Below, piece after piece: positions 1 to 64,000 of a stretch of 64,000 bases of DNA (its first letter is position 1; each line of letters begins with the position of its first letter). Under the pieces are notes generated by a model. The model was given only the letters and a program-made list of their open reading frames with translations, ran no database searches and was not told the origin of the DNA. Source of the DNA: Takakia lepidozioides (Eukaryota; Plantae; Bryophyta); NCBI GenBank assembly GCA_030704615.1, contig CM060732.1:75950001-76014000 (forward strand), in the 5' to 3' direction. A program made the translations under genes and the position numbers.

Positions 1-460
1 GTATGGTTGCGGTCAGCAAAGGTTCAAGGCTTGCCTGCCAAGCTTGCTATCTTCATGTAGTCTTTCTCATTTAGGCTTGTCTCTGTGACAAGTGCACAAA
101 ACATGGGCATGTGATAATTTTTCCGGTGGGTCTGGAGGGATCTTGTGTCCCCATGTCTTTGTTCTTCATGTCGGATTCTGTTTCTGTTGCTGCTCATGTT
201 CACTTTTTAGCATTAAATTTTCAAGGAGAAATGGCTGACCTTTCTGGACCAAAAACTTGAGGCTTCTTCAAGTGAGAACAGAACTCCGCCGATTGGTGCA
301 CCAAATGCCGCTGCCAGGCTGCCACAACACAGATCTGGGACTATCTACTGGCACAACTCTGCATAATGAGAAGTTTCCTGCTACTCAAGATTGTTATGGA
401 GCTATAAGCAAATTTCGTTTCCCAATTCCCTATCAAAACAAGGGACTAATGAAGAAGTAC

Positions 461-3400
461 CCTGCTGCTGTCCCCGCTGAGATGAACTCTCTGCGGTCCT
501 TATCATTGTGAAAGTCCTGCAACATAAGTGTAATGTTAGGTAGATAATCTAAACGACTCCAAGAAAGGAGGAATAAGATGACAGGATGATGTGTGAATGC
601 TTTGCCATCACATCAGAAGCCATCATTTTCAGTAGCAGTTCCATAAAACTCTTTGCAGCTTCCAGACCCAATGTGCACGACTACTCGTTCCTCTCCTAGA
701 TTGAAATAGGCTACTCAAGCTTTGGGTTACCAAAAGGTTGGTTCAAAATGGAGACAATAATCTCGTGAGCCTGGAACAACATCAGGCGACTGCTCACTGT
801 CAGTTCCCTGAGCACCACAGCTTGAGATTTTCGAGACAGCCAATTCTGCCTTGAGATGCAGGATGAACAGCTCATGCTTGCACCTGTCAAGAACAGCATT
901 TGGTTCAAGTTATTTGTGGCCGCAAAGAGAGCTTGGGGTTCTTGCAACTTGCTCTTGTGAGGGCAAATAAGGATACGACAAGCCTTGCTCCCTTGAGCAA
1001 GACAACCTGGGCATTGTGACATTATTTACATTGTCTTAATCAGCCCCATTCAAGTATGTCTGTTCCCGTGCTTTTTGCGGTCTTCGTCATAGCATCACTC
1101 TGTTTTGGTTTTATAGTATAGTCCTATGCCCATGTAGCTCTCCTGGTAAGCTAATAAGTTTCACCTACTTACGAAGGGCATAGCTCTATTCCAGAGTTTG
1201 TTGAGCTTGTCACAGCAGAGACGAGGGGATCGTGGTGTTCCTTCTTTCTTTCTCAGTGGGAAGCTACCATGCATCCATGTGAGCGACGAAGCAATGGCCG
1301 CACCAATGTGCACCATAGGCCCTTCTTGTCCAATCTGCCCCATAGCCACTCCATCCACCAGATGTCACTTTTTCAACAACCAGTTTTGAAAGTTAAGCCA
1401 GGCAAATCAATCATTTTTTGAATGAGGATCTCAGCAGATGAAGGAAATAGGCAGTGAAAGCTAGACCAGACAGAACAGGGAACAGGAGAAGTGGTGAGGA
1501 AGGGGTAAGAAGTAGGGGATGGAAAGGTGCAGAAATAATACTCTAGCTACCAGAGCACATACAAATGATGGTTAAGAACCATACAAGTTTCCCTTTAGAA
1601 CCCAATCAATGAGCACACAGCTAATTACCCTGATCCCAACCATCTCTCTATCCAAAGTGATTGAGATCCATTTGAAGGGCTTAGACTGTAATAAAACTGA
1701 TACAAGATGCTGAGACACAAACTCTCCCTTCTCCCGTCCATGGGCCTCAGGGCTCCCTGTGAATGTGATAAATCTTATTCTTTCTTTCTGTCCCGGGAAG
1801 GCATCTACAACATACCCATAAAGACTGCTACCCACCTGCTGATGTGGTGATGAAATTTGCTACTAACCCCTCCCCTGAAAGCTACCGGAAGCAATTATGC
1901 GCTTTGTTTACTTTACACAATGACAATGGGTGAAGTAGGCAATGTGGGACATATTCCCACTTCCTGTTCATTTGCTGGAATTCATCCGGAACTCAGTTTC
2001 AAACCCAATTCAGCAAGCCCCTACATAGTAAACAAATCCATGGACATACATGATCAAAAGTAACTTTGAGCTAGAAGAGAACTAGAAGGTAAGAGTTGTG
2101 AGAATCTTACTGGTAGGCCAGAAGATACAGTGCAGATTGTTCCAATAAACTGCATACACAGCAGAGTCAAATACAACACAAACTTACTTGATGTTGCTGA
2201 GACCCATTATGAATGACAGAGGAGCTCCGAGACATCGACTTTCGGAAATACTAGCCCAAGCTTGCCTACAACATAACACTAAAACTTGTGATGCTCTTTG
2301 AGGCACATCTCAATGAAGTACACTGGTGAGCTATATTGAAGAACATCTGGTCCCCAGCAAGGCCTACAGAAAGGGTGCATTTTTCTGACACCACAGAGTA
2401 CTGCCTACAGCAAATAGCAGAGGCTACAAAATTTCCTCTTTAACAAGGTACTGTGGTTGCCACAGTGGATACTCTGGAACAACTCTTCTGCCCCAGTACC
2501 AGGAGAATCTGGATCAGTCACGTCTTCCCCAAATATATCTTCTACCAATGCTAGCAGGACATCTGGATGTGTCATTCTAAGATTGATGCAGAATGACCAC
2601 ATCAGCTTGGAGCTATCAAGAAAATATCAAATTCGAATTATTTCTTTGTGCAACCAGCTTGGGGTATTCTGCAACAAGCTCTCTTAAGGAAAATGAGAGA
2701 CCAAGATTTTCCATGTAAATAGTTTATCTATGTGCTTCCCTTTTTGCATGCCCAAAAGCCAGAGAAAGAAAGAAGAAATGGAACCTTATAACGTCCAGGG
2801 AAAGCTCAAAGAGCTTATGGGACAAAAGAAAGGAAGAAACAGAAAAGAGAGAGGGACCCCCACTAGCAGCCCAAAAGCAACTATTGCTCAAGGGAATGTC
2901 TGGGAGAGTCAATGCATCACACAGGTAAGCTGCCAAGCATTTCTGATACTTGTCACAAAAGATCTCCGTGCGAGATTGGGTATCACGGAATAGACAATTG
3001 AATCTCCCACGGATCTCAAGTGTTCTTCACTTTCCATTACCCTGTAGTTCCCAGCACAAACGCAGCATAGGCAGTCCTCATGTTGCAATTGGAGAGAAAC
3101 TAGAGGAAAACTTTAGAACATGGGGCCCTGAGGGTCCATGGGTCAACAAACAACAAACAGAAGTTACCTTTGTGGTTAAAGTGGATAGCTGAAAAATCTC
3201 TGGTATATCATTCCCATTCAAGTATGCAATTACTAGTGTAACCTGTACAAGTCCACCAGATATTTAGGGTCAGACTTCAAAGACCAGCCCAGCATATGTA
3301 CAATCCTAGATCAAGAACAATTCATGCACACCTCATTTTCTGACTACCCTGAATCTCAGGGGTAGGGGGTTGTACGAATTCATCATATATGATGAAGAAG

Positions 3401-4247
3401 CCACATTTAAACCAAGATCTTTAACCTATCTCCCACAATCATATCAAATTAATGTCACCCTTGTGATTATTTAGCTTGATTGGTTGGAGATATAAGAATT
3501 CAACCACAGATCATTATGGCATTTTCATGCTACACCAATCTTTTTTCCTTGAGAAAGACCTCCAAGAACTGTACTACTGCAAGTACCTCTGACTTTGGCC
3601 ACAGAAAGGTTTGACTTATGTCTTGCCTACCAGTAACCTGCTAACACGATGGCAGTCTGAGCGCAATATCAAAGGCCCTTGTGTAGTCCCTGCCTAAAAG
3701 TACATCTTTTTGAAACCTTGTAGTTCTCTTCTATCGCCTGTGTAGAAAAGAATCTGAGCTGAGCACATTTGTACCAACATGGGAACCTGCGGAGAGTGGC
3801 TTACCCCACCACCTGCAGCAGCTGGGGCCCAGAAAAGGACCAAGCAACTGGAAAGTAAAACCAGGAAAATGCCAAACCCCGCATATCCAAGGAGCACAAG
3901 CCCTAGCCCCAGCCCTTGCTCAATGGCCTTCTCTGTCGAATCCTTCTGCAGAACATACCAAGAGTTTAGTCAATAAACCCTACTTCAGATAAACTAACCC
4001 GATGATCAAATTTTATGCTAAAAGCATCTCCTTCTGGACACTTTAACCCACTAGCCACGTCTGCAGAAGCAGTCACCTTGAAAGTAATGAGAACCTCTTG
4101 AGAGGTCTCAATGATGTATGCAACCAATCCTGCACATTAAAACGTGAACATAGTTAGCCCAGCAAATAGAACTTTCGTATAACTATTCTCTTCCATAAAC
4201 TCCTTGAGCGTATCATAGGCGTCATAGACTTCTCAAATCTACTTCTT

Positions 4248-4279
<32 letters not shown>

Positions 4280-6337
4280 TTCGCTCAAACTGGGCGCGGG
4301 GTCAATGGCCACAAGGCTACGGCAAACAACGTCTAATGAGTACATTCTCTCATTTTCCAGTGCAAGTCTTGACCTTGCTGGATAAATCTGACATAAACGC
4401 TGTAGTGTCCAAAGCCCCATCTGTTGCCAGGAAAACCTCACCCATCATGGATGACCTCAAGGGTTTACCCATCTGGGCACTAGACTGACATTTAACCTCA
4501 GGGTGGGAAGCCTACCTTTGAACAGCAAACAGATGCAGAGAGGAAAGGGTGATTGCAAATGCCCGCTGTGTGGGCAACCTGAAGACAATATCCACTTTCT
4601 GATTCCATCGTCCTGGGTACTCTCACCAGAGAGACACCCTCTTCAAATCATCAAGGGAATAATTATTCCTGTACCTCTGTTCCTGTACCTCTTTTGGCTC
4701 TCGAAGCGGAGCCAAAAGCCCTGGCACTTTTGGGGTCTAGTTATTGGGCAAATCACACACGGCAGACTGATGCTAGTGTGAAGGGATTTCGAGAGGATAT
4801 CTGGAAAACTTGGATAAATTGTCTATATCAAGGTAAGTCATACTACTGGCGTCAGCCCCTTACAAAGGTAGTTTCTGTCCCTTTCTGTTCCGCTCAAACT
4901 GGGCACGGGGTCTATGGCCACAAAGCTACGGCAAACAAAGTCTTACATTCTCTCTAGTTTAAACCCTGGTGGGCGAGAACCCCATGTGCAAAAGGTTCTG
5001 GGAGGGTTAGTTTCCAGCGGGGTCAATGGCCATAAGGCTGTGGCAAGCCAACATTCACAGGGAACGTCATGAGTACATTCTCTCTAGTTTGGTTCTCTCT
5101 TTCTCCTGCCTCCTTAGTCTTGGTCCACCCCTCACAATTTTCTGTCTTATTCTATTACTCTCTCACTTGGACTTTCTTTTGGTCCCCTAGACCATCAAGA
5201 CTGAAGTGCTAGCAAGCTTAACTACATGAGGCACTGCAACTCTGGGCAAATTTTGGAAATCGAGACTCTTTTGGTTTCTTCTTGTCCTTTGAGTGTCCGT
5301 AGCCTCTTGCTTCCTGGGAATATAGTAATTCTTTTGTTGTCATTATTCCTAGATTCTCTTCATCCAACTTAAGTGGCACTTTGGCTGCAAAATTGGAAGA
5401 GCTGATAAGCAGGTCCTGAAACCAGGAGTATGGGAGCCCAGAAAAGTACGCAGGTCTTTTGTTACTGCATTGGAGGGGGGGAACCAGTGGTTAGAATATT
5501 ATATCTCACAAGAAATAGGACTTGTAGGGCCCCTTAAGAAGAATAAGGTAGGGAAGGGCATACCGACAAGAACACCGATCATTATTGTGATGCTCCACTT
5601 GGCAACTGTGAAGCCCGTGTACCTGTCCACACCCACACACCAGTAGCCACATTTCCCATTGAAAATCAATTGTAAATTGATTGAAATTGATACAGCTGAG
5701 AAAGTTTTCAAGAGTGGCCTGCAGATACAAAAGGTCCAACTAAGTGGCCAACTAAGGGCATTGTGGTGAGCACAGTCAATGCCAACTCAAATTCTACTAA
5801 ACAAGCTCTACAACTTCTGATTGGAACAGAGGAGATTTACTTCCAAATTCGCTGAGTGATGTCTCTAGAAGAGATCATGAATGTAGGAAGCGATGCATAA
5901 TGAGGAGAGTCCAAAAAGTAATGCCTCTATAAGCTCAATCAGACTTCTACAGGAGTTGAGCCAAGGCCTCCTGTTTCAAGAACCAATTGGCAACAAGCTT
6001 GTAATGCTCAACGAAGATGAGCCAACCAAAATCTTTTGCACCTGAGCTGAAGTGGAGGTGCAAGAGGACTGAAGATAACTGTTTCACCCTAGAGCTTAAC
6101 AAATGTTAATTTGTGTGAAAAGTACACCTGAATAGGAAAAACTTACCCATAGAAATGCCGCTGGTTTTGCACTTTCTGTTGGGAGTGCACTGAACTGTGG
6201 ATTGGATCATAGTCAAGGCTCTCAAAACCTAGTTCATCCTCAGGAGATTCCTCATCCTGGTGGTCACTGGAGTTATCCTCAGCTTGGTCTAGGAGCAAGG
6301 GAACTTGGATTTCACTGTCCATATCTGCCATCTGCAT
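461..6337 (-). CDS. CLC: CLC-family chloride/anion channel-transporter, 5' part (gene continues off the left edge of the window)
   Basis: GT-AG exons read by hand: 6147-6337, 5564-5622, 4077-4129, 3805-3945, 3168-3242, 2111-2149, 1173-1334, 461-516. They join in frame to give ...FESLDYDP...KWSITIMIGVLVGLVAY...WAPAAAGGGVTLVIAYLNG...SSGLPIGQEGPMVHIGAAIAS...DFHNDKDRREFISAGTAAG, which are hallmark CLC motifs (ESLDY, AYLNG, GxEGP, DRRxFxxxGxAAG). Confidence 0.92.
4255..4279. repeat. (TG)n microsatellite in CLC intron
   Basis: Run of TG dinucleotides seen directly, immediately upstream of a LINE 3'-end copy. Confidence 0.95.
4280..5084 (+). mobile_element. Head-to-tail stack of three 5'-truncated non-LTR (L1/Tx1-like) retrotransposon 3' ends
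   Basis: Copies at ~4280-4351, 4352-4954 and ~5017-5084 each end in GGGGTC(A/T)ATGGCCA..GGCT..GGCAA...TACATTCTCTC. The middle copy encodes a zf-RVT-like CPLCGQPEDNIHFLI motif typical of the L1-clade ORF2 C-terminus. Confidence 0.75.
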
Positions 6338-7285
6338 GCCTGTCTTTGTCAGAAGAGGTGGTGAGCATGAGGAAGTGATAGTGTGAGGGCAACCACGTGG
6401 GGGCTAAGACTCCAAATTCCAAGTGGCAAGAATGTGAAGGACATTGTATTCTGCTATATTTTGTACATGTTCGGTGCTGCAAATAAACATGAGCCAAAAA
6501 AGCTGACAACTATAATCCAGATGTAAAGCAGGCAGACAATGCAGGCTTTCTGAAAATGTGGCTGTGGAGATTCAAGGAAAACATTAACTGGAAGAAGGGG
6601 AAGAATTTCATTTGATGCACTGGAGTTTGGGGTAGAAGGTACCTCTTGCAACATTGCTACAGGATGCTGAAGAGGAGGACGCCACCACATGGAGTCTCCA
6701 CTTCAGATTGGCTCATGCTTCCAAAGCTCAGACACTTCCGGAGAGATCCAAATCGGTTTTACCACATGGAAGAACATTCCTGGGAAAGCCTCTGAGACAT
6801 CTCAACGGCACTCACTGTCATTTGAATGTTTTTGCCATCTGGATGAGATCCTCGCCCCGAATAAAAGCAGTCTAAACGTAACATCTCCTAGGTTTCTCAC
6901 TGGCAGAAAACAACAGCAAATGTCACGGAACTACCTTTGTGCGTGTTATGATTGACACTTCTATTGAAATGCTCCTCTCGTCTCCAGGTGCAATCCTCCA
7001 GCTAAAAATCAAGCCTAGATCCTTGTTAAATGTTAGTGCAAAGATTCGACCATGGTACCGAAGCAGCGGAGGAGTCAGAATGATGTATGCCGTGTTCCTG
7101 AGATCCAAAGCTCGCTGTAAGTGAAAGTCGGCCAAGTAAGTGAAGCCAAGAACAACTCCGACTTCGTGAATTTGAAGATGCCTGTGCGAGGGAACGAGCT
7201 CAGTGGATTTCACACCAGAAATTGGAAAGATACACTGACAAGACAAAAAAATTCTGTAGCATCAAGTTTAAACAAGATATAACAG

Positions 7286-7510
7286 TCAGTAGCTCGGTAG
7301 TGCACTGAGTGCCAACCAGATGGTTCTGGGGTCAAATCTTGCTACTTGACGGGAGTGGAATGTTCTTCTCCCCGTTCCCTTGGGCGGTGTCCCATTTGGA
7401 CGCCTTTATGGCGAGGTTCCTGTGAAAGAGATATTTTCTCCTCTCACTATAAAGTGGCCTGATTTGTGAGCTGTCGCTCCCACGTGATTCCCTTTATCTC
7501 CTTATTATAA
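7286..7510 (+). mobile_element. Possible tRNA-derived SINE remnant
   Basis: A-box-like TAGCTCGGTAG and B-box-like GGGTCAAATC about 40 bp apart, followed by a ~170-bp body and an AT-rich end. No full cloverleaf can be drawn. Confidence 0.3.
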
Positions 7511-9051
7511 CTGTAGCTGCAAACGGCTACATGAAGTCTACCGAAGGGAAATTTCTGACGTCCATGAAGCGCAATACCATGTGATGGGGAAAATTGAAGT
7601 AAGTAAAACGGAAAAGGAACTACAACAGTTCAAGCCTGTGCTGTATTCCATTGAAAAAGGAATGCTTCACCAAAGAAATACCCCACAAGGAGGCACAATG
7701 AGGGTTATAGTTTCAAACGTTTGCTGCTGGTAGAGGAAGTGCGTAGATCAACAGGGTAGCGGCTTCGCATCACACATAGCGGAGATGCAGACCAAATGTT
7801 GAAGGATTTTTTCGGGGTAAACAAGAGAAATTAGAGGCAGCAGACAGCTCTTGATCCTGCTCTTCATGAACGTGGAAGAAGGTGGGTCCTGTGCTGGTCA
7901 AGGAGATTTGATATTCTCTGAGACGCTCTCACACAGGACATTGGTCCTATGACATCCGTCAGGGGCGGTATTGGCTACCCGACCATCCCCTTCACAATGC
8001 AAACATAGGTACGTGAAAGAGAATTTGTCCTTGGTCTGAGTCTTAATGCTTTGCCTTGACATACTGAGTTAGCTGGACTACAGGCTTTCGCTCTGACGAG
8101 GTGTCTGCAGATTGGTCATGTAGGGATCATGGAGCTTTGATACGCTGTGTCTGTTGCACTAAAACTGGTGTTCCCTTTCTCTTTCACCTTGCACACTGCG
8201 GAGGGTAGACGCTTCCAAAGCTCCTCGTCAAAGCGTCATCTCGATCCTCCAAGAAAACCTCCGCAAGCCTCTAGTCTCCTGCACCTCTCCTTTTCAATTA
8301 GGTCACCACGCATCTTGACTATGATATTGTTACGTTTACTCTCCATACACATCTTTCTCGTGCTGTTTATCTTGGAGCTCCAACTCTTATACATTGCTCG
8401 GAGATGTTACACAGGGTGCGTGTTTGTGGGCGAGTCTTCTGTGGCATATTTTGAGGACAACACACCGGCAAGGTGGTCCTGCGGCTGGTGGAAGCTGAAT
8501 AGGGGCACAATTTCTACATAGCGGCTTCTTAGGTGATGGGAAACTTGGATTGTCTGAAGCAGTCTATCTTTGTAAGATCATTCGCCCTACAACCCAATAA
8601 ACAAGGTAATGCCAAGGTTATTGCTTTCCTTTTGTGGAAGTTGCACCACCAAATGATGTCTTCGATCTATACAAGAGCTCAGAAAATCTAGGATCACTGA
8701 GGCACTGCACGCTGAGACAACATGAGGCAGTAATCGACAGTAAGAGATTAAGAAACAAAAAAAAACTAAAGCTGAATCTCAGTGAGCCAACAGCCCCGGA
8801 GTCTTAGTCACACACTTGGAGTACACAGTACTCAACAGAAGGAACGAGAACCGCAAATAGTCTGACAAGCATTCACTCCACATCTTACCAGAATGCTTCA
8901 AGAGCAGTCTCGAGTTGTACAGCTGCATGTATGTTACAACGTGCAGAGCCATTACCTTCTGGCGGATAACATTTGGGAAGGAAGAAGACTAGACTGCACT
9001 CCCAGAATCCCCATTTCCTAAGTTTAATGGTTAAATTCATTACCAAAATGA

Positions 9052-9233
9052 TTATGGAGCCCACAGAAGTCTGTAAATTTTCTTACTAATGTTGCTGCCA
9101 ATAGTTTTATTTTTGTTGCGTATAGGAATATCTTTGAGCAATTGTTCCTGAGCTGCTAGATCTCCCTCCTGCATCCAAAAGCCCCACAGTACAGATCAAG
9201 CCATCAGAGGAGATGAAGTTCAATCAAGGGCAC

Positions 9234-9271
<38 letters not shown>

Positions 9272-12200
9272 TTTTTTCAACGTCTTATGAGTACATTCTC
9301 TCAACTTTTTTCACTGCAGAGGGATTACTACTGAAGTTAAAAGGACCTGGCTTTGCAACATTATTAGGCCTACCTTGGAGTACACATCTGCCCTGTGGGC
9401 TGGCAACTCCAACCATGCTAACAAGAGCATGTCAGCGTGCTCTAGAACAGCTAATGCAGCTGTTCCAGGCGAGTTTGGCATAACACCGTTCAGCTCATAA
9501 TGTGATGAGTTCAAGATCAGATTGTGGGTGAGTTGAATCGCATTCCTAATGCCAGATACGCTAAGATGATGGAATCTATTTCTTGGAAGCAAGACCGTCA
9601 GGTTAAGTCCTGAAAGAAAAGGGTAGAGAAGATTTTGAAGTACCTGAATGTTAGGCAGGAAGAACTGACCCTGCTAGGAGCTTAAGTGTCTATGGCCATG
9701 TCAGAAGCATGAAGAATGTCCGAACAAAACAAAGTTAGGTGTAAAACTTCCCTGGACTTGTTTCCAGTAATCTGAAGGGCCTACCTACCCTCAGCTACTA
9801 GACTGAAATTGAAACTCAGGCCGGGAGTCTACCTTTAAGCAGTAAATAGATGCAGAGAGGAAAGGGAGATTGTCAATGCCCAATGTGCGGGCAGCCTGAA
9901 GACCATATCCATTTCCTGATACACTGTCCGGGGTATTCTCACCAGAGAATGACCCTCTTCAGGAACATGAAGAACATGGTTCCTGCACTCTGTTCACCAA
10001 CTTTCAAAATCGCCTTGGCCCTGTTGGGGTCTAGCTTTTGGGCTGCTCACACACAGCAGATCGATGCTTGTGTGAAGGACTTTAAAGAGGATATCTGGAA
10101 AGCCAAAACCAATTGTGTATACGAAGGTAAGTCACCTACTGGAGTGAGCCCCTCACAAAGGTAGTGCCTATTCCCTATGTTTCCATCCACACTGGGCACG
10201 GGGTCTATGGCCACAAGGCTACAGCAAACGAAGTCTTATGAGTACATCTCTCAGTTCCGCCCAAACTACGCGTGGGGTCTATGGCCACAGCGCTATGGCA
10301 GACAATGTTTTATGACTACATTCTCTTGGAGATGCTATAATTTAATTTGAAAGATGAGGCTGAAACGGTCACTCACTCACCAAGCACTCTATCTTGTACA
10401 CAGTTGTACTTGCTACTAAATTGAGATATGGAAAGGACAGTATCAAACTTTCATAGATACCATCCACCACAAGTTGAAGTTTAAAACATACAAGTTTTGA
10501 GTATGCTTGGGCAAGTGAAAGGAGAGTTGGATATCGGTCCAGAATTGACAAAGCCATATCTTCCGTTACACTACGCACCTGCAAGCCCACCCATCAAATG
10601 CGCTTCAAAGGTGTTCTGAAGGTCATTAAAGCAAGTACTGAAAGGTCCTCCCCCATTCCCTCACCACTTGATTCAGCCAGTGTAAGCACCATATGCTGTG
10701 GGTGGTCCAGAGAAAGATCAAGTAGTACCAGCAAGTTTTGATTACGCTCTGGAGTGATGTTAACGGAGGAAGTCTCAATCTACTTCTACAACATCCTGTA
10801 AAGCAACAGCCAATTGAAACCTGCTGGGAGTCTCATATTTCCTCACTAACGTTGGCATTAGTCATGTAACAGTAACTACAAACAGGATGGCAAACTTACT
10901 TGCATCAATTGGACACCAAAGACATCACTGATTCGCTCCATCTCAAGCTCCTTGCAGTGCTCCACAAAATCCTTGAAGGTCTGGCAGACAGTAGACAATC
11001 GTGCACCGGGTGTTCCAAACTCCATCGAGTATCGATCAGTAATTGCAAGAGTCAATTCACCATATCTTGCTAACGTGTCATTTGCGTCACGAGTCCGCTG
11101 AACATCAAATCCTTCCAAAATCTCGGTTGTGAATGTCCTATACACAACAAACCTCCTGGTCAATCAGACAGGTATGCTTGTTTAAGAGAACGGTGTGCCA
11201 ATAACAAACCAACAGTGTAGGTGCACAGATATGTCATGCAACAGACTGCGAAAAAGGTACACAAGAGAGGTGCTTACGCAGTTTTGAGATTTTCAGCAGC
11301 ATCAGTCAAGTTGGGATCTCCTTCCACCAGATATATAAGCCTCTTTAATCCACACCTCTGCAAGCCAACAGAACCCCTTCACATCAAGACATATCCTTGA
11401 AGCAAGTAAGACTGGAGAATTTCACTTTGTTGCTTATTCGGTGCTCAACTTCCATGGTCAAGAATCAGAGAATGATTTAACATCTTACGCACTTCTCCCA
11501 GTACATGAGAGTGGGACCTACTAAAAGGCGGAGCTTTTGCTGCTTGTAGCGCGTGTCTTTGATGGACTGCCAGAGATCGTCGACCCTCTTTCTTTCCACA
11601 ATGAAGTCCAATACATACTCCTGATCTCGCTGCTTGTGCCTTGCAATCCATGTTGCATCACCCACTGGCAGTTGCCTTATCTGTAATTGAACACATGATA
11701 AATTTGTGATAACCTATCAAATAGGGTGACATTAGAGTGCACTCGCTGGAGCATTCACAGTCCTAAAAAGTCTGTAACATCAGCCTGAATTACATTGTAA
11801 CATAAGAAGTTGCTGTCCTTTTGTTAACTAATTTTTTCTGGCAAATTCCATCCCATTACTTAACTCATCAAGCCATCGTCATGAGCAGTAATATTGCAGT
11901 TCAGTTTAAGAAGATGGTCTGCAGACACAACACCGACCTCAACATTCACATTGTATTGGTCACGGAGCCGATCAGCAAACTTCTGAAGTGAGCCACCAGT
12001 TCTGCATGCAATATTGGTAAGCGCCGTTTGTGCATAAAGAGAAGAGCATCTGGTCCTACCAAGCCTTCAGCGGCTTACCCTCTGACTGGCAGCAAGCCTC
12101 TATATGATAAAACATTGTCTCAAAAGCAATCCATGCCTCTTGCAGAAATAGTGGATGTATTTTGCTTGGCCTCAAGAAATGAATGAATAGGGTCTACCCC

Positions 12201-15200
12201 TGAGCGTTACGGCGAATCTGCTCCCGTGCATCTAGAATGAGAACCATGTCGTAGACTTGCACAAAACTCTCACCCACATCCAGAGGTGGCACTGCCAGCT
12301 CACTACCTCCTAAGGTGCTTGCTTCTCCTTCACCAGTCCTGGAGCTAGCAGGCCCTGCTTTGTTCACCACCAATTCATGCTTCTATTATCTCCTGGACCT
12401 TGCTGAAAACTGTCATCACAGACTCTCAGGCCTATGCATGGGAAGACCAATTAGTAGCTAATCTCTTCTCCCACATCCCCTCCCGCACTGTCTCTGTATC
12501 TCTCCCTACACAGCCCATATCAGAAACTGGAGTAGTCTCACATGTAGCAAAATTGGTGGCTAGAAAGACAAGGCAGCTCCACAAAGAGGTAATAAATTGT
12601 CACAGCCAACACACAAGTGCATTCTGGAATTCTCATAAATTGTAGAGGGAGGTAGGAAGTGTAGATAAACCTGTGTAAGTGGGCATGGCTGGTTCTTTAG
12701 AGGCTGCTGGAGCAGATCGGTACCAAGTTCCATTTGCTGTTGCAGCTCCTGCTACATAGAATAGTCACATTGATTTGAACCAGAAAATTTGCTAAAGGTA
12801 GACTAGACATTTTTTGTGTTGCCTCCAAGAGCTCAAAATGGAGACAATTTTTGTGTCTAACTGCATCCCAAGCCATTCATCCAATTAGTAAACTCAAATA
12901 GCTGTAAGACCTTAAAACCATCATTAACCCAGAATTCTGAGGTTTGGCCATGACAGATGAGTCAAAACCTGCCCTGGGAAGATCCCTTATCCTTGACTTT
13001 TCGGGCCATCCAGTGAAGTCTATTCCTGTTAAATGGAGATGTCATCCTTACCTCTTTCTGATGGAGTAACAGTTGGTGTTCTATCTTTTTCCACCCTGCT
13101 GCCACAGCGCTTGCCTAACAGGAACTCCAAGGCATGTGCCCACAGGTCTTTGTCTGGCAAACCCTCCCCTGTAGCTCGCTGCAATGCAACACGGATCTCT
13201 GGCTCTTTGAATCCCATTGACTTCAGCTGTAACCCCATGATTGCCAAAATGTGGCGGCCTCAGTTTTCCAGAATTTCAATAAACACAACAATTATGAGCC
13301 CACATCTATGTTAAGACACCACAAGCACATTTTACTCACAAATGTACTCTATGCAGAGGGTCTTTGTCAGCTTTCACACAGCCATTCAGTTTCGACCTGC
13401 AACCATCGGACCTTTTTGCAGACGATAGTCAAAGTTCCCTTAAGGTTTCCAGACCATCCATAAGCAGAAAACCCTTAACCAGACCAGGTATCTTTTCACA
13501 TTTGAGGCTTGAGTAATGAATTTTCATACACGAACCCTGTTCATTTCCAAAATGGTGTCTCTTTCCGAAAAACTGCCCACAGTGGCATGTTGGGATCCAC
13601 GCTGAATACTTGAAGAATGTTGTGGGCCTCGAGCATCCTGTTCCCCCAGCGATTCCTGTCTGCAACCCTCATCCCTTTCCATATCCTCCTCCATAGGTGA
13701 ACCCTGGCTAGGATCCTTTTCAGCCCCCAGGCCTGACCTCACCATACAGTCCTGTGCTGTTGTCTTACCCATATCGGTCAGCATGTACCTGAATGGCACC
13801 AAAGGCTATTAGTTAAAACTTGAGTTGTTTTGTAGGTGGTTTGAGGGGTGAGCTCTGGCCTGTCTCTTCCTGCAGTCACAACAAAAAGAGCTTTTGTTTC
13901 TTCCAGCTAATGCCACATCTAGTGAGAAGTATCAGCAGTGATAGTTCTGTAATACATATAGCCCACCCATGACAGGGGGCAGTCACAAGGTGAAGTGGCT
14001 CTTATCTGTTACTTACGCTGGCGTCAGCAAGAGTCATCTTTTTCTATAACACGTACAGCAACAACCCTAATACAGGTTGCCAAAGTTACCATACACAAAG
14101 CCCCATAATTGTGATCGTTGAGTCAGGTCTGGATGTGAAGCATACGTATTTGGAGGTGAGAAGTCAATGGAAGTTGAAGCTGACAGAGCCTCGGGAGACA
14201 GAATAAGGTTAAACTGGAAGGTGGTGGCACTCACTTGGCAGGATTGTTTTTCTTGATCACCAGGCCTTTCTCAATGAGAGTCTTCATGGAGTTCCAGCCA
14301 GAGTACGAATACTGAGGACCAGAACCAAATCTTGGTGGGACAACACCTTTGTTGGGCCTGCTCTTTCCCCACTTCACTTTCAGTACAAAATACTTGATTG
14401 ACCAGAACTACATGGACTACAAATGTACATGGATGGAATCAATCTAAGCCTCTAAGAACCAAGGAGCTCATCCCAGGGCTACTTTCTCTTACTCAATCGG
14501 TAAGCGTGAGAGGCCACTTGCTTCAGCAGCATCAATCAGTTCATGCCTCATCATGTAGACTTTACCTTCCTGCATGGCTCTGCAACACCACCATATTTGC
14601 CATGACATTTCTTCCACAAGGGGTTTTTTCCCTCATAACACTAGAAACATGCTACAAACATAATGAAAACTGTAGCTTGGTCCGTGGTCACAACATTGGC
14701 ACAAACATCTCTATTACTCCCTGTCACTTCTTCTCTCAATGAGTTTTTACTCCCCTTCCTTATTCGGGTTCTCTTCTCCGCAAACAGAACCAGAAAGAAA
14801 AAAGGTAAGGCATACCGACATAAGGTGATCAAAATGGCATAAGGGGCTGAATTCTTCTGAGGCAGATACCGCCTTGGTGCTTTGGGTTGCTTTCCTGCAC
14901 AGGGAGGACACTTCTTGTGAATAAGCACGACAGAGGAAATAAAGTTCTATAAGTTATTGACTAGAGCGTCAACTGCATGGGATTGACAGAAGACTAGATC
15001 TTATGGCATGCTGCAACAGTTGGCCAGCTTGAGAGCTTGTGAGTAGGCTGCAAAAGCAGTTATGTCAGTGTCTATAGTAGCTGACTCAAGGTAATTTTGA
15101 AACTAGTTGGTTGATTTCAACGCTATCAGCATACAGATTGCACGGTTCCCTTCTGCATCTGCAACCCATTACTCATGGATTATTGTGTGGCAATATGACA

Positions 15201-15976
15201 AAATGATGAGTCAGACACACAGGTTATTTGAGTCTCGTCACATGAGCAAAAGACAAATCATATCGAACAGCCTGGTAGTGATTTCAAGTTTATGAATCCT
15301 GAAGTCTAACTAACAGGGAATGTTTGGTTGTTGACGGTTCCTGAGGCCGTCTGTCTGTTACTGTTATCTAAGGTCGCTATAGGACAGAAGACCAAAAATA
15401 GTGCACCTTTTGGACGGGTATCTGCTGCACCACTCGGTTGCTCTTGCTCCCTTTGCTTGCTAAAATATTCTGCTAATAGTTTAAGTAGCCATTTGCCAAA
15501 GCCTCTGCACACAGAATTGCCCAGAAGAAGGCACATTCACATGCTGCCAGAAATGCAGAGGGGTTCCCCACCTTTATTTGAATTTCGGCTCTTATCCTGT
15601 CAATCAACGTCACTCTTTTACATCTGATGATTGCAGAAGAGCTGCACAAGGATCCATTCATGGTCAGAGTACACTCGAATGCAGTACGTTGCACCTGGGA
15701 AAAACACCCAACACCTACCATTGATACTTCCTACACCTGATGATTCAAAATGCAACAGCGTGCCACCCTCAGAATTGCACGCAAGTCTTACTTGATTTTG
15801 CTAGCTTCACGAAGGCTGAGTATGGGTTGCCGGGCTTCACACACGCTTCTGTGAGCTCCGAGAAACGTAGCGTCCAGGCCCTCACTGTACGACTTCTCCA
15901 AATGCTCCTCTCGCTTCTGCACCAGAAACGCTGCAAGTGCTTCATTTCCTGGACACTCCACTCGCCTCGTCTCCAT
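9052..15976 (-). CDS. MUS81: Crossover-junction endonuclease MUS81 (multi-exon)
   Basis: N-terminal METRRVECPGNEALAAFL..LREASKIKGFGKW (HhH), winged-helix YLPQKNSAPYAILITL...SGWNSMKTLIEKGL, ERCC4 nuclease motif FIVERKRVDDLWQSIKDTRYKQQKLRL, EGFDVQRT, C-terminal HhH VRSVTEDMALSILDRYPTL. Last exon 9052-9168 (EGDLAAQEQLL...YRLLWAP*). GT-AG boundaries seen. Confidence 0.95.
9235..9268. repeat. (CT)n microsatellite in the last MUS81 intron
   Basis: Run of CT dinucleotides seen directly. Confidence 0.95.
9279..10326 (+). mobile_element. Second head-to-tail stack of the same LINE family (24-bp stub, ~940-bp copy, ~75-bp copy)
   Basis: 9279-9302, 9313-10252 and 10253-10326 all end in ...ATGA(G/C)TACA(T)TCTCT(C). 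ORF 9850-10164 (CQCPMCGQPEDHIHFLIHCP) is clearly homologous to 4503-4957. Confidence 0.78.
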
Positions 15977-16934
15977 TTTCCCTTCCCCGCCTCTCACCTC
16001 CTTCAGCACCCAAAGACCCACATCCACATCTTCGTTCACGATTGATCCTGCTCAGAGAGAAGCACGAGAATGCCCAGCCTGAGCGTGCCCACCTTCCTAA
16101 ATCCCCTCAAAACCCCGCAGACAACAAGAATCGCGCTCCGCAACGAAGCAAACGTTCGCCCAATCGCTGCACCATTCTCTCTTCTTTTTTGGGTTTTGTT
16201 TCTTTTGGGGGGGAAACTTAGGCAGCCGGAGCTGCCAAATGCAAAATTTCCTCAGCTGCGGTGGCTAGCAGAGATGGAGGATTTCTTTCCGAGATTTATG
16301 TTCCTGGATTTCGATGGAATCCACAAAGGACATTGTGGGGCAGGCTTACCATCCCCTTTGACCCCCAACCGAGGGAGGAGGATATCAAAGCTTCTCTATA
16401 TGCTCATAGAGTCCCCCTTGTCAACAAGTCCTCTACGAGCAATGCTTCCAGAGTTTGTGAGGCTCTGTAGACGGAGGAGAAGGCTCCTTTTGGAGTTTTC
16501 GTTTACTATGGATATGTTCGTCCTCTTTTCGTTTACTACGGATATCGCTAACCAGACCAGCCGAATGCTTATCTTTTTTTTTCTTTTTTAAATTGATCTT
16601 GATGTCAGTTAGAAAGTCGGATGAATTCCTGCATGTACGTTGAGGCTATAGTTTTAAAAGATTCATAAATTAGAAAGCCGCAAAAAGTAAGTTGATGCAG
16701 ACAAACTGATCGAGATCGATCGGACTCATTCATACCCAAATATCCAAACCATTTGGAGAATGGACATCACAATATTTTCTTAAACTCCCCGGAAAAAGGG
16801 TATACAATTGTTACAAAATGTGATACCCTAGAGAGCAGATTGTGGAACTTATTTGAATCCTCCAAAAATGGTCCCCATCGAACTCGCATCCCTGATCTTG
16901 AAGACGGCATAGTGAGCTTCATGTCGACCGGTCC

Positions 16935-17526
16935 TCACGCAGTCACAATCACCCGCAGGCTCATGCCGCCACTTTCACAATCCCCGGGTAGTCCGCTGAT
17001 GAAATAGAAGGTGCCTGCTTTAGAGAGAGTCACGGTGGTAGGAGACCTGGTGTAGGTAGCCAAGGGACCCGCAGCATTGCATGCCAAGTAGTCTGCCACG
17101 ATGACCTCCAGAACATTGTGGACCCCAGTGGCGTAATTGAAGACTAACACACACATATCCAAACAGGGGGCTCAGATCAGTCTCAGGAATATTCTAGAAG
17201 CAGTAGTTTAATTCCTATTGTGCACATGTGCACAGACATACTACATTCATGAAAAAGCCTGGAAATTGAGCCTTCAATAAGTTCTTTTATCATAGCTGGT
17301 CAGTTTACCATGGGCTTGCATGTGCAGATCAGGGCTTACCGAGAGTGTCTCCCACTTTGAAGCGGATGTTGCTGGACCAAATTGGGTAGAAATCACTGGA
17401 GTCACCGGGTGGGTCGGTCCAGCCTATGCTATCTCCCACTGTCCACGTCGCTGCAGTAGCCCCTGCAGGCAGCAGCAGTAGCATTGCTGCGGTCACCATC
17501 ATGGTCATTTTGATGACAGATTCCAT
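16935..17526 (-). CDS. Phytocyanin / plastocyanin-like (early-nodulin-like) secreted protein, 2 exons
   Basis: Exon 17340-17526: signal peptide + WTVGDSIGW...W.SNIRFKVGDTL. Exon 16935-17143: VFNY...HNVLEV...YLACN...VTLSKAGTFYFISGLPGDCESGGMSLRVIV*. Two of the four canonical Cu ligands (C->S, H->D) are substituted. Confidence 0.9.
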
Positions 17527-19375
17527 TGTGGCACTGCACAAGTTTCCACCACCTTCGATAGTCATTTCCCAGTCATTTCATTCAGTCAGTTGACCCGTGT
17601 AGAAGCAAATATCATGCATATTTCTAAGTCTTGACCACATGACTGTGCAGGCAACCAACTTAATGCAATAATTGATAAAGATGCATGAAGGGAGCACAAA
17701 GGATTGAGGAGGAGAAGAAAAAAGCTAGAGATAATGTCTGAGCAGTCCTCATCCTCCCGGCCTAATCGACTACGTCAAACCTGGATCAATCAGAAACTGA
17801 CACAGAAACAGAAATCCAAAAGCTCTGAAAAATGTTACTCACACAATGCGGAATGGGGGCGGAATGTTGAACGGATCGACCAGCCGTCCGTAGTACAGAG
17901 CTTTCAACTTCCGCCGCGGTCTGGATGTGAGGTCTCTCTCAGGAGAGCCACGCCCTTCAGGCGGAAGTAGGATCGATGAAGGGCAGGGTGGTAGAAGCCG
18001 AGGCCTGTAGCTCTTTATATACAGACCTGCTGCTCGGAAGCTGTGCGTACCTCTCTCGGGGGCTGCGATCACCGAGTCTGCCGAGAAATATCTGGAAGCA
18101 GCGGTACACCCAGAATTAGAGGAGATCGTGCAGATAAATAGTATATTCTGTTCAAACTACCGAAAACAAATGAGGTAGTTTGGTTGTATTCTAGAAAAAG
18201 TGTTGGATATTCTGTTTCCCAGTAACAGAATATACTGGAGTGCCACCCAGTTGATTCTGGGTTCACCAGTGTCCATTGTACACCTTCCCACCGAAAAGTG
18301 TGTAGCCCTTCGGCGTGGTTAAGTGACATTTGCTTTTGAACGTATATTATGTATTTTGCATATCCTGTTACTGAGAAAAAGAATATCCAGCACTATTCTT
18401 AGAGTACAACCAAAGTAACTCATTATTTTCGGTAGTTTGAACAGAATATACTATTCATGACCATCTCACGTAAATCTGGGTGTACCGCTGCTCAAGATAT
18501 TTCTCGACAGACTCGGCGATCGCAGCCCCCGAGAGAGTACGCACTCCTGAGCAGCAGATCTGTATTTAAAGAGCTGCAGGCCTATGCTTCTACCATGCTT
18601 CATCGATCCTACTTCTACTTCCTTTTGCAGCAGCAGCGCACACTGGTCGATCCGTTCAACATTCCGCCCTCCTTCCGCATTGTGTGAGTAAGATTTTTAA
18701 GAGCTTTTGGATTCTTGTTTCTGCTGGTCATGAGCTTCTGATTGAGTCAGGCCGTCTGTTGATTGGTCCGGGAGGTTGCTGCTTAGACATTACCTCTAGC
18801 TTCTTTCTTCTGCGAGCTCCTCAATCTTTTGTGCTCCTTTTTCGCATCACTTATGGCATCAGGTTGATTGTCTCCACAATCATGTGGTCGAGACTTAGAA
18901 ATATGCGTTGATATTTGGAGACCTCCATGACACTACAAGAGTTTCCATGTAAAATTTTAATGTAAGCTGTATGGGTAAGGCAACCTGGGCGTCTTGTTTC
19001 ATGATTAAAATGACTATCGAGGGTGGTGGAAATTACTTGTGCAGTGCTACAATGGCATCTTTCATCAAAATGACCACGATGGTAGCCGCAGCAATGCTGC
19101 TGCTGCTGCCTGCAGGGGCTACTGCAGCGACGTGGACAGTGGGTGGTAGCATAGGCTGGACCGACCCACCCAGTAGTGACTACAGTGATTTCTACTCAAT
19201 TTGGTCCAACAGCATCCACTTCAAAGTGGGAGACACTCTCGGTAAGCCCTCATCTGCACATGCTACATTCATGGACGCCCATGGTAAATTGACCAGTTAT
19301 GATAAAAGAAAAGTCTATTGAAGGACCATCAACTTTCAGTATCAATTGATTGTTCATGTAGTATGTCTTTGCGCA
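17225..19375. repeat. Long imperfect inverted duplication (~1-kb arms: ~17225-18235 and ~18359-19375; ~125-bp spacer)
   Basis: Arms are reverse complements over promoter, 5'UTR, exon 1 and part of the intron. The same peptides appear on opposite strands, e.g. LVDPFNIPPxFRIV and DISRQTR. Confidence 0.9.
19052..19241 (+). pseudogene. Truncated phytocyanin duplicate (exon 1 only)
   Basis: MASFIKMTTMVAAAMLLLLPAGATAATWTVGGSIGW...FKVGDTL|gtaag. No exon-2 homolog is found downstream. Confidence 0.8.
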
Positions 19376-21933
19376 ACAGTCCTGGCTTATATGATGGCCT
19401 TGAAAATGATTCCTGGCAAGAAACGCAGATCTCCTCGATCAGTCTTCCCTCCTCGATCAGTCTCGTACGAGGGAACTAGCGAGCCTATTGTTGAATCTCA
19501 CGAAGATTTAATTACTTAAGGACTCTGCTCATGTTCAGCACCCTTTGATCTAATTTAACATTAACTGAAGTACTTGTAACCTATAAAGTAGGCTTGCAGA
19601 CAATTTGCACCTACTTGTTCAAACGAACAAGTAGTCCATCTTGTGGAACATCTCTTCTGAATTAGTTTTCTAGGGTCCAAGATTATTTCTTGCCAGCGAC
19701 ACATCCTTCTGAAAGGACTTTCATGGAAGGATATGAATACGCAGGCCTCCAATTTAGTTCATGTACATACATCTTCCTTTTTAATCATACCTTGGGCACT
19801 TGGAAGCATCTGTCCAGAGTTCTACTATTTTTGTTGTCCGAGTACGAGTGCGAACTTCTTCTGTTGTTGCAGATGCTCAATTGCACGGGTACTTAGGCGA
19901 GTCGCTTTGGCAGCAGATTCAGCCCATTTGGTTGCTTCTAGCTCTCACGGCCTGCTCCCCCTCATTTGTACTCTGGTAAATTGGATGTCCAGTAGTAATT
20001 AAATAGTGGTGTCCCTTTCCGCTAATTAATTAACATTTGAAACAAAAAAAGATGCCCTGTTGAGTATGTACATGTATGTATGAAGCTTCAATTGAAACAA
20101 GATTGGGCACTCATTTATTCCCAGAATGAAATTATGAATGTTGGAATAGTGCAAATTTTGCACTTCTGTGTGCGCCAAAATGGATATTGGAAGATGTGTT
20201 GTTGTAGATAAGACTCAACCTAACATATCAAGATTGAAGCATGTAGTAAAATCATGTATCTGGACCTTCTGGACGCAAAGAAAGAGGTAGGATCAAGAAA
20301 AACCATAGAGTAGTTTAGTTTTTCAACATTTTAAGATGAGTCCCTGGTACACAGAAGATCCAAACATGAGTTCGCAACACTGGATATACGAAAACATTTT
20401 TCCATAGAGCAGGCCAGAAGACTAAATTATTCTAGCTAGTTCTAAACATTGGGCGATAAAGGATTATAACTCACATGTGAAGATCTTGCACCTGACTTCA
20501 AAGTACTCCGGCCCAAGCCAGTGTAAATAAGCTGCGCCACTTCGAAGTTCGCCTTGCGACTGCCCCCTGTCATGGGTGGCCTACATATAGCTCTATGTAT
20601 CTGACATACTTCGCACTAGATTTGGCATTAGGTGGGAGGAACAAAGCTCTTTTTGTTATGACTGCAGGAAGAGACAATATGGCCAGATGTCACCCAGGCT
20701 CAAACCACCTACAAAACAACTCAAGTGTGCTAAAGGCTTTACCAGAAGTTTTTGGTGCCATCCCTAAGGTACATGCTGACCATATGTGTAAGACAACAGT
20801 ATGTACACGACTGTACGGGCTAATCAAGGCCAAAACCTCTTGCACTTGCTCTTACACTGCGTCAGTGATCCCTGTCTTGCAGGCCAGTACGTATCTGCAT
20901 CATGGTATCATGGCACTGCGATCTTTGTGGATGTATCCATGAACAATCACAACTGAGAAAACAGACAGCGTTCTCTTTACGGCCTTCTCGCACACTGACA
21001 GCGCGACACAAAACAACAGGCAACCACAATCTTACAACATTTCTTAGCCTCTTCCATATCCAGATTTATCCAGCTAACCCCCTCACCTACTTACCACAGG
21101 ATTAGATTCATTCACATCCACCTTTCCGCCTCGATTGTCCCACCTTTGACTGGGATTGAAACATATTCCTTCCAAAGCTTCTCTCTGTTGTAATTGGCGC
21201 GTTGTCCCATCCAGTGCTTAGCCGATGCTTATGTCTGTAGTCTGGACAGTGATATTGGAATATTAATCTGTAAGCACCACCATATTGCAGTTGTGCAGCT
21301 CCATACGTTCAAACGCAGCCTCCAAAGACCAAGTTGTAGACACTCGGAAAAACCCTTGTAATGCATTTGCCACTTAGGACAGCCAATTTTGCAGAACTGA
21401 GAAACATGAAGAAAGCAGGACCTGAGCAATTGTCCCACCATAGCGGAGGATCTTTAGAGATGCCGGCGCTGTTCCATGTTCCGTGACTGACCTGAGCAGC
21501 CACAGCCATCAACCCTCCGAAGTACCTTGCAAACTCCACGGAAATGACCCTGAGTTTCCTATTTCTGCCTGCGTAGGAATAATAACCGAGACATGACACT
21601 GAGACATGGCGGTATGAGTCTGAGGTCGAGGACTGGCCACGTCACCGACATGGACTGCCAAATATGACGTGGGATTGGGCAAGGCTCAGTGTTGCGCCGT
21701 CCAGTCATAACAGCCTTCCGGCCAGTCTGTTCCTCCCAGCTGGGTCCTGTGCAACGCTTAGAGATTGAGCAAGCATTTCCATACTCCATTGTCTCGGAGG
21801 GCTGCGAACTTCGTCTCCAATTAGTAATTCTCCAGGTAGATTAGTAATTTCGTTCAGACTGTGGATCCGAGACTGTGGAAAATGCTACCGGAGGACCTGC
21901 TGGCTCGCGTAATATCTAAGTTGCCGCTATTAG

Positions 21934-22213
21934 TGTAACAAGTTACACAGGATCTACTCTCATATATCATTGCATGTATTTAGAGAGAGTGAGGAAAAAC
22001 ATGGATTTAGATATTCTTCTGTAATAATAATTACAATTCTTCTATGTACAAAGAAGACAAAGAACTTCTAGCTACAACTGTTCAAACTAACCGTTGTAAC
22101 CTTTCAGTTGACCAATCGGTGTAACCCTAATCCTTAATACTTCAAGAGTTGTGTCTATTCACCATATCAGATGAAACCTAGAATTATGGATGAGATTATC
22201 TATCATTTCAATA
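21934..22213 (-). repeat. 3' LTR of Copia element 1
   Basis: Direct repeat of 24824-25097; adjacent to the PPT. Confidence 0.95.
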
Positions 22214-24823
22214 CTCCCCCTTAATCTATCCATAATCTAGACCTTGTCAATCTGATAGTAACTGTTCTGAAAGCTAAGCACTCCAAATGCCTCTCTGCAA
22301 TACTCATGCTTGGGCTTCGGAAGAGCCTTAGTTAAAGCATCAGCTAGCATCTCATTAGTGCTACAGTAAACTAGTTCTATCTGACTAGTTTCTATTTTTT
22401 CTCTTATAAAGTGATATCTGAGTTCTATATGCTTTGACCGATCGTGAAACCTAGGATTCTTTGTCAAAGCTATACACGACTGATTATCACAACATAAGAT
22501 AGTAGCTTTTAAGCTTGGGAATCCAAGTCCACTAATTAACTGTCTAAGCCATATTGCCTCCTTAGTTGCATGTGCAGCAACCATATATTCTGCCTCGGTA
22601 CTCGAGAGAGCTATAGTGGTTTGTTTCTTGCTTTGCCACGATATTGCTCCTCCATTCATGCAAAATATATATAACCTGTGACAGAACGACAATTGTCTAC
22701 ATCTGTTGCCCAATCAGCGTCACACCATCCTTGAATAGTATTTGCTGGTGAAGTCTCAACTTGAATCCCGTATCTAAGTCCAAAAATTATAGTGGCTTGA
22801 AGATACCTAAAAAACCGCTTTATAGCAAGTCAATGTTGTTTTCCAGGATTTGCCATAAATTGTGAAACTTGACTTACAGGGAAAGCAAGGTCGGGCCGTG
22901 TACACACCATAATGTACATCAGGCTGCCCACAGCACTCGAATAAGGAATATCTACCATCTTTTCTTGCTCAGATTTACTTTCAGGAGTCATTTCCTTGGA
23001 AAGCTTATTTCCTTGCTCCTCCCATTGCTTCAGTGTGCATGGGACCGCATATGTCTAAATGAATAATTTCGAGCACATCAGTTGCACGAGTACCTCCACC
23101 TTGTGGAAATGCTTGGCAATGTTGCTTCCCTGCCATACAACTCTGGCATACAGACAATTTTTTTAGTCATCCAATTAAACCGATAATCATTTCTTGACTT
23201 TGCATGTCTTTTATGGTTTTCAAATTTAAGTGACCCAATCTCTGATGCCATAGTAGAGCCTAATCTTCCTCTTTTGTTAGTACGGAGAGACCACACTCTG
23301 ATGCAGGAACACCAACACCAATTGGGTATAGTGCACCCTGCAATGAACAAGTGATGGCAGTCGGATTTCCTGCCCTTCTTATGGTACACTTATCTAGTGT
23401 AAACTCGAAGCTTGTTCCAGCTTGAGTCAATTTACCAACGGACAACAAATTCTTTTTCAGCCCTGGTACATGAAGCACATCTTGTACTTCGGTTCTCAAT
23501 CCTGATGTAGTACCGATTGTTACTATGCCCTGTCCTATAGCTTGTTGAGTGCTATCATCTCCCAGATATATTGGTATGGGAGAATCAAAAAGTTTATAGG
23601 AACTGAACCACTCTGTGAGGAGACATATGCTGGGACGCACCAGAGTCCAAATACCATGTATCTTTAGAAATGGTGCCAACAGACAAACAAGCAGTAAACA
23701 ATTGAATACCAATTGAATCACTAGAATTGGCCGTATTAGCTTGGGACTTAAATATCCCGTTGGCTCTATCTGCTGCTTTAATTTTGCATTCAGCAGCGAT
23801 GTGCCCCTTCTTACGACAATAGAAACAAGGCCCTTTCTTTTTTTTGGAGTCATTTCAAACATCAGAGGAGCTTCCACTTTCCTTTATTTCTCTTGTTGGC
23901 TGAATCCATTTTGACTCTGAAAGTTACCTTTGTTCCACCTTTTGTCTTTATTGCCTGGATGGCTTGTGTAAAATACTGAAGATGACGCGTTCCCTTTTCT
24001 CGAGGAACTACTATTCATGGCTTCTTCCTGTTGTAGTCTTCCACATAACGTTGGATAAGACAGTTCAGGGTTGTTGCCCACGGTTGTTACAAATGACCGT
24101 CATGAAGGAGACAAACTCGATAGGAGTTGTATTACAGCCTCATCATCTGAGATCTCCAAACCGGCTGCAACCATGTGGTTTAACATGCCCATGAATTTCT
24201 TCTTGAGCATTAATTGTGTGGCTCTATCAGTATGTTCATAGAGCCTCGTGAAGTATTCCCAAACTTCACTGGCCGTATCAAGATTTCTGACCATCGCTAA
24301 CTGACTGTCTCCGCAGTTCAGAAGGATGTCACACTTGGCTCTAGCATTCTTAAGTTGGGCCTTCTGCTCGTCAGGATCATCTGACCCTGGGTCTTGATCA
24401 ACACCTTTTACTACATTCAGTAAATTTCTTAGCAACAAAATTTCAATTTTTATTTTCCAAATTATAATTTAGTTTTTCAATCATTATGGAACGATGCTCA
24501 GAAGGTACCGATGCCATGGTAGAGTCTGATTGTTAGATCAGATTAGTACCACGGACTAGCAGTGCTTATGGTTGATGGTGTGCACTGATCGTTGGATCAG
24601 GCTAGTACCACAACCAAGTAGAACTGCTTACCCTTCTATTTTGATATCTCTTAATCCTCAATCATATTGATGAAGGACTCGGAAAGATAAGAGAATGAAC
24701 ACATTCCACATGAGAAATTATATCTGTTTTTCTTTGAATCTACTAGAGAATGAGCCCATCATTTTTCTTATTAGAAAGAGAATGCTCATCTCTATCTTTT
24801 CCTCTAATCTAGCTCTGATACCA

Positions 24824-25097
24824 TGTAACAAATTACATAGGATCTACTCTCATACATCATTGCATGTATTTAGAGAGAGTGAGGAAAAACATGGATCTAG
24901 ATATTCTTCTGTAATAATAATTACACTTCTTCTCGTACGAAGAAGAGAAAGAACTTCTAGCTACAACTCACTAACCGTTGTAACCTTTCAGTTGACCAAT
25001 CGGTGTAACCCTAATCCTTGATACTTCAAGAGTTGTGTCTATTCACCATATCAGATGAAACCTAGAATTATGGATGAGATTATCTATCATTTCAATA
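24824..25097 (-). repeat. 5' LTR of Copia element 1
   Basis: Direct repeat of 21934-22213; adjacent to the PBS TGGTATCAGAGC on the minus strand. Confidence 0.95.
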
Positions 25098-26173
25098 ATT
25101 AGATATGCTGCGGATGCGTTGCCTGTCCAAGAGATGGAACGCACTCATAGTTTCGCAGAGCTGCGGACCAAACTTCCCACAAGCGCCGCCTTCATCGGAC
25201 AAGGCTTTTCTGGTTTGTTTTTCCTGCTTGAATGACCGAAAAGTTCTTGTGGCGTACAATCCCAAGCAGCAAACATGGCACAAGTCCGATCTCACTTTTC
25301 TTGATCCTGGGGATGTCGGATATCGTATGGTGGCTGCAGCAGGAGGATTGGTTTGCCTGATGCAAGAGAGGAAGCTCCAGCAGTCTGAGCCGCACGGTGT
25401 ACTCACGGTGCTTAATCCGTTCACAAGGTCATGGCGGAAGTTGCCTCCTTTGAAATGTGGGTGGCCCCTCCTCCAGTTAGCGATGTGCTATGATAGTCAA
25501 CATCTTTAAAGTTCTTGCCACATCGGGCGAATCTAAGACGATGGATGTGCTTGAGCATGCCACGCAGATCTTTGACTCGTTCTTAGATTCCTGGAGGTCG
25601 ACCTCGAGAGTAATTCCCGATTTGTTCGCTTCTGGCATCCACTGTAATGGAGGTATGTATTTCCTGAACGAGGGTACCTGGAACATATTGGTTTCCTACG
25701 ATTTTTCTCAAGAAATTTGGAATGAGTTCTTCGTACCTGTACATTCATGATGCTCACATCAATGCGACTCTTATTGTACGGAAAGGGCAGCTTTTTCAGG
25801 TCAGTGCAGATCGCATGGGGGTGCCGGGTTATGTTGACTTCTGTCGTCTCTGGACAACGAAACAGAAGTGGGTGCACGTGAGAGGAACAACGCTCGAAGG
25901 ATTTACTGAGATCCTTCTGAACTGTTCTTTTGGTTATCGAAGCTTCAATCGTGCATGTGTGGGGCAATGAGATAATGTCTATTTGGTAGGCTTCCAAGAT
26001 GGTGTTGTTTCTGGGTTGGTATATATCTTCGACAAGAACTCTTGGTAGGAGCTCAGCAATCTTACCATACTTGGATTGGAGTAAATTTTTTGTGTTTGAG
26101 CCCTCGTTCAGTGACTCAGTCTGGCCAGGAAAGCCTAGCGACTAGAAGGCTAACACGAAAGGACGCCCAAACG

Positions 26174-29100
26174 TGTTGGAGGGAAGGAGGCCTTGACCAG
26201 CAACACTGACGCTGCTGATCTAACTTCTATTTGCTCATGACCGTCTATATCCGAGTTTTTTTTTTGGCAGCTAAATTAGCAAACTGTGTGTTGATCGCCC
26301 AAATGTGATGAGATGCATACTGACTGTACTCGTTTTGCTCGTCAACCTTTTGAGTTTGGTTGCATGCATATTGTCCCAAAAGCTCATGACAATGCGCTGC
26401 ACACCTCAAACGCTTTATATCATGAATGCATACGTATTGGATCCATTTCAATGTGATCCAACACATGCCTATTATCAGAACAAAGGGGAGTCTGCTTTGC
26501 AATTGACTTATGTGGTGGAAATCGCCTCAAAATGAGCAGTTGACATTTGCTGGCAACTTGCTTCCAGTCAGACTCGGGGCAACGTCTAAGTTGGATGTAC
26601 CGGAGCAAAGAGAAGTTATATAAATGTTGAGGCTCTGAAAAGTTATGAGAGAGTTTGTTGTGCGAAAATATGGGTGGTGGATTCAAGTAGTACGTTCTAG
26701 CAACCATTGCATACCCACCTGTGAGTCTCTTGCCTATGATCCTTTCACCCTTTGTCGTCTAACTCATCCCTCTGTCGGGCTATTAGGCATTCAATGCCTT
26801 GGGTATCTCGACGGCGCCGTTATACCAGTATGTACTGACCTTGCATGCTTTAGGTGTACGTGGCTGCATCTTAGTCTGTCCTACTTATGGTGCCAAAGGA
26901 ACTCAGGAACTCAGGGGGATGCTACTGTGAGCACGACGGTCCCTTATCTGCTGCATGATGTAAGAGCTCTCGCATGAACCAAACGAGAAGACGCGGCCTT
27001 GGCTATGGAACACACCCCAGACATATTAAAAGCAACTTCAGTACCCACTCACAACTACCAAGTATGCACGCACTTGGAAAGACTTTTAATACACAGAACA
27101 AAGGGTACTTGGAATACCCAGCAGCATGTATATTAAACGCAACAAGGATCACTGATCCTTACAAGGTCCTTAGGCAAGGACATGCACTCTTCTACAGCTT
27201 GGAGAGACACATTGCACTCACTCAGTCCACTTATGAAGCTCAGCTAGCCACAGGACAAGAGAGAGTGACCAGACTACATCACCAGCCTTAGTGCTACAGG
27301 AATTGGGCAGGAGCCTCGCTCTCATGATGGGTTCCTGTAGCCGCCCTGAATCAAACTGAGCCTGGCTGTCCCGCGGTGGTGGGTGCAGGCACTTCATGCC
27401 GTATAGCCGCGGTAGCTATTTCTGATACTCCCACTCGGGATGAAGTGCCTTCTTCGGATTTGATGCGAACTTCGGTAAGGCCAAGCATTGACTTGAGACG
27501 TTCGAAGCGAGGACGCTGCAGTGGCTTGGTTAGTATATCAACCAACTGGTTGTCTACATGAACATACTCCAGGCGGATAGTGCCCCTGATGTATTCCTCT
27601 CGAATCTTGTGATATTGAACGTCGATGTGCTTAGTCCTGCTGCGAAATTTTGGGTTTCGAACTAAACGGATGACGGCTTGATTGTCGCATAGCAAAGCAG
27701 TCGGTCCTCGCTGCGGATAGTCGAGATCGGAGAAGCTGGCGCATCCATACTATCTCCTTGGTCGCTGGGTATGCGGCAATATATTCGGCCTCTGTGGTGG
27801 TTGTTGCTGTGCATCCCTGCTTCTTGCTACCCCATGCAACGGGTCCACCATTTAGCATGAGAACGAAGCCCGTTCTAGACTTCATGTCATCCAAGTCGCC
27901 GGCATAATCAGCATCGCTGTAGGCCACCAGCTGGTTGGCGGTGTTGTCGTTCGGGGCAGAGTATGTGATGCGGATGTCTAAGTGGCCATGAAGATACTTG
28001 AGCAGGCGCTTGGCGCCGTTCACATGTGGTGTCTTGGGATTCTGGACAAACTGAGCAATCTTGCTTGTCGCGAAGCTGACATCTAGACGGGTACCTGTGC
28101 TTGCAAACAGGACGCTACCAACTACTAGACGGTAGGGAAAACTAGTATTGACTTCATCATCGGTTGTAGAGAAGTACTCAAGGGTGCTACAGGGGTCAGC
28201 TGGCAAAGATATGGGGGCAGCATCTAGAAAGCCATATTTGGCGAGAAATTTGTCGACATAACGAGACTGATCAATCTGTATAGTGCGACGTGCCCTATCA
28301 CGTGTTATCCGCAGCCCTACATATATCTCGGGACTGGACGTTGTGATCTTAAAAGCCTTCCCCATAAATCCGATTATGGTGATGACTCCCATCGTGGTAA
28401 CGTTACAAAGAATACCATCGTCCACAAAGATCATAAGGATCAGCCTAGGGTTGTTGGTGCTACCGTAAACACACGCATCTGCAGACGTCTGGACTAGACT
28501 GTACTTGGTGAGAAAATCATTAAAATGTTGGTTCCAAACTCTACTGGACTGTTTTAGACCGTATAGAGCTTTCTGCAACTTATAGACTTTGCCTGCGGGG
28601 AAAAGATCCTCGAAGCTGATCGGAGGAGCCATGTAGATTTCTTCTGTAATCTCCCCATGCAGGAAAGCTGCAGTGACATCAAACTGGGTCATCTCCAGAT
28701 CTTCTGCGGCAACGATCGATAGTACAGCACGAATCGAGTCGAATTTAACCACCGGACTGAAGGTTTCGTCATAGTCAACCCCTTCTTGTTGTGTAAACCC
28801 TTTCGCCACGTGCCTTGCTTTGTATCGCTTGATGTCTCCTTGCAGATTGTGTTTCAATTTGAACAGTGCCCACTTGTTCTTGACGAGGTTTTTCCCGGCT
28901 GGGAGATCACAAACCGTCCAGGTGTTGTTCTCGATGAGTGCATCATACTCAAACTGCATTGTTGCACTCCAATTGCTGGACTGTGGCGAATTATGTGCTT
29001 CTTGCACTGTGAGTGGCTCCTGGAGTTCGGCTGTAGCTGTGCTCGTGCCACGTACGCCCAGTCGCCATACCTATTGACGGGCTTTCGCTCTCTGCCGCTG

Positions 29101-31499
29101 TATGGATTTAGTGGAGGTGCTGCTCCCACTGGTTCAAATGCCTGTGGTGTACCGTCTGGCTGGACTCCCACTGGCACGATAGCTGGTGATATCTCCTGTA
29201 TGCGCTGCACTCCCACTGATTGCAGTGCAGGCTGGGGTGCGGCTGTACTGATGTGGAACTGTTGATCGACGGTGGAAAGATAAGGGGACTCCATCATTAG
29301 ATCTTCCCACGATGCCAATGTATCGTCTGTGGATCCATCGGGCTGATCAGTGTAGGCGTCACTCCCAGAATTCAGGTGTGCTACCTGATTGCCATTGCTC
29401 TGCTCATCTTGTGAACTGTAGTCACTGCCTGACAAGGTAGTTGGAAGATCTACCGGAGTTGATATCGGATCGGGGGTGGAGTAGATGACGATTGCTCTTG
29501 CGCTGTCTGGTTCCTTGGATAGCCAGCAAGACGATGTCATCGCGCTTGCCTTGTGATTTCCTTCTGTCTTGATCACTGGCAACTGTGTTCAATGAGCCCT
29601 CGTTGAAGATCACATCTCTGCTCTCCATGATCTTCTGTGTGTCGTTATTCCAGATTCGATAAGCTTTGCTCGTGCTGCTATACCCCATAAAGATGCCTGG
29701 CTTGGCTTTGGGGTCTAGCTTCTTCCGAAGCTTGCTGGGCACGTGAACGTAGGCATCTGAACCGAAAACCTTCATGTGCGCAACTGATGGCTTGACTCCA
29801 TGCCAGCTCTCGAAAGGCGTCAGACCAGGTAGTGTACTAGTACCTGTGCGGTTCAGTGTGTAAACGACAGTAGCGACTGCTTCGCCCCAAAATCGCAGAT
29901 GAATATCCGCAGAATATATCATGCTTCTTGCTGCCTCCACTACGGTTCTGTTCTCCCTCTCAGCAGATCCATTCTGCTCCGGTGTATAGGGGCAGGTGAG
30001 CTGTACTTCGATGTTCTTGTCTTCCAAGAACTTGTTCACGGCCTTGCATGCGAACTCGCCACCACGGTCGGATCGTAGTACTCGTATATCGAACCCTGTT
30101 TCTCTGTGCAGAGTTGCAGCGAACTTCTTCAAGCAAGAGAAAACATCAGACTTCTGCTTGATGATGTAGATGGTTCGATAATGCGAGTGGTCATCCTTGA
30201 ACAACACGAAATAAGACGCTCCAGCTACTGTCTTTTTGTTCATGGGTCCACATACATCCGCATGTATGATGCCGCCAATTGTGGCTGCATACACCCGATC
30301 TTCCTTTAGCGGAAAGGGTGCGCGATGAATCTTGCCGAGTACGCATCCAACGCAGAAGCTTGGGTATTGAGTATTGCCGCTCAGCTGCAAACCTTCGACA
30401 AGGTTCTCTGAGACCATTGACCTGATCTGGGCATGGTTCAGGTGGGCACAATCGCTGATGCCAGACGTAGATGTTCTGCGTGCCGCTCTTCTGGGTTTCC
30501 GTTCCAAAGGTGTTGGCAACGTATACTCCAGGGACTGGGACCACAGTCTCGATAAACAGCTTGTACATAGTACCTTCGACGACTCCAGATATGCTCCGGT
30601 CTCTCCGTCTAGAACGAGCTTGCATCCAGACTTGAAGTGTACAGTGTCTATGTTTAACAATGCTGCCTTATAGACAGAAAACAAGTTTCTGCCTATGCCT
30701 GGTACATGCATGACATTGTTCAATACTGCTGGCTCCCACGTCTTGCCGTTAAAAGTGCATATGCTAATGGTCCCAATACCATACACGAGCAGGTTTTTGC
30801 CGCCAATACCTTGTACGTGTCTTTGCTCTTCAGAGATGTCTCTGTATTGGGTGAACCAATAGCGCTTCTCCGTCATGTGGTCAGTACATCCGCTATCGGC
30901 GATCCAAGCATCGCCACTGTCTGTGGCAACTCCGGCGGATGTCATGTATGCGCGATGGGAGTTCTTGGAGTCTTTGCTGGCAGAGCCCTCCGTCGATGTG
31001 TTTGATGTCAGTTTCTTGTCTTTGTCTCCCTCGGTGCACTCGCGAGCCGAGTGTCCAGTCTTACCACACTTCCAACACTCTGTATTCTTCTTCTTGTCAT
31101 TCTTCTTCTTGTCATTGATGTCCTTGCGGCGCTACTGTCTTTCTTGATACGTCATGTTGGAGCGATCTCCTGCCGACTTCCTTTTGGCATTTGCGATGAA
31201 GGCAGAGGCAGGCGAACTTTGCTGCTCTCGTTCTTGAATATCTTTCTCCCGCATCTCCTCCCGAACCAAGCGAATCAGCAGATTGTTCAGCGTCGTCTCA
31301 ACTGCTGCGGTATTGTCCCAAGAAGAATGGAAGTAACTGTAGCAATCAAGAAGGTTTCCAAGGACTTTGGCCATGACATTTGTATTGGCTATGCTAGAAT
31401 CTCCTAGACGCGCTAGCTGTCTCTTTATAACTTCGACTTTACTGATGAATGTTGCTATGCTGTCACCTTGCTCAAACTTGCACTGATAAAACTTGACTT
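26174..31499 (-). mobile_element. Ty1/Copia retrotransposon 2, frameshifted gag-pol, 5' end missing
   Basis: Gag fragment, CWKCGKTGH knuckle, protease WIADSGCTDHM, integrase (IHADVCGP...RSDRGGEF...PEQNGSAERENRT), RT (YKARHVAKGFTQ...YGLKQSSR...FVDD), RNase H (YSDADY...TEAEY...DNQ...TKHIDVQYH). PPT complement CTCCCACT at 27428. The putative 3' LTR is ~26174-27427; its outer edge is uncertain because no second LTR is present to compare. Confidence 0.9.
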
Positions 31500-32499
31500 A
31501 ACAATATTTTAACTAATTATGGACTTTTGTTTGGTCCAGAAATAATATGAGAAATATGAATAAACAAACTTTATTATTGAAATAAAGCGATATATATGAT
31601 TATTTTGGTTATTTTATGCACAATATAATCCTCCAAACATTTTTTGGAGACAATATTATAAGTATGTATTGTGGTTTTAGAATAACATCCACTGCCAAGT
31701 TGACGTTCACAAAAAAAATAGGAGGATGCAATAAATTACACCATGATGTGAGGTCAGATATGTAAAACTTTTTGCACAAAATGGTTGCCATATCATATGA
31801 CATACAAAACCAAACATAGAACAATCATGGCATGTGATGAAGAGGATGCCATGAAAGAATGTGTCCGCATAAATTGATGATAAACATTCATATTTTATTA
31901 GAGATTGCAACTTTGGCGTTGCAGTCAGACATAATGTAACGTCAACTGTACATCCGTTGGACTTAATGTTATCCAGCGACTCGAAGCCATACAACGGCTT
32001 ACACTAACCCATTAATATTACAGAGCCTCCTCCCAAATGGCTCGCAGTCAAGGCATGTGTTCGAAAACGCCTCCGGTTACCACAACCACTTGCAACGGTC
32101 TCCGCACCAGATGAAACGGAAATACTTTCAGAGAACTCGAACCTAATAGTAACATTATCATCCGAAATGTTACTTGGAACTCTACTTGTTGAATCTCTTT
32201 GATGCCCTTGAAGCCTGCCGGGAAGCCCGCCATTCTTGCCAATCACGAAGCTCTTCTTATTCTTTTCGAATTTGCTCCTTGAATGTGACTGGGCAAAATA
32301 ATTTTTCATATGTCAAATGTCAGCTGAAATGTGGAACATTTGTAGAAAAAATGAGAAAGTCAAAGTGCAAGTGGAAGACACTTTTAAGATCAAATTCTCC
32401 ATAAACAACAAACAGTGGGATAAAGGTAATCAAGTTCATTTTGTTGTGGGATCCAAACACGAGGGTCAACATATCTTCCATACCAAGCCCAATAGGCAT

Positions 32500-33920
32500 G
32501 GTCACGACCAATAGGCTTACGAGAACACTTGGCAGGGTTCTCGCTGAAGTAATCTACGACTGTTGAAGCTGCAGCCATTTTCAATATATATGGCCACACA
32601 GCTTTTGTCATATCATCCTGGTCAACCAAGCCCTTTGGTGATGGCTTGTATGAAATAGAGAAGAATCCAGTATTTGGTGGGTTTCAGAGGCCCTTTGTCG
32701 GCTCATCATCGACAAGGAGTATTTGTCCCTACGTTGCAAAGGGTGTACCAGGGTACTTGGCAAGAACAGTGCGAATATCCTTAACGAGATATTTCATCCC
32801 AGCCATGATGTAACCGGTAGTGTCTTTGCAATCCTCAGCTGACCAAAGATGAACGTCGGCTGTCAAGTGGAGGTTAGTGGACGCACCTTGTCGGGAGGCG
32901 CATACAAGAAGTTATGCGGCTCCATACTCGCTTGTATAGAAATTACGGAGTTAGTTTGGGACAGAAAAACAAACTGCAAACGAAAGTGGAGAAATTGTTT
33001 TGAAATGTACCATTGAAGCCTTATTGGAATGTCTTGCAGAAGAACAGTGGATTCCCGGGCTTGGATTGACGAGGCCCCACAACATCCGAGGGAGTCCTCA
33101 AGTGTTTGGAGTCCGCTCTTTTTTTCTTGTCAGCCTTTTGTGCTTTGGAATAATTCCCTGCAGAGGAAGGAAATGGCTCGGGGGCTCTTTTTCGCCTCTT
33201 TGGTGGAGAACATTGTGCGAGCAGTTCAGGGTCACGCTGAGTCGATGTTGGAGATATTTTGCCATTGAACGACGGGAGAAGTGGAGGGGCAACAACAGGC
33301 AAGCACAGAAAATTGTCCCTTGAGCACTCGACATCCTGGATGGAAATAAAACTCAATGAAGGAATAATTTACCTCGGAACTGCATTCCAATGCAGACGTC
33401 ATTTGACATGAAGGTCATAATCTGCAGATTTTCTTACCTGGAGCGACAGATGAATATCAAACCCCAAACTAAGTGAAACTAGGAGAATGAGCAAAGAGCG
33501 AGAAATGAGTTTAAGTCACCTGACTCCTGCGGATTTGGGCTGTCCAACCCTCGTGCTGGGGAGATATGTCAGGAAGAGACGGAAGCAGGTGCAGCGGAGC
33601 CGTAGCCGAGTCCCCGACGGTTGGATAGACCAGACCCTGCGTACTGAACAAGGAGGGTGAGGAATGTTCAGAAAGGTCGATAAAGTCTCCGGGATATTTG
33701 TGTTCTTCACCTTCACCTTGGACTTTATCCGCAGGAGGACCCAAGAGGAGAAGAGTGTCGCCCGCTTCCCGGAAGGACAAGGGTCTGACAGAGGATCCAT
33801 CCTCAATTTGAGCACCATCGTGAACCCTCGGAAAGCCTTCAATACTCCGACTCACTGCTGATCCGGAGGGTTCCTTTAGGGGACTTGAGGAACCGATGAC
33901 GTTGTCAGCATCTCCTTGAA
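32500..33920 (-). pseudogene. Cargo: third FCP1/NIF-like HAD domain (degraded) plus upstream low-complexity linker exons
   Basis: Minus-strand translation ~32880-32520: HLWSAEDCKDTTGY...KYLVKDIRTVLAKYP...ILLVDDEPTKGL*NPPNTG...DDMTKAVWPYILKM. This matches the xLLxDDxxxKxxxNP motif of the other two HAD copies. Contains in-frame stops. Confidence 0.55.
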
Positions 33921-34088
33921 CCTGCCAAAGAGACATAATCATAAATCCGGGAATGCACGAATGCAAACCTCCACTGAACAATGGAGGTCACTAGATATAG
34001 TCTTGTCCCCGTATGAAGGCCTGTATCAGAGTCTTGGGATTGCCCGAAATGTGCGTCAAGAATTCAACTGAAAATGAGTCGAAATGAG

Positions 34089-34209
34089 TATGTTCTCAAT
34101 CGCTCGGCGACACGCATGATCAACAATGCTACAACGTTTCAGATTTGGACGGGAACCAAGCCATCTATTGCTCCCTTGAAGATATTTGGTTGTGAAGGCT
34201 ATGTTCTTG
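34089..34209 (+). mobile_element. ~120-bp Copia integrase fragment used as filler at an inversion breakpoint
   Basis: Translates to YVLNRSATRMINNATTFQIWTGTKPSIAPLKIFGCEGYVLV (Copia IN C-terminal signature). Absent at the equivalent site of copy B. Confidence 0.75.
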
Positions 34210-35043
34210 TGCAAAATCTTGAAGCACTAGAAGAGCTACAATGTCCCCCGGTTTTCAGAATCGGACTACAGAATTCCAGCTCTTGTCGGATTCTGACTGG
34301 TCTTTAGACGAGAGAAATATCGCGAAGTGTGGACAGAGTTGCACAAACACTACCGGTTAGGGATTTGGAGCTCTATGATGTACAAGAACTTGTAGCCCAT
34401 CCTGGATTTTTTGCTTCGTGGTCTATCTCAACCGGCCTTCGTTATGTCTCAAGAGGATTGTATTTCATGTCCTACTTCGGTTCACCCTAAATTCAAATCA
34501 GGATTGGACCCTCCTCATTTGTTTTTGAAGCCACTGGTCAAGGTGTGGAAGGGATTTGGTGGGCAATACACTAAGAGTAACACTTTGCTCATTGACGACA
34601 CCGCCATGAAGTGTGTATTGATCCCGCCCGACTCATGTCTTGTTCTCAAACCGTTCCAGACCGTTGAGACTGATGGTTGCTATCTTCTCAAGGTTCTTCA
34701 GACCTATTTGCTTGGAATGAGGGAACATCCCACTGTTTCAAGCTATCTTAGGAAAAAAATGATAGGGTTGAGTTTTTTTTCCAATGTTTCAAACGATCCC
34801 AAGTTTAGCCCACTCTGGGATTTTATTGAGGACAACGGTTTTAAGAGTCTCAGATATGATGATTCAAAATAAATTATTTTTTATTAATCCCATCTCACTC
34901 GAGCTATTGAATATCTTCATGGTTTCTCTTTTTCATTTCCTTGTAATCACACACGTGAAAGACTCCATTCACGTCAAAAATAATCAAACGCAACCTTTGC
35001 GTAGGAGGAGAAACGGGTGCTCCAATCTGCCAGAGAGTCATTC
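34205..35043. pseudogene. Cargo: second FCP1/NIF-like HAD domain of copy A, broken by an internal inversion (34205-34958 flipped)
   Basis: 34411-34872(+) is near-identical in protein to 48761-49453(-) (NTLLIDDTAMKCVL.PP), while its N-terminus LIIFDVNGV stays on the minus strand at 34960-35043. Confidence 0.85.
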
Positions 35044-35206
35044 ATACTTAGGATGATAAAAGGGAACAGTACAATGCATTGGAAAAACCGACACCAGGAA
35101 AATGAACAAGAACGTCCACTGGACAGCCGAGGTTCACCAAACTCAGTTAAAATATTTTATGTCCCAATGCAGCGGCACGCAACTCGAGATTGCTAAGAAA
35201 CTTCTC

Positions 35207-36331
35207 TCACCTATAATCAAAGTCTCTAAGAAATTTGACCGATGGGTCGTCCTCGAAGAAATCCTTCGAAACGCCAAAAGGATGTAGGTCGTTGAACGGC
35301 ATGACATCCATCCCCGATAACCGGAACATGTTAAGGTGAGGCTTGAGCTCTTCCAGTAGAAATTTATCCCTGTCAGGGTCCACGTGCACCTTATATTTTG
35401 GAAGGAGGATGGTATGTCCTAACGGGTTCAAATAGGACTTGTACATATTGTCTACAGTGTCGATGAGGAGAGTATTGGATTTGTAAGCCGTCGGGTCTTC
35501 CTCAACGGAAATGTCGTAAAGACGTTTAAAGTAGATGGGATTTTTGGAAGCTTTGGGCCATTTTTCATTGAATGTCGATCTATGCATGACGGAATTCTCA
35601 CTGCTGTAAGTTCTGACCTGGGAATAGTACTTCCCGAACACGGCCTTGGCGATAGTCTCGACGTTCATTTCAGGTCCAGTGTTCCAAAAACAAACGGAAA
35701 ACATTTTGACGGCCCACTTAACGAATTCGTCAAGACCGTTTCGCGTAGCTAACTTGAATTTCCCTGCGGAGATACAAGGCTGGGTGGCAGGAGGTATTTT
35801 CTTTCCATCCTTTAGGAAAACCTCACAAAGGTAACCGATGTCCAGAACCAGGACGTAGTATCCTGGCCGACATCCGTTCGGTTCCCAAGGAAGGGAATGC
35901 AGATCGTTTGGATTGACAGAAAGGGAATAGTCGACTAGAGGGTAATGCATGTTGTCCTGTGGAATAACAAAAGAATTCATTATTAATTTCAATTTGAGAA
36001 ATCCCAAAGTAGACAAACGGAAGAATGGAGTTGAAATCATTACCGTTTTTGGAGTAGGCCGCTGAGATCCCTGGGCAGGCTGCTCCTCCTCTTTCCCATC
36101 TCTACGTCCAACGTTATCGTCCTTCTCTGTGGAGCCAGATGGCAACCTCGACTGTCCAGTGGATGTAACTTGTATGACCGGCTCAGATAGAGCGAAAGTA
36201 ATTGTTCGATCCACTCTTCTCTTCACCGTCTCAGTGTCGATAGAGTCGGTCCTTGTGTGTTTGATCTCCTCAGACGTCGTCTCACGCTTTAATCCTGTGT
36301 GTGTCATTTCCTCCGAATTGGATTCTTGGAT
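35207..36331 (-). CDS. Cargo: first FCP1/NIF-like (HAD superfamily) phosphatase-like domain, large exon
   Basis: 366-aa ORF with YVLVLDIGYLC...TRNGLDEFVKW...FSVCFWNT...YFKRL...SNTLLIDTVDNMYKSYLNP. An AG acceptor at 36332-33 joins in phase to an upstream exon ending at 36597. The DxDxT motif is degenerate. Confidence 0.65.
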   Translation of the reverse strand: MQESNSEEMTHTGLKRETTSEEIKHTRTDSIDTETVKRRVDRTITFALSEPVIQVTSTGQSRLPSGSTEKDDNVGRRDGKEEEQPAQGSQRPTPKTVMISTPFFRLSTLGFLKLKLIMNSFVIPQDNMHYPLVDYSLSVNPNDLHSLPWEPNGCRPGYYVLVLDIGYLCEVFLKDGKKIPPATQPCISAGKFKLATRNGLDEFVKWAVKMFSVCFWNTGPEMNVETIAKAVFGKYYSQVRTYSSENSVMHRSTFNEKWPKASKNPIYFKRLYDISVEEDPTAYKSNTLLIDTVDNMYKSYLNPLGHTILLPKYKVHVDPDRDKFLLEELKPHLNMFRLSGMDVMPFNDLHPFGVSKDFFEDDPSVKFLRDFDYR

Positions 36332-36859
36332 CTACAAGAAAAGTTATCCAAATCGGTTAGTGGCTGTCCACAAAGGTGTGCGAACGGAAATATGTATCCG
36401 GGTGGAAATATGTTTTATTCGGAAGTCCAGAAAGACGGATATGGGAAAAACATTGGGATATATATAATTATAATATTGTCATATGGAAATAACATTCGGA
36501 TTATTCCACTCACAAGTATGTATAATTACAATATTGTCATATTGTATTCAGAAGTGTGTACGAATAAACTTTCACTAATTGTCATTCGTTGCCTACATCC
36601 AGAACCAGATCATGGGTGACATTCTGGGACACCAGCTCACGACGATTGTTAACAGGATCCGGTGACATAATCAATGGCTCGTCACATTCCACAGGTGTGA
36701 ACCCTTGACTGAGGGTTTCAACTAACTCCGTGGATGTCGCTTCTTGTCCCTTTGGAGAAGCCGAATTCTTATTCGTGGTGTTATCGGAACTGGAGGAATA
36801 ACTGTCCAGATTGTGTACATCTTGTGGCGCAACGCGTTCTTGGGTATTTGGAGTACTAC

Positions 36860-39800
36860 CTAGATTTCCAATTGTGAAATTTCTTGGCCCTCTCTTTCCC
36901 TTTCCAACATTAGCCGCATCTGCCCCTGGACTCCGTTGACGATTTCTATGTTCTCATCTTCGTCTTTCTCCTCCTCGTCGTCCTCTTCTTGTTTCTCCTC
37001 CATTTCCTCGTCCTGATCCTTGTCCTGTCCTTCGTCATCATCTTCTTCGTCCACTTCGTCATCCTGCAATGAGTCTCCGTCATCTCCGTCTCATGCGATA
37101 GTCTGATTGTCAATCTGGAGGGTCCTGAAATAGGCCTCCACCTTGCTTCTACAAAATTTCTTTTTTGTTACAAAGTTTATGTCGAGCACGCGAATATTTC
37201 TTTCCAGCAATGAAACCAAACAATGATATCAAAATAAATCCGACGAACACCTACCATCGATAGATTGAAATGGTTAGGGTTTCTTTTGAGACAACTACCA
37301 AACATACCAATCTGCATAATAACAAACACCCAAAACACCCACAATTCCAATAACATGAACCTCCACTGCCCAGTGGAGGTTAACAAAATGGAACAATCAG
37401 ACACAGGTTAAACACGCTTTTCCGACAACGTCAATAATACGAGAGTTAAATCCGGAAAACTGAAAACACAGACAATTCCAAGATGCAGAATCCGCTTACA
37501 AGCAGAACGTATGTCATTGCCAGTTCTCCGAAAATGTTCACACAAGACATCCCGTCCCTGCAAAAAAAAAAAACCAGGTAATCGTAGGTGTCCGGTGTCA
37601 GCTCATGATTGTAAGTCCTGCACTCCATCTCCTGCGAGGTCGGGTCTACATCTGGTCCTTGGATAACGGGATTAATTGGGTCCGGCGATAACAAAACAGT
37701 TTGAATGTGGTTGTCCGGATTCACCATCTCCTCAGCTGTTGCCGGAAATACGTAGTCGAGGCAGAGGACCGTCCGGGAGAAAATAGTCGTGCAGCTCTTG
37801 TAAGGTGATTCAAACTTGTCAGGAATGTAATAACCCTATCGGATAATAAACGATTTTGATCCAGGGCCATTCCGGATGTATGACACAAGATTTCCCGATG
37901 ATTTCTGTATGGAGAAAAACACAAAAGCACTGGACATGAGCTGCCGAGCCACAAAAGTATCCAAGATATTTGAGTAGTCCTTTGTCTCGAAGACAACAGA
38001 GTCATCATCACAAACTGTATTGACGAACACCATCGATATGTCGTCGAATTGTTTCTTCGATGCAAGTCCCAACCATGATCTGGCATCAGCAAATTTCTGG
38101 TTCCCTCCCCAGCTGTGTGTAATGGGACCTGAAGCTCGTGCGTAGAATCACCAGGGCATTCTGGTTATCCTCAAAGGTCTGCTTGCACGACAAGTCATAC
38201 TTCTTGAAGGCAACAGTCACTGGCTGCGTCTCCATATTCATCTTATGTTTGCTAACAATGTAGTCGTTCCCGAGCCTATCTCGAAATGTTTCAAACTCAG
38301 CTTTGTTGAAGTTGTATTTTTTTTTAACATCACGCCATTCATGTTTGGTATACGGTTCCGGGTTCTGTCTGCTCCTCCGAGGCCACCCTAAGACTTCCAT
38401 TACATCGTCGATAATAAACCGTCGCAATTTCATTTGGTCAATATACGCGCTCATTGTGTTTTTGGATTTGTCCGCGCCCTTGAATTTCGTTCCCCAAATG
38501 CAAATGTCTCTGTTTAGGATTTTCTCCGCCACTCTTTTCAACTGCCTGGTATTAAATCCTTGCAGTTTCGCGATAGCGGTTTTATTCAGCGGTAGCTGTT
38601 CACCCTTGCACTGAATCTCGAAAATATCAATAAGCTTATCTTGTTCCCACTGTTTGAAAACCTCCTCCCACAGGTTCCATACGTCTTCTTCACAGAGAAC
38701 CAGAACCATGGCCTCTTTCACGCTACTCATCTCTAGTATGAGTTGACATGCTTGCATAAATTCCTACGAAAAATATCAAGGCCAAAGTTAGAAATTTCAT
38801 TCAATATTTGATATTAATCTTGAGATGAAACAATAGTCACAACTATCTTGTCAATTATACTATACACCAAGTGATGATTCGATTGTGAATTCATCTTCGT
38901 CCATCTTGTTGTGCCTTGTAATTTGAAGCTCTTTCTGTAGTGTCTCCTGCCTCGGAATGCGGTGCTCCTCCAAGTCAAATTTGTCCAATTTGTTCATGTT
39001 CTCCACCAGGAACAGTTCTAAGAGTGTACCTAGAAAATCCTTGAAAAACCCAATGAGCATGAAAAGTTTTGGAAGCGTTCTCCGTAACATCACGTTTTCA
39101 TGATCATATGATGTTTCAAGTATTTTTGCGGCACATTTGCGAAACTGTTACAGGTGGAGAACATAAATAGATTGGGAAAATAAGAACTGGACAAGCACCT
39201 CATTACCAAACAAGACACATTACAAAAGACCCTATCATGTCGAATTTCCGAATGTTGAACCATCCTGCTCGTTCATTGTAGCACCCTCCCTCCCTTAAGA
39301 AGCTATTTTTGTACTGTCTACTGCTTCGTAATGCGGTCTCCGTTCGTCACATTAAATCCAAGCTTGAGAATATTTTGGTTCTCTAACAAAAGGAACGGAA
39401 AACACAATGAATCATTTACCTTCCATTGTCTAGTCTCCGACTTCGTTGTGTGATCGTTGTACTTTTTCGGCCTCCCCCTCAGCTCGAAGAAATTTCGGGC
39501 ATGTGCAACTTTCTCGGGAAATGTTGTGTCAAATCTCTGTGCCTTATTCGGGTCGTTTAGGAGCTTAGATAGCTTCACGAGCCTCATCAGATCCTTTGAC
39601 CATATAATCTTTGAGGGCCAATCAGTGTAGTACTTCTTAAGATTGTCATCGTCTACGTCTTGCACAAGTTCCTGCGACAGAATTGAATAAGGTCAGAAAT
39701 GATATTTACCTAACAAGCATGTTGTTTAAAGTTCATGAACCTCCACTGTCCAGTGGAGGTTCATGTTGTTACAAAAATTGGAATTTGTCGGGAGATATAC

Positions 39801-40854
39801 CTTGGCAGCAATGATCGTGTGTTGTCCACCGATGACGAAGAATCTGGAATTTTCCACCTCCTTCCAGTTTCGAGGTTTCGAACTAGAAACCTCCATAGGC
39901 TTCTCGGGGTTTGCGAGAATCAAATAAACTGGATGTTTGGAGTCGAATAACCGGAGCTGGTAAAGATGCGTTTTGACTTCGTCTTTGTGCTTCACATTTA
40001 GGGGCATGTACACCATATCTCTGGGAGCAAGCTCCATCATGGAAACTTTGACGTCCTGGGTCGCCTCAAACCCAAAAAGAAACATGTCATTGTAGTCTTG
40101 CTCCAACCTCTCCAACATCTTCTCACACTTGTCTTTGTTGAATATGTCTGCAGCCTTGGGTTTCTTGGTATCCGTCATGAACGTAGGATCAATCTCCTCC
40201 TTTTGTTTCTTCTTTCCCCCTGATGTACCAGCTTCATTGTCATCACCACCGGCATCAATGGATTTCCGTTTTCCCTTCTTTGGCTTCGCTCTTGCAGCCT
40301 CCTCCTCCCGCGTCTTTGCAATCTCCTTACCCTTTAAGTAAAGCACATCCAAGAAAATACCCCAAGCGATGCAAAAACCTTCATCTGTAAATTGAGTACC
40401 CTCGCCGCAATATGTGAACCCCGCCCGAATGGACTCTCTCATCATGGCCTTCCTTAGAATTCGTACCTCCAGTTTGAAGCCAAACGTTCTGGGAAATCTA
40501 CCATCTTTCATCTTCCATCATGAACATTACCAACATTGGAAATTCCACATCCATCTCCAGCTCTACGTCGACCACATCTGCATATTTGAGCTCGGCGACC
40601 TCTGCACCAATCTTGTATTGGAACCGGAACTTATGGTCCGGAGGTGTGCCAACGGGTACAATGCCCCATTCTGTGATCTCCGGGTTCAGCTCAAAAATTG
40701 CCAGGTGATCATTCTTGAAATTCAGAGATTTTCGAGAAACAAATGAACCATAGATAGGTTTGCACATTCCAACAATACAATCCCTCGGGGTAATGTTGTT
40801 GTCCACAGAACAAACCACCTCGGTCCTCAGACACATATCATGACAACCATACAA
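36860..40854 (-). pseudogene. Cargo: multi-exon ParB/Srx-like domain protein fused to a degenerate N6/N4-methyltransferase-like domain and an acidic tail (copy A)
   Basis: Basic NLS-like KPKKGKRK; ParB-like FFVIGGQHTIIAAK followed by a GT-AG intron (39672-39800). After splicing the intron starting at ~37499 the C-terminal region reads ELTPDTYDYLVFFFCRDGMSCVNIFG(G/E)LAMTYVLL-ERNIRVLDIN, resembling the beta-class MTase xKPxxLxxxLIxxxSxxGDxVLDPFxGSGxTxxAAxxxxRxxIGIE. D/E-rich tail at 36950-37090. The copies have different frameshifts/stops. Confidence 0.55.
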
Positions 40855-41556
40855 GATTCCCAGGAAGTAACCTCCATTGTCCAGTGGAGGTTCAACAATT
40901 CATACGCTCATAGCTGACAGATAAAAGAGTTCAATTCAGGAGGAGAAAACGATTTCACTTATAAGAAGAATAATACATTTATTCAGAGAAGGCTCGTCTC
41001 GCCATTCCATACATCATGCGGTCTCAAAATTGTTCCTATAACGAATATATAATTTCTACAAGAAATCGATATTCTTTTGTAAGATGAGTTTCATCTACAG
41101 GAAAATCTACTTATTTGTCATCTGCATGTTTAGAAATTACAGTCCAATACTCTCCGTCTTCTGTATTTCGTTATATTTGAAGTCGTGGACCTCCACTGGA
41201 CAGTCGCATCAATGCTCACATCCATCCGTCATTACAATTATTCATCCACTTAACCATGTTCATCCACTAATATTCATCCGTCCGACTTTTTCATTTGTAT
41301 CTCATCTAACCTCCAATGTATAGTGGAGGTTATATAATTAGACACAATCTTCAAATGACATGTTCCAGACCAAACAACAATTCCATTTCTATTCTACTTC
41401 TCTGAAACGTTCATACGCGAGTGTATTTCCTTTTATTGAATTGATTCATCTCTGAATATAGTCTTCACTCATATTGCTTTTTACTGTCAGTAAGGTCGTT
41501 ACGGAGGGGTTTCCAGTTTCTTGAACCTCGCGTGTGCAGTGGAGGTTTCGGTGATC

Positions 41557-44063
41557 ATGATTTTAGAGACGGGTCAAAGAGTGTTTCTTACTCTTCCCGG
41601 GTCCTCATCTCCAATAGCCACTGGGGACTGCCTTAATGTCTCCGGGGTTGGGACCTGTCATGGACAACAATTATCTTCCTCAACCATTTCAGTGGTTCTC
41701 ATCTCCTGTGATGAAGCACACTCATTATGTCCTCTTCCTTATGGACATATGGATGCTGACACCTTGAAGGAGGCCATTGGGACCCCGGTGATGTGGAATG
41801 TTGGCGAAGTTCTTGCGGAGAATAACGAGTATCAAGGAGGGCCTAACATGAATCCTGATTTTATGCCGCAAACAAGAGATACTGCCGAGAATTCTGACGA
41901 CAACGAGGATGAATCAAACCACAGACCATCGAAGAGTTCTGGGAATCCGAGCGGAGGACTCGGAAGAAACAACTGGAGAAACTTGCAGTGCGTACTGTTG
42001 GGTGATGATGGGGTTGCACTATTCGAGGGGGGATTCAAGCCTGCATTCCGGACGAGGTGATCCTCAATGACAAACTAGGAGAGGACGATGTTGGAGTTCT
42101 TGTCACCAGAATACTTTCTGGAGGTTCTGGATCTTTGACGTCTCTTGTAAAATGGCCTTTAACAAAAACACGACTTTTGGAAAGTGGGAAACTACTCTCA
42201 AATGATCTGGAGAATTTTATTAGATCCTCTGACAGTATCTTGTACGAAGATCACGAGGCAGGTGTGAAGAAAACGGCGTATCAGCATTTTACGAGAAAGA
42301 AGAGGGATCGAGATTTGGAACACTCCAAAAAAAGAATGAAGAATCTTACTCTGGATGAAGTCCGGTCCGTGAGCAGCAAACCTTGCCGCAGACTTCACTG
42401 CTATTAATATTTTGATTGGCGAAAAACCTTGGCTATCCGTACTTCTTTTTGGGGATCCACTTTCGATGAGAGGAGAGAACACGGACTGAATGTTTCAAAA
42501 CGACTTCACACGGTGATGGAGCTTACGGTCAGTATTCTCTTGAGTTCTGGAAGGGAAATTCAAACTTTACAATTGGTTCTTTGGCACGTTGCCTGCGCCA
42601 GCTGGAGAAGCCAACCTGTCGCGAGTCCAGGAACATTTTCGATTACCGACTTCAAAACGAGTTCTTCGAATCACTTTTAAGAGGTAAATCAAGATGTTTG
42701 GATGCTCTTAAACCCTGCAGGGCAGAAGACAAACGTGGTGCTCGTCCACTTCTGAGAAGACTGTACTTGCAAATGGACAACTCTGCGAAGGACAATAAGA
42801 ACAGATGGATGCTTGCTTTTCTATCCCTCCTGATCGCCAAAGATGTTTTTGAAGAAATCCAGCTAGGGTTCCTAATGGTCGGGGACACCCATGAGGACAT
42901 CGACGGGTTATTCAGCTACCTTTCGAAGAAGCTGAAGGAACGAAGTACCTACATTCTTTCAGATTTGATGAGGTCTTTTATGACCTCGCAAGATCTGCAG
43001 TTCATTCCACAGATTATTCAGGAGGTTCCCGACTTCAAGAATTTTGTCAAGGGCTGTATTCTGGATGGCAAGGAGGCGTTGGTCGGGATTTCAGAGATGC
43101 ACATCTTCCGTTTTTTTAAGGATGCGGAGGGCTGGCCCATCATGAAGTACAAGAAGTCCGCTACTGATTCGGATTGGCTTCCAACAAACAATAGCGTGAA
43201 GATGTGGAAGTCCAATCCTGACGGGACTCCGAAGCTCCTGAAGGAGACCCATACGCCGTTCCAAGGAGACCTATATGGGGAGTCGGGGACGACTCCTCCG
43301 ACAGTCATTCATTAAGAATGGAATAAAAAAATAGAGGGATTTTTGGATGAAATGAATGATGCTTGACGATCATTACAGAGGTCGAATGGAACAATACGAC
43401 CAGTACTAGGGAAACATTCTTGCCGAGCTGGATAAGCCAATTCCAGAAGCTCCCGACCGTATTCAGCTTCTTGAGGGATTCTGGCCAAAAACAAATTGGT
43501 CCAAGAATCATCACAGAGATGGAATCCATCCACATATATTGCCAGATGTGGAAGAAGAGGATGAAATCCTAGAACCTTACTGTGGCCCGAGGTGTGAGCG
43601 ACCAAGAATATCCCTGAATCCGTTCAAGGATATTGAAAAATGGTTTTTTGTGCTCGTTCGCCCTTATGACCCAAGTACGTGCCCGGTCTGGATGGGGGTG
43701 GCAATATCTGACGTGATCCGCGAAAGGGAGGATCCTAATTTCAAGAAGGTGAAGGTGGAGTGGTGGAGACCGAGAAAATGTGGTAACCCAACAGACTTGG
43801 AAAGGTATAGGGACTGTTGGTCAAAACTTTGGGAGTATAACTCGTCAGATCCTTCTCAATGGATCCACGTGAACAATGTTGTGTGGACAATGCCTCCATG
43901 AAAAAATACGACAAAGAATAGCACTAAGAGAATTACTGTCGCCGAAGCAGTGAAGGCGCACGCTAATTTGGAGGAGACTAATCGTCAGTCAGAAAACGAG
44001 TCGTGCGAGCGAGTTCCAGACCAAGGACATATTGTTGAGGTCAACTCCAGTACTTCGATTTAA
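41557..44063 (+). pseudogene. DDE-type transposase, Sola1/DUF7869-like, decayed
   Basis: RRLYLQMDNSAKDNKNRWMLAFLSLLIAKDVFEEIQLGFLMVGDTHEDIDGLFSYLS (the DNxxxxNKN...G[H]THEDID signature). Two N-terminal Tnp1/En-Spm-like domains, a Cys-rich region, and a C-terminal Tudor/SH3-like FVLVRP...PVWMG...VKVEWWRP. Frameshifts near 42030 and 43250, stops, and an apparent internal deletion near 42520-42570. Confidence 0.8.
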
Positions 44064-44759
44064 GAAATAAAATTTTCTTCTCTATATGGCCCTTCTTGTT
44101 TGCATTAGGGGATCTTTTTTCTTATCTTCTTATGTCGCAATGAACCTCGAATGTCCAGTGGACGTTCTCGTCCTTTGTTTCTGGTTTGCTAAAAGCTGGC
44201 CTGCTGTACGTCCTGGTCAACAAAGATGACCCTGTGGGGGAGTTTCGCCTACATAACATATGGATCACAAGAACAAAATGGGCGGGCACGACCACTGGAG
44301 TCTTCAAATTTTGTCAAAGAGGTTTTTAACAACGGAAGAAAATAGCCCCATTTCCAGTCTTTCTCTGAAACATTGGACTTGCTTTTTGCATAACCAATTC
44401 TCCCACTGAAATCTCCCACTAGGAGGAGCCTTACTCAATCGTTGTTGACATACAGTTCTTCAATTTGCCAGTCCTCAAGTTTTTCTATGAGGTTTTATTC
44501 CATTTTCCCTCGAAGCTTTACGACTTTTCTACACCAAATTTTCATTTCATTTTCATACTTCTCATCTTTGGCCCTGGTTTAAGAGGGAATTTCACATGTC
44601 ATTTTCCGTTGTTCAAATTTTAAGCAATTTTTATTTCTCATAGTTTTTATTTGGTGGTCTGACTTTTTATCCTTTCTCATGTTTTCTTCAGATCCATTTT
44701 CTCCCATGAGATCCAGGCGCTTCCAAAAGTCGTTTATAACGCCATTTTCTTTCCAAATC

Positions 44760-46400
44760 TATTCATACCATAACCATAGCCATAACCATAACCATTATGA
44801 TTAATATTGAAATGTCTTATCCCTTCACATTTGCACTAGTTTTTTTCTTTGTTTTGGATTGACATGCATTTAGGCATGTTAAAGTTTGCTTTCTATGTTA
44901 CATCTTAATACTAGGTCCAGGTTCCAACAACGAGTCTTTCATTTAGATACTTGTCCATAATATTAGGTTCTTCATTTTTTTTTGCTTACTAGTACCCTAC
45001 TAACAACACTAAGTTCTAGCGAAGTCTGGAGTTTTCCATAAGGCTTAGTGTTTGTCTATTTTGTAACTTAAACAAAAACCCTAAACCCTTACCCTAAACC
45101 CTTACTAGAAAACCCTAAACATTTATCCTTAACCCAATACCCCAGAACCATTTCCCTTCCCTTTGCAAATGGGAATCAACTATCCATACCATAATTATAA
45201 CCATTTTGGTTATCCAAATCTCTTCAATATAACCAAATTTCCATTTTGTACCATACTAACACACACTAAGTTGTAGCGAGTGCGAGTCTTCCGGCATGTA
45301 TGCTCACCATTTCTGCCTTCAACCCAAGCCCTAAACCCTCGTCGAAAACCCTAAGAAAAACCCTACGCCATTGTTACGTCTAAACCCTTACCCTTCCCTT
45401 GCAACTGGGAATGAAGTATCCATACCATAACCATAATTATTTATGGTTATTCAAATCTCTTCGCCCTTCACCTTGCGCAAGGTTTTGCTTTTGGTTTGGA
45501 TTGACATGCACTTACATTTTTTTATCGAACTTTGCTTTCTATGTATCTTAATACCAGGTTCCAAGGACGAGTCTTTCATTTAAATACTTGTCTGATGCAA
45601 TGACTACACTTCCATAATATTAGGTTCTTCATTTTTATTTTGCTTAGTACTACAGGCTTACTAACAACACTAAGTTGTAGCGAGTGCGAGTCTTCCGGCA
45701 TGTATGCTCACCATTTATGCCTTCAACCCAAACCCTAAACCCTCGTCGGGAACCCTAAACAAAACCCTACGCCATTGTTACGTCTAAACCCTTACCCTTC
45801 CCTTGCAAATGGGAATGAAGTATCCATACAATAACCCTATGTATCTTCATACCAGAATCTAAGGACGAATCCTCAATCTAAATACTTCTCCGGCCCAACG
45901 ACTCTTCCATAATATTTGTTTCTCCATTTTTATTTTTATTTTTTATCCTACTAACACACACCAAGTTCTAGCGACTGTGAGTCTTCCACATTTGTTTGTC
46001 CAATAGTGTTCTTAAACCCCAACCGAAAAGCCTACCTATACCATCACCCCTAAACCATTAATTTTACCATAAACCAATAATTTTAGTGTACTACCCTAGT
46101 TACACTCCAAACCTTACCATGTTACCTCTTTTCAATGTTTCATGCTCTTTTAATAAAAAATTTGTTGGATAAGGTATGATAAAATGATTACAATGATATC
46201 AAATTCATCAACCATTTCTTAATTCTACCGAGTGTAAGTCCATCATATTTGTTTGTCCTTTTGTACCCTAAATCTAAACCCTAAACCCTTACCCTTACCG
46301 TAAACCCAAACCTTATTACACTTCTCTCTAGTTACACCCCAAACCTTATTGTACTACCCTAGTACCTCTTCCGAATGTTTCATGCTATTCTAATATTTTA
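44760..46400. repeat. Subterminal degenerate tandem repeats (~240-420-bp units) containing telomere-like AAACCCT runs
   Basis: Blocks CATACCATAACC, TTGGATTGACATGCA, CCATAATATTAGGTTC, CACTAAGTTGTAGCG, AAACCCTAAACCCT and TTCCCTTGCAAATGGGAAT recur 2-4 times in the same order. Confidence 0.8.
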
Positions 46401-46950
46401 CTGCCCTTGTCACATCCAAAACATGATTCATTCCAATGGCATGGTATGTAAACATTGTGCTTCATATGAAGATTCAATCAATAAAATTACTAGCAAGTTG
46501 TATCGAGTATGGTAGAGTAGGAGTTTGGCCCATGTTCGATGCGACCCATTTGTTTATCGTGATCCTACAATGGAATATCACTTTATTCGACTTCCAAGTG
46601 GACGTTCAATGAATTGTTCAATATTGCTACTTCACATTGAGCACTTCAATGTCAAATGGACCTCTTATATGACACATTTTGAAACAAGTATGACATCACA
46701 TGAAATTTCACAAAGTTCAATCATACATTACACCATGATATTATTAATATTTCAATTAATTTTAATACAAATATATATTAAGTTTAGTCCAGATTTAAGC
46801 CAAAAGTCCAGAATGAATTAAAATAGGGTTCGAGGAAGGAAATGGCTCGGGGGCTCTTTTTCGCCTCTTCGGTGCAGAACATTGTGCCAGCAGTTCAGGG
46901 TCACGCTGTGTCGATGTTGGAGATGTTTTGTCATTGAAAGACGGAGGAGT

Positions 46951-47791
46951 CGCTACAACAGATCGCGGTATTTATCACTGTATATATGACTATTCTGCAG
47001 TCATAAACGGTATATATGACTTCTATGACTGTAAGTCGTGCAAACCAAGTGAATACAATGAGTATATGATGGTATGGTCCAGATGACTACAGTCAGATGA
47101 ACCAAGTGATATCTGTCACTGCAATCATATATACCATACTGCAGTCGCCGCTGCCGCGCCACGTGGCGATGCGCAATTGATTATTATTATTTAAATAAAA
47201 ATAAAAATAAAAATGTCAGACGCCACGTCGCTCCGCGTTGCACCACGTGGCATAATGCAATTTTATAATAATAATAATAATAAACCACGTGGCAGCCCAT
47301 CTAGTGTATCACGTGCTATCTCTAACTCGTCTACTAACCCTAGGGCCATCATATCCATTTGATTGTGCTTAGAGGAGTTTGAACCTACAACCTCTTTGCT
47401 ATAAGATTTATAGTTCACTACCTGCTAACCAATACACCCATTGTTCATTCATGTGATCATATGGTGTTTTAATTGTATTATACACACCAAATTACAAAAT
47501 CCCCAGTAGTCCTCATGACTATGTAATCTCATCCATGTGCACTGTAGTCATGGAAATGACTATGAGTGGTGAGCAAAATCTGGTCAATTGTCGTTGACCA
47601 GCCTTCCGCTCATTCCGGAGCGATGTAGTCATACAAACGACTATTTAGATAGTCGTTCATATGACTATAGTCGTACGAACAACTGCGGGAGGTCAATTTC
47701 ATATAAAAAACATGGTGCAGTCATAGTCAAAGTCAGGAAAACCATGACTACCGCGGGTTGGCAGTCATAACTACTACAATCTGTTGTAGTG
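46951..47791. mobile_element. Non-autonomous CACTA/EnSpm-like element (841 bp) inserted in copy B
   Basis: TIRs CGCTACAACAGAT ... ATCTGTTGTAGTG (=CACTACAACAGAT, 1 mismatch), flanked by GAGT on both sides. Empty site in copy A at ~33275-33285. Many ATGACTA/TAGTCAT subterminal motifs. Confidence 0.88.
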
Positions 47792-48760
47792 GAGTGGAGG
47801 GGCAACAATAGGCAAGCACACGAAATTGTCCCTTGAGCACTCGATATCCTGGATGGAATGAAAACGCAACGAAGGAATAATTTACCTCGGAACTGCATTC
47901 CAATGCAGACGTCGTTTGACATGAAGATCATAATCTGCAGTTTTTTTTACCTGGAGCGACAGATGAATATCAGACCCCAAACTAAGTGAAACTAGGAGAA
48001 TGAACAAGGAGCGAGAAATGAGTTTAAGTCACCTGACTCCTATGGATTTGGCTGTCCAACCCTCGTGCTGGGGAGATATGAGTGGACGAGACGGAACTAG
48101 GTGCAGCGGAGCCGTAGCCGAGTCCCCGACGGTTGCCCTGTGGGTTGGATAGACCAGGCCATGCGTACTGAACAAGGAGGATGAGGAATGTTGAGAGAGG
48201 TCGATAAAGTCTCTAAGATATTTGTGTTCTTCACCTGCATCTTGGACTTTACACCCAGGAGGACCCGAGAGGAGAAGCGACCGTTTCCCGGAAGGAGAAA
48301 GGTCTGACAGAGGATCCACCCTCAATTTGAGCACCATCGTGAACCCTCGGAAAGTCTTCAATACTCCGACTCACTGCTGATCCGGAGGGTTCCTTTAGGG
48401 GACTTGAGGAACCGATGACGTCGTCAGCATCTCCTTGAACCTGCCAAAGAGACATAATCATAAATCCGGGAGTGCAAGAATGTGAACCTCTACTGAACAT
48501 TGGAGGTCACTAGATATAGTCATGTCCCCGTATGAAGGCCTGTATCAGATTCTTGGGATTGCCCGGAATGTGCGTCAAGAATTCAATTGAAAATGATTGA
48601 AAATGAGAGTACCATATCTATCACGTGTGTGCTTACAAGGAAATGAAAATCAGAAACCATGAACATATTCAATAGTTCAAGTGAGATGAGATTGATAAAA
48701 AATAATTCATTTTGAAGCATCATATCTGAGACTCTTAAAACCGTTGTCCTCAATAAAATC

Positions 48761-49453
48761 CTAGAGTGGGCTAAACTTCGGATTGTTTGAAACATTGGGA
48801 AAAAAACTCAACCCTATCATTTTTTTCCTAAGATAGCTTGAAACAGTGGGATATTTCCTCATTCCAAGCAAATAGGTCTGAAAAACCTTGAGAAGATAGC
48901 AACCATCAGTCTCCACGGTCTGGAACGGTTCGAGAACAAGACATGAGTCGGGCGGGTTCAATACACACTTCATGGCGGTGTCGTCAATGAGCAGAGTGTT
49001 ACTCTTGGTATATTGTCCACCAAATCTCTGCCAGACCTTGACCAGTGGCTTCAAAAACAAATGAGGAGGGTCCAATCCTGATTTGAATTGAGGGTGAACC
49101 AAAGTAGGACATGAAATACAATCCTCTTGAGACATAACGAAGGTCGGTTGAGGTAAACCACGAAGCAAATAATCCAGGATGGGCTGCAAGTTCTTGTTAA
49201 TCATAGAGCTCCAAATTCCTAACCGGAAGTGTTTGTGCAACTCTGTCCACACTTCGCGATATTTCTCCCGTCTAAAGACAAGTTGGAATCCGACAAGAGC
49301 TGGAATTTTGTAGTCCGATTCTGAAAACCGGGAGACATTGTAGCTCTTCTGGTGCTTCAAGATTTTGCACAAGACTCCATTCACGTCAAAAATAATCAAA
49401 CACAACCCTTGCGCAGGAGGAGAAACAGATGCTCCAATCTGCCAGAGAGTCAT
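48761..49453 (-). CDS. Cargo HAD domain 2 (FCP1/NIF-like), copy B, original orientation
   Basis: LCLIIFDVNGVLCK...FRLGIWSSM...FVMSQEDC...FLKPLVKVW...YTKSNTLLIDDTAMKCVLNPP, the typical plant FCP1-like DxNG variant. Premature stop at 48761 relative to copy A. Confidence 0.75.
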   Translation of the reverse strand: MTLWQIGASVSPPAQGLCLIIFDVNGVLCKILKHQKSYNVSRFSESDYKIPALVGFQLVFRREKYREVWTELHKHFRLGIWSSMINKNLQPILDYLLRGLPQPTFVMSQEDCISCPTLVHPQFKSGLDPPHLFLKPLVKVWQRFGGQYTKSNTLLIDDTAMKCVLNPPDSCLVLEPFQTVETDGCYLLKVFQTYLLGMRKYPTVSSYLRKKMIGLSFFPNVSNNPKFSPL

Positions 49454-49569
49454 TCATACTTAGGATAATAAAAGGGAACAGTACAATGCATTGGAAAAAC
49501 CGACACCAGGCAAGTGAACAAGAACGTCCACTGGATAGTCGAGGTTCACCAAACTCAATTAAAATTATT

Positions 49570-51053
49570 TATGTCCCAATGCAGCGGCACGCAACTCGTG
49601 ATTGCTAAGGAACTTCTGCAACCTATAATCAAAGTCTCTAAGAAATTTGACCGCTGGGTCGTCCTCGAAGAAATCCTTCGTAACGCCAAAAGGATGTAGC
49701 TCGTTGAATGGCATGACATCCATCCCCGATAACCGGAAAATGTTAAGGTGAGGCTTGAGCTATTCCAGTAGAAATTTATCTCTATCAGGGTCCACGCGCG
49801 CCTTATATTTTGGAAGGAAGATGGTATGTCTAAATGGGTTCAAGTAGGACTTGTACATATTGTCTACAGTGTCGATGAGGAGAGTATTGGATTTGTAAGC
49901 TGTCGGGTCTTCCTCAGTGAAAATGTCGTAAAGACGTTTAAAGTAGATGGGATTTTTGAGAGCTTTAGGCCATTTTTCGTTGAATGTCGATCTATGCATG
50001 ACGGAATTCTCACTGCTGTAAGTTCTGACCTGGGAATAGTACTTCCCGAACACGGCCTTGACGATAGTCTCGACGTTCATTTCAGGTCCAGTGTTCCAAA
50101 AACAAACGGCAAACATTTTGACGGCCCACTTAACGAATTCGTCAAGACCGTTTCAAGTAGCTAACTTGAATTTCCCTACGGAGATACAAGGCTGGGTGGT
50201 AGGAGGTATTTTCTTTCCATCATTTAGGAAAACCTCACAAAGGTAACCGATGTCCAGAACCAGGACGTAGTATCCTGGCCGGCATCCGTTCGGTCCCCAA
50301 GGAAGGGAATGCAGATCGTTTGGATTGACAAAAAGGGAATAGTCGACTGGAGGGTAATGCATGTTGTCATGTGGAATAACAGAAGAGTTCATTATTAATT
50401 TCAATTTCAGAAATTTCAAAGTAAAGAAACGGAAAAATGGAGTTGAAAGCATTACCGTTTTTTGGGGTGGCTGCTTAGATTCCTGGGCAGGCTGCTCCTC
50501 CTCTTTCCCATCTCTACGGCAAACGTTATCGTCCTTCTCTGTGGCACCAGATGGCAACCTCGACTGTCCAGTGGAGGTTACTTGTATGACCGGCTCAGAT
50601 AGAGCGACAGTGATTGTCCGATCTACTCTTCTCTTCACCATCTCAGTGTCGTTGGAGTCGGTCCTCGTGTGTTTGATCTCCTCAGACGTTGTCTCACGAA
50701 TCTACAGGAAATTAAAGAATCCCACGGATGAGGATTATGGTGGTCTAAACTGATCCGACAAAATTACCGAATTGAGCAATACCGAAGATGAGACTCAAAG
50801 ACCAATAATAAGAGTAATAAGAATAAAGCAAATGTTTTTAACGAATCCTTCGTTGTGGCCCCGTTTGTAGCTTCTTCCACTCCGACTCATTCCCTGCAGA
50901 TGGCAACGTCGACTGGACAGTGGAGGTTACTTGCGGAACCGGCTCAGGTGCATGACCTGGCCCTCACTGTCAGATCTACGTGTCCCTTCACCATTTGAGT
51001 CTCCTTTGAGCATTTTCTTGTGTGTGTCATTTCCTCCGAATTGGATTCTTGGA
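49570..51053 (-). pseudogene. Cargo HAD domain 1, copy B (stops; extra ~320 bp vs copy A)
   Basis: ORFs 50153-50641 and 49760-50116 are homologous to 35207-36307 and are split by stop codons. Confidence 0.7.
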
Positions 51054-51541
51054 TCTATAAGAAAAGTTATCCAAATCGGTTAATGGTTGTTCACAAAAGT
51101 GTGCGAACAGAAATATGTATCCGGGTGGAAATATGTTTTATTCGGAAGTCCAGAACAAAAGATATGGAAAAAACATTCGGATTATGCCCACTCACAAGTA
51201 TGTATAATTACAATATTGTCATATTGTATTCAGAAGTGTGTACGAATAAAAATTCACTAATTGTCATTCGTTACCTACATCCAGAACCACTTCCTGGGTG
51301 ACATTCTAGGACACCAGCTCACGACGATTGTTAACAGGATCCGGTGACATAATCAATGGCTCGTCACCTTCCACAGGTGTGAACCCTTGACTGAGGGTTT
51401 CAACTAACTCCGTGGATGTCGCTTCTTGTCCCCCTGGAGAAGCCGAATTCTTATTCGTGGTGTTATCGGAACTGGAGGAATAACTGTCCAGATTGTGTAC
51501 ATCTTGTGGCGCAACGCGTTCTTGGGTATTTGGAGTACTAC

Positions 51542-54500
51542 CTAGATTTCCAACTGTGAAATTTCTTGGCCCTCTCTTTTCCTTTCCAACATTAGCCGCA
51601 TCTGCCCCTGGACTCCGTTGACGATTTCCATGTTCTCATCTTCGTCTTTCTCCTCCTCGTCGTCCTCTTCTTGTTTCTCCTCCATTTCCTCGTCCTGATC
51701 CTTGTCGTGTCCTTCGTCATCATCTTCTTCGTCCACTTCGTCATCCTGCAATGAGTCTTCGTCATCTCCGTCTCCTGCGATGGTCTGATTGTCAATCTGG
51801 AGGGTCCTGAAATAGGCCTCCACCTTGCCTCTACAAAATTTCTTTTTCGTCAGAAAGTTTATGTCAAGCACACGAATGTTTCTTTCCTGCAATGAAACCA
51901 AACAATGATATCAAAATAAATCCAACGAACACCAACAATCGAAAGATTGAAAGGGTTAGGCTTTCTTTTGAGACAACTAGCAAACACACCAAACTCCCGA
52001 ATAACAAATAGCCAAAACACCCACAACTCCAATAACAAAATGGAGACATTCAGACACAGGTTAAAGACGCTATTCCGACAACATAAAAAAACACGAGAGT
52101 TAAATCCGGCAAACTGAAAACACAGACAATTCAAAAACGATGCAGAATCCACTTACAAGCAGAACGTATGTCATTGCCAGTCCTCCGAAAATGTTTACAC
52201 AAGACATTCCGTCCCTGCAAAAAAAAAACCCCAGGTAATCGTTGGTGTCCGCCCTTAGCTCATGAGTGTAAGTCCTGCACTCCATCTCCTGCGAGGTCGG
52301 GTCTACATCTGGTCCTTGGATAACGGGATTAATTGGGTCCGGCGAAAACAAAACAGTTTGAATGTGGTTGTCCGGATTCACCATCTCCTCAGCTGTTGCC
52401 GGAAATACGTAGTCGAGGCAGAGGACCGTTCGGGAGAAAATAGTCGTGCAGCTCTTGTAAGGTGATTCAAACTTGTCAGGAATGTAATAACCCTGTCGGA
52501 TAATAAACGATTTTGATCCAGGGCCATTCCGGATGTATGACACAAGATTTCCCGATGATTCTTGTATGGAGAAAAACACAAAAGCACTGGACATGAGCTT
52601 CCGAGCCACAAAAGCATCCAAGATATTTGAGTAGTCCTTTGTCTCGAAGACAACAAAGTCATCATCACAAACTGTATTGACGAACACCATCGATATGTCG
52701 TCGAATTGTTTCTTCGATGCAAGTCCCAACCGTGATCTGGCATCAGCAAATTTCTGGTTCCCTCCCCAGCTGTGTGTAATGGGACCTGAAGCTCGTGCGT
52801 AGAATCGCCAGGGCATTCTGGTTATCCTTGAAGGTCTGCTTGCATGACAAGACATACTTCTTGAAGCAAGGGCTGCGTCTCCATATTCATCTTCTGTTTG
52901 CTTACAATATAGTCGTTCCTGAGCCGATCTCAAAAAGTTTCAAACTCAGCTTTGTTGAAGTTGTATTTTTTTTTAACATCGCGCCACTCCTGTTTGGTAT
53001 ACGGTTCCGGGTTCTGTTTGCTCCTCCGAGGCCACCCTAAGACTTCCATTACATCGTTAATAATAAACCGTCGCAATTTCATTTGGTCAATATACGCGCT
53101 CATTGTGTTTTTGGATTTGTCCGCGCCCTTGAATTTCGTTCCCTGAATGCAATGTCTCTGTTTAGGATTTTCTCTGCCACTCTTTTCAACTGCCTGGTAT
53201 TAAGTCCTTGCAGTTTCGCGATAGCGGTTTTATTCAGCGGTAGCTGTTCACCCTTACACTGGATCCCGAAAATATCAATAAGCTTTCCTTGTTCCCATTG
53301 TTTGAACACCTCTTCCCACAGGTTCCATACGTCTTCTTCACAGAGAACCAGAACCATGGCCTCCTTCACGCTACTCATCTCCAGTATGAGTTGACATGCT
53401 TGCATAAATTCCTTCGAAAAGAATCAGGGCCAAAGTTAGACTTTTCATTCGATATTTGATATTAATTTTTGAGATGAAACAATAGTCACAACTATCATGT
53501 CAATTATACTATACTCCAAATGATGATTCGATTGCCAATTCATCTCCGTCCATCTTGTTGTGCTTTGTAATTTGAAGCTCTTTCTGTAGTGTCTTCTGCT
53601 TCGGAATGCGGTGCTCCTCCAAGTCAAATTTGTCCAATCTGTTCATGTTCTCCATCAGGAACAGTTCCAATAGTGTGCCTAGAAAATCCTTGAAAAAACC
53701 AATGACCATGAAAACTTTTGGAAGCGCTCTCCGCAACATCACGCTTTCAAGGATTTGTGGTCACATGCGGCACATTTGCGGAACGGTTACAGATGGAGAA
53801 CATAAATAGATTGGGAAAATAAGAGTTGGACAAGCACCTCATTACCAAACAAGACACATTACAAAAGACCCCATCATGTCGTATTTCCGAATGTTGAACC
53901 ATCCCGCTCGTTCATTGTAGCACCCTCCCATAATGCGGTGCTTCGTAATGTGGTCTCCGTTCGTCACATTAAATCCGAGCTTGAAAATATTTTGGTTCTC
54001 TAGGAAAAGGAACAGAAAACACAATGAATCATTTACCTTCCATTGTCTAGTTTCCGACTTCGTTGTGTGATTGTTGTACTTTTTCAGCCTCCCCCTCAGC
54101 TCGAAGAAATTTCGGGCATGTGCAACTTTCTCGGGAAATGTTGTGTCAAATCTCTGCGCCTTATTCGGGTCGTTTATGAGCTTAGATAGCTTCACGAGCC
54201 TCATCAGATCCTTTGACCATATAATCTTTGAGGGCTAGTCAGTGTAGTACTTCTTAAGATTGTCGTCGTCCACGTCTTGCACAAGTTCCTACGACAGAAT
54301 TGAATAAGGTCAGAAATTATATCGACCTAACAAACATGTTGTTTAAAGTTCAGGAACCTCCACTGTCCAGTGGAGGTTCATGTTGTTACAAAAATTGGAA
54401 ATTGTTGAGAATATACCTTGGCAGCAATGATCGTGTGTTGTCCACCGATTACGAAGAATCTGGAATTTTCCACCTCCTTCCAGTTTCGAGGTTTCGAATT

Positions 54501-55460
54501 AGAAACCTCCATAGGCTTCTCGGGGTTTGCGGGAATCAAATAAACTGGATGTTTGGAGTCGAACAACCGGAGCTGGTAAAAACGCGCTTTGACTTCGTCT
54601 TTGTGCTTTACATTTAGGGACCTGTACACCATATCCCTGGGAGCAAGCTCCATCATGGAGACTTTGATGTCCTGGGTCGCCTCAAACCCAAAAGGAAACA
54701 TGTCCTTGTAGTCTTGCTCCAGCCTCTCCTGCATCTTCTCACACTTCTTTTTGTCGAATATGTCTGCAGCCTTGGGTTTCTTGTTATCTGTCATGAACGT
54801 GGGATCCATCTCCTCCTTTTGTTTCTTCTTTCCCCCTGCTGTACCGGCTTCATTCTCATCACCACCGGCGTCAATGGATTTCCGTTTTCCCTTCTTTGGC
54901 CTCGCTCTCGCAGCCTCCTCCTCCCACATCTTTGCAATCTCTTTATCCTTTAAGTAAAGCACATCCAAGAAAATACCCCAAGCCATGCAAAAATCCTTCA
55001 TCTGTAAATTGAGTACCATCGTCGCAATATGTGAACCCCACCCGAATGGACTCTCTCATCATGGCCTTCCTTAGAATTCGTACCTCCAGTTTCAATCCAA
55101 ACATTCTGGGAAATCTACCATCTTCCATCATGAACATTACCAGCATCGGAAATTCCACCTCCATCTCCAGCTCTACGTCGACCACATCTGCATATTTGAG
55201 CTCGGCGGCCTCTGCACCAATCTTGTATTGGAACCGAAACTTATGGTCCGGAGGTGTGCCAACAGGTACAATGCCCCATTCTGTGATCTCCGGGTTCAGC
55301 TCAAAAATTGCCAGATGATCATTATTGAAATTCGGAGATTTTCGAGAAACAAATGAACCACAGATAGGTTTGCACATTCTAACAATACAATCCCTGGGGG
55401 TGATGTTGCTGTCCACAGAACAAACCACCTCTGTCGTCAGACATATATCATATCAACCAT
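51542..55460 (-). pseudogene. ParB-like / MTase-like / acidic-tail cargo gene, copy B
   Basis: ORFs 54943-55428, 54378-55019 (FFVIGGQHTIIAAK), 53842-54204, 53100-53405, 52100-52933 (FFCRDGMSCVNIFGG) and 51542-51901 mirror copy A. Confidence 0.6.
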
Positions 55461-55793
55461 ACAAAACTCCCAGGACAGTAACCTCCACTGTCCAGTGGAG
55501 GTTCACCACTTCACATGCTCATAGCTGACAGATAAAATAATTCAATTCAGGAAAAAAAAAAGATTTCACTCATAAGAAGAAAAAAACATTTATTCAGAGA
55601 AGGCTCGTCTCGCCATTTCATACATCATGCGGTCTCAAAATTGTTCGAATAACGAATACCTAATATCTACAAGAACTCGATATTCTTTTGTAAGATGAGG
55701 TTCATCTTTTCATTTTCTTAAAACTACAATAACTACAGGAGGCTCTCTCGAATCATCCTGAGGGTTTCAGGGGAGTACTCTCTAGGGGTATAT

Positions 55794-56222
55794 GTCGGAA
55801 AATCTCCAGAGATGTATTCTGGAGAATCTCCAGGGACGTACTGAGGTGAATCTACATGGACATATTCTGGAGAATTTACAAGGACAGATACTGGATACTG
55901 AGGAGAGTCAGGATTGTATCCGGGAGAGGACAGAAGGACGGATCCCGGGGACTGTTCACTATCTCATACAGAAATATGATACTAAAGATTGCACTCATCA
56001 CTTTCATCTTTCTCTTCCTTTGTTTCCTCTGTCGAATAACTCCCTCGAACATTGATTCGTCAGTGCCCGGATTTACGAAGGTTTGCACGTCAGAGCCCAC
56101 ATCTGATATTTGTTTGAGGAGCACATAGAGTAGTGTCCTTCACATGTCGTTTCGTAGGTTTCACAACCTGCAACCATCTGAAAGTCGGACGCTCCTATGT
56201 GGGATGTCTAGGGTGTGTAACA
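55794..56222 (+). mobile_element. Probable LTR remnant (TGT...ACA) with upstream purine-rich tract, truncating copy B
   Basis: AGGGG tract at ~55784 just before TGTCGG; ends GTGTAACA; internal TTCTGGAGAAT repeats. No partner LTR in the window. Confidence 0.35.
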
Positions 56223-56229
56223 ACTGTCA

Positions 56230-57208
56230 ACAACCATGACATATAGCAGAGTACTGTCCAGTTGAAAGAGCCCTACTAAAGTGTGAGAAGTGTCATAAAA
56301 ATAGGCATAGGACTGAGCAATGCAACAAATAATGTACATTATGTAATCGAATCAAAACAATCAATGAAAATTTCAATCCAAATCAAACCGAGCTGTCATA
56401 ATCTATAATACAACAATAACTCTAGCAGTCGACTTACTTGAAAATTCTTCATTCTGACAAACGCAAACAATTTTTTTTAAAGAAAAAACAAAGAGTGTGT
56501 ATCAAAATTCATTCAAAAATACAAACATAATGTACATTTAAAAACATGTAGTCAATGAAACAGTTTTTGAAATAATAATGTTGTATAAAACTACTTCAAG
56601 TATTCTCCTTTGCTCATATAGTCTCTCAATTGTCAATTATGATGTGATGTGGCGCAAACAGTGTCACGTCCCAAATAAACATTACGTCGATTAATTTTTT
56701 TTAAACTTTTACAGGACCAAATTTATCTCATTGTCGAAGTAGCGGCCCACGTGTACTGCACGCACGATATTTATTTTTTGTTTTTTGTTTTTTGTTTTCT
56801 TGTTTTTAAAAAAATAAAATAAATGAGCTGTTAGACAAGGACCAACCGTCCGACTTCGGACGACGGTGGCTATATGTGTTTTTCTGTTTTTTTGTTTTTA
56901 TTTATTTATTTATTTTCTTCAGAGCAACGGTTGGATAACTGGCGGTATTGGCTGTTTTTTGAAAAAAATTGGGACCGCTATGACAGCCAGACGACCGTAA
57001 CTATGTGTGTGTGTGTTTTATTTTTATTTTTAGTAGGTTTGGGTTACTGTTGGGCGACGGTGATAGTCGTCCAACAGTGCCGACGGGGATGGCTGAACGA
57101 CCGTGATGACGCTTTTTAATTATTAATTATTAATTATTATTGTAAATACGTGTAATTTTCGGGGGACTTGAACATTTACGTGTCAGACTTTTCAACCCCC
57201 CAGTAGTG
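56230..57208. mobile_element. CACTA-like element right end (fragment)
   Basis: Ends ...CCCCCCAGTAGTG (revcomp CACTACTG) after AT-rich sequence with repeated GACGACGGT/GACGACCGT subterminal motifs. Left end not found. Confidence 0.45.
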
Positions 57209-58290
57209 ACACCTAAAACTGACGTGACGCAAACCACGTCAACGTGAGATACAGTATCGATGGACGGCGCGAAAATATACTACAATTTAAACTTTGAGAA
57301 TTTGGTGTAGACAGCGAATAAACTTTCGGATCTAAAAACCCTATTTGAATAAAAATTAATATAAACTCATTCACAATCTTAACTGTGTATAACGAAGAAC
57401 TGGAGGTTCAGTAATATGATAAGGCGTGTGTCAAAGACATTTTCATCAACAACCAAATTATCCTCATCAAGTTCAACATGTTCAATCTTTTTATAAAATA
57501 TATATGGTAGTTTAGGGTCACTACAAAGTTGTCTGTCACCTGGTGGTCACCCAAGTGTTCTCGACAGTCGTCATCGCCCAGTGATTGCATGAACCCAAAT
57601 AAATTTTATAAAAAAAAACCCCGCATAATCACCAATGACCATCGTCCGGTGGTTATCCAACTGTCGCCTGACAGTCGTCCAAACCCAAAATAAAATTAAA
57701 AAATCGCATACCCACCATCGTCCATCGCCGGACAGTTGTCCAGCGATTGCCTAACTGTCGCCATCGCTCGATGTTTGGCCGAACCCATAAAATTTCTGGA
57801 AAAAAAAACAAAACTGCATAGTCCCCAATGGCCGTCGCCTAGACAATCGACCAAACCCAAAACCTATATAGTCACCATCGCCCAGCGGTCGTCCTACTGT
57901 TATTTGTCTTCGGACGGTCAACCGGAGGTCACCTAATTGTCCTCCATCGCCGTAACCCAGCGGTTGCCCGACCTCAAGAAATTAAAATAAATTAAATTAA
58001 AATAAATAAATAAACTGCATAGCGTCCGGAAGTCGCCTTGCTGTCGGTCGGAGGTTGCGCAACTGTCATCCGACAGTCGCCGTTGCCCAAACTATTTTTT
58101 TTTTAAAAACAATAAAATAACCAAAAAAAACTTCATGTGTGTAGGTCATCACCTTGACAATGGGATAAATTGGGTCTTGTGAAAATACAGAAAACAAATT
58201 AAAAATTACTCGACGTAAAGTCGATTTTGGACGTGATGCTGACGTGTTGTGTTTGCGTAAGGTCACGTCATGATTGACAACTGGGGCATA
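57209..58290. mobile_element. Non-coding foldback/MITE-like DNA transposon remnant
   Basis: TGACGTGACGCAAACCACGTC (~57220) resembles the revcomp of 58241-58271; internal repeated CATAGTC...CCATCGCC units separated by poly-A tracts. Confidence 0.35.
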
Positions 58291-58738
58291 AAATAAGGAA
58301 GGATATGCCCACATTATCCTTTATATATACTCGTCTTTCATTTCCCGCCCAAAATTTTCAATAATTTTATGCAATCTGACAATTAATATAATTATCAATT
58401 ATATCAAACTCTACTTGATCTTACCAACTCTGGATCTTAACTCCGGATCTTTAATATACAGATTAATTGAATCGGACCGACAGGTCCCGATTTTAATAAA
58501 TTAAATAATAAAAATAAAAACAAATGTATAGTCACTTGACCCTTCTTCTCTTACAACAAACATAGAGTTACGGTCCATAAAACTATTAACAAAAAAACTA
58601 TAGTACTCCAAGGTGGTCATCACCTCCACACTAAAAGCATGCAGACTAATAAATAAAAAATCCGAATCGTAACTTTCATATTTTTATTTTGACAAAAAAC
58701 AAAGTAAGGAGTCGTCTTCAGCTCCAGAATTGCCGAGC

Positions 58739-59966
58739 TTAGAGTTGCATGGAGCAACTCAAACATGCAATAACAGCTTTGCCCAACATCAGTGGCTGAG
58801 CTCCTGAGTCCAACAAGACCCGCAGTGGCCGGTACTTCTTGCCTGCCGGTCCACTCAAAGTGAAAATGCCTCCCTGGTTGTCTAACAAGACAACTCCAGG
58901 TGTCACCATGGCGCGCTCAAAGGCTGGCCTAGCTGGCAGCTCCATCAACCTGGCAGCTGCAGCTTGCCATGGCGTAGCCGTGGCAGTCTTGACCCTCAAA
59001 TCCGAGGATCCCTCTGCCACTACACCTTCCAGTAACTCCGCAGAAGATGAAGTGACCTCCCCACTCTCGCAGAGTGTTGCTGCTAGTCTGAACACTGCAG
59101 CTGGTTTTACCCCCGGCGTCGCAATCATGGTTGCCGAGAACAGTGGGGCTTGACACACAGAGGTGGCTGCCCCCAATAACACACCGGCTGCACTAGCCTT
59201 GGTAGCAGGTGTCAGTGCTGCACGTGTAGCTCTCCCCAATGGCATAGTAACCTCCGCCTCGGTAACAGTCGGGCGAGAACTAGGTGCCATGGATGGCGTC
59301 GACACTGTCTCCGCCAATGTGAATGACTGAGGAAGCCTTGCCTGACGGCTTGCCTCTGGTCATCACTCCAGCCTCACCACCGACAGCATACTCTAGGATT
59401 GACCGGTGATCAAATCCGGCCTAATCCCTATGAAAGCAAGCGCCCACACAAAACCAACATGGCGCACAATCAAGCATGCAGGTGTGGGGGGATCCAAACA
59501 CAAGAAACCAAAACATCAACACCCCCACACCAAAATCCTTCCGCAGTGCTACTCCTGCAGAATACCCCAGCCTTAAAACCCCGAACTGACTGGCCTCCAC
59601 CAAGAGAGGCTTTGGCAACTACAAGTACAAAGGGAAATAGTAAAGAGAGGGAGGGGAAGAATAGAGGCCCGACCAAGCAAGATCTAATCCTGATCTATGC
59701 TATCAACTACCAAACTTCTCTCCAAGTGCCTCGCTCTGCATGATGGTAAGTGTGAGAGGTATATCTATGTCCAGAAACCTGCCACTAACCTTATCCCAAG
59801 CTACAGTAGCTCGCTCTAACCAACCCTCCTCCTCTCTCTGCCAGGTAGAGACAAAGCAATACTCCCCTATCTCCCACTCACTGAAGCAAATAAAGGTAGG
59901 GTCTGACAGTCTCTCAACTCGAAAGCTTTGAGACGGTTGCGAGTGTCCTCGTTGCGAATGACTACA
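58739..59966 (-). mobile_element. Ty3/Gypsy-like retrotransposon fragment (aspartic protease plus probable 5' UTR/LTR)
   Basis: RPLRVLLDSGAQPLMLGK retropepsin-like motif in ORF 58739-59317. Upstream non-coding region begins TGTAG at 59966 on the minus strand. Confidence 0.6.
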
Positions 59967-60845
59967 TCTCCTTCAAATAGAACAAACTGTTTGTTGCTAA
60001 TGAACCCCGCTCGTGGTTGCCTCGTGCAGAGCGTGTCCGGCTGCAACCACGTATGATTGCAAAAACTTGTGCAGCTCCTGCTCCTCTGCTCCAGTACACC
60101 ACAGCCTTGTGGCTGTACACCTTGGTCCCCGGGGCTGTCTTTGGTTGTGTTCCAAGCCTAGCTTCCACCCACTTTGGTATTTCACCTACAGCTGCAGAAC
60201 TGCTTGCTCCAACAAAGTTCTGATTGTCCAAAGCAATATTGAGGCCCTCAACGCCAACTACAACAGTTTGCTGTCTTTTGCTAATGCCTGACTCCCAGTA
60301 TGCAATCAACTCGTCCAACTGCTCTCCACTCAAATCAGTCTGAGTTCCTTGAGAAACATAAATTTTGTCTCCTTGTGTGCACAAGCTAAGAGAAGAGACC
60401 TGCCCTTCAATTACGTCCTCATTGCCCCCAGCCATACAAGGAGGACATCCACAAACTTGTCTCTCATATAGACCACAATAGGTTCTAGAAACAAAATTGT
60501 GGATCTTTCATAGCACCTCACACTCTCACTCACACTCAAAAAATTCCATAGATTTTTAGCAAAGTCCAAAAAACTAAAACCAATGAGTATGTAGATTTCC
60601 ACAATTTGCAGGTCCTCGCACAAATTTGAGGTCAAACAGCCTTTGTATGACAAAGTTATGGCCAAACAGGCTCTTTAAACATAATATATGTCTTTCAAAT
60701 GAAAAATCTATTTCCAAAATCCGTCTTGGGTCCCTGTTCCCTAGTTCCCTGCGAATTCTAAGTTCTCCACTATAAACACATTTTTGAGCTCCCAGCACGA
60801 AAATATCTTGGGCTACGATCCACTCCGTCCGGCCTCCTTATAGCA
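59967..60845 (-). mobile_element. Possible second retroelement 5' fragment with an ORF of unknown function
   Basis: ORF 59962-60435 preceded by UTR/LTR-like sequence starting TG at ~60845. No diagnostic motif. Confidence 0.25.
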
Positions 60846-61109
60846 TGTGAAGATCTCACTCACAGCAAGAATCCTGGAAGGAATGACAAGGGAGTCAGTT
60901 CATCCCGAACCTGTTTCGTTAAATCCGAGATGCGATCTTGCAAGCATGGTCGTTACAACTGTACCAGCCGTTTTGGTAACTATGGCCATTGCTGCTCGTT
61001 CTTTGGAGAAATCTTCAACTTCGGGAGTTGCTGTGTAGGGATTGTCTGTCCTCAAATGTGCACCGGCGTCCTTCTCCCTCGTTCAGGAAGCCTGGCTACC
61101 ACAGACACG

Positions 61110-61500
61110 TCTTGTCATGCGTCAAGCATGGCTATGTACTGCAGGGCAGATGCAACATTTTTGTGTGTAGGTTGCGATGGCAAGGTGCATGGCATAAACA
61201 AGCTGGCGTGTGTGGATGTGTGAGGTGTGTGGGCTAGCTCAAGCCGTTGTCACTTGTAAGGACGATGTAGCCGCGCTTTGCGTTTCAGCCGACACAGATA
61301 TCCATTCAGCCAACACTTGCCCGTCGGCATGAGCATGTATCAATCACTCCTTTCTTTGAGTGTCCGAATGTTGTAAAAGAGGCCCGCGTTAACAACTCCG
61401 TTGCTGCAGTGCCTGAACCTGAATGTAGCGACTTGTTGAAGGATGATGATCAAACTACCGCGGCTGACGCTGCTTCATGGCTTCTCCCTCAACCTCTTCT
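61110..61500 (+). pseudogene. CONSTANS-like double B-box fragment (no CCT domain)
   Basis: [32 protein letters not shown] / [36 protein letters not shown] / ARRHEHV...AASWLLP. Deletions/frameshifts and lost Cys residues. Confidence 0.85.
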
Positions 61501-61707
61501 GCACTGGCAACCACACGGCAGGTGCCATCGCCTCCATGACTTTCTAGCATGCAGTCCCAGTGGTGAATGGCAATGTTATTTGTGTTCTCTGCAGGCTACG
61601 AGCCATATCTTCTAACAAAACATCAGCTATAGTCAAGCTTTATGGGCTCTAGCCACACAGTTGATGGATGCAAAGAGGCCTGGAGACCTTAACCAAGCCT
61701 TGATGGA

Positions 61708-63720
61708 ATACCCTAGTGGATATGTAGGCAAAATGTGGGTGTATCGGTGAGGCAAAGGGAGTGTTCAACACTATGGCTAAACGGGATGTGGTGTCGTGGA
61801 GTGCGATGCTTGCAGGGTATGCACAGCAGGGACGTGGGATGGAGGCTTTGGAAACCTATGAGCAAATGATGGGGGAAGGGGTTAAGCCCGGCGACATCAT
61901 GTTTGTATGCATTGTAGGCCTGGCAGCCCTGGAGAAGGGTAAAGAGGTGCATGGGGATCTCATCAAAGCTGGAATTGTACCTTATGTCATTCCATACACT
62001 GCCTTAGCAGCTCTGGAAAAGGGGAAGGAGGTCCATGGTGACACCTTCAGAGCTGGAATTGTACCAATTGTCATTTTGAACAATACCCTAGTGGATATGT
62101 AGGCAAAATGTGGGTGCATCGGGGAGGCAAAGGAAGTGTTCAACACTATGGCTGAACGGGATGTGGTCGTCGTGGAGTGCGATGCTTGAAGGGTATGCAC
62201 AGTAGGGACGTGGGATGGAGGCTTTGGAGACCTGTGAGCAAATGATGAGGGAAGGGGTTCAGTCCGGCCACATCATGTTTGTATGCATTGCAGGCCTGGC
62301 AGCCCTGGAGAAGGGCAAAGAGGTGCATGGGGATATCATCAAAGCTGGAATTGTACCTAATGTCATTCGAAACACTGCCCTGGCAGCTTAAGAAAAGGGG
62401 AAGGAGGTTCATGGTGACACCTTCAGAACTGGAATTGTACCAAATGTCATTTTGAACAATACCATAGTGGACATATAGGCAAAATGTGGGTGCATTCGGG
62501 GATGCAAAGGGAGTATTCAACACTATGGCTGATCGAGATGTGGTTCGTGGAGTGCGATGCTTGCAGGGTATGCACAGCAGGGACGTGGGATGGAGTCTTT
62601 GGAGACCTATGTGCAAATGATGGGGGAAGGGGTTAAGCCCGGCCACATCATGTTTGTATACATTGCAGGCCTGGCAGCCCTGGAGAAGGGCAAAGAGGTG
62701 CATGGGGATATCATCAAAGCTGGAATTGTACCTAATGTCATTTGAAACACTGCCCTGGCAGCTCTGGAAAAGGTGAAGGAGGTCCATGGTGACACCTTCA
62801 GAACTGGAATTGTACCAAATGTCATTTTGAACAATACCCTAGTGGACATGTATGCAAAATGTGGGTGCATCGAGGATGCAAAGGGAGTGTCCAACACTAT
62901 GGCTGAACGAGATGTGGTGTCGTGGAGTGCGATGCTTGAAGGGTATGCACAGCAGGGATGTGGGATGGAGGCTTTGGAGACCTATGAGCAAATGATGGGG
63001 GAAGGGGTTCAGCCCGGCCACATCATGTTTGTGTGCATTGCAGGTCTGGCAGCCCTGATTTAAATCACGCACCTCAACCATACCACAGCTTCTTAAAGAG
63101 GATCAAGAGAGGGAGTCCATAATGCCTCTTCTTGCTCTTCTGGGCATGTGAAGATGCTTTGTGAGGCAGGTAGACTGAAAGAGGCTCTACAACCTTTAAA
63201 CCAAGGAGCATTTCAGTCACATTATCCAAAGTGGATTCACACCAAGTGTTTTTCTCCTCAACCCCCTTGTGAACATGGATGTTAAGTGCAGGAGCATCAT
63301 GAATGCACACCGAGTGTTCAATGGAATGCCTCAACGAACTTTGATCACGTTGAATATAATGTTGGCAGGATTTAACATGGGTGTGGTAGGAATGCTTTGG
63401 AGACCTATGAGCAACTGCTGCGCGAAGGGGTGAAGCCCAACCACATCACATTTGTTTGTAATGCACGTGCAAGCCTGGGAGCTCTGGAAAAGGGCAAAGA
63501 GGTCCATGGTGACATCGTCAAATATGGAATTGTACCCAATGTCATTCTGAACACTGCCCTGATGGACTACATGTATGCCAAATGTGGGTGCATCGAGGAT
63601 GCAAAGGAAGTGTTTGACAATATGGCTGAACGAGATGTGGTGTCGTGGAGTGCGATGATTGCAGGATATGCACAGCAAGGGCGCGGATGGAGGCTTTGGA
63701 GACCTATGAGCAATGATGTC
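61708..63720 (+). pseudogene. PLS-class PPR pseudogene built from ~375-bp tandem repeats
   Basis: [49 protein letters not shown]...ALEKGKEVHG motifs. Units start at ~61708, 62082, 62458, 62833, with a further unit at ~63390-63720. Stops and frameshifts. Confidence 0.9.
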
Positions 63721-64000
63721 GGAAGGGGTGATTCCCCGTGGAAAAATAGCTCCAAGAAACCTGCATGGATAGATGGTCAACTGGAAGCCGCAGCAAGAGT
63801 GGCACAATTGATAAAATCAGGCAATGCTAATCAAGGCACCTTCTTCAACCCATTTCACTCTGTTTTCCCCTCTTATCAGAATCGCCCTAAATTTTCATGT
63901 TTTAAGAATTCTGCAAGTTAGCTGGTTGAGTGAACCTTTGATAGTTTGGAGTGACTTTGACATGATACTGCCAAAGTGACAATAGGAAAGTATCCAGAAA

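Follow-up and report, generated by a model that had tools for sequence, protein, structure and literature searches.

Structure of the locus

The 64-kb stretch of Takakia lepidozioides DNA analysed here (the window) contains, at positions 31500-46830, a Sola1 (DUF7869) transposase pseudogene, an oppositely oriented multi-exon cargo gene with ParB-like and NIF/HAD-like parts, a pair of terminal inverted repeats (TIRs), and an array of dispersed 24-bp palindromes (Table 1). In identity and anatomy, this locus is very probably a decayed, non-autonomous copy (copy A) of a multi-copy family of giant Sola1 DNA transposons in a seed-free land plant.

Table 1. Features of the Sola1 element and of the adjoining sister copy, in window coordinates
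Feature	Position	Strand	Remarks
Left TIR	31500..31529	+	30 bp, imperfect; breaks into a Copia gag ORF
Eleven dispersed 24-bp palindromes	31684..44166		starts 31684, 32852, 33966, 35111, 36144, 37358, 39738, 40869, 41308, 41524, 44143
NIF/HAD-like domain 3	32393..32911	-	two stops; local NIF profile
NIF/HAD-like domain 2	34205..34962	+	FDVNG; inverted here, in gene orientation in the sister copy at 48617-49453
NIF/HAD-like domain 1	35210..35900	-	Pfam NIF E=9.8e-7; LDIG replaces DxDxT
Acidic low-complexity stretch of cargo	36863..37090	-
Cargo region at position of beta-class N4/N6 methyltransferase domain	37500..38147	-	motif-I-like C-terminus only, no DPPY
Cargo region conserved in peat-moss-type loci	38161..38763	-	putative DNA-binding part
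Cargo exon, second half of ParB/Srx-like domain	39417..39671	-
Cargo exon, first half of ParB/Srx-like domain	39801..40517	-	GGQHT; Arg of GxxR replaced
Cargo N-terminal region	40501..40899	-	fold unassigned; frameshifted into next piece in copy A
Sola1 (DUF7869) transposase pseudogene	42009..43898	+	stops, frameshifts, internal deletion of 0.9-1.0 kb near 42500-42550
Subterminal block	44771..46395	+	internally repeated, many telomere-like CCCTAAA words
Right TIR	46801..46830	-	25/30 match to left TIR; terminus GGGTT, cf. CGGTT end of Ectocarpus Sola1-1
Truncated sister copy B	46832..55707	+	matches 33163-41096, identity 91-94%; palindromes at 48485, 49523, 50556, 50905, 54355, 55480
CACTA-type non-autonomous element	46945..47792	.	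unrelated, within copy B; other copies show empty sites
Short ORF of SP-x-Y repeats	55736..55963	-	24-bp tandem units; directly upstream of copy B cargo, absent from copy A

The plus-strand DDE transposase with a Sola1/DUF7869 signature, noted in a preliminary description of this DNA, is borne out by a Pfam DUF7869 match (E=2.9e-37, 42470-43312) and by both of its motifs, DNSAKDNKN at 42776 and GDTHEDID at 42881. When compared by eye, QMDN..KDNKN and MVG(D)THEDID in the window correspond to QVDN..ENKNN and MVGHTHIQID in Sola1-1_Ec32 of Ectocarpus. Copy A is nonetheless dead: a deletion of ~0.9-1.0 kb takes out HDKMD, the motif that holds the first catalytic Asp and is kept in two other loci (L054 and L056), and with the added frameshifts and stops, the catalytic triad is not intact.

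The 30-bp imperfect TIRs reported earlier likewise hold, as 31500-31529 matches 46801-46830 in inverted orientation at 25/30 positions. The right end marks a genuine terminus of the family, because the depth of public contigs drops ~5.8-fold (X1) and 3.5-fold (X3) at 46837/46838 and one public contig breaks off in a loose end at 46831. Alternative ends at 31510/46820, with AWWT-like flanks, were dropped since the alignment and the loose contig end reach 46830/46831. Sola1 elements generate 4-bp target site duplications (TSDs) with a preference for AWWT (PMC3845634); no TSD is found at the 31500-46830 copy, where the left flank is ACTT and the right flank CGAG. The right flank is the interior of a sister copy, and the two ends therefore derive from different junctions. 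The locus is strongly rearranged.

The second copy had been taken for a cargo block that moves as a unit, but 46832-55707 is instead a truncated sister element (copy B). The SP-x-Y ORF next to it is possibly a CTD-like exon and a putative member of the element.

Domains and selection in the cargo gene

As described previously, the cargo is divergent, lies on the minus strand and bears an intron, which is a canonical GT-AG intron (39800-39672) that interrupts the ParB domain. The ParB/Srx fold of this domain is seen on a homologue, P0116, for which an AlphaFold model of positions 362-553 (pLDDT 73.5) has only members of the ParB/Srx superfamily among its top 11 structural matches. The model aligns with KorB at a Z of 7.9 (rmsd 3.0, 96 aligned) and matches Caulobacter ParB with a Foldseek E=4.2e-5. 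Both ParB exons of the window align to P0116, a homologue of ~32% identity; the fold is read from this homologue, at a Z below 8, and the Atlas features DUF3723/ParB_N/DUF6551 are common to the two. When folded alone, the first exon yields a poor model (pLDDT 60) with no meaningful match because the intron splits the domain; sequence searches with the cargo used each of its exons separately. Pfam, PHROGs, NCBIfam and PDB sequence searches do not recognise the ParB region of the window. The CTP-binding motif GxxRxxA is absent, with GQHT/S/I/M in the aligned homologues and the Arg replaced by T/S/I/M in those that reach this column.

The preliminary description had called the product a ParB-MTase-like protein, and while the first half of this name stands by way of P0116, methyltransferase similarity is statistically undetectable in the window copy. 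Its position and a motif suggest that the corresponding part is methyltransferase-like; Pfam, PHROGs, NCBIfam and PDB sequence searches detect no such similarity, comparing this region, from the window or from L007-type loci, with nine real N6_N4 methyltransferases in hhalign gives probabilities of <1%, and no statistical link to the corresponding Riccia exon is found. This exon, positionally equivalent in Riccia sorocarpa (L055), matches Pfam N6_N4_Mtase with E=9e-4 (below the gathering score), reaches 90% in hhalign and matches M.RsrI with E=0.005. It has a motif-I-type LDFFSG; in the window, motif I has eroded. Catalytic motif IV, (D/N/S)PP(Y/F), is absent in the window, Riccia, L007-type and peat-moss-type sequences inspected. 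The stretch 38089-38763 has no helix-turn-helix (HTH) match in Pfam or PHROGs.

All three HAD phosphatase-like domains proposed earlier are recovered, two as Pfam NIF matches above the cut-off (E=9.8e-7 and 9.5e-8 for domains 1 and 2) and the third with a local NIF profile, at 19 bits versus at most 2.5 in 1000 shuffles, its single-exon piece being translated through its two stops as X. A NIF-like domain also matches UBLCP1 (E=0.0036). Domain 2, which lies on the inverted 758-bp piece of copy A, has no match in a homologue search limited to proteins of similar length. The DxDx(T/V) motif is kept neither in the window (LDIG, FDVNG) nor in homologues (DING, DLER, DLNA, DLNR), the second catalytic Asp being missing. 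Because the methyltransferase and phosphatase catalytic motifs are degenerate, we read these "effectors" as probable pseudo-enzymes. The cargo itself is under purifying selection: between copies A and B, pN is 0.036 and pS 0.092, with 0.083 in non-coding DNA (pN/pS 0.39; 1243 codons, p=1e-9).

Palindromes and recurrence of the layout

Searching the 64-kb window with the model AACCTCCACTG-NN-CAGTGGAGGTT (<=4 mismatches allowed) returns 11 palindromes in copy A (0.03 expected in shuffled sequence), 6 in copy B and 0 elsewhere, in agreement with the earlier observation of a family-specific 24-bp palindrome throughout the element. Spacing is mostly 1.0-1.2 kb, and a decayed half-site lies near 46590. 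The palindromes are not clearly better conserved than their surroundings, with a divergence between copies of 7/120 versus 8.3% in non-coding DNA and one site lost in B.

Each family examined has its own palindrome (7 different palindromes in at least 7 families). The divergent layout is repeated in the chromosome-level genome of the liverwort Riccia sorocarpa (L055, 18 palindromes) and on a JGI contig (L056, 24 palindromes); in both of these and in the window copy, a single palindrome family covers the cargo, the transposase and both ends. On peat-moss-type contigs, a Sola transposase lies beside the cargo in convergent (L015-17) or divergent (L025) orientation. The co-occurrence of cargo, palindrome and transposase on which the preliminary description turned thus recurs in all of these loci. 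ParB, middle region, NIF and palindromes are found together in 33 JGI loci, and where a ParB locus lacks a transposase on its contig (L007-L010, L020-L036), it has 6-19 palindromes. These comparisons support one family of giant Sola1 elements whose transposase, ParB-like cargo, NIF domains and palindromes move as a set.

Palindromes also surround the Sola transposase genes of L001-L003 and L054, and the 10 kb upstream of these genes hold no ParB gene. A second palindrome type occurs directly upstream of a second Sola transposase in L001 and ahead of a ParB gene in L003, and the L003 palindrome has TCTGG/TCCAG half-words in common with the L002/L003 terminal motif. A reading of L001-L003 as cargo-free Sola elements, which would have proved the palindromes transposase-owned, was withdrawn, as their left ends lie beyond the fetched DNA and L003 has a ParB gene. 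L004 was likewise set aside as an example of cargo riding a CACTA element, the supposed shared end being the third NIF domain.

Possible function of the accessory protein

We propose that a dimer of the accessory protein binds the palindromes of its own family along the element, that the bound protein would serve as a self-recognising scaffold keeping the element transcribable or shielded from host silencing, and that it would act through binding rather than catalysis. Taken jointly, these steps have about an even chance of being correct. A ParB cargo is tied to inverted repeats also on a different transposase superfamily, the red-algal Plavaka (10.1101/2025.02.11.637652). No RNA samples containing cargo or element sequence were found.

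Within the same element, the palindromes may instead be binding sites of the transposase, either as internal enhancers that help the distant termini of such a long element to pair or for autoregulation, with the cargo doing another job. This is a genuine possibility, albeit one we lean against. The clustering of family-specific palindromes upstream of and inside the Sola transposase genes of L001-L003 and L054, where ParB is unseen within 10 kb upstream, would fit such a role, as would the second palindrome type immediately upstream of a transposase in L001 and the half-words joining palindrome and terminal motif in L003. However, these elements run past the fetched flank, so that ParB may lie outside; in L003, the second palindrome type is also upstream of a ParB gene; contigs with ParB and no transposase still bear palindromes; and in red-algal Plavaka, it is the ParB gene with which inverted-repeat arrays go (10.1101/2025.02.11.637652).

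We consider it improbable that the accessory protein has a DNA-modifying activity (4mC or 6mA) with which it marks the element that encodes it, a self-marking hypothesis already published for Ectocarpus Sola1-1 (PMC12477816). The N6_N4_Mtase-like Riccia exon with its LDFFSG motif is in line with such an activity, but (D/N/S)PP(Y/F) is missing from every sequence type inspected and the window copy keeps motif I in eroded form. Chance nesting of two independent elements, a Sola element with only the transposase and another with only the cargo, has very little to recommend it. Although the window locus is heavily rearranged and lacks a TSD, cargo orientation varies between convergent and divergent, and the cargo adjoins a CACTA transposase in L004, there are three loci with palindromes of a single family from end to end, cargo and transposase included, and the transposase-cargo pairing is repeated in at least 4 lineages. 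The pairing of transposase with cargo and palindrome is not due to chance, because the layout recurs in Riccia sorocarpa and metagenome contigs, each with its own palindrome.

Going beyond the proposed scaffold, a more speculative and rather unlikely extension is that every bryophyte Sola1 family evolves a protein-palindrome code of its own, in which a ParB-fold accessory protein would recognise the palindrome of that family, with its three pseudo-phosphatase domains (and the SP-x-Y ORF in some copies) engaging the RNA polymerase II CTD machinery and forcing transcription of the element against host silencing. If true, this would be a second land-plant anti-silencing system, independent of VANDAL. 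With at least 7 families having 7 palindromes and a cargo under purifying selection, there are candidate matched protein-site pairs that can be exchanged in plants amenable to genetics, and such pairs permit a direct test of whether transposons besides VANDAL mark and protect themselves.

Comparison with known systems

The cargo resembles bacterial ParB-parS systems (Spo0J, KorB, Noc) in its predicted ParB/Srx N-terminal fold and palindromic candidate sites, and differs in that the GxxR Arg is replaced in the homologues, ParA is absent and no ParB-type HTH is detected. No close prokaryotic family is found by Pfam, PHROGs or NCBIfam. A functional precedent in plants is Arabidopsis VANDAL, whose VANC is named as the sole demonstrated case of an accessory protein binding the transposon that carries it (10.1101/2025.02.11.637652). 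VANDAL has a Mutator-like transposase, and anti-silencing is demonstrated there, whereas we infer it for the window element. We know of no ParB fold in VANC.

In blastp, the Ectocarpus Sola1-1 transposase finds its best match in Physcomitrella Sola1-1_PP. Bao et al. 2009 (Repbase) reportedly described Physcomitrella Sola1 elements of ~15 kb in which a second ORF, made of several exons on the opposite strand, includes a NIF domain, and are said to have noted scattered ~20-bp palindromes in them. If so, most of the anatomy has been known since 2009, without a ParB call. Sola is absent from a review of giant transposons (PMC6431247).

The preliminary description knew of no account of this combination, yet comparable designs are published for brown and red algae. 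Ectocarpus Sola1-1_Ec32 (Genome Biol 2025) is a giant Sola1 element of 21.5 kb with the same transposase motifs, an accessory gene on the opposite strand with ParB-like and N4C/N6A methyltransferase domains, and a self-binding hypothesis (PMC12477816); its termini are AACCG/CGGTT, compared with GGGTT at the right end in the window. It differs in its brown-algal host, 282-bp TIRs and a 1104-aa protein for which no NIF domains are reported, and the passages searched make no mention of dispersed palindromes (PMC12477816). In the window, by contrast, the methyltransferase part is degenerate. The Plavaka (EnSpm/CACTA) genes PAG2/PAG3 of Bostrychia share a ParB-domain accessory protein, neighbouring inverted-repeat arrays and proposed own-element binding, and the cassette shifts between transposon superfamilies (10.1101/2025.02.11.637652). 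In Bostrychia, the transposase superfamily is another, ParB forms a fusion with a 2OG oxygenase, the methylase has a gene of its own that carries a SET domain, and the repeats are tandem rather than dispersed.

The element is therefore not a new system; what is new is the land-plant version, with NIF domains and family-specific palindromes. In 2025, ParB-domain accessory proteins of giant seaweed transposons were put forward, as a proposal without functional tests, as members of a new class of factors that bind and modify their own elements (PMC12477816; 10.1101/2025.02.11.637652). The loci described here extend this class of ParB-accessory giant transposons to land plants, including Riccia sorocarpa.

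Structure of the element and its palindromes

The Sola1 element in this window (copy A) is flanked by a 30-bp inverted pair matching at 25 of 30 positions, in agreement with the preliminary description. In public contigs of the same organism, depth falls sharply just past 46830 and a loose end lies at 46831, which shows the right end to be a genuine terminus that is repeated many times. At its left end the element interrupts a Copia gag ORF, on the right it adjoins the interior of a sister copy (copy B), and the two flanks of copy A carry no target-site duplication. At its simplest, the arrangement would stem from insertion of copy A in copy B with recombination between the two left arms, or else from an adjacent deletion. 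Copy B is thus a truncated family member and not, as had been proposed, evidence of a cargo block moving as a unit. Public contigs also contain empty-site joints, in other copies, for the CACTA-type insertion found in copy B.

The proposed DDE transposase is confirmed as DUF7869, and its motifs agree by eye with those of the published Ectocarpus Sola1-1 transposase, but it is shorter by ~0.9-1.0 kb than the transposases of loci L054 and L056 and has lost the HDKMD motif, making copy A non-autonomous. The family-specific 24-bp palindrome noticed at the outset occurs 11 times in copy A and 6 times in copy B, against 0.03 expected by chance, and is absent from the rest of the 64-kb window. Spacing in copy A is mostly 1.0-1.2 kb; one palindrome has been lost from copy B, and 7 of 120 palindrome bases differ between the copies, which is not clearly below the divergence of non-coding DNA (8.3%).

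Features of the window and of related loci
Feature	Position	Strand	Remarks
Element with inverted ends	13742-20818		7 kb; ends ~250 bp
Fold-back	17271-19324		2 kb, within the 7-kb element; arms ~76% alike
Copia retrotransposon	27631-31497	-	Long gag-pol pieces; gag cut by left TIR of copy A; 5' part not found in the 64-kb window
Copy A	31500-46830
Palindrome	36144		In coding sequence
Palindromes	37358, 39738		In introns
Self-complementary stretch	38930-39229, 53579-53868		Imperfect, 300 bp, within cargo gene; one arm extends the open frame, the other is an inverted duplicate
DUF7869	42470-43312		E=2.9e-37
Copy B	46832-55707		91-94% identical to 33163-41096 of copy A
CACTA-type element	46945-47792		Non-autonomous, high-copy, unrelated; inserted in copy B
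SP-x-Y repeat ORF	55736-55963	-	Copy B, on 24-bp tandem units immediately upstream of cargo; missing in copy A
MITE-like element	56627-58283		1.65 kb, AT-rich, non-coding, inverted ends
B-box-like fragment, then PPR pseudogene	61100-63921		Fragment decayed, CONSTANS-like by eye; pseudogene with 375-bp tandem duplications
Tandem palindrome array	L002:650-900		28-bp period, 9 kb upstream of transposase
Composite	L003:270-12650, L054:253-12512		12 kb, 94% identical; Harbinger-type transposase and 69-bp tandem array upstream of Sola transposase
ParB and NIF cargo	L004:10001-19500		Convergent to CACTA transposase (Transposase_21, DUF4218)

The accessory gene

The intron-bearing cargo gene was searched one exon at a time, and its first exon has 18 relatives among 1.84 billion proteins searched. 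In one homologue family (P0116), to which each of the two window exons can be aligned, the ParB/Srx-like domain is unsplit. The 11 best structural matches of the P0116 model (pLDDT 73.5) are ParB/Srx proteins without exception (KorB Z 7.9, PadC 7.6); the model also matches Caulobacter ParB with a Foldseek E=4.2e-5 and has Atlas neighbours similar to those of the window protein, so that the suggested ParB-like protein is borne out at the level of a homologue's predicted fold. In ParB, the GxxR motif binds CTP; here its Arg is replaced, which makes a canonical CTP clamp doubtful.

The methyltransferase is the weakest part of the cargo claim. The Riccia sorocarpa exon at the equivalent position matches N6_N4_Mtase (Pfam E=9e-4, hhalign 90%, M.RsrI E=0.005), but the window region gives no signal in profile searches and no statistical link to that exon, and none of the sequences inspected, from the window, R. 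sorocarpa or elsewhere, has a DPPY-type motif. Judged by position and an eroded motif I, the window region is probably a degenerate methyltransferase domain. As for the three HAD phosphatase-like domains first described, two NIF domains exceed the Pfam cut-off and the third scores above shuffles with a local profile; all three lack the second Asp of DxDxT. NIF domain 2 lies on a 758-bp piece that is inverted in copy A.

Over 1243 codons, the two copies give pN 0.036 and pS 0.092, with a non-coding divergence of 0.083 (p=1e-9), indicating that selection maintained the cargo while the family was active. A search for RNA records carrying the sequence found none, which is not a sign of silence. 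The SP-x-Y repeat ORF of copy B looks like a mimic of the RNA polymerase II CTD; in the related loci covered, a simple pattern search picked up no repeat of this type.

Related loci

The layout of copy A recurs in a well-preserved Riccia sorocarpa element (L055, CM100796.1:28519408-28540970), whose genes are annotated only as hypothetical. The ParB/MTase-like/NIF cargo lies divergent from the Sola transposase, the palindrome differs from that of the window and occurs 18 times, and the locus is the best experimental starting point. A JGI contig (L056) has the same layout with 24 copies of yet another palindrome. A ParB exon is also present at 33 AT-rich JGI loci, many of them one locus recurring across samples, which we take to be peat-moss DNA; these often include the middle and MTase-like regions, as many as three NIF domains and a palindrome of a third kind, and the Sola transposase is convergent at one (L015-17) and divergent at another (L025). 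Given this shared layout and linkage, chance nesting of independent elements is very unlikely. The short contigs L007-L010 hold an intact ParB gene and a fourth palindrome, with neither a NIF domain nor a transposase detected. In L004, where the transposase is of CACTA type, the cargo may be common to two superfamilies or merely adjacent. Judged by these relatives, the host would be a seed-free land plant, probably a bryophyte.

Possible palindrome recognition and comparison with known elements

Beyond the linkage, ParB/Srx fold, selection and family-specific sites established here, an element-encoded dimer may bind the family palindromes. We give the accessory protein roughly an even chance of being the binder and favour it over the transposase, by analogy with red-algal inverted-repeat arrays that accompany a ParB gene on another transposase superfamily, and because the ParB loci in this analysis are surrounded by palindromes. 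The transposase is a possible though less probable binder: in L001-L003 and L054 the Sola transposases are surrounded by palindromes particular to them and the 10 kb upstream contain no ParB gene, the left ends lying beyond the DNA covered. For the accessory protein, binding or scaffolding is likelier than catalysis, since the methyltransferase, phosphatase and CTP motifs are all eroded. The VANDAL analogy makes anti-silencing the most plausible purpose that it would serve. Matched protein-site pairs make this self-recognition hypothesis testable.

The giant Sola1 family, with its conserved accessory gene and private palindromes, is real and well defined. In 2009, Bao et al. reportedly described Physcomitrella Sola1 elements of ~15 kb in which scattered palindromes accompany a second ORF that bears a NIF domain. 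The combination had at first been thought undescribed, but one report presents the 21.5-kb Ectocarpus element Sola1-1_Ec32, whose opposite-strand gene encodes a 1104-aa ParB and N4C/N6A methyltransferase protein that, according to that study, may represent a new accessory class binding and modifying its own element (PMC12477816). Bostrychia Plavaka elements likewise have a ParB-oxygenase gene adjoining inverted-repeat arrays (10.1101/2025.02.11.637652), and the L002 palindrome array resembles the tandem inverted repeats published for Plavaka. Algal examples of this kind of element are thus already in print, and the window family is a variant of it from land plants.
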